Shown here one piece after another: positions 1 to 20,596 of a stretch of 20,596 nucleotides of DNA. Below the pieces are notes generated by a model. The model did not search any database. It was not told the DNA's origin and worked only from the letters and a program-made list of their open reading frames with translations. Both the position numbers and the translations under genes were made by a program. The first letter of the stretch is position 1, and each line of letters begins with the position of its first letter. The stretch comes from Candidatus Hermodarchaeota archaeon. Lineage in GTDB: Archaea > Asgardarchaeota > Thorarchaeia > Thorarchaeales > Thorarchaeaceae. The stretch covers positions 62,915 through 83,510 of the forward strand of contig JBHLLF010000010.1 of the NCBI GenBank assembly GCA_048885865.1, given 5' to 3'.

Positions 1-1806
1 GGCAAGTCATTGGAGGAGCAAATCAATTCCTTATTGCCTACCTGTTTGGAAAAGACGCTTAGTAAAAGATCTAAGAAAAAGGAGTATATGGCTGAAAAGA
101 GAGAATCGTTAGTTTATTTCCTTAGTCGACTTGCTATGGATTCCATGCCTAGCCTGAGAGGTTGGCCACTAGTTCCGACTGGTCTCAGCGGTCTGTCAGC
201 TGCGCTCTTTACTCTTCATTTCATTTCCCGAGCCGCTCGCACTCAAATTCCATGGTTAGTCTTGATTTGGAAATATGAGATTGAGAGGTATCGAACTGAG
301 CTCTTGCATGACCTCTTGGGGTCACTTACACACCAGATTACTGTGAGAGAAGCAAGAGCAAAGATTGAACAGATGAGTAAAGAAATCAGAAAGGATTTGG
401 GGGCTAGAGATACTATCGTGGTGTGGGCTCATGAATGGGAAGATCGACTCAAAGAGTTTAGTCCCAAAATGAAGCTTGTAGATTGCGAAGTCACCGAGGA
501 AAAGAGCCAGAATACTCCTGAAGATGAATTGGAAGACGAGTCTGGTGATGAGATCTCAGACCTGAGGAGGAAATTGAGAGAAGAAATCGAACTCAGGATT
601 CCAAGAAGCGGAGCTGCTCAGACACCCCAGACACCATTGCCTCGTAGTATTTGGGCTCAGCTAAGCATAGCATCAGACAGTCCACTTCCTTACATGTTCC
701 AAGAGCTTCTGAGCTCTCTCAGGGCTGATCTGAATGTAATGCGCTTTCGACAATTGGTGAACCTGTGTGAGTATCTGTCAGATATTGAAAAGCCAGGAAG
801 ACCAAGTAGAAGAGAAATCGCAGACACATCAGATGTTGGAGTCAGATCTGCCAAAGTGCAATCGATTGGATTGACTCTCACAGAGAGATATATTCCTTCA
901 TGGATGGATATGGGACTGAGAAGTCGATACATCTTCACAAGATTGCAGAAGTTAGCATTGGACTCACCTGGGTTGGCAGAACGAATATTCATTTCGGAAT
1001 CCGACATGTATCAGGTTGCTACAAGACACGTGGAACCAATAGCATCACATGGACCTCAAGGTAGTGACTTGCCAGATGATTCCTACCACCTAACGGTTGA
1101 CACAGATCTGGTTACAATGCGCATGGATCTGTTTGACAACGAGCTTGGAGAATGGAGAGAATGGGTGAAGGAATCCTCCACTCAGGATAATGATGTAGCA
1201 AAACCATCTGGAAAAGATGTCATATCAAGTCGAGAAGCCAAGAAGACCAAGCAATGGCTATTCAGAAAGACTTCATCAAGTGTCAAAGAATATATGATGC
1301 CTACTCAGCGAGAGATAGACCTTCTCAGTTTGATAGGAAGTGTCACCGCTAATGCAAAGGGGATGAGGTGGCTTCTCAAATCCGTCAAGTTTCCATCGAG
1401 GACAGCCGAACATCTCCTCTCGAAACTACTTAGCACCGAACGACTTAGACTCCTTTATCATCCAACTCTTAACTATGCAGGCCTTCCGGAGGGTCTTCTT
1501 GTTGCGGCTGAATTCAAGGCTGTGAAGCAACTCAATAGATTCATTGAACGGCTAGCCGCCTTCTTTCCATTCGTGCATAGTCAATTCAGCACAACTGAGA
1601 AGAGCGTTGTTTCGCGAGTGCGAGTCCCCAGATTCTCAAATGCTGGAGTTTTCATTAAAGAAGAACTGCAGGACGAGGGAGCGCTAAGAGCCATTGGCAC
1701 AATCACACATAATCGAACCTACCACATGTCAGTTCTGCACAGGCTCTATCAGTCAAAGAGCAAACCTTGGAGAGATCCGTGGGTTCACTCAGAGCCATTG
1801 CTCTAG
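1..1806 (+). CDS. Large hypothetical protein, probably 5'-truncated, with two Lrp/AsnC-like HTH modules in its C-terminal half (putative regulator)
   Basis: Frame 1 is open from base 1 (GGC AAG TCA TTG...), so the true start may lie upstream. HTH-like PSRREIADTSDVGVRSA is followed by YIPSWMDMGLRSRYIF. A second unit PTQREIDLLSLIG...FPSRTAEHLLSKLL...LLYHPTLNYAGLPEGLLV follows the Lrp/AsnC HTH-linker-RAM pattern. Overlaps the convergent FEN1-like gene by 18 nt. Confidence 0.6.
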   Translation, partial: GKSLEEQINSLLPTCLEKTLSKRSKKKEYMAEKRESLVYFLSRLAMDSMPSLRGWPLVPTGLSGLSAALFTLHFISRAARTQIPWLVLIWKYEIERYRTELLHDLLGSLTHQITVREARAKIEQMSKEIRKDLGARDTIVVWAHEWEDRLKEFSPKMKLVDCEVTEEKSQNTPEDELEDESGDEISDLRRKLREEIELRIPRSGAAQTPQTPLPRSIWAQLSIASDSPLPYMFQELLSSLRADLNVMRFRQLVNLCEYLSDIEKPGRPSRREIADTSDVGVRSAKVQSIGLTLTERYIPSWMDMGLRSRYIFTRLQKLALDSPGLAERIFISESDMYQVATRHVEPIASHGPQGSDLPDDSYHLTVDTDLVTMRMDLFDNELGEWREWVKESSTQDNDVAKPSGKDVISSREAKKTKQWLFRKTSSSVKEYMMPTQREIDLLSLIGSVTANAKGMRWLLKSVKFPSRTAEHLLSKLLSTERLRLLYHPTLNYAGLPEGLLVAAEFKAVKQLNRFIERLAAFFPFVHSQFSTTEKSVVSRVRVPRFSNAGVFIKEELQDEGALRAIGTITHNRTYHMSVLHRLYQSKSKPWRDPWVHSEPLL

Positions 1807-2781
1807 AGTCTCTTGATGTGTACCGAATTTTCTCCATAATCCAACGAACTGACGTGTAATCTCTTCTGCACGATCTTCCGCCATAAACATAGTCAGCATC
1901 CCCGTAAGCTTCGAAACTAGTGGGGGATTTAGATCGAGGAAAAGTCCATTTGTAGAAATGTAGCTAGCCTCATCGAATGCCTCCCTACCATCCATAAACT
2001 CCCTACGTTCAATTGGGTTATACCCTCGTGCCTTGAGCAGTGCTTCCAGCTCTTCATGTCGCTGAAGGAGAATTATCCCCTTTCTTGGACCGATGCCTTT
2101 CACTCCTTGCCTGTGAAAATCGCATCCACATACTATAGCGAGGTCTCTCAGTTGCTCAAGATCAAGTCCAGTTGTGCTTTCCAAATCAGCAAGTGTGGCC
2201 CTGTTTATCAGTCCTTTTGACAGCTGCAATTGCTTTGTCACATGTGGACTCCCAAATAGAAGAGCATCTGAATCATTTGAAACGACTGTATTAACTAACC
2301 CGTCCCTGCATAGCACGGCAGAAAACATCTCAGCCTCTGATGGCGCTGAGATTGCAGGCACACCTAGAACGCGTGCGAGTTCGCGTGTGTGTTCGATAGC
2401 AAAGAACATTCTGAGAGACGGACTCTTCCGCAGTGGACTGGCTATCTCCTCATCGTACGGATCCCGAGTTTCTTTGAATTGTCTGTAGAAGGATTGTGCA
2501 GTGAGAATGAGTTCAGGATTTGGAGACCTCTTCGTACGCTCTGGCGGACCATCAAAAATGAGGACTGGGAGTAATGCGTTCTTCAGACACATTCTTACTA
2601 AGCTCAGAGTCATTCCAGCGTGATAAAGGGGAATTCTGCCGCTATCTCGTTTTGATGAAGGAATGACACTCACACGACGTGTCAGATAATTGGGCATGTC
2701 TATCGCGATATTGCCGGGTGTCACCTCATTCACATCGACCCATGCCCACGGGACCAGATTGTTCCAACCTGTCACACCCAT
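1789..2781 (-). CDS. FEN1/XPG-family structure-specific 5' nuclease (divergent FEN1 paralog) with C-terminal PIP box
   Basis: Family-typical N-terminus MGVTGW (ATG 2781, GGTGA SD upstream). Acidic active-site motifs IAID, IFDG, SEAE, SNDSD, GCDF. H2TH motif GVKGIGPRKG. C-terminal QETLEQWL. Confidence 0.9.
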   Translation of the reverse strand: MGVTGWNNLVPWAWVDVNEVTPGNIAIDMPNYLTRRVSVIPSSKRDSGRIPLYHAGMTLSLVRMCLKNALLPVLIFDGPPERTKRSPNPELILTAQSFYRQFKETRDPYDEEIASPLRKSPSLRMFFAIEHTRELARVLGVPAISAPSEAEMFSAVLCRDGLVNTVVSNDSDALLFGSPHVTKQLQLSKGLINRATLADLESTTGLDLEQLRDLAIVCGCDFHRQGVKGIGPRKGIILLQRHEELEALLKARGYNPIERREFMDGREAFDEASYISTNGLFLDLNPPLVSKLTGMLTMFMAEDRAEEITRQFVGLWRKFGTHQETLEQWL

Positions 2782-2792
2782 AAGAATCACCA

Positions 2793-3518
2793 CTATCTGA
2801 AGGTACGCAGGCCCTTCTTTCCTTCCACTAGAATCAATGCCTGTGATTCAGAACCTATTGTGCTGCGCTCGACCAACACACGAATCAGATTCTTCCCAAC
2901 GTCCAGTCGATCAACTCTTACCACAGAGTCAACAGCATGAGCAAGAACATTTCCACCAATGGGTATAGGTCGACCCGAATTCCAGCTTCTAGAAGAGTGA
3001 TCTGTCATTAAAAGATGAGTTCCAATCTCATTCACTAGTTCCCTTAAGACCTCAAGACAATGAAAGAGCTCTCTTTGCCTCCCTGAACTTCCTGGAGCTC
3101 CAGAAAGATTGAGAACTCCTGTTAGACTGTCCAGCACTATTACAGATACAGAACTCAAGTTTGGAATGCTTCTACTGAGATCCTCCAGGTCTGAAAGACT
3201 CAATACATTCCCGACAATTACACGGCCCAGTATCTTTGACACCTTTTTCTTTGAATTGCACATTGCTCGAGCTAGAGTGGGACTGTAATTCGAGCCCGAG
3301 TCAATATAGACCGCAAATCCCTCATCTAGTTCAGCTGCGGCAATTGCTATGGCGTGGGCGAGAGTCGTAAGGGGAGATCGCTCAGGGCCATGAAGAAGAC
3401 TTAGTTGTTCGGGTGCGAGAATGGTTCCTAGCAAGTCGTCAAGTTGCTTCGGGGCAAGCGATATTGCGGATTGTGAATTGATATCTAGTGAATCAAGTGG
3501 AGTTCGCAAAGGTGTCAT
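2793..3518 (-). CDS. RecA/RadA-fold paralog with degenerate Walker A (probably ATPase-dead)
   Basis: LHGPERSPLTT at the P-loop position (no GK), VYIDSG, Walker B IVLDSLTG, RadA-type PIGGNVLAHAVD. Start ATG 3518 (or TTG 3509) after AGGAGG; the start is uncertain. Confidence 0.8.
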   Translation of the reverse strand: MTPLRTPLDSLDINSQSAISLAPKQLDDLLGTILAPEQLSLLHGPERSPLTTLAHAIAIAAAELDEGFAVYIDSGSNYSPTLARAMCNSKKKVSKILGRVIVGNVLSLSDLEDLSRSIPNLSSVSVIVLDSLTGVLNLSGAPGSSGRQRELFHCLEVLRELVNEIGTHLLMTDHSSRSWNSGRPIPIGGNVLAHAVDSVVRVDRLDVGKNLIRVLVERSTIGSESQALILVEGKKGLRTFR

Positions 3519-4440
3519 TGGCCTCCTTAAGATTAGTATATCTGTGAAGCAATAGTGCATTGACAAGTTCTCTTTCAGGAACTCTTTGAGAGATTAGACC
3601 TGGTGCTGCTGATTCAGGATAGATGACTCTTGGACCGGTTCTACTAGGGAAAACAAACATGCGTGAAGGAGGATTCCGTATTAGGTGATTAACAGTATCC
3701 TGATCAGTAGCCAAACAATATTCTGCCATCGAAAGGCCATGTTTCTCATCAATAAGAGGGACCTTGAGTATTGCCTCCCGCAAGAGTGGTGACGCATCAT
3801 TCTTTATTGCAACGCTTGCTCTCAAGAGAGTATCTCGAATCTGATTCAAACTTGCCCTCTCAGACTTTATTTCAATGAAGAGGACGTCGCATTCATTGAA
3901 GTGAGTCAATGAAATTGGTAGAAGTGGTCGATCTCTCATCAGCATGATAACATTCTCTCGGCTTTCAGGCGGGAGTAGTGCAATATGATCTGAAACTTGC
4001 TTGCTTATCGAAAGCTCAGGGGTTCCTGGGTTTCGGCTCAGCCAAGATATTGTCGAGTCTGGGGACAAAGTTGCCATCCATTCTTTCAGGTTGCTTGAAT
4101 CATACATTACTGAACATACAATAATCGTAAGTGCAGCACCCAAGAGGGATGGAACCATCCCATAGGGCAATAGTCCAACGAACGCTACCACTGCAAGATA
4201 TCCTGAGGCTGCATAGGCGAGTATTCCTAAAATCGCTGATAGTGCATGTTTGGCCAATAGTCGTTTCAACTGAATCAACGCCGCTGTTGTGCCAATGGCA
4301 ATAATCAGTGGAATGATATTCCCATTTCTGAAGGAAATAACCACAAGTGCCACTGATGAGAGTAATTGGGCACCACCCGCCAAAGCCATTGCTCCTGCTA
4401 TCGCCAAACCGATAATCTTCAAGATTCCTCTTCCAAGCAA
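3493..4440 (-). CDS. Membrane protein of unknown function (about 4 N-terminal TM helices plus soluble C-terminal domain)
   Basis: Hydrophobic segments IIGLAIAGAMALAGGAQLLSSVALVVISF, IIPLIIAIGTTAALI, ALSAILGILAYAASGYLAVVAFVGLL, MVPSLLGAALTIIVCSVM. Start reassigned to TTG 4440 after GAGGAGTGGT (alternative TTG 4422 overlapping the upstream TGA). Confidence 0.75.
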   Translation of the reverse strand: MLGRGILKIIGLAIAGAMALAGGAQLLSSVALVVISFRNGNIIPLIIAIGTTAALIQLKRLLAKHALSAILGILAYAASGYLAVVAFVGLLPYGMVPSLLGAALTIIVCSVMYDSSNLKEWMATLSPDSTISWLSRNPGTPELSISKQVSDHIALLPPESRENVIMLMRDRPLLPISLTHFNECDVLFIEIKSERASLNQIRDTLLRASVAIKNDASPLLREAILKVPLIDEKHGLSMAEYCLATDQDTVNHLIRNPPSRMFVFPSRTGPRVIYPESAAPGLISQRVPERELVNALLLHRYTNLKEANDTFANST

Positions 4441-5105
4441 TTCGTGACCACTCCTCGGCGATATGAAAGAGAGAGATGGCAAGCTCCGTCTTTTAGGACC
4501 TTGAGCTGCGCGATTTTGCGACCATAGCCATTCTCCACAATTGACACAGACGACACTTTGCTGGAAAAATCTCTGCAAACCTTGACAGTGATATCTGCCC
4601 ATTTTGCTATTTCATTAGAAAACACTGGATGATTGCCAATCTCAGGAAGAAATCTCATTTCACTTACAACAATGACATCTATGCCTCTTTCCCAGCATAA
4701 TGCTCCTAGTATGGGCAGCGCCTCTTCAATTAGCGCCTGCCCCCAAAGGATGGGATCAGTTCTTGACATGTCAAGCACCCTTGTAATAGGGTCAATGACA
4801 ATTAGAGAGGTGTCTGGTGCTATCGTCTTGGGCAAGCTTAACATAGCATCCAGTGTCTGCTTGTGACCTTTTGTCATCATAACAGACACATTAGTCTCTA
4901 GTCCCCTGAGATGCTTGACTGTTGCCTTCAGATGAGGTATGAACCGTTTCTTTGAGTCAGCATTTATCCACTCTACATGAGATGTACGAGATGCATCTGC
5001 TGCGATAGTCGCCGCTAGCAAAGTCTTGCCGGATCCTGCAGTTCCTGTGACATGGATAAAACCTCCGAGCTCCAATGATGCGCGAAGGCTGTATTCACTA
5101 CCCAG
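4419..5105 (-). CDS. RadB-like RecA-fold ATPase (RadA paralog lacking the N-terminal HhH domain)
   Basis: Intact Walker A TGTAGSGKT, WINADS in place of YIDTE, Walker B LIVIDPIT, late motif HPVFSNEIAKWAD. Start uncertain: CTG 5105 with GGAGG 9 nt upstream, TTG 5075, or ATG 5171. Confidence 0.8.
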   Translation of the reverse strand: MGSEYSLRASLELGGFIHVTGTAGSGKTLLAATIAADASRTSHVEWINADSKKRFIPHLKATVKHLRGLETNVSVMMTKGHKQTLDAMLSLPKTIAPDTSLIVIDPITRVLDMSRTDPILWGQALIEEALPILGALCWERGIDVIVVSEMRFLPEIGNHPVFSNEIAKWADITVKVCRDFSSKVSSVSIVENGYGRKIAQLKVLKDGACHLSLSYRRGVVTNCLEEES

Positions 5106-6708
5106 AAGAGCTTCCCTCCTCAAAGTCGAATAGAGAAGCCTGAACAATCTTTGATGGCTCTTTACCTGCATTGCTCGCAGAAACAATATCTGCCCCAGTA
5201 GGAATCTCTTCCTCGGGGGTGGATTCATCTATTGTTTGAGCTTCTATTATTGGGATTTCATCAACTTGAGATTTCAGTGATGAGCGTAACATGGCATCGA
5301 GGAGATTTTGGTCAAGCTCCTCCTCGTTTGATGAATCGTCTTCTTCTGGTTTTTCGGGCGTTGCTGTTCTTGATGGAAGTTCTGCATGGAACTCGTCAGG
5401 TTCAGCTAATGATTTATCGATGGCGTCAATCGTCCTCTTCATTGCTCGATTGTTAATCTTATCATCAATCATGTCCTTTATGTCAGGTCGAAGCGCTCCA
5501 GCATTGTAAAGTGCATAACTCAGGCTACCCACATGCTGTATCATATCCTCGAAACTGAGAGGCGATGTGATGTGAGCTGTGAGCGCAACATATGATAACG
5601 CAAGTGATTCCTTTTCCGCCTGAACTCCAAGAGCATCGAATAGGCCAAGGAACCGGGCTAGACCCTCATCTCCAGCTCCTGCGGAGTTCTTTTCCTGAAT
5701 CCGGAGTGGAGCCAGTCTTACACATTCATCCAAAATTATGCAAGCAGTTTCTATAGATTCTTGAAGAGAGCCAGCTTCGATAGTGTTTGCGAGACTTGCC
5801 ATAAGGGGTGATACAACAAAGCTGATGTCCCCTAGTAGGCGAAGATTATCCTCGTTTGACTCTATGGATTGCTGAATTCTCGTTGAATCCCCGAGGGTTG
5901 AAAGCACTGCATCTTCTTCTCGTATTGCATTCTCAAATTCCTTCAAATTACTATTGGAACTAGAAAGCAGCCATAGACCTGACAGTAGTGACACTACCAC
6001 TGTAAGTACTGACGGGAGAGTTGAGCCCTGTGTTGAAAGCTGGGTAATGACTGTAGAACCAACAGCAATTAGACTCGCAGTCAAAGCCAATACTCCAAGC
6101 CATCCTCTCTTTATGCTACGCTCCAAAGAAGACCACTTCTTTTGACGCACTGCATGTTTGAGTTCAGGCAAGACTGATCGTGCATCACTTCTTCGCACAA
6201 GAGCAAATTCCTCAATGGTCACTACTCTTCCTGAATCAGTTAACCAAGACAAATCCGTGGTGGGCTTCACATTCCTAGTCACAACATAGACTGTTCTAGT
6301 TGGATGAATCAGTGAAGCCTCCCTACCTTTGCTTCCTCGTAGCAGATGCAATGACACAGTATTAAGGGGAGTCTTCAGCTCCTTTCGTTCGAGATAATCT
6401 CCCAGTCCAACATCATACAAGACAGTTTCGAACTCTCGATTGACGCTCTCCAGGAGTGCGGCTCTCATGGCCAGTCCGCTTTTGCCGAAGCGAGCCGTCC
6501 TTAGGTCCAGAACATGAACAATTTCTATATGGACTCCTCGGGTTCCAGGGATAGACTCCAAACGAACCGCACTAACCAGCCCGTTTGGATATTCACAAGT
6601 AAAGTGGCCAGTGGCTTTCAGAGCGCCAATAAGATCACCACTTGGTTTCTCAATCTCATCCCCAACACCCACATCGGGTCGTGGACCTTCGCGGCTTGAT
6701 ATAGCCAT
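5098..6708 (-). CDS. Membrane protein (2 central TM helices, helical domain, acidic low-complexity linker, terminal PIP-like motif)
   Basis: ATG 6708 with GGAGGTG SD. TM hairpin GWLGVLALTASLIAVGSTVI / LPSVLTVVVSLLSGLWLLS. Acidic tail (PEKPEEDDSSNEEELD...) ending QASLFDFEEGSSSG. Confidence 0.8.
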   Translation of the reverse strand: MAISSREGPRPDVGVGDEIEKPSGDLIGALKATGHFTCEYPNGLVSAVRLESIPGTRGVHIEIVHVLDLRTARFGKSGLAMRAALLESVNREFETVLYDVGLGDYLERKELKTPLNTVSLHLLRGSKGREASLIHPTRTVYVVTRNVKPTTDLSWLTDSGRVVTIEEFALVRRSDARSVLPELKHAVRQKKWSSLERSIKRGWLGVLALTASLIAVGSTVITQLSTQGSTLPSVLTVVVSLLSGLWLLSSSNSNLKEFENAIREEDAVLSTLGDSTRIQQSIESNEDNLRLLGDISFVVSPLMASLANTIEAGSLQESIETACIILDECVRLAPLRIQEKNSAGAGDEGLARFLGLFDALGVQAEKESLALSYVALTAHITSPLSFEDMIQHVGSLSYALYNAGALRPDIKDMIDDKINNRAMKRTIDAIDKSLAEPDEFHAELPSRTATPEKPEEDDSSNEEELDQNLLDAMLRSSLKSQVDEIPIIEAQTIDESTPEEEIPTGADIVSASNAGKEPSKIVQASLFDFEEGSSSG

Positions 6709-6709
6709 T

Positions 6710-8917
6710 TCAATTTACACCTCCAAAATCTTGCTTCCTGCTTCCTGCAAGTCTTGTTTCTAATCCTTCCATCAACCTCTGCGAAACGGCCATTGGCTGT
6801 TTCAAACCCCCCACCTCTGCAACGGCTGCTATAGCGTAGAGCAACCAATGGGCGGCTTCCAGAAGCCCATAAGCATCGCCCAGATGAAATCCTGAACTAC
6901 GGGCCAACTCCTCAAGAGGAATGTCTGTCGTGGCTGCAGCAGCGACAAGATGTTCGAAAGATTCCTCAAGTGAAGTCCCCGATTCGATTGAAACCAGATG
7001 CTTCAAGAGCCATAGCAGTGCTGTGCTCTCCTCGACTCTTGGAAGTACCGCTAATAGCTCACGAATTGTTGGAATGCTGAGATAAAGCCGGTTTGCAATC
7101 CTACCCATTCGTGTAGGCTTCAGCTTTCCATCTATTCCGCCCTCGATTAAGCCCAGCCTGATGAGAAGCTCACTTGGACTTAGCTCGCTCAGCGCGACTG
7201 GAATTACATAATCTGCAAGGCTGCCTAGCTCTCTTGCTGCATACAGTCCTAAAGCAACCAAGTGAGAACATAGAACTCCATGTTGATCAATAGGTCTAGA
7301 GCATGAGCACTGCGGACCCTCCACTACACCATCAGCAGAAAGACGAGCCGAATACCTACAGGTATAGTGTCCTTCCTCCCATGCTGCTACGATGCCACCA
7401 ATAACACTATCATTTGTCTCCCTAAGGCTAATGCTCCCTAGAAGTCCCAGACGAGCTGGACGCACAGTGTCTGACAAGGCATGCTTCTCGATTGCAGATT
7501 CCGCGCTTATTTCACCCAATTGAATAACTCGCATAGGAGACCTCGTATCTCTTATTCCAGTAAATACCAGGTAGGAATCACCTAGAAAGCCGTCTGCGAT
7601 GTCTTCCAAGGTTGCTTCATCCAAAGCATCTAGTGCAACAAGCAGTTGCTCAGGCAGTGTCAACGATTCACCGAGTTTGCTAACCACACGATCATACTTT
7701 GGAAAGAGGATTTTTGTTGACGACTCATTATTCAATGACGAATCAAAGTATCTCTTTTCTACATCTTCAGCTTCTCCGGAGCTTCCAACTAGAATAATCC
7801 CAAACCCAGCCGTATCATAGCCAGGCCGACCAGCTCGACCTAGCATTTGATGAACAGAGTTGGCAGGAAGCATTTCTCGGTGATTTCCTGGAGACCGCAC
7901 ATTAGTAAGAACAACCGTCCTCGCAGGGAGATCCATTCCTGCCGCGAGTGTTGTAGTCGCGCAAATCACTCGAACTTTTCCGCGGAGAAATAGCTCCTCA
8001 ACAAGCCGCCGAGCCCGATTTCCTAGACCTGCATGATGATAAGCTGTGCCATCATGAAGAAGGGTTCTGAGTTCGGGGGGTATAGTGACATTCCAATTCT
8101 CAACTGACTCGAGCTCTGTGTCGAGATCTTCTTTTTCATTTCTAGTGAAATGTCGTCCAACATCCCCTGAAAGACGTATAGCCTGCGATTCAGCCTCGCG
8201 TCTTGTCCGATGAAAGACAATTGCCTGGCCATCACCTTGGACTGTCGTCATAACCAGTTGGCGAAGAACTCGCTCCTTGTGTTTTGAAGAGATAACACGA
8301 TAGACTAAGGGCACAGGACGTTCTTCTGATTCAACAAGAGTACAGCCGAGCCACTCAGCCAGCTCATCTGGTGAGCCAACTGTTGCTGAAAGCCCAATCA
8401 ACTGAAAACTGTCAACCATTCGCTTGAACCTGATTATGATAGATTCTAGGCGGGCACCCCTTCCAGAATCAGAAATTGTCTGAATCTCATCTATGACTAA
8501 GGAGCCGATAGAATTTAGCCAGGTAGTCTTTCTTCTCAGCAAAGAATCCGCCTTTTCGTATGTTGTCACAATGACATCATACTCCGAAAGACTCTCACCA
8601 TCATTCGAAAAATCCCCTGTACTCACACCAATTCGTAGGCCCAGAGGCTCATACCTATCTATCAGAATTCCAGACACCTGCACAGCGAGTGCCTTCAGAG
8701 GGACTAGATAGATTCCCTTCTTTCCAGTAAGTGCCGCTCTTAGGAGAGCCATCTCACCTACCAATGTCTTGCCAGAGCCAGTTGGACTGCAGACCAAAAT
8801 GCTTGCGCCATCCAGAAGGCCACGTTCGATCGAAGTTTTCTGAATCCCTCTCGGTTTAAGCCCCAGCTGATGGAGAAGCCTATGCACTTGTTCCTGAACA
8901 TCTGCTACAACCGTCAT
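6710..8917 (-). CDS. Ski2-like/Hel308-family SF2 helicase with inserted SWIM zinc finger, lacking the C-terminal HhH domain
   Basis: Q motif PRGIQ, I SPTGSGKT, Ia VPLKALA, Ib TTYEKAD, II IDEIQ, III LSAT, IV VFHRTRREAE, HHAGL, V ATTTLAAGMDLPA, VI QMLGRAGRPG. SWIM CSC-x10-CSH. Winged-helix-like LKPTRMGRIANRLYL. ATGA overlap with the upstream gene. Confidence 0.92.
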   Translation of the reverse strand: MTVVADVQEQVHRLLHQLGLKPRGIQKTSIERGLLDGASILVCSPTGSGKTLVGEMALLRAALTGKKGIYLVPLKALAVQVSGILIDRYEPLGLRIGVSTGDFSNDGESLSEYDVIVTTYEKADSLLRRKTTWLNSIGSLVIDEIQTISDSGRGARLESIIIRFKRMVDSFQLIGLSATVGSPDELAEWLGCTLVESEERPVPLVYRVISSKHKERVLRQLVMTTVQGDGQAIVFHRTRREAESQAIRLSGDVGRHFTRNEKEDLDTELESVENWNVTIPPELRTLLHDGTAYHHAGLGNRARRLVEELFLRGKVRVICATTTLAAGMDLPARTVVLTNVRSPGNHREMLPANSVHQMLGRAGRPGYDTAGFGIILVGSSGEAEDVEKRYFDSSLNNESSTKILFPKYDRVVSKLGESLTLPEQLLVALDALDEATLEDIADGFLGDSYLVFTGIRDTRSPMRVIQLGEISAESAIEKHALSDTVRPARLGLLGSISLRETNDSVIGGIVAAWEEGHYTCRYSARLSADGVVEGPQCSCSRPIDQHGVLCSHLVALGLYAARELGSLADYVIPVALSELSPSELLIRLGLIEGGIDGKLKPTRMGRIANRLYLSIPTIRELLAVLPRVEESTALLWLLKHLVSIESGTSLEESFEHLVAAAATTDIPLEELARSSGFHLGDAYGLLEAAHWLLYAIAAVAEVGGLKQPMAVSQRLMEGLETRLAGSRKQDFGGVN

Positions 8918-11271
8918 CTTTCTGATTCATCCCTCTGTGTCACTTGATGAAGAGCCATGCTGCCCTTCATGGTGATTCTGTAATTTGTGTACGAAACCGC
9001 CCCATGGACCTCATGACCCCTAAGTATCATACCTGATTTTTCCAGCCTAGCAAGCACACCACTGATGTCGGGATCCTCATTCACATCTCCTGAAAGGAGA
9101 AATTTCCTCATTGCCTCCTCTGTCAGTGGTTCATACCTTTCAAGCAGTCGAAGCATCTTGATAGCTGTAGTTTTCTGTCCTCCAGCGACTCGATCAATCA
9201 GTGAATCGCTAAAGGCCACTCCTTCAGTGGGAAACTCCTGAGGAATGAAATCAGAAATGCGTTTCTCCATCTCCTCAGGATGGAGCATAGTAAGATGGGC
9301 CGCTTCATCCAGCATAACTGGCATGCATGTTTCGCCCTGGTTTCGGACCAACAGTACTACTCCGTCAGGCATAACTCTCAGGTAAGATGTTTCTCTGGAT
9401 GATTGACGCGCCTTGCTATGCATGCCCGACGAAACAACACTGATGCCAAGCAATTCCACGGCTGTCTTAATGTCTGGACTCTCGCGAAGTCGATGAGTGA
9501 TGCATGAGCTCAATCTGCCAATGGCACCAGGCGACATATCCACTGGATGATCCAGCGTGACAATCGTGGGACCTCTTTGTAACATATCCCGAAGCATCAT
9601 CTCACTCCAAGAGTCCCTCTTCATATATCGCCGGTTTCGAATCCTCATGTTCTCCGCATTCTCAAGTATGACAACGAGATTCTGGTCCTGTTGGAGTCCT
9701 GAAAGCTTGATGCACACAAGATCGAAAGCGAATTTCTCCATTGGCAAATATCCTTGGGATAAAATCAATACGCTCAGATTAGCCTGCGACAGATCGCGCA
9801 TGGCAATTGTCTGAGAACCATAGAAGGAACGTGCCGCAGTTCCTTGGTGTAGAGACCTTATTGCCTCATAACCTGAAACACTTCTATCAGATGGCTTTCG
9901 CTCGTTCTGCGCTGCTGCCTCTGAGTATGTATCCATGACATCTGGTGTCTGGGTTAGTTGAACGTCAGCCACAGTTGTGTTGCCTAACGCAATGGCACGA
10001 TTGATTGCAAGTTCAAGATCAGTTGCACCGCGAAGGTCAGTCCCCGCAATTACCTCTAGAGCAGTCATCAATTTGGACACATAGATATGTCTTGGAAGCC
10101 CCTCTGCATCCATAGGATTTAGTACTAGATCTTTGCCAAGCTCAAATGATACTGCACCTTCAGAAAGAGATGCGAAATTCTTTGCATCTCGTTCATTGCT
10201 CGCGATAATGACCCGTTTTCCATGTGAAAGAAGCTGTTTAACAATGAGAGTGAGTGTATGCCTTCTTTCTTCCAAAGTCCCTCCGCAGACTAATAGTCCA
10301 GATTGAATATCCTCATGTGATAGCCCAGCAGCAGGTCCAGGCCGAAGGGTTTCGGGATTTATCACGCGGCCAATGCAATAATCTCCTGCTCTGGGCTTTA
10401 TGGGTGCAAGGAACTCACCTGGAACATTTGATCCAATCTCAGATGCAAGCTCACTAGGAATCTGTATCAACCACTCTGAGAGTTCGGTTCCTGCGGCATA
10501 GAATAGTGGAAGCCGAGGTGCCATGTTCATCGCCCGCATATTCGAAGCTAAAGATTCGGGCTTTGCTTTTGACCAGTTTCCATCCGGAACTGCTGCCTTA
10601 ATCGATGATTCGAATTTTTGAACCTGATCGATATCCTGTGAGTGCCCCAAAATCGAAACTCGGACGGACCAAAGGCCTCCGCGCCTGGTCATATATGCAT
10701 CCAATCCACCGCTTGAAAGATAGTTCAAGTAGCCATCCAATCGGGATGATAGACGCTCTTCCTCCACGATGGATGAGGATTCTTCTGGCCTTACTATCAC
10801 TGATAAACAGAATCCCTTTGAGCTATCGATGGCTCTAACGAGTGCACTCACATTCCCGACTAATAGAGGGCTAGCCCATGGCAGCTCCAATCCTATCACA
10901 TTGCGATTGCCAGATGGCGTTTTACACTGAACGACATTGTGTTCTCCATTCACTTCGATAGATATATCGCTCTCAGGAACACGAATCCATTCTGATTCTT
11001 CTAGGGAGTGAACCTCTTGTGAGGTCCTCAGTTTGGGTACTAATATCGTTACAAGAAGACTACCGAGGGAAACCAGAGCAAGACTCCATGGCAGTGCCGC
11101 AAGAATGACTGCTACAGTGATTGCTGTGATTGCATCACGGCCGTGAGAAGGTTTCACTCTACGGTCATCCCATTGAAGATCAATCCCACCACTCACAGTC
11201 ATGGTGGGCTGAGATATCTCCTTCAGTGGATCAACCTCGGGCTCAGTACCGAGAATCAGACGCTTACCCAA
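8914..11271 (-). CDS. Membrane-anchored HerA/VirB4(CedB)-like P-loop protein with degenerate Walker motifs and C-terminal winged helix
   Basis: Start TTG 11271 after AGGAGG (8-nt spacer). N-terminal TM hairpin AITAITVAVILAALPWSLALVSLGSLLVTILV. HerA-like order of motifs: YCIGRVI..., LLVCGGTLEERRHT (Walker A position), LVLNPMD, LVVILENAEN (Walker B position), TLDHPVDM, CITHRL, MPDGVVLL. wHTH VLARLEKSGMI...YRITMKG. Confidence 0.72.
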   Translation of the reverse strand: MGKRLILGTEPEVDPLKEISQPTMTVSGGIDLQWDDRRVKPSHGRDAITAITVAVILAALPWSLALVSLGSLLVTILVPKLRTSQEVHSLEESEWIRVPESDISIEVNGEHNVVQCKTPSGNRNVIGLELPWASPLLVGNVSALVRAIDSSKGFCLSVIVRPEESSSIVEEERLSSRLDGYLNYLSSGGLDAYMTRRGGLWSVRVSILGHSQDIDQVQKFESSIKAAVPDGNWSKAKPESLASNMRAMNMAPRLPLFYAAGTELSEWLIQIPSELASEIGSNVPGEFLAPIKPRAGDYCIGRVINPETLRPGPAAGLSHEDIQSGLLVCGGTLEERRHTLTLIVKQLLSHGKRVIIASNERDAKNFASLSEGAVSFELGKDLVLNPMDAEGLPRHIYVSKLMTALEVIAGTDLRGATDLELAINRAIALGNTTVADVQLTQTPDVMDTYSEAAAQNERKPSDRSVSGYEAIRSLHQGTAARSFYGSQTIAMRDLSQANLSVLILSQGYLPMEKFAFDLVCIKLSGLQQDQNLVVILENAENMRIRNRRYMKRDSWSEMMLRDMLQRGPTIVTLDHPVDMSPGAIGRLSSCITHRLRESPDIKTAVELLGISVVSSGMHSKARQSSRETSYLRVMPDGVVLLVRNQGETCMPVMLDEAAHLTMLHPEEMEKRISDFIPQEFPTEGVAFSDSLIDRVAGGQKTTAIKMLRLLERYEPLTEEAMRKFLLSGDVNEDPDISGVLARLEKSGMILRGHEVHGAVSYTNYRITMKGSMALHQVTQRDESER

Positions 11272-11566
11272 CTGAAGTTCCTCCTGCTGTTGAAATTGAT
11301 TTAATCTGGCGTCGCAGCATCTCAAGCACGCGCTGCAACCTCTCCGCGTAGACGGCATCTGATCCTGACACGAGGAGCAAATTCTCTCCAACAAGAAGAA
11401 TCTCTGGCATGTTTCCAAGATCTGATGATCCATGAGCAACGAGTGTCGGGCATTTTGTCAGCACCAGCCAATTATAGCCATGGCCCACCTCAAGTGAATG
11501 CATCACTGCTTCGTGTGTCACGCCAAATGGAAGCTCGATGGCTATCCTATCACCTGATTTGAGCAT
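11264..11566 (-). CDS. Small hypothetical protein (about 100 aa)
   Basis: ATG 11566 follows GGAGGTG. Fills the gap between two operon genes and overlaps both; its 3' end carries the SD of the next gene. Confidence 0.7.
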   Translation of the reverse strand: MLKSGDRIAIELPFGVTHEAVMHSLEVGHGYNWLVLTKCPTLVAHGSSDLGNMPEILLVGENLLLVSGSDAVYAERLQRVLEMLRRQIKSISTAGGTSVG

Positions 11567-12149
11567 ATGGCTCAACACCTCCTGAGGTCACCATCAGCAA
11601 ATCGTCCAACCCTGCTAGATCAATAGGCATGTGAGGATAGGCAGCTCTCATTGAACTCTCAAGGACTGTCGCGTCAGCAACAATTTCATCTGCGATCGAA
11701 GATGCCTTCTTTATCCCATCTAGGAACCGAATGCCCCTTCTCGCAACAAGCATCCCCGCACGGGTGATACCATCTCCTGCGGGTCTGCAGATAAAGAACC
11801 GAACCTCTCCATTCTTCTTCCCATCATATCGCGCATGAAGAGCTCGGAGCACTTTAGATGCTGAATGGCTAAGGTCCAGACCGATAGGTACACTTGTCAT
11901 CAATCGTCCTGCTATGACCTCCAGTGTAAATGGCCAAAGAATGGCAAGGACGCCTCGCTGATCATCCCAAACAATGAGAGGTGGCTGATAGTTCCTCCAA
12001 CTCAGAACCACGAATCCTACAGATATTATGGTGACTAAAGACAGAAGAACTTCCAGATTTCCCCAATACATCCAGATTCCCAGAACAGCACCAAGTATCA
12101 ATGTGCTGAGGCCAATCCATCTAATCTCCCATCGCTCATACCATGCCAA
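11550..12149 (-). CDS. Membrane protein (2 N-terminal TM helices) whose soluble domain resembles the N-terminal domain of the downstream HerA/VirB4-like protein
   Basis: TTG 12149 after GGAGG (9-nt spacer). TM segments WIGLSTLILGAVLGIWMYW and VLLSLVTIISVGFVVLSW. Motif VLESSMRAAYP. Confidence 0.78.
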   Translation of the reverse strand: MAWYERWEIRWIGLSTLILGAVLGIWMYWGNLEVLLSLVTIISVGFVVLSWRNYQPPLIVWDDQRGVLAILWPFTLEVIAGRLMTSVPIGLDLSHSASKVLRALHARYDGKKNGEVRFFICRPAGDGITRAGMLVARRGIRFLDGIKKASSIADEIVADATVLESSMRAAYPHMPIDLAGLDDLLMVTSGGVEPYAQIR

Positions 12150-12150
12150 G

Positions 12151-14106
12151 TCAACTTCCCTCCCTTAATGCTATGAACTGTGAAATAGCTGTCTTCAGCT
12201 CAGCAACATCCCCAAAGGGCCAGATATCAGCTACCATGTCATCGCCGAACACCCGGACATGCTTGAGAAAACGCTTGTCTAAAAGTACGACAATACCCCA
12301 GTCCTCAGGCGCTCTTCTTAGTCTTCCAAGAACTTGGGCAACCTGACGAATAGATGGGACTAGCGCTCCGTAATAGTAACCGGCTCCTTCTCCGAAGCGA
12401 GTGTCATAGAACTCCTGCAATGCCCTTTGGTAGCTCGTAGGAGGGGAGAATGGAATCCCGACTCCAATAATCAGATCTATCATACTAGAGCCGCCTTTCA
12501 CCAGGTCAATCCCCTCTGAGAATTTCCCTCCGAAAACACAGAAGATGGCGTGAGGGCCAATTTCCAAAGCTTCTGCGACAGTTTCAATGCGGTCACCTCT
12601 CTCTTCGATCAGTATTCCGCGATATCCAGAGTCAATGCCGTAGCTTAAGACCTCATGAAGGATCTTGTAACTTGGAAACGCAATGAGCGCACTCTTATTT
12701 GCGGGAACTGTTGTGAGTACTATTTTTATTCTCTCAGCTAGTGCACGCCAGAGATCAGGGCTTCTTGCCTGGTACTTTGTTGTAAGCTCCCTGTCAATGA
12801 GCACTAGTCTTGTCGACCGTGGATAAGGACTTGCCAAGTCCTCTGTTATTGCACCTCCAACTCCCAATAACCTTGCATAATGGTCTAGGGGTCTCAGGGT
12901 TCCAGACATCAGCAGCGCAGACTTTGCACCCCTGAGGACAGGCGCAGTTAGACCGGATGCGTTTAGTGGGCGAATCATTAGTGTAGCTTTCGAAGCGGTC
13001 AATGCTTCATCCCAAGACCGTTTCACGTTGAGTGTCACATGCCATCCTTCACTTCTGGTGGATAGGTTGGCAACAAAGAGGAACTCAACAAGCCTGTCGA
13101 GGGGAGTTTCCATTGAAACAGCCTCCTCGGGATCACCAATACTAGGGCTAGTAGTTTCATGCATGAGTCGCAAATCAGACTCCTTGATGAATCTAGGAGC
13201 CACATCCCATTTAGCGAGTGTACGCTCTGATCTCCTGTTCATCCCATCAAGATTGAGCATCATCGTTTCATGGAGAAAGTCCACTGCCTCTCCAATCCAG
13301 TCTATTCGGGTCTCCTTGACAATCTCTGCTTTGTGGTCTCTTAGCCATCGGAGGTCTTCACCATTCAGCCTGGCTGTTTCCGAGTCGAGCGCATGGTCTG
13401 ACAGATTGTGGGCTTCATCAACAAGTAGGTCCGCATCATGGAGTGAAATTCCCAATGATGTAAGAAGAGCCTCCCGTACCCGTGACCTAAACATATAGCT
13501 ATATGGTCCAATAATGACCTTGCTCTCTCTCGCACACCAGCGCATCACTTCATATGGGCACACACCTTCGGCACTGCAGAGGTCTTCCACTCTTTCACGT
13601 GTCACAACACCAGTGCTTAGCAATTCCTCAACGCGTTCTCGAACCCACTCTCTGATGACACTTCGACCATCGCTGGAGTTCTTTCGATAGACATTGTGAT
13701 AGTACGTACACTGCCCTGTCTTGATCATCGACGCGCAGGCTCGCATAAAGCCTGTAGAGGTGTCGGAGTCAATCTCGCTTCTAATTGGACACATATGGAT
13801 CCTCGACACCATCGTTGTGGCTGTAAGTTCAGGCATCATTGCCCTCAGAACGTCAAGTTCAATCTCGAACACTCTTGACTGACTGTGAGTTCTTGTCAGC
13901 ACGATCAACCTTGAGCTCGAATCACTACCTCTTGCAGCAAGATATCCTGAAAGGACAGCCACAGTTTTACCGACCCCGCAATCGGCAGAGAGCAATCCCA
14001 CTGTCTGTGACGAAAAGACCTCAGCAGCAAACCGCACAGCCTTGTCCTGATGCAGTCTAGGTGTATAAGGAAACCATGCGAGAGGGTCAGTGATAGCAGT
14101 ACTCAA
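12151..14106 (-). CDS. XPD/Rad3/DinG-family Fe-S cluster 5'-3' DNA helicase
   Basis: Q motif YTPRLHQ, I ADCGVGKT, Ia LTRTHSQ. Four Fe-S cysteines (SRIHMCP, RACA, GQCTYY, GVCPYE). II LVDEAHNL, III MSGTL, AFPSY, GGKFSEGIDL, VGIPF, VI QVLGRLRRAPEDWG...LLDKRF. TTG start with GGAGG, TTGA overlap. Confidence 0.95.
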   Translation of the reverse strand: MSTAITDPLAWFPYTPRLHQDKAVRFAAEVFSSQTVGLLSADCGVGKTVAVLSGYLAARGSDSSSRLIVLTRTHSQSRVFEIELDVLRAMMPELTATTMVSRIHMCPIRSEIDSDTSTGFMRACASMIKTGQCTYYHNVYRKNSSDGRSVIREWVRERVEELLSTGVVTRERVEDLCSAEGVCPYEVMRWCARESKVIIGPYSYMFRSRVREALLTSLGISLHDADLLVDEAHNLSDHALDSETARLNGEDLRWLRDHKAEIVKETRIDWIGEAVDFLHETMMLNLDGMNRRSERTLAKWDVAPRFIKESDLRLMHETTSPSIGDPEEAVSMETPLDRLVEFLFVANLSTRSEGWHVTLNVKRSWDEALTASKATLMIRPLNASGLTAPVLRGAKSALLMSGTLRPLDHYARLLGVGGAITEDLASPYPRSTRLVLIDRELTTKYQARSPDLWRALAERIKIVLTTVPANKSALIAFPSYKILHEVLSYGIDSGYRGILIEERGDRIETVAEALEIGPHAIFCVFGGKFSEGIDLVKGGSSMIDLIIGVGIPFSPPTSYQRALQEFYDTRFGEGAGYYYGALVPSIRQVAQVLGRLRRAPEDWGIVVLLDKRFLKHVRVFGDDMVADIWPFGDVAELKTAISQFIALREGS

Positions 14107-14729
14107 TAATCAGCCTCCAGATGTAGACAGGACTCACTCGTGTGGATTCTGAACCGTAGAGAGAAGTACTTCTGCAGAAGCTGATGGAACTGCCACATCA
14201 ATGAAGGCGATTTGTATCCTATTTCCTTGTTTGCCATTCGCTCCACAATCTCTGGACTGAACCCTTTCTGGCGAGCTATCTTCCAGAACCAAGCTTCAAC
14301 CTCTCGCTTAGTGGAGTACATGTGACTAACTGAGCTTTCAATTAGGTCAGTGAGAGATTGCACTGCCTCCTTTGGTTTGCTGGGCACCTGTGATACTCTC
14401 ACTCCTGTTGGTAGATAGACGGCAATTCCCTCAGTGCTGTCTAGATGTATCTCATGAGGGACTCCCTTTGTCCCTCTTAATGTTTCAAGGAGAGAAAGTA
14501 GTCTCGGAAGTTGCGGCAGCGCAGGTTTACTGAGGTCAGGACTTCTCCATTCGACTCTAGTGACGACATAGATCTCAGGATCTGGACCTGCACATTTCTG
14601 CAGGACTGTCACTCGATGTGACGTTTCCCTCATGAGAAGATTCACGAGATTGATCATTGTGTTATTTGCGACAGTTGGTGGGGCTCGCGGGACCCAGACG
14701 TAGTTGCTCTCGGATTCGATACCCGCCAA
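14103..14729 (-). CDS. Hypothetical soluble protein (208 aa)
   Basis: TTG start immediately after the upstream TAG, with GGAGG 8 nt upstream; its stop overlaps the XPD start. No motif recognised. Confidence 0.72.
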   Translation of the reverse strand: MAGIESESNYVWVPRAPPTVANNTMINLVNLLMRETSHRVTVLQKCAGPDPEIYVVTRVEWRSPDLSKPALPQLPRLLSLLETLRGTKGVPHEIHLDSTEGIAVYLPTGVRVSQVPSKPKEAVQSLTDLIESSVSHMYSTKREVEAWFWKIARQKGFSPEIVERMANKEIGYKSPSLMWQFHQLLQKYFSLRFRIHTSESCLHLEADY

Positions 14730-15173
14730 CTACCACGCCTCCATTGGAATGGTGACTAGCACACCGTTCTTGATTACCTCGCCCTCTGAAACGAGGGAGT
14801 CAAGGAAGGTCATTGCACGAGAGATATCGATGCCTGCATCGCTGCATTCTCTCATGACATCTTCAATCGAAACTGGTCGCCCTCTGTTGAGGTCAACTAG
14901 CGCTTCGACGATATAATAGACACGCCTCTTAATGCCCAAGCCCCTCCCTCCGCCCCGAGGTTTGGCATTCTGGCGCGATTCTAGCACAAGCTCACGGACA
15001 CTCGCTTGGGCTTCTTGAATTGTAACTGCATAGATTGTTCCAGGTGCATGAAGAATCAGACTCCTGCATAGGCTGCATCTTGACTCCTCTTGCTCATTCT
15101 CGACAGCTGTGTATCCTATGTTGGTGCAACTGGGGCACTGGTAAACTCTGAACATCCCTCGTTCTGAGGTCAC
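14730..15173 (-). CDS. Zn-ribbon (CxxC...CxxC) plus C-terminal winged-helix protein (DUF1922/DUF5817-like architecture)
   Basis: YQCPSC...SRCSLC, a Gly/basic linker (KPRGGGRGLGIKRR), and wHTH-like IVEALVDLNRGRPVSIEDVMRECSDAGIDISRAMTFLDSLVSEGEV. GTGA overlap with the radA stop. The family name is from recall only. Confidence 0.78.
   Translation of the reverse strand: MTSERGMFRVYQCPSCTNIGYTAVENEQEESRCSLCRSLILHAPGTIYAVTIQEAQASVRELVLESRQNAKPRGGGRGLGIKRRVYYIVEALVDLNRGRPVSIEDVMRECSDAGIDISRAMTFLDSLVSEGEVIKNGVLVTIPMEAW

Positions 15174-20596: not shown

What the first reader, a model, noticed from the sequence alone, without database searches (positions are those of the whole stretch)
5098..5420. 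PIP-box-like motif at the end of a long acidic tether on a membrane protein
Seen: a 2-TM protein ends in about 100 aa of acidic low-complexity sequence and then QASLFDF (5122-5142). Known: archaeal PCNA partners carry C-terminal Qxx(L/I)xx(F/W)-type motifs after flexible linkers. The FEN1 paralog in the same operon also ends in a PIP box. Inference: a membrane anchor for the sliding clamp, tethering repair or replication to the membrane. The motif lacks the second aromatic residue and may be chance.
Basis: partly seen in the sequence, partly recalled or inferred. Interest (0 to 1): 0.72.

Follow-up and report, generated by a model that had tools for sequence, protein, structure and literature searches.

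The report
Degenerate clamp-docking motif on membrane-protein tail
A membrane-anchored protein found only in Thorarchaeota, encoded in a DNA-recombination operon, ends in a floppy acidic cytoplasmic tail carrying a short conserved peptide that resembles, but does not fully match, the signal enzymes use to grip the DNA sliding clamp PCNA; it may hold the clamp at the membrane, but binding is untested.

Summary
The 536-aa ORF (5098-6708, minus strand) has an N-terminal cytoplasmic domain, a two-helix membrane hairpin and a helical domain. It ends in a 100-residue disordered tail (26 D/E against 6 K/R) with QASLFDF at 5122-5142, seven residues before the stop.

The motif is not chance. Q, S3, L4, a hydrophobic residue at 5 and an acid at 6 are kept in about 75-85% of 113 orthologs while the linkers diverge. 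Synonymous codon changes occur inside it, and it lies outside the real coding part of the next gene.

It is not a canonical PIP box:
- No ortholog has the aromatic pair.
- F7 is lost in the nearest sister species.
- Most orthologs read QLSL-phi-[DE][DE]-phi-E-phi after a lysine run.
- 15 of 34 species lack the motif.

By contrast, the operon's FEN1 paralog keeps Qx[ST]LEQW-phi at its very end in nearly all of 27 complete loci. In this genome, however, single-aromatic PIPs are normal (NreA QTLITDFTE, Hel308 QTLLEDFE; the Hel308 form or a close variant is kept in about 27 of 30 relatives), and the window's motif fits that class.

Verdict: a real short linear motif, most likely a weak PIP-type PCNA dock (about 0.4). 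Another partner is nearly as likely. The scan reached the same reading before on another genome (e1-5637928).

The parts
5098..6708 (-). Target gene: 536-aa protein specific to Thorarchaeota, with no Pfam family
   Evidence: ORF. No Pfam match. At least 143 homologs, every named one labelled Thorarchaeota or Promethearchaeota. 36 genome loci, nearly all in the same gene order.
6142..6642 (-). N-terminal alpha/beta domain (residues 23-189), cytoplasmic, highly conserved
   Evidence: AF2 pLDDT about 90. Dense invariant columns. No signal peptide. No Foldseek match in the PDB.
6037..6102 (-). Transmembrane helix 1 (about residues 203-224)
   Evidence: Hydropathy peak of 1.98. AF2 helix H190-224. 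Preceded by KHAVRQKKWSSLERSIKRG, which holds 7 K/R, so that side is inside.
5956..6015 (-). Transmembrane helix 2 (about residues 232-251), returning the chain to the cytoplasm
   Evidence: Hydropathy peak of 1.93. AF2 helix H231-271. The loop between the helices is short and uncharged (STQGSTLPS).
5401..5895 (-). Helical cytoplasmic domain (residues 272-436)
   Evidence: AF2 helices at pLDDT about 90. Conserved LDECVR and other blocks.
5101..5400 (-). Disordered acidic tail (residues 437-536), net charge -20
   Evidence: pLDDT below 50. Composition. The linkers diverge while islands are kept.
5275..5322 (-). Conserved tail island 1: EELDQNLLDAMLRSSL. Family form is [DE]-L-x-D-x-[MI]-L-x-[AS]-S.
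   Evidence: A weak AF2 helix at 467-475. Partner unknown.
5176..5199 (-). Conserved tail island 2: TGADIVSA. Family form is T-G-A-D-[IV]-V-x-[GA].
   Evidence: Column counts D 86/112, V 90/112, G/A 83/112. Also present in deep lineages that lack the QxSL motif.
5122..5142 (-). PIP-like motif QASLFDF (residues 523-529)
   Evidence: Family columns: Q 94/110, S 77/106, L 87/106, hydrophobic at position 5 in 81/96, D/E at position 6 in 91/100, aromatic at position 7 in 5/94.
5113..5121 (-). Shine-Dalgarno GAGGAGGGA of the downstream RecA-paralog gene, encoded in codons E530-E531-G532
   Evidence: GAGGAG or GGAGG is conserved at this place in most of the 31 loci printed.
4419..5105 (-). Downstream RecA-fold paralog. 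Probable start is CTG 5105-5103, overlapping the target by 8 nt. The 269-aa ORF reaching 5228 is over-extended.
   Evidence: The Walker A motif starts 52-55 nt after the target stop in 23 of 33 loci (37-90 nt in the rest), and in most loci a [G/C]TG lies 5 or 8 nt before that stop. The upstream part of that frame is neither conserved nor open in most loci. The start codon is inferred.
1789..2793 (-). FEN1 paralog of the same operon, ending in the PIP box QETLEQWL (1792-1815)
   Evidence: Pfam XPG_I. The terminal motif Q-x-[ST]-L-E-x-[WF] plus a last residue is kept in nearly all of the 27 complete operon loci.

Best explanation
The protein is a membrane anchor: N-terminus inside, a two-helix hairpin, C-terminus inside. 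Both of its folded domains and its roughly 100-residue disordered acidic tail face the cytoplasm. The tail carries several short linear motifs. The last one, QASLFDF in this genome, is a degenerate member of the PIP class. It would dock, probably weakly and reversibly, in the hydrophobic pocket of the single PCNA of this organism. That would keep a sliding clamp near the membrane-anchored recombination machine encoded by the operon. There the FEN1 paralog, which has a canonical and almost invariant PIP box, could share the trimeric clamp. Shown here: the anatomy, the disorder, the inferred topology, conservation of the motif core, and its fit to this lineage's single-aromatic PIPs. Inferred: that PCNA is the partner, and the shared-clamp arrangement.
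For: (1) The motif matches Q.[ST]L.[DE][FW]. That pattern occurs 12 times in the proteome, 7 of them in the last 25 aa against 0.38 expected. The other six carriers include PolY and FEN1, two DUF72 proteins, an AsnC-type regulator and a small unknown protein. (2) Single-aromatic PIPs are maintained in this lineage. NreA ends QTLITDFTE*. Hel308 ends QTLLEDFEIEND*, also behind an acidic linker, and about 27 of 30 Thorarchaeota Hel308 proteins end in QTLL[ED]DF or a close variant. Archaeal NreA binds PCNA through its C-terminal PIP (PMC4929162). P. furiosus Hjm and Mre11 bind PCNA through non-canonical C-terminal PIP-like motifs; the Mre11 peptide is KKKRGTLDSWLGG with a Kd of about 4 uM (PMC6009593). 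(3) Q1, S3, L4 and an acid at position 6 are the positions shared with true PIPs, and they are kept in 73-91% of 113 orthologs. Synonymous codon changes occur at Q, S, L and F. (4) The tail is disordered and cytoplasmic. (5) The FEN1 paralog PIP is conserved in all 27 complete operons, so PCNA is expected at this system. (6) In most orthologs a lysine run precedes the motif. In human PCNA, positive flanks can compensate for weak motifs (PMC6881253).
Against: No ortholog has the aromatic pair at positions 7-8. Position 7 is aromatic in only 5 of 94 orthologs and is usually D or E. The hydrophobic residue sits at position 8 and is aliphatic in about half of cases. The nearest sister species have QASLFDS, QTSLFDQ or QASLLDS, and one has QSSQGDF. 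The motif is missing in 15 of 34 species, although the operon and the FEN1-paralog PIP persist there. It lies 7-30 residues from the end, whereas proven-type PIPs in this genome lie 0-5 residues from the end. Flanks in this genome are neutral to acidic and PCNA itself is acidic, pI 4.9. No binding or docking result was obtainable.
Confidence: 0.4

Rival explanations
1. The tail is a bipartite RecA-family binding module resembling a BRC repeat. The island D-[IV]-V-x-[AG] would mimic the FxxA polymerisation motif, and L-phi-[DE]-[DE] would mimic the LFDE module. It would hold the operon's RadA, or the RecA paralog encoded next to it with overlapping stop and start, at the membrane.
For: The most conserved part of the motif is L-phi-acid-acid, not the aromatic residue. 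A second island, T-G-A-D-[IV]-V-x-[GA], lies 17-21 residues upstream, by hand count on five orthologs listed. BRC4 has FHTA at 1524 and LFDE at 1545, 21 residues apart (PMC2800230). That island is older and more widespread than the QxSL motif. The operon holds three RecA-fold genes. The next gene is a RecA paralog whose start overlaps the target's stop and which has only about 19 residues before its P-loop, so it has no polymerisation motif of its own.
Against: The residues of the human RAD51 LFDE pocket, R247, R250 and L255, align to A, N and T in the operon RadA; only L204 aligns to a hydrophobic residue, F. PMC2800230 states that this pocket is a eukaryotic feature not found in archaeal RadA. 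The key phenylalanine of FxxA is I or V here. The conservation of Q1 and S3 is unexplained by this reading. No Pfam BRCA2-repeat match. In the window itself the fourth position is F, not an acid.
Confidence: 0.15
2. The motif is a docking site for a different partner: RPA or another ssDNA-binding protein, the SWIM-bearing Hel308-like helicase, the VirB4/HerA-like protein, or the protein's own folded domains. An acidic amphipathic peptide of this kind fits many such sites.
For: The family consensus K-rich, Q-L-S-L-phi-[DE]-[DE]-phi-E-phi is a generic acidic amphipathic peptide. It evolves faster than the true PIPs of FEN1p and Hel308 in the same genomes. It is confined to two clades of the family, as expected for a lineage-specific protein-protein contact.
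Against: No candidate partner co-varies with the motif: the gene order VirB4-like, Hel308-like, target, RecA paralog, 4TM, dead RecA, FEN1p is the same with and without it. AF2 with 98 sequences shows no docking of the tail onto the protein's own domains. The detailed match to the PIP prefix Q-x-S-L-x-[DE] would then be a coincidence.
Confidence: 0.3
3. There is no protein-level function. The resemblance is chance, or the conservation reflects nucleotide constraints from the overlapping or abutting downstream gene.
For: The generic QxxLxxF pattern is at chance frequency at C-termini. The motif abuts the ribosome-binding site of the next gene, and a 269-aa ORF overlaps it in the +1 frame. The conservation of the extreme C-terminus (EE[RS]GS...) is explained by that ribosome-binding site and the start codon. 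One close species has lost L4.
Against: The amino acids are kept through synonymous changes (TCT/TCC, CTA/CTG, TTC/TTT, CAG/CAA), while the +1-frame peptide changes freely. In most loci the +1 frame is closed by stops across the motif, which there lies further upstream of the target's stop. Q is present in 94 of 110 orthologs and L4 in 87 of 106.
Confidence: 0.1

Closest known systems
C-terminal PIP boxes of archaeal PCNA clients, in particular the single-aromatic forms of Thorarchaeota Hel308 (QTLL[ED]DF) and NreA (QTLITDF)
   Same: Q at position 1, S/T or L at 3, L at 4, an acid at 6 and F at 7. It sits at the end of a disordered, often acidic linker on a DNA-repair-associated protein. Position 8 is not aromatic.
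   Different: It is carried by a membrane protein. It is followed by 7 or more residues. F7 is not maintained among orthologs, whereas position 7 is F or Y in nearly all of the 30 Hel308 proteins and W or F in all 27 FEN1-paralog tails. Most orthologs have an extra residue before the hydrophobic position.
Non-canonical PIP-like motif of P. furiosus Mre11 (KKKRGTLDSWLGG) and Thermococcales Hjm (PMC6009593)
   Same: A degenerate PIP-like motif preceded by a lysine run, at the C-terminal end of a recombination protein. Binding to PCNA is shown for that case.
   Different: Mre11 lacks Q but keeps W-L at positions 7-8. The family here keeps Q but lacks the 7-8 pair. The window's own clade has lost the lysine run.
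BRC repeats of BRCA2 (FxxA and LFDE modules; PMC2800230)
   Same: Two short hydrophobic modules about 20 residues apart in a disordered region, the second being phi-phi-x-acid, in a recombination context with RecA-family partners.
   Different: No phenylalanine in module 1. The LFDE-pocket residues are absent from the operon RadA. There is no sequence-profile match, and BRC repeats are not known in archaea.

Membership tests
PIP box (QxxhxxAA; Warbrick definition as cited in PMC4929162) | Gln at position 1 | tested here: met
   Q523 in the window. Q in 94 of 110 aligned orthologs.
PIP box (QxxhxxAA; Warbrick definition as cited in PMC4929162) | Aliphatic L/I/M at position 4 | tested here: met
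   L526 in the window. L in 87 of 106 orthologs, V or I in 14. One close species has Q.
PIP box (QxxhxxAA; Warbrick definition as cited in PMC4929162) | Aromatic residue at position 7 | tested here: inconclusive
   Met in the window (F529) and its closest relatives. Across the family position 7 is aromatic in 5 of 94 and D/E in 69 of 94.
PIP box (QxxhxxAA; Warbrick definition as cited in PMC4929162) | Aromatic residue at position 8 | tested here: not met
   E530 in the window, a codon that is part of the next gene's ribosome-binding site. None of 113 orthologs has an aromatic pair. In the longer ortholog form position 8 is F or Y in 41 of 79.
PIP box (QxxhxxAA; Warbrick definition as cited in PMC4929162) | Lies in an accessible disordered segment on the cytoplasmic side | tested here: met
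   pLDDT below 50 for residues 512-536. Positive-inside rule: 7 K/R before TM1 and none in the loop. No signal peptide. The topology is inferred, not measured.
PIP box (QxxhxxAA; Warbrick definition as cited in PMC4929162) | Physical binding to the PCNA interdomain pocket | not testable with these tools
   No complex prediction or binding assay is available. The genome has one PCNA gene, on C12 near 73321.
BRC repeat (BRCA2-type RAD51-binding module) | FxxA module | tested here: not met
   The island is D-[IV]-V-x-[GA] with no phenylalanine.
BRC repeat (BRCA2-type RAD51-binding module) | LFDE module (phi-phi-x-acid) at fixed spacing | tested here: inconclusive
   L-phi-[DE]-[DE] in most orthologs; L-F-D-F in the window. 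Spacing from the upstream island is 17-21 residues by hand count on five orthologs, against 21 in BRC4.
BRC repeat (BRCA2-type RAD51-binding module) | Partner recombinase has the LFDE pocket (human L204, R247, R250, L255) | tested here: not met
   The operon RadA aligns F, A, N and T at these positions. The RecA paralogs were not examined.

The most novel reading that the evidence does not exclude
The tail is a multi-motif scaffold that gathers both the sliding clamp, through the PIP-like end, and RecA-family recombinases, through a BRC-like phi-x-x-[AG] ... L-phi-acid-acid module, at the membrane. That would make it an Asgard-archaeal, membrane-anchored functional analogue of a eukaryotic recombination mediator such as BRCA2.
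Probability: 0.07. Interest if true: 0.9.

Novelty: new variant of a known kind. Interest (0 to 1): 0.5.

Why it matters
My literature searches found no membrane-anchored PCNA partner described in archaea. If the tail binds PCNA, it would show that a close archaeal relative of eukaryotes positions the sliding clamp at the cell membrane next to a private set of recombination enzymes. That would fit DNA being processed as it enters or leaves the cell. It would also add a well-populated natural series of degenerate PIP variants: aromatic at position 7 only, hydrophobic at position 8 only, no aromatic, and with or without a lysine flank. Such a series is useful for understanding how much of the motif a clamp needs. 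If the partner is instead a RecA-family protein, the tail would be the first BRC-like recombinase tether outside eukaryotes. Either way the claim can be tested directly with peptides and recombinant proteins.

Tried and rejected
- Foldseek of the AF2 model against the PDB gave no match at E <= 0.001. Both VIA-align libraries were unavailable. The ESM Atlas gave no usable hit. The folded domains therefore remain unassigned.
- I asked whether an unannotated operon protein, for example the 250-aa one, could be a private clamp. Pfam found nothing and the genome has one ordinary PCNA. I did not pursue this with a fold.
[quoted passage not shown] Orthologs show a conserved [IV]L[ED]Y[FL]xKxG helix-like block with variable F, so I rejected it as a PIP.
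- I tested the BRC-like reading against the literature definition and against the RadA pocket residues. It was weakened.
- A regular expression for FEN1 failed and was replaced by tblastn.
- The tree labelled L033 as 'plus1'. That is a false regular-expression hit; its tail has no motif.
- Literature searches found no paper on this operon or protein.
- Complex prediction with PCNA was not possible, because joined sequences may not be submitted.
Full report
**What is there**

The window lies in a Thorarchaeota (Asgard) assembly, G000:C10:62915-83510. A long minus-strand operon runs from about 17453 to 1789. Pfam names five of its genes:
- a second RadA (15170-16237)
- an XPD-type helicase (12151-14106)
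- a Hel308/Ski2-like helicase (6710-8917)
- a RecA-fold paralog with a degenerate P-loop (2793-3566; Pfam Rad51)
- a FEN1 paralog (1789-2793)

The 269-aa ORF at 4419-5228 gives only weak AAA-type hits. I call it a RecA paralog from its GxxGxGKT P-loop and its context.

The target is the 536-aa ORF 5098-6708. It starts one base after the helicase stop and ends ...KIVQASLFDFEEGSSSG*.

**Architecture and topology**

AlphaFold2 with a 98-sequence alignment gives a confident model for residues 22-440 (pLDDT about 90). It shows an alpha/beta N-terminal domain, a helical hairpin (H190-224 and H231-271) and a helical bundle. Residues 440-536 are modelled at pLDDT below 50.

Hydropathy peaks (19-residue window, 1.9-2.0) fall at about residues 203-224 and 232-251. 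The segment before the first helix, KHAVRQKKWSSLERSIKRG, has 7 K/R. The loop between the helices is short and uncharged, and there is no signal peptide. By the positive-inside rule both soluble domains and the tail face the cytoplasm. This is an inference, not a measurement.

The last 100 residues hold 26 D/E and 6 K/R. Foldseek found no PDB relative, and Pfam and the ESM Atlas found nothing.

**Is the motif more than chance?**

By the generic pattern it is not. Q..[LIMV]..[FWY] occurs in the last 25 residues of 42 of 2934 ORFs in this genome, against 49 expected from its internal density.

Two other things do exceed chance. The first is the pattern of this genome's recognisable PCNA clients:

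| Protein | C-terminal end |
|---|---|
| PolY | QSTLSEFF* |
| FEN1 | QSSLTDFF* |
| PolD DP2 | QTDLTDFFE* |
| FEN1 paralog | QETLEQWL* |
| NreA | QTLITDFTE* |
| Hel308 | QTLLEDFEIEND* |

The narrower pattern Q.[ST]L.[DE][FW] occurs only 12 times in about 1.03 million residues. Seven of those are within the last 25 residues against 0.38 expected, and the target is one of the seven. I defined this pattern after seeing the data, so it is supportive rather than a clean test.

The second is conservation. The family has at least 143 members, and every member that carries a source name is labelled Thorarchaeota or Promethearchaeota. In 113 full-length cluster representatives the tail linkers are unalignable, but three islands stand out:

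| Position in the last island | Residues and counts |
|---|---|
| 1 | Q 94/110 |
| 2 | mostly L |
| 3 | S 77/106 |
| 4 | L 87/106 |
| 5 | hydrophobic 81/96 |
| 6 | D/E 91/100 |

**Is the conservation at the protein level?**

A 269-aa ORF (4419-5228) overlaps the motif in the +1 frame, so this had to be checked.

In 23 of 33 ortholog loci the downstream RecA paralog's Walker A motif starts 52-55 nt after the target's stop (37-90 nt in the others). A GAGGAG or GGAGG element lies within the target's last 8 codons, and in most loci a GTG or CTG lies 5 or 8 nt before the target's stop. In the window the CTG is at 5105-5103.

Upstream of that, the +1 frame is closed by stops in most loci. Its peptide is not conserved even among close relatives. 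Within the motif the close relatives differ by synonymous changes (CAG/CAA, TCT/TCC, CTA/CTG, TTC/TTT). The motif is therefore under protein-level purifying selection.

The highly conserved extreme C-terminus, EE[RS]GSxG[VA], is confounded by the ribosome-binding site and start of the next gene. It should not be read as a peptide motif. In the window the ribosome-binding site GAGGAGGGA begins right after F529, so position 8 of the putative PIP is a ribosome-binding-site codon.

**Is it a PIP box?**

The definition QxxhxxAA (PMC4929162) is met at positions 1 and 4. It is met at position 7 in the window only, and not at position 8. Across 113 full-length orthologs:
- none has the aromatic pair
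- 61 read Q-L-S-L-phi-[DE]-[DE]-phi-[ED]-phi, with the hydrophobic residue at position 8 (24 aromatic, 36 aliphatic), usually after a lysine run
- 8 have an aromatic residue at position 7 only (QxSLFDF in the window's closest relatives, QL[AV]LDDFE in another clade)
- about 11 have no aromatic residue at all (QASLFDS, QTSLFDQ, QASLLDS); these are the sister species at 65-72% identity
- the remaining roughly 30 carry no credible motif (5 of the 13 hits classed as aromatic-at-7 and about 10 of the 21 Qxxh-only hits are unrelated sequence, and 18 have no Q-x-x-h at all)

One species at 78% identity has QSSQGDF.

A tree built from the folded part only shows the motif in two well-supported clades, of 5 and 14 species among 34. 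Their relationship is unresolved, and 15 species lack the motif (the 'plus1' label on L033 is a false hit).

The FEN1 paralog of the same operons ends in Q-x-[ST]-L-E-x-[WF] plus a last residue in nearly all of 27 complete loci, including those whose target lacks any motif. That shows what a PIP box under steady selection looks like in these genomes. The target's motif is clearly under looser or different constraints.

**What speaks for PCNA nonetheless**

About 27 of 30 Thorarchaeota Hel308 proteins end in an acidic linker plus QTLL[ED]DF or a close variant, followed by nothing or by 1-5 residues. Position 8 is a non-aromatic residue (mostly E, D or G) or absent, and never aromatic. NreA and two DUF72 proteins do the same.

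NreA is an established PIP-dependent PCNA partner (PMC4929162). P. furiosus Hjm needs its last 20 residues to bind PCNA. P. furiosus Mre11 binds PCNA with a Kd of about 4 uM through KKKRGTLDSWLGG, a lysine-flanked PIP-like motif without Q (PMC6009593).

Read one residue later, the common ortholog form L-S-L-L-D-D-F-E-L matches Hel308's T-L-L-E-D-F-E-I. Work on human PCNA shows that degenerate motifs can be rescued by positive flanks and that motif length varies. The same work warns that acidic flanks disfavour binding (PMC6881253). The PCNA here is acidic, pI 4.9, and the window's flanks are neutral to acidic.

**Rival partner**

The best-conserved core, L-phi-acid-acid, together with the older island T-G-A-D-[IV]-V-x-[GA], recalls the FxxA and LFDE modules of BRC repeats. 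By my hand count on five orthologs listed, the island lies 17-21 residues upstream. In BRC4, F1524 and L1545 are 21 residues apart (PMC2800230). The gene's stop also overlaps the start of a RecA paralog that has no N-terminal polymerisation motif.

Several things count against this. The operon RadA has A, N and T where human RAD51 has R247, R250 and L255 of the LFDE pocket. The paper states that this pocket is not an archaeal feature. The key phenylalanine is absent, and Q1 and S3 are unexplained. I keep this reading at about 0.15.

A different, unidentified partner is about 0.3. No operon gene co-varies with the motif, and AF2 shows no intramolecular docking.

**Verdict**

It is PIP-like, and in this genome it is indistinguishable from the lineage's weak single-aromatic PIPs. 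It is not a canonical PIP and is not conserved as one.

PCNA docking is the single most likely mechanism, at about 0.4, and it is untested. The scan had reached the same reading on another Thorarchaeota genome (e1-5637928). The operon context agrees with earlier notes (e1-5646429, e1-5646438).

Noticed in passing
G000:C12:36168-38420 (L050) and loci L083-L112: The housekeeping Hel308 of Thorarchaeota ends in an acidic linker plus a single-aromatic PIP-like motif. About 27 of 30 orthologs carry Q-T-L-L-[ED]-D-F or a close variant, followed by 0-5 residues. Position 8 is never aromatic.
   Followed up: yes
G000:C6:10666-11505 and G000:C116:1125-1946 (L046, L047): Two DUF72 (PF01904) paralogs end exactly in QTTLDEF* and QTSLEDF*. 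This suggests that this uncharacterised family is a PCNA client in this lineage.
   Followed up: partly
window 5103-5121 and 4419-5228: The downstream RecA paralog's ORF is over-extended. Most loci keep a ribosome-binding site (GAGGAG or GGAGG) inside the target's last codons, and a GTG or CTG 5 or 8 nt before the target's stop. This points to an 8-nt overlap and, in this clade, a CTG start (5105-5103).
   Followed up: partly
window 5176-5199 and 5275-5322: The tail holds two further conserved islands, TGADIVSA and EELDQNLLDAMLRSSL, with no known partner. The first is present even in deep lineages that lack the PIP-like motif.
   Followed up: partly
window 15170-15300 (C-terminus of the operon RadA); loci L053-L082: The operon's second RadA has a conserved C-terminal extension, GWGG[FM]Y.DSK.KK..EP.[IV]L[ED]Y[FL].K.G, followed by an acidic tail. 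I did not check whether the housekeeping RadA (G000:C2:119191) has it. It is not a PIP box.
   Followed up: partly
G000:C24:18127-18600 (L048); G000:C15:8164-9141 (L003); G000:C38:29-1006 (L004): Further proteins have PIP-type ends: a 157-aa protein with no Pfam family (QSSLDEFSTDITQD*), an AsnC/Lrp-type regulator (QISLEEWFVPVRS*) and a DUF2797 protein (QTGLLDFL*).
   Followed up: no
locus L012, 7560-7605: In one species at 78% identity the motif reads QSSQGDF: L4 is replaced by Q and F5 by G, through three base changes. This is either a lineage-specific loss or an assembly error.
   Followed up: no

What the first reader, a model, noticed from the sequence alone, without database searches (positions are those of the whole stretch)
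8914..11271. Membrane-anchored HerA/VirB4-like pseudo-ATPase with a winged-helix tail
Seen: the motif order of the HerA/FtsK/VirB4 fold is retained, but Walker A reads CGGTLEERRHT (about 10255-10290, no GKS/T), Walker B reads ILENAEN (no DE), and the TQxP motif reads LDHP. The protein has an N-terminal TM hairpin and a C-terminal wHTH. The ORF is intact over 785 codons, so it is not a simple pseudogene. Inference: a catalytically dead ring scaffold or DNA conduit, possibly powered by the adjacent helicases or by an active HerA encoded elsewhere.
Basis: partly seen in the sequence, partly recalled or inferred. Interest (0 to 1): 0.8.

Follow-up and report, generated by a model that had tools for sequence, protein, structure and literature searches.

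The report
Motor-dead VirB4/HerA-like membrane protein, Thorarchaeota
This Asgard-archaeal gene encodes a membrane-anchored protein shaped like the ATP-driven DNA pumps of conjugation and DNA-import machines, but its ATP-binding loop has been rewritten in every relative; because it is strongly conserved inside a DNA-recombination operon, it most likely docks DNA and helicases at the membrane rather than acting as a motor.

Summary
Window 8914-11271 (- strand) is an intact 785-codon gene with a TTG start and an AGGAGG ribosome-binding site.

- **Fold:** the predicted structure is a VirB4/HerA/TrwB-type P-loop fold (VirB4 C-terminal domain 4ag5, Z 28.3, rmsd 2.7 Å over 323 residues).
- **Ends:** an N-terminal 33-residue hydrophobic hairpin and a C-terminal PadR-like winged helix.
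- **Walker A:** it reads G-G-x-x-x-x-R. Alignments to active homologues put the conserved R336 exactly on the Walker A lysine. The second glycine and the Ser/Thr are missing in 124 orthologues and in 30 distant Asgard relatives.
- **Walker B:** the acidic residue is kept, but the catalytic-Glu position varies freely.
- **Selection:** dN/dS is about 0.1, so this is not a decaying gene.
- **Context:** the gene is single copy in 52 of 76 sampled genomes of its family. It always lies between XPD and a Hel308-like helicase (4-nt overlap) in an operon that carries a second RadA.
- **Distant paralogues:** some sit directly upstream of an active HerA-like ATPase.

Best reading: a non-hydrolysing membrane hub. 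Ring formation, DNA binding and partner contacts are inferred, not shown. This scan found the same family earlier in other Thorarchaeota genomes and reached similar conclusions. I found no published description in the papers searched.

The parts
8914..11271 (-). CDS of the 785-aa VirB4/HerA-like protein (stop codon 8914-8916)
   Evidence: orthologues colinear over the full length
11280..11285 (-). AGGAGG ribosome-binding site, 8 nt before the TTG start
11152..11271 (-). Conserved cytosolic N-terminal peptide (res 1-40; P15 and R37 invariant; G8, P11, D14, W34 in at least 90%)
11035..11133 (-). Hydrophobic hairpin, res 47-79, central Pro61
   Evidence: hydropathy > 1.6 over 46-82; uncharged 29-43 aa stretch, or two halves, in all homologues
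10486..10986 (-). N-domain, res 96-262, alpha/beta; aligned with part of the TrwK/VirB4 N-terminal domain only in full-length superpositions
   Evidence: 8rtd_O model range 100-675, Z 19.8, rmsd 7.7 Å
10387..10503 (-). Very strongly conserved linker, res 257-295 (W267, Q270, E274, L275, G280, P284, F287 invariant), low model confidence; candidate partner-binding element
   Evidence: dN ~0 in close pairs
9232..10386 (-). VirB4/HerA-type P-loop-fold domain, res 296-680
   Evidence: 4ag5_B Z 28.3, rmsd 2.7 Å, 323 aligned, model 290-660
10255..10287 (-). Rewritten Walker A, CGGTLEERRHT (res 329-339); G330, G331, R336 invariant in alignment A1
9787..10092 (-). Helical insertion, res 394-495, inside the P-loop domain (as in VirB4/TrwB/HerA)
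   Evidence: secondary structure; aligned to P0190
9649..9678 (-). Walker-B-like strand LVVILENAEN (res 532-541): acid E537 kept, catalytic-Glu position N538 variable
9544..9555 (-). LDHP (res 573-576) at the sensor position
9370..9438 (-). Family-specific basic loop (res 612-634) with H618, K620, R622, R626; R622 in 124 of 124 orthologues and 29 of 30 distant relatives; 13 residues of it are absent from the active paralogue
8917..9216 (-). C-terminal PadR-like winged helix with a terminal helix, res 686-785
6710..8917 (-). Downstream Hel308-like SF2 helicase; its start overlaps the stop of the target by 4 nt, and the same overlap is seen in L009 and L010
11264..11578 (-). Upstream 104-aa gene overlapping the target start by 8 nt; function unknown

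Best explanation
The gene encodes a membrane-anchored, non-hydrolysing member of the VirB4/HerA branch of the FtsK-HerA P-loop superfamily. Its layout matches the archaeal DNA-import ATPases CedB/CedD (membrane anchor, N-domain, VirB4/HerA-type domain), with an added C-terminal PadR-like winged helix.

Shown: the fold; the family-wide rewriting of Walker A (G-G-x4-R, with Arg on the lysine position, no second Gly and no Ser/Thr); free variation at the catalytic-Glu position; strong purifying selection; single-copy vertical conservation in Thorarchaeota; and fixed placement with translational coupling to a Hel308-like helicase inside an operon with a second RadA, XPD, RadA paralogues and a FEN1-like nuclease.

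Inferred: the protein no longer works as a motor. It acts as a membrane-tethered docking hub, probably oligomeric like its relatives. It would hold DNA through the winged helix and a family-specific basic loop with conserved R622, and recruit the operon's own ATP-driven enzymes, which would supply the energy. The conserved Gly-Gly/Arg pocket probably still binds a phosphate group (nucleotide or DNA backbone) or forms an internal salt bridge that locks the domain in one state.
For: Fold: Foldseek top hits are TrwK/VirB4 7o43 (E 9e-13), HerA 4d2i and TrwB. VIA-align gives 4ag5 Z 28.3 / 2.7 Å / 323 aa, DndH-C Z 25.0 and HerA Z 24.8.

Sequence-level homology to active ATPases: the wider-family HMM hits P0190 (62.8 bits), L014_873 (60.0 bits for the whole protein) and an own-genome 1258-aa DUF87 protein (54.7 bits). 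R336 aligns on the Walker A Lys and N538 on the catalytic Glu.

Conservation of the changes: G330 in 124 of 124 orthologues, R336 in 123 of 124 orthologues and 26 of 30 distant relatives. The second-Gly position is never Gly in the orthologues. The Ser/Thr position is Thr in only 9 of 124. The catalytic-Glu position is commonly G, N, E or D.

Selection: dN/dS is 0.10-0.12 overall and 0.06-0.09 in the P-loop-fold domain.

Distribution: 52 of 76 other genomes of the same family have a match, usually one full-length copy.

Synteny: the RadA ... XPD - two small genes - target - Hel308-like order, with the 4-nt overlap, is kept at 35% and 26% identity.

Other support: the operon RadA is a second copy, with the housekeeping RadA elsewhere. 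The winged helix is confirmed. Degenerate/active pairing occurs in distant paralogues. In the tree the actives separate from the degenerates with UFBoot 97.
Against: No biochemical data exist. The conserved Gly-Gly and Arg at the P-loop, the kept Walker B acid, and the conserved R594 and R622 show that the pocket is under selection, so nucleotide binding or even slow turnover is not excluded. Oligomerisation, DNA binding by the winged helix and contact with the helicases are untested; winged helices can also bind proteins. The N-domain's likeness to the VirB4 N-terminal domain rests only on high-rmsd full-length superpositions. No pilin or clear VirB6/CedA-like channel was identified in the operon here, so the DNA-transfer analogy is by architecture only.
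Confidence: 0.6

Rival explanations
1. Nucleotide-binding switch. The rewritten P-loop still binds ATP/ADP or another phosphorylated ligand through R336 but does not hydrolyse it, so the protein is a ligand-gated regulator or assembly factor rather than an inert scaffold.
For: G330, G331 and R336 are conserved exactly at P-loop positions across relatives of about 20% identity. The Walker B acid is D/E in 123 of 124 orthologues. From established knowledge, engineered Lys-to-Arg Walker A mutants of RecA/Rad51-type ATPases keep ATP binding but lose hydrolysis (from memory, not tested here).
Against: The second glycine and the Mg-coordinating Ser/Thr are absent, and acidic residues (E/D/S) sit right before the Arg, which should disfavour a triphosphate. 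No ligand modelling or assay was possible.
Confidence: 0.25
2. Membrane-tethered transcription regulator. The PadR-like winged helix binds an operator, and the dead ATPase-fold domain serves as a sensor or oligomerisation module controlling the recombination operon.
For: The C-terminal domain matches PadR/MarR regulators. It includes the terminal helix that mediates dimerisation in small PadR proteins (that role is from memory).
Against: The winged-helix tail is also aligned in the 1258-aa active paralogue, so it is an ancestral part of this ATPase lineage rather than a regulator add-on. The gene sits mid-operon and is translationally coupled to a helicase, which fits a stoichiometric subunit better. 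FtsK-type translocases also carry a C-terminal winged helix that reads DNA (established knowledge).
Confidence: 0.08
3. Component of a mobile element or an anti-virus defence system, not of a cellular recombination or DNA-exchange machine.
For: Distant ~850-aa paralogues lie in loci with a tyrosine-recombinase-like gene, a methyltransferase and a restriction-enzyme domain. The neighbouring helicases hit defence-library models (HamB, type IV DinG).
Against: The orthologue is usually single copy, with the same flanks (a GH3 gene on one side; a giant Ig-like/prenyltransferase protein on the other in L009 and L010) at 35% and 26% identity. It is present in most genomes of the family. The PADLOC hits are generic SF2 and XPD/DinG similarity, and the target itself has no PADLOC hit.
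Confidence: 0.07
4. A decaying pseudogene, or a lineage-specific loss of motifs in an otherwise active family.
For: Only the absence of GK[ST] in this one sequence.
Against: The frame is intact in all orthologues. dN/dS is about 0.1. The same substitutions appear in 124 orthologues and most of 30 distant relatives.
Confidence: 0.01

Closest known systems
VirB4 / TrwK (type IV secretion ATPase; PDB 4ag5, 7o43, 8rtd)
   Same: Best structural match of the P-loop-fold domain (Z 28.3, 2.7 Å, 323 aa). Full-length TrwK also aligns over model residues 100-675. Both are membrane-associated.
   Different: No GxxxxGK[ST], and the catalytic Glu is not conserved. There is no Pfam VirB4/AAA_10 hit. It carries a C-terminal winged helix. 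It sits in a recombination operon, not a recognisable T4SS cluster.
CedB / CedD of the Sulfolobales Ced DNA-import system (PMC11868833) and TedB
   Same: Architecture: TM segment + N-domain + C-terminal HerA/VirB4-like domain, as described for CedD in PMC11868833. Both are linked to DNA repair or recombination; Ced genes are DNA-damage induced and needed for DNA import.
   Different: CedB and CedD are described in PMC11868833 as carrying a C-terminal HerA/VirB4-like ATPase domain, and no loss of ATPase motifs is reported there. The target has lost the motifs and adds a winged helix. No sequence comparison with Ced proteins could be made here. No CedA1-type pilin was identified in the operon.
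HerA (archaeal end-resection translocase; PDB 4d2i, 9x1m)
   Same: Same fold (Z 24.8). The wider family profile hits DUF87 (HerA central domain) proteins. Both have a DNA-repair context.
   Different: No DUF87, HerA_C or HAS-barrel Pfam hit in the target. No NurA partner. Membrane anchored. Motifs lost.
FtsK / SpoIIIE
   Same: Same logic: N-terminal membrane anchor, a domain of the same superfamily, and a C-terminal winged helix (the FtsK gamma domain reads DNA; established knowledge). Fold match Z 16-17.
   Different: A more distant fold relative than VirB4 or HerA, an active motor, and no shared sequence family.
Asgard 1258-aa active paralogue in the same genome (G000 contig 12, L013:7534-11310) and HerA-like ATPases P0190 / L014_873
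   Same: Nearest relatives detectable by sequence (54.7, 62.8 and 60.0 bits to the family profile). Colinear P-loop-fold domain. For the 1258-aa protein, the profile's winged-helix region also aligns.
   Different: They keep GxxxxGK[ST] and hhhhEEA. The 1258-aa paralogue lacks the basic loop.

Membership tests
FtsK-HerA superfamily (ASCE P-loop fold) | RecA-like P-loop core with the strand order and helical insertions of VirB4/HerA/TrwB | tested here: met
   4ag5 Z 28.3 / 2.7 Å / 323 aa; 4d2i Z 24.8; 1gki Z 21.6; FtsK Z 16.9
FtsK-HerA superfamily (active ATPases) | Walker A GxxxxGK[ST] | tested here: not met
   the site reads G-G-T-L-E-E-R-R, and no relative has GK[ST] at this position
FtsK-HerA superfamily (active ATPases) | Walker B hhhh[DE] followed by a catalytic Glu | tested here: not met
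   the acid is kept (E537; D/E in 123 of 124), but the catalytic position is N here and commonly G, N, E or D across orthologues
VirB4 (T4SS) | VirB4-type N-terminal domain | tested here: inconclusive
   full-length TrwK rows align model 100-675 but at rmsd 7.6-8.4 Å.
VirB4 (T4SS) | Encoded with VirB2/VirB3/VirB6-type membrane components | not tested
   The operon has membrane proteins (199-aa 2-TM protein, 369-aa multi-TM protein, 536-aa 2-TM protein), but their folds were not examined
VirB4 / AAA_10 / DUF87 / HerA_C / TrwB_AAD_bind Pfam families | Profile match above the curated cut-off | tested here: not met
   no Pfam or NCBIfam hit for the target; the family profile finds no solved structure by sequence.
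CedB/CedD-like archaeal DNA-import ATPases | TM anchor + N-domain + HerA/VirB4-like C-terminal domain | tested here: met
   compared with the description in PMC11868833. Architecture only; orthology was not tested.
PadR-like winged helix | wHTH fold with a C-terminal helix | tested here: met
   pLDDT 89; 3elk_B TM 0.73, rmsd 2.1 Å, 86 columns. Pfam hits to WH families are all below cut-off.

The most novel reading that the evidence does not exclude
Thorarchaeota, and more loosely other Asgard archaea, may possess an undescribed membrane-bound machine for DNA intake or exchange coupled to recombination. In it, a motor-dead VirB4-type ring would be the cytoplasmic docking port. Its rewritten P-loop (Gly-Gly ... 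Arg) and the loop with conserved R622 would grip a phosphate of DNA or a nucleotide as a gate. The translationally coupled Hel308-like helicase, XPD and a private RadA would replace the lost motor and feed the DNA directly into homologous recombination.
Probability: 0.2. Interest if true: 0.85.

Novelty: new variant of a known kind. Interest (0 to 1): 0.62.

Why it matters
VirB4/HerA-type ATPases are the engines of conjugation, archaeal DNA import (Ced/Ted) and DNA end resection. Here a whole Asgard-wide branch has replaced the ATP-binding lysine by a conserved arginine while staying under strong selection. In Thorarchaeota it became a fixed subunit of an operon with a second RadA, RadA paralogues, XPD, a Hel308-like helicase and a FEN1-like nuclease.

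This has three consequences:
- It is a natural example of a P-loop motor turned into a scaffold or switch.
- It defines a protein family that Pfam and NCBIfam do not currently cover.

Tried and rejected
- **Sequence-only searches of the target:** Pfam, NCBIfam and PADLOC gave nothing. phmmer and a family profile against PDB sequences gave only chance hits. The relation to known ATPases needs fold comparison or the wider Asgard profile.
- **Complex prediction:** two copies of residues 292-680 gave no verdict (score 0.00). This is no evidence either way on oligomerisation.
- **Paralogy of the 199-aa 2-TM neighbour with the target's N-terminal module:** BLASTP was not significant. hhalign of A4 against A3 gave probability 0.9%, E 0.06. 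Not supported with these alignments.
- **AAA_10 (PF12846) in the own genome:** no match (genome 87% complete).
- **Literature:** four searches found no paper that describes this family or operon. The library is limited to open-access papers and bioRxiv.
- **Rfam and tRNA scans of the window:** nothing found.
- **Pseudogene reading:** rejected.
- **Lineage-specific decay:** rejected.
Full report
**1. The gene**

The - strand frame 8914-11439 is open for 841 codons. The real start is the TTG at 11271: it lies 8 nt downstream of AGGAGG. Orthologues from seven other genomes begin at the same residue (MGKRLILG / LGKRLILG), some with ATG. The product has 785 residues.

The gene overlaps the upstream 104-aa gene by 8 nt and the downstream helicase gene by 4 nt. 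It is one of about 15 co-oriented, tightly packed genes on the - strand:
- two unknown genes, then RadA (15170-16237), then two more unknown genes;
- XPD (12151-14106);
- a 199-aa 2-TM protein and a 104-aa protein;
- the target;
- a Hel308-like helicase (6710-8917);
- a 536-aa membrane protein, a RecA/KaiC-like P-loop protein and a 369-aa multi-TM protein;
- a RadA paralogue and a FEN1/XPG nuclease.

**2. Family**

The target has no Pfam, NCBIfam or PADLOC hit and no sequence-level hit to any solved structure, even with a family profile.

Database searches find 118 near-length homologues. All that carry a name are called 'hypothetical protein'; most of these are from Thorarchaeota MAGs, and identity goes down to 35%. 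An exhaustive HMMER search over 1.8 billion representatives finds 75 hits, with a tail of 21-27% identity proteins of 500-1300 aa. The named ones in that tail come from Sigynarchaeota and Promethearchaeota, that is, other Asgard lineages.

In a sample of 300 genomes of the phylum, 52 of 76 other genomes of the window's own family have a match, usually a single full-length copy. Many of the genomes without a match are incomplete. Other families show only distant matches of 19-31% identity.

**3. Fold**

An AlphaFold2 model built on a 35-sequence alignment has mean pLDDT 77.6, with values near 90 through most of the P-loop-fold core.

| Match | Score |
|---|---|
| TrwK/VirB4 7o43 (Foldseek top hit) | E 9e-13 |
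| VirB4 C-terminal domain 4ag5_B | Z 28.3, rmsd 2.7 Å, 323 residues, model 290-660 |
| DndH C-domain 7es4 | Z 25.0 |
| HerA 4d2i | Z 24.8 |
| TrwB | Z 21.6 |
| FtsK | Z about 17 |

Foldseek also lists HerA 4d2i, HerA-type defence ATPases and TrwB among its top hits. Full-length TrwK rows extend the alignment to model residue 100, but at rmsd 7.6-8.4 Å. The N-domain (96-262) is therefore only compatible with a VirB4-type N-domain. I could not fold it separately.

The protein-language-model search also places the protein next to archaeal DUF87 / TrwB_AAD_bind / AAA_10 clusters.

**4. The motifs**

A profile built from the Thorarchaeota orthologues plus the distant Asgard relatives detects active ATPases by sequence:
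- P0190, 62.8 bits;
- L014_873, 60.0 bits for the whole protein;
- a 1258-aa DUF87 protein of the same genome (L013:7534-11310), 54.7 bits.

These alignments, and an hmmalign of all sequences, put the target's G330-G-T-L-E-E-R336-R337 on GATGTGKT, GNTRSGKS and GGTNMGKS. So R336 replaces the Walker A lysine, E335 replaces the second glycine, and R337 replaces the Ser/Thr.

Column counts over 124 orthologues and 30 distant relatives:

| Position | Orthologues (of 124) | Distant relatives (of 30) |
|---|---|---|
| G330 | 124 | 27 |
| G331 | 121 | 20 |
| R336 | 123 | 26 |
| Second-Gly position | never Gly | Gly in 1 |
| Ser/Thr position | Thr in 9 | Thr in 1 |

The one orthologue exception at R336 reads K-R with an ambiguous gap.

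For Walker B, L-V-V-I-L-E537-N538-A-E-N aligns on HLVVLEEASN and LLIILEEAHE. The first acid is D/E in 123 of 124 orthologues. The catalytic-Glu position varies freely (G most often, then N, E and D).

LDHP (573-576) aligns with IDHIP of the active P0190, so it says nothing about activity.

A 13-residue stretch within the loop 612-634 has no counterpart in the active 1258-aa paralogue. The loop is highly conserved: H618, K620 and R626 are invariant or nearly so in alignment A1, and R622 is present in 124 of 124 orthologues and 29 of 30 distant relatives.

No protein in the whole set has [AG]xxxxGK[ST] at the P-loop.

In a maximum-likelihood tree of the P-loop-fold region, the four active sequences are split from all 32 degenerate ones (UFBoot 97). 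The operon-type proteins form one clade (UFBoot 100). This fits a single ancient change. The caveats are that there are only four outgroups and that the alignment was made with the degenerate family's own profile.

**5. Selection**

Nei-Gojobori dN/dS against four close orthologues is 0.08-0.12 overall, 0.06-0.09 for the P-loop-fold domain and 0.05-0.09 for the winged helix. The linker 263-295 shows almost no amino-acid change. The gene is clearly functional.

**6. Ends of the protein**

Residues 47-79 form an uncharged hydrophobic stretch (Kyte-Doolittle above 1.6 over 46-82) with a near-invariant Pro61 in the middle. Several homologues have a polar or charged residue at that turn. This fits a tight hairpin that leaves both the conserved N-terminal peptide and the rest of the protein in the cytoplasm. 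At about 16 residues per arm it may be re-entrant rather than fully spanning.

Residues 686-785 fold with pLDDT 89 as helix-helix-helix-hairpin-helix. They match PadR-family winged helices (3elk_B TM 0.73, rmsd 2.1 Å) and MarR, TubR and TFE-alpha. Pfam matches of family members to WH4_Lhr, HTH_34, PadR and MarR are all below cut-off but point the same way.

**7. Context elsewhere**

Orthologues at 35% identity (L009) and 26% identity (L010) lie in the same gene order: GH3 / ... / RadA / two small genes / XPD / two small genes / target / Hel308-like helicase. The same 4-nt overlap with the helicase is kept.

The operon RadA scores 188.6 bits, and a second, canonical RadA (319 bits) lies on another contig. 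The operon therefore carries a private recombinase.

More distant paralogues have other contexts:
- Two ~850-aa ones (L011, L014) are immediately followed by HerA-like ATPases with intact GxxxxGKS and hhhhEEA.
- One (L015) lies near a tyrosine-recombinase-like gene, a methyltransferase and a restriction-enzyme domain.
- Two (the loci of P0164 and P0161) lie next to large M28-peptidase proteins.

Recurrent degenerate/active pairing suggests that proteins of this branch work beside a separate motor. In the Thorarchaeota operon the gene at that position is the Hel308-like helicase.

**8. Mechanism**

Shown: the fold, the rewritten motifs, their conservation, purifying selection and the fixed operon position.

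Inferred: loss of canonical ATP hydrolysis. There is no Mg-coordinating Ser/Thr, no second glycine, and the catalytic Glu is not under selection. I also infer a role as a membrane-tethered hub that binds DNA (winged helix, basic loop) and the operon's ATP-driven enzymes.

The conserved Gly-Gly/Arg and the kept Walker B acid argue that the pocket is still used. It may bind a phosphate (nucleotide or DNA) or form a locking salt bridge. I therefore give the 'nucleotide-binding switch' rival 0.25.

The one test of self-association gave no verdict.

**9. Comparison with what is known**

The closest known architecture is CedB/CedD of the Sulfolobales Ced DNA-import system: TM + N-domain + HerA/VirB4-like ATPase domain, DNA-damage induced, required for DNA import (PMC11868833). 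FtsK offers the analogy of membrane anchor + motor + C-terminal winged helix.

The target fails the defining catalytic motifs of all these families and matches none of their Pfam models. It is therefore a new, degenerate branch rather than a member. Four literature searches found no description of it.

**10. Earlier notes of this scan**

The scan has met the same family and operon in other Thorarchaeota genomes. Follow-up agents there also concluded 'ATP-dead VirB4/HerA-like hub in a membrane-anchored recombination operon'. My tests agree independently.

They add the following:
- a sequence-level mapping of Arg onto the Walker A lysine;
- counts of the motif positions over 154 proteins;
- dN/dS;
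- the family-specific loop with conserved R622;
- the PadR-type fold of the tail;
- the degenerate/active gene pairs in distant paralogues.

The note that the 199-aa neighbour is a paralogue of the target's N-terminal module was not supported by BLASTP or hhalign.

Noticed in passing
L013:7534-11310 (- strand; G000 contig 12, about 15533-19309): The same genome encodes a 1258-aa DUF87 protein with intact GATGTGKT and VVLEEAS. It is the nearest active paralogue in this genome of the target (54.7 bits to the family profile, and the profile's winged-helix region also aligns). It lies next to a 653-aa protein with Ig-like domains (Big_1, Big_3_5) and near a T2SSE-type ATPase.
   Followed up: partly
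L011:10001-14931 and L014:6535-11752: Distant ~850-aa degenerate paralogues (Arg at the Walker A Lys position) are each followed directly by an active HerA_C/TraG-P-loop-like ATPase (GIPKTGKS / LIILEEA; GGTNMGKS / LVIIEEA). Each is preceded by a weak M50-peptidase-like membrane protein and a 257-273-aa unknown protein. This is a recurrent four-gene module.
   Followed up: partly
L015:8001-18544: Another ~850-aa paralogue lies near a tyrosine-recombinase-like gene, an N6/N4 methyltransferase and an MvaI/BcnI restriction-enzyme domain. The locus looks like an integrated element or defence island.
   Followed up: no
window 9370-9438 (res 612-634): A basic loop with H618, K620, R622 and R626 is conserved (R622 in 124 of 124 orthologues and 29 of 30 distant relatives), and 13 residues of it have no counterpart in the active 1258-aa paralogue. 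Model confidence is low there. It may be a DNA-binding or inter-subunit element.
   Followed up: partly
window 11550-12149 (-): The 199-aa protein has an N-terminal hydrophobic hairpin followed by W-D-D-Q-R, which echoes the W-D-D-R-R before the hairpin of the target. Its family is restricted to the same operon. BLASTP and hhalign do not support paralogy with the target's N-terminal module.
   Followed up: yes
window 15170-16237 (-) and G000 contig 2:119191-119904: The operon RadA (188.6 bits to the Rad51 model) is a second, divergent copy. A canonical RadA (319 bits) lies elsewhere, together with three shorter RadA paralogues, one of them in this operon (2793-3566).
   Followed up: partly
window 3493-4602 (-): The 369-aa protein has a long run of hydrophobic segments (about residues 55-168) and no family hit. 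It is a candidate channel subunit (compare VirB6/CedA) that was not examined. Its listed ORF overlaps the upstream gene by 184 nt, so its true start is probably further downstream.
   Followed up: no
window 17986-19542 (+): A GH3-family gene flanks the head of the operon, here divergently oriented, and the same neighbour is kept in L009 and L010 at 35% and 26% identity of the target. This argues for a stable chromosomal location.
   Followed up: partly
The genome search rows for G088, G038, G064, G028, G070, G047 (family f19): All six sampled genomes of one other Asgard family carry a ~535-aa soluble version that lacks the hairpin and N-domain (query 254-780, 21-23% identity). The ~530-aa representatives of the same length class (P0157, P0159, P0160, P0163) have Arg at the Walker A Lys position.
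   Followed up: no

What the first reader, a model, noticed from the sequence alone, without database searches (positions are those of the whole stretch)
7190..7540. SWIM zinc finger inserted inside a Hel308/Ski2-like helicase
Seen: C-S-C-x10-C-S-H-L-V-A (7262-7309), preceded by beta-rich IGGIVAAWEEGHYTCRYSARL, interrupts the winged-helix region after motif VI. Known: CxC-xn-CxH is the SWIM signature; canonical Hel308 has none; eukaryotic SWS1/Shu2 use SWIM to work with Rad51 paralogs. Inference: the insert docks the RecA-fold paralogs of this operon onto the helicase.
Basis: partly seen in the sequence, partly recalled or inferred. Interest (0 to 1): 0.78.

Follow-up and report, generated by a model that had tools for sequence, protein, structure and literature searches.

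The report
SWIM zinc finger inside Asgard Hel308-like helicase
A Thorarchaeota DNA-repair helicase carries a roughly 120-residue SWIM-type zinc-finger module spliced into its winged-helix domain; this marks an undescribed Asgard-only branch of the Hel308/HELQ family that sits in a recombination gene cluster, but what the module binds remains untested.

Summary
The gene at 6710-8917 (-) encodes a 735-aa Hel308-like helicase. Residues 457-578 (window 7184-7549) are an insertion in the winged-helix domain, with C537-S-C539-x10-C550-S-H552 at 7262-7309.

- **Conservation:** the four ligand residues are unchanged in every Thorarchaeota ortholog with the region present (49 of 50 species loci; the other contig is cut short) and in relatives from other Asgard classes. 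The insert is as conserved as the ATPase core.
- **Absent elsewhere:** canonical Hel308 lacks it, including the canonical copy in this genome.
- **SWIM call:** Pfam SWIM is below threshold here (11.6 bits against 19.6). Support comes from the AlphaFold model (four strands, knuckle, helix), from a fold search of 48,161 PDB chains whose only hit at Z 5 or more is the SWIM region of ZSWIM8 (Z 6.3), and from a paralog in the same genome that passes the Pfam cut-off.
- **Lineage:** SWIM-bearing helicases separate from canonical Hel308 on one fully supported branch.
- **Context:** in Thorarchaeota the gene lies in a conserved cluster of RadA, XPD, a VirB4-like protein, the helicase, membrane proteins, RecA-like paralogs and FEN1.

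The proposed docking of RecA-fold paralogs is plausible but untested. The insert is older and more widespread than those paralogs. I rate it a new variant of a known kind, of moderate to high interest.

The parts
6710..8917 (-). Gene for a 735-aa Hel308-like helicase (P0001), SWIM-bearing family A. Walker A is PTGSGKT and motif II is DEIQ. There is no HhH domain 5.
   Evidence: The start overlaps the upstream gene by 4 nt (8914-8917), and the downstream gene's stop codon ends one base below this gene's (6708 vs 6710).
8375..8845 (-). RecA1 / DEAD domain (residues 25-181)
   Evidence: Pfam PF00270, E 5.5e-29
7820..8050 (-). RecA2 / Helicase_C match (residues 290-366), including motif VI HQMLGRAGRPG
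   Evidence: Pfam PF00271, E 1.7e-10
7550..7723 (-). N-terminal part of the winged-helix domain (residues 399-456; helices 421-432, 437-447, 449-456)
   Evidence: AlphaFold2 model; alignment with canonical Hel308
7184..7549 (-). SWIM-type insert (residues 457-578): linker with two short helices, a four-stranded antiparallel sheet, a zinc knuckle and two helices
   Evidence: No counterpart in 24 canonical Hel308 proteins. Insert-only model has pLDDT 88. Top structural match is ZSWIM8 residues 114-214, Z 6.3. Identity to orthologs is 61%, against 62-64% for the RecA core.
7307..7435 (-). Four beta strands of the insert (residues 495-537), with conserved R499, E500, G507, G508, R521, S523, R525 and G534
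7262..7309 (-). Putative zinc ligands C537-x-C539-x10-C550-x-H552. CxC follows the last strand and CxH opens helix 551-564.
   Evidence: Invariant in 43 of 43 insert segments, including three non-Thorarchaeota. Chance occurrence 3 in 20,000 shuffles.
7082..7183 (-). C-terminal part of the winged-helix domain (residues 579-612): recognition helix, wing hairpin and LKPTRMGRIANRLYL
   Evidence: Aligns to A. fulgidus Hel308 residues 473-504; model
6728..7081 (-). Ratchet domain 4 (residues 613-730). The protein ends about 5 residues later, with no domain 5.
   Evidence: Weak Pfam Helicase_dom4_arc match; aligns to A. fulgidus Hel308 residues 577-631; model
8914..11439 (-). Upstream 841-aa gene, translationally coupled, with no Pfam, NCBIfam or PDB sequence match. 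Homologs lie beside SWIM-helicases in 5 non-Thorarchaeota loci.
   Evidence: earlier finding e1-5646430 (not re-tested here)
5098..6708 (-). Downstream 536-aa protein with hydrophobic, TM-like stretches and an acidic tail; no Pfam match
   Evidence: A protein of similar layout follows the helicase in L118.
4419..5228 (-). 269-aa P-loop protein, weakly RecA/RadB-like
   Evidence: Pfam AAA_25 E 4e-5; NCBIfam RadB E 1.2e-3; both below cut-off
2793..3566 (-). 257-aa RadA/Rad51-core paralog (RadB-like)
   Evidence: Pfam Rad51 37.1 bits, above cut-off; PDB RadA E 1.3e-7 and RAD51D E 1e-3
15170..16237 (-). RadA recombinase in the same co-oriented cluster
   Evidence: Identified by eye from the ORF translation and named RadA without a family scan. 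Orthologs share 52-99% identity and are syntenic in Thorarchaeota loci. A RadA-family gene lies within 10 kb of the SWIM-helicase in 8 of 15 non-Thorarchaeota loci.

Best explanation
The stretch encodes a SWIM-type, presumably zinc-binding, domain of about 120 residues inserted between the second and third helices of the winged-helix domain. The host protein is a divergent, catalytically intact Hel308 paralog, which I call family A.

**Shown here**
- The insert is real, is under constraint as strong as the ATPase core, and has a SWIM-like fold and ligand set.
- It defines an Asgard-specific helicase lineage that coexists with canonical Hel308.
- That lineage is genomically tied to recombination genes: RadA, XPD, FEN1, RecA-fold paralogs and a VirB4-like protein.

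**Inferred**
- The module projects from the winged-helix domain much as the arch domain of Mtr4/Ski2 does.
- It serves as the docking and specificity surface that recruits this helicase to its recombination partners.
- The most likely partner class is RadA-family (RecA-fold) proteins. This would work like Shu2/SWS1 with Rad51 paralogs, or HELQ with BCDX2.
- The motor would then act on RadA filaments or D-loops rather than as a general repair helicase.

**My odds**
- A real SWIM-type metal-binding domain: about 0.85.
- Primarily a protein-docking surface: about 0.5.
- The partner is a RadA-family protein: about 0.35.
- The partners are specifically the two short paralogs of this operon: about 0.2.
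For: **Motif and constraint**
- CxC-x10-CxH is invariant in 29 orthologs, in the 49 Thorarchaeota species loci that cover the region, and in 43 of 43 insert segments.
- The insert is 61% identical across orthologs. The RecA core is 62-64% and the ratchet 48%.

**Fold**
- The whole-protein model (pLDDT 87.4) and the insert-only model (pLDDT 88) both give four strands, a knuckle and a helix.
- An unbiased VIA-align search of 48,161 PDB chains put ZSWIM8 residues 114-214 on top: Z 6.3, rmsd 3.5 A, 88 residues aligned. The next hit had Z 4.2.
- The second-look search agreed, with the next hit at Z 3.3. The ZSWIM8 SWIM domain is residues 172-208 (PMC13083262).

**Sequence chain to Pfam SWIM**
- SWIM is the Pfam family hit by the most insert segments (8 of 43, best E 5e-4).
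- Relatives score 18.2 (P0066), 17.7 (L051) and 19.8 bits (P0073) against a cut-off of 19.6.
- The genome's own paralog B scores 20.4 bits in the six-frame search. It aligns colinearly with P0001 through the insert, CSC to CSC and CxH to CxH (E 5e-26).

**Helicase identity**
- Foldseek matches the whole model best to archaeal Hel308/Hjm (E 1e-36 to 1e-34, TM 0.66-0.76).
- Full-length canonical Hel308 genes coexist in this genome and in five other Asgard genomes.
- Trees separate SWIM-bearing from canonical sequences by one branch with SH-aLRT 100, also when only RecA-core columns are used.

**Context**
- The order g250-g155-RadA-g147-g208-XPD-g199-g841-helicase-g536-g269-g369-RadB-like-FEN1 is kept in about 45 Thorarchaeota species loci.
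- Eight of 15 non-Thorarchaeota SWIM-helicase loci have a RadA-family gene within 10 kb. None of 24 canonical Hel308 loci do.

**Precedents from papers**
- The Shu2 SWIM domain contacts the Rad51 paralog Shu1 (PMC5727457).
- The ZSWIM8 SWIM domain organises a protein assembly.
- HELQ binds the BCDX2 RAD51-paralog complex (PMC13623763).
- The Mtr4/Ski2 arch is inserted in the winged-helix domain (PMC10946056).

**Charge**
- The insert is not basic, with a mean net charge of -1.6. This weakly favours protein binding over DNA binding.
Against: - Pfam SWIM is below the gathering score for this protein (11.6 bits against 19.6; E 0.22-0.35).
- Foldseek found nothing for the insert (best E 0.06).
- Z 6.3 lies in the range the tool warns can reflect a common arrangement.
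- Neither zinc nor any interface was tested. No coordinates or PAE were available, so the arch-like projection is inferred from the insertion site only.
- Partner identity is open. The short RecA paralogs are missing next to the SWIM-helicase in the sister family L118 and in most other classes.
- Paralog B keeps a textbook SWIM but has no recombination neighbours.
- The loci used as the control are mostly related Thermoplasmata, so they are not independent.
- Synteny shows a shared pathway, not physical contact.
Confidence: 0.45

Rival explanations
1. The insert is a nucleic-acid-recognition arch. It would bind the duplex, branch point or displaced strand at the winged-helix side of the helicase ring and set substrate preference (D-loops, forks), as the Mtr4 arch/KOW helps bind and unwind structured RNA. 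No protein partner would be needed.
For: - The Hel308 winged-helix domain is itself implicated in substrate recognition (PMC13623763, citing Northall 2017).
- The Mtr4 arch promotes unwinding and contacts RNA (PMC4267639).
- SWIM was originally predicted to bind DNA or proteins (quoted in PMC5727457).
- R463, R499, R521 and R525 are conserved on the linker and sheet.
- The sheet weakly resembles PUR repeats, which bind single-stranded nucleic acid (Z about 3).
- This reading explains why the insert is kept in lineages without adjacent RecA paralogs.
Against: - The insert carries a net negative charge on average (-1.6; -4 in this protein).
- Both solved SWIM domains consulted act through protein contacts.
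- The PUR resemblance is within noise.
- The pseudo-helicase paralog B keeps the SWIM although its motor motifs are gone. That fits a scaffold role better than an unwinding aid.
Confidence: 0.25
2. The SWIM module tethers the helicase to the membrane-associated part of the operon: the VirB4/HerA-like 841-aa protein encoded immediately upstream and/or the 536-aa membrane protein immediately downstream. The helicase would then be the motor of a membrane-bound DNA-handling machine whose own ATPase-like subunit is inactive.
For: - The helicase gene is translationally coupled to both neighbours (4-nt overlap at 8914-8917; adjacent stops at 6708 and 6710).
- The trio of VirB4-like gene, helicase and membrane protein with an acidic tail is kept even in the sister family L118, where the RecA paralogs are absent.
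- Homologs of the 841-aa protein lie near SWIM-helicases in 5 non-Thorarchaeota loci.
Against: - I did not verify the VirB4-like fold. Sequence searches of the 841-aa protein found nothing.
- Ten of 15 non-Thorarchaeota loci show no homolog of the 841-aa protein nearby.
- There is no precedent for SWIM binding to VirB4-like proteins.
Confidence: 0.15
3. The cysteines form a purely structural staple, or a redox- or iron-sensing site such as an Fe-S cluster using the extra conserved C520, with no docking function.
For: - A fifth cysteine, C520, on the neighbouring strand is conserved in 38 of 43 insert segments.
- Fe-S domains are common in repair helicases; an XPD gene lies in this same operon.
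Against: - The invariant set is Cys3-His with SWIM spacing.
- C520 is not invariant, and paralog B has no Cys at the aligned position.
- A 120-residue insert conserved as strongly as the ATPase core over its whole length is more than a staple would need.
Confidence: 0.07

Closest known systems
Archaeal Hel308/Hjm (PDB 2p6r, 2va8, 2zj8, 9b15) and eukaryotic HELQ / POLQ helicase domain
   Same: It has two RecA domains, a winged-helix domain and a ratchet domain in the same order. These are the best whole-model Foldseek matches (E 1e-36 to 1e-34, TM 0.66-0.76). It shares 35-37% identity over the motor with this genome's canonical Hel308. HELQ is known to bind RAD51 paralogs.
   Different: - A 120-residue SWIM insert sits in the winged-helix domain.
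- Motif II is DEIQ rather than DExH.
- The HhH domain 5, the brake and annealing element, is absent.
- NCBIfam Hel308 models match only residues 1-396 and score far below their cut-offs (342 against 887 bits).
- It forms a separate tree lineage.
- It is encoded next to RadA, XPD and FEN1, whereas 0 of 24 canonical loci are.
SWIM zinc finger (Pfam PF04434): ZSWIM8 (PDB 9rwz), Shu2/SWS1
   Same: It has the CxCxnCxH signature with n = 10, inside the typical range. CxC follows a beta strand and CxH opens a helix. ZSWIM8 residues 114-214 are the best structural match (Z 6.3). Shu2/SWS1 act in recombination with Rad51 paralogs.
   Different: - This protein scores below the Pfam gathering threshold.
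- It shows no detectable sequence similarity to Shu2 or ZSWIM8 (an hmmsearch of PDB at E up to 10 gave only unrelated hits).
- Here the domain is an internal insertion in a helicase, not a free-standing subunit or an E3-ligase module.
- Shu2 has a 59-residue insertion within the motif and did not appear among the structural matches.
Arch (stalk/KOW) domain of Mtr4 and Ski2
   Same: It is an accessory module inserted into the winged-helix domain of a Ski2-like helicase (PMC10946056). The Mtr4 arch is a partner and substrate docking platform that promotes unwinding (PMC4267639).
   Different: The fold is unrelated: SWIM sheet plus helices here, against coiled stalk plus KOW barrel there. The likely substrate is DNA recombination intermediates, not RNA. 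I did not verify the exact insertion point or spatial position, because no model coordinates were available. This is an analogy, not homology.
Bacterial SWI2/SNF2-family ATPases with a SWIM domain (the proteins that gave SWIM its name)
   Same: A SWIM finger is combined with an SF2 ATPase motor in one polypeptide. This comparison rests on my own knowledge of the Makarova, Aravind and Koonin 2002 description and was not tested here.
   Different: The SF2 family differs (Snf2 rather than Ski2/Hel308). In those proteins SWIM lies outside the motor rather than inserted in a winged-helix domain. Their taxa and gene context also differ.

Membership tests
SWIM zinc finger (PF04434) | CxCxnCxH signature with n of about 6-25, conserved among orthologs | tested here: met
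   C537-x-C539-x10-C550-x-H552 is invariant in 43 of 43 insert segments and in the 49 Thorarchaeota species loci that cover the region. Non-Thorarchaeota relatives keep CxC...CxH with n = 10-27.
SWIM zinc finger (PF04434) | Score at or above the Pfam gathering threshold (19.6 bits) | tested here: not met
   This protein scores 10.9-11.6 bits, E 0.22-0.35. Homologous inserts reach 17.7, 18.2 and 19.8 bits. The genome's paralog B reaches 20.4 bits in the six-frame search but 16.1 bits as a whole protein. Membership therefore rests on a transitive chain plus the fold.
SWIM zinc finger (PF04434) | Fold: beta strands leading to a zinc knuckle, with the last two ligands at the start of an alpha helix; similarity to a solved SWIM domain | tested here: met
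   Models show strands 495-537, the CxC knuckle and helix 551-564. ZSWIM8 residues 114-214, which contain its SWIM domain at 172-208, are the top match among 48,161 chains at Z 6.3, with the next at 4.2. Z is modest, so this is supportive rather than conclusive. Shu2 was not listed, which is inconclusive.
SWIM zinc finger (PF04434) | Binds one zinc ion through the Cys3-His set | not testable with these tools
   This needs metal analysis of purified protein.
Hel308/Hjm (NCBIfam NF040935, NF002654) | Full-length match above the equivalog cut-off | tested here: not met
   The best score is 342 bits against a cut-off of 887, covering residues 25-396 only. The genome's other copy, L080, scores 842 bits end to end, also just under the 887 cut-off.
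Hel308/Hjm (NCBIfam NF040935, NF002654) | Five-domain architecture: RecA1, RecA2, winged helix, ratchet, HhH domain 5 | tested here: not met
   Domains 1-4 are present. The protein ends about 5 residues after the last ratchet helix and has no HhH match. Basal relatives L128 and L120 keep HHH_5.
Ski2-like SF2 helicases (superfamily level) | Intact motor motifs: Walker A GSGKT, motif II DExH/Q, motif VI QxxGRAGR | tested here: met
   PTGSGKT, IDEIQ and HQMLGRAGRPG are present and conserved. ATPase and helicase activity were not tested.
Shu2/SWS1 family | Detectable homology to Shu2/SWS1 beyond the four ligands, and complex formation with Rad51 paralogs | tested here: inconclusive
   There is no PDB sequence hit to Shu2 at E up to 10, and Shu2 is absent from the listed structural matches. 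Complex formation cannot be tested here.

The most novel reading that the evidence does not exclude
Asgard archaea have an ancient, dedicated recombination-mediator helicase: a Hel308/HELQ-type motor whose built-in SWIM domain grips RadA-family proteins. One polypeptide would then hold what eukaryotes later split between HELQ-BCDX2 and the free-standing SWIM proteins Shu2/SWS1 with their Rad51 paralogs. In Thorarchaeota it would work within a membrane-anchored complex (VirB4-like pseudo-ATPase plus membrane proteins) that couples incoming or damaged DNA to RadA-dependent recombination.
Probability: 0.12. Interest if true: 0.88.

Novelty: new variant of a known kind. Interest (0 to 1): 0.62.

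Why it matters
Hel308/HELQ helicases control recombination from archaea to humans, and how they are directed to RAD51/RadA and its paralogs is an open question (PMC13623763). This work identifies a second Hel308-type lineage, found here only in Asgard genomes, that coexists with the canonical enzyme. It carries a conserved SWIM module exactly where Mtr4/Ski2 carry their partner-docking arch, and it is encoded beside RadA, XPD, FEN1 and RecA-fold paralogs.

[quoted passage not shown] The family therefore offers a tractable prokaryotic system for asking how a SWIM domain couples a motor to recombinase paralogs. Standard annotation misses the domain: none of the 61 homologs carries PF04434 in precomputed Pfam. 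In the held paper library only one paper mentions both SWIM and Hel308, and it is unrelated.

Tried and rejected
- **Pfam SWIM on this protein and on pieces of it:** below threshold.
- **hmmsearch of the insert profile against PDB sequences:** only a chance hit to fructosyl amine oxidase, E 0.78.
- **Foldseek of the insert model against PDB:** nothing better than E 0.06. Only the Foldseek-independent VIA-align search found ZSWIM8. Shu2 was not among the listed rows of either VIA search.
- **ESM Atlas on residues 490-580:** the top named cluster is a SWIM-containing cluster, but the score is only 0.75, so it is a lead only.
- **The look-up of encoding contigs:** I obtained gene context for non-Thorarchaeota relatives through the genome search and the fetch from genomes instead.
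- **SWIM replaces the lost domain 5:** rejected. Basal family members L128 and L120 have both SWIM and HHH_5.
- **The insert is a Thorarchaeota-only novelty:** rejected. It also occurs in proteins labelled Hermodarchaeia, Ranarchaeia, Asgardarchaeum and LC30, and 97 of 400 Asgard genomes match the insert profile.
- **SWIM always travels with short RecA paralogs:** rejected.
- **Sequence searches of the 841-aa neighbour (Pfam, NCBIfam, PDB):** nothing found.
- **First shuffle test:** timed out and was repeated with fewer shuffles.
- **Full-length tree:** the careful search did not finish, so the quick trees are reported.
Full report
**What is at the site.** The window comes from a Thorarchaeota (Asgard) genome. 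All close homologs carry that label. The finding lies inside ORF 6710-8917 on the minus strand, a 735-aa protein (P0001). Pfam finds DEAD (residues 25-181) and Helicase_C (290-366). NCBIfam Hel308 models match only residues 1-396, at 342 bits against an 887-bit cut-off. PDB sequence matches to Hel308 likewise cover mainly the motor. Short further matches fall at 598-629 (the winged-helix LKPTxxG...LY element) and 669-723 (ratchet).

The protein has only seven cysteines. The pattern arises in 3 of 20,000 shuffles of the sequence.

**The stretch is a conserved insertion.** In an alignment with canonical Hel308 proteins from other archaea, residues about 457-578 have no counterpart. The canonical recognition helix and wing resume at 581-612. 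The four ligand residues are invariant in 29 orthologs at 50-83% identity. They are also unchanged in the 49 Thorarchaeota species loci that cover the region and in 43 of 43 aligned insert segments, three of them non-Thorarchaeota. The insert is 61% identical across orthologs. That equals the RecA domains (62-64%) and exceeds the ratchet (48%).

**Fold.**
- AlphaFold2 on the whole protein gives pLDDT 87.4 and pTM 0.82. The insert is predicted as two short helices, four antiparallel strands (495-501, 505-512, 516-526, 532-537), a knuckle carrying CxC, and helices 551-564 and 566-575, with CxH at the start of the first.
- The insert modelled alone with 43 sequences gives the same elements at pLDDT 88.
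- The whole model matches archaeal Hel308/Hjm best (E 1e-36 to 1e-34, TM 0.66-0.76).
- For the insert, Foldseek found nothing.
- The Foldseek-independent VIA-align search of 48,161 PDB chains returned a single hit with Z of 5 or more: ZSWIM8 residues 114-214, with Z 6.3, rmsd 3.5 A and 88 aligned residues. The next hit had Z 4.2.
- The second-look search gave the same top hit with the next at Z 3.3.
- The ZSWIM8 SWIM domain is residues 172-208 (PMC13083262). That lies in rough register with the model's ligands.
- Z 6.3 is modest. I treat it as support, not proof.

**Sequence evidence for SWIM.**
- The Pfam SWIM model is below threshold for this protein (10.9-11.6 bits against 19.6).
- It is nevertheless the family hit by the most insert segments (8 of 43, best E 5e-4).
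- Homologous inserts score 17.7 (L051), 18.2 (P0066) and 19.8 bits (P0073).
- In a six-frame search of the window's own genome, the single best SWIM hit is a paralog on contig C13, at 20.4 bits and over the cut-off.
- That 738-aa paralog aligns colinearly with P0001 through the insert (25% identity, E 5e-26), with CSC on CSC and CxH on CxH.
- The SWIM call therefore rests on signature, fold and a transitive sequence chain, not on a direct Pfam hit.

**A distinct helicase lineage.**
- A profile of the insert searched against 1.84 billion representative proteins found only 14 hits. Apart from one repeat-protein hit that is probably spurious (P0072) and a short fragment without the motif (P0067), every hit carries CxC...CxH. 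Those with enough sequence to scan are Hel308-like helicases or fragments of them, and the full-length ones place the motif at the same position. The labels include Thorarchaeota, Hermodarchaeia and Ranarchaeia.
- Among 400 Asgard genomes, 97 match the insert profile: 65 of 85 in the window's own family and a patchy set elsewhere. The counts outside that family are lower bounds, because the inserts diverge quickly.
- This genome and five other Asgard genomes also encode a full-length canonical Hel308.
- Quick maximum-likelihood trees separate SWIM-bearing from canonical sequences by one branch with SH-aLRT 100. This also holds when only RecA-core columns are used, so the insert itself cannot drive the grouping. 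The trees are unrooted.
- Basal members (L128, L120) keep the HhH domain 5. Thorarchaeota and other members of about 735 aa have lost it. The insertion therefore predates that loss and does not replace domain 5.
- Thorarchaeota members almost always have DEIQ as motif II. Most other members have DEIH.
- Many Thorarchaeota genomes hold a second SWIM-bearing paralog, family B, with Walker A and motif II destroyed but a textbook SWIM motif CSCESWKYQG..HRLCKH.

**Context.**
- In about 45 Thorarchaeota species loci the order is conserved: g250-g155-RadA-g147-g208-XPD-g199-g841-helicase-g536-g269-g369-RadB-like-FEN1.
- The 257-aa product of 2793-3566 is a clear RadA/Rad51-core paralog. The 269-aa product of 4419-5228 is only weakly RecA-like.
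- Outside Thorarchaeota, 8 of 15 SWIM-helicase loci have a RadA-family gene within 10 kb. Five have FEN1 and five have a homolog of the 841-aa protein.
- None of 24 canonical Hel308 loci from other archaea has any of these genes. Those control loci are related to one another.
- The sister family (L118) keeps RadA...XPD...841-aa-like-helicase. Downstream it has a membrane protein with an acidic tail, a polytopic membrane protein and a giant ORF, and no RecA paralogs.
- Family B sits among PAC2, PUA and succinyl-CoA ligase genes.

**Mechanism.** Shown: a conserved SWIM-type module in the winged-helix domain of a recombination-linked Hel308 paralog. The rest is inferred.
- Both solved SWIM domains I consulted work through protein contacts. 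Shu2 binds the Rad51 paralog Shu1 (PMC5727457). ZSWIM8 SWIM organises a multi-protein superdomain.
- HELQ binds the BCDX2 paralog complex (PMC13623763).
- Mtr4 and Ski2 carry their partner and substrate docking arch as an insertion in the same domain (PMC10946056; PMC4267639).
- The insert is slightly acidic.
- I therefore favour a docking platform, most likely for RadA-family proteins.
They cannot be the ancestral reason for the insert.
- Rivals are a DNA-recognition arch, a tether to the VirB4-like and membrane proteins flanking the gene, and a structural or redox metal site.

**Limits.**
- No multimer prediction, model coordinates or PAE were available.
- The full-length tree is a quick search only.

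**Novelty.** The library holds no paper describing a SWIM domain in Hel308. Only one paper contains both words, and it is unrelated. The 2024 survey of archaeal Ski2-like helicases and the 2026 HELQ/Hel308 review do not mention such a domain. Precomputed Pfam for all 61 homologs lacks PF04434. Combinations of SWIM with SF2 ATPases are known in Snf2-type proteins. I therefore class this as a new variant of a known kind.

Noticed in passing
Own genome contig C13:65958-67529 (locus L082, ORF 1138-3354; also L117:8596-10812): A second SWIM-bearing Hel308-like paralog of 738 aa. It has lost Walker A (ATYDYDEAYQ in place of PTGSGKT) and motif II (IDRLD) but keeps a textbook SWIM motif CSCESWKYQGIRRHRLCKH at the same winged-helix position. 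It is conserved in many Thorarchaeota genomes and sits among PAC2, PUA and succinyl-CoA ligase genes. It is probably a pseudo-helicase scaffold.
   Followed up: partly
window 1789-17453 (minus strand): A run of 14 co-oriented genes keeps the same order in about 45 Thorarchaeota species loci down to about 50% identity: g250, g155, RadA, g147, g208, XPD, g199, the 841-aa protein, the SWIM helicase, the 536-aa protein, the 269-aa P-loop protein, the 369-aa protein, the RadB-like protein and FEN1/XPG.
   Followed up: partly
L118:3-9490 (sister family of the window's family): Downstream of the SWIM-helicase lie three genes: a 503-aa protein with hydrophobic, TM-like stretches and an acidic tail, a 196-aa hydrophobic protein that looks polytopic, and an ORF of more than 2463 aa that runs off the locus. 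The 503-aa protein has the same layout as the window's 536-aa protein but no detectable sequence similarity. No short RecA paralogs are present.
   Followed up: no
window 8480-8491 (motif II): Motif II is IDEIQ (DExQ) in the window and in nearly all Thorarchaeota family-A members. L035 has DEVH, and most non-Thorarchaeota SWIM-helicases have DEIH.
   Followed up: partly
window 7358-7360 (C520): A fifth cysteine on the strand next to the zinc knuckle is conserved in 38 of 43 insert segments, but paralog B has no Cys at the aligned position. Its role is unknown.
   Followed up: no
L128:3058-5451 and L120:9422-11938: Deep-branching SWIM-helicases from other Asgard families keep the HhH domain 5 (Pfam HHH_5 at 46 and 25 bits). 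The Thorarchaeota enzyme has lost it, so loss of the brake domain is secondary within this lineage.
   Followed up: partly
window 7307-7435 (insert beta sheet): The four-stranded sheet weakly resembles PUR repeats, which bind single-stranded nucleic acid (8chu_B Z 3.1, 3nm7_A Z 2.9). This is within noise and is a lead only.
   Followed up: no
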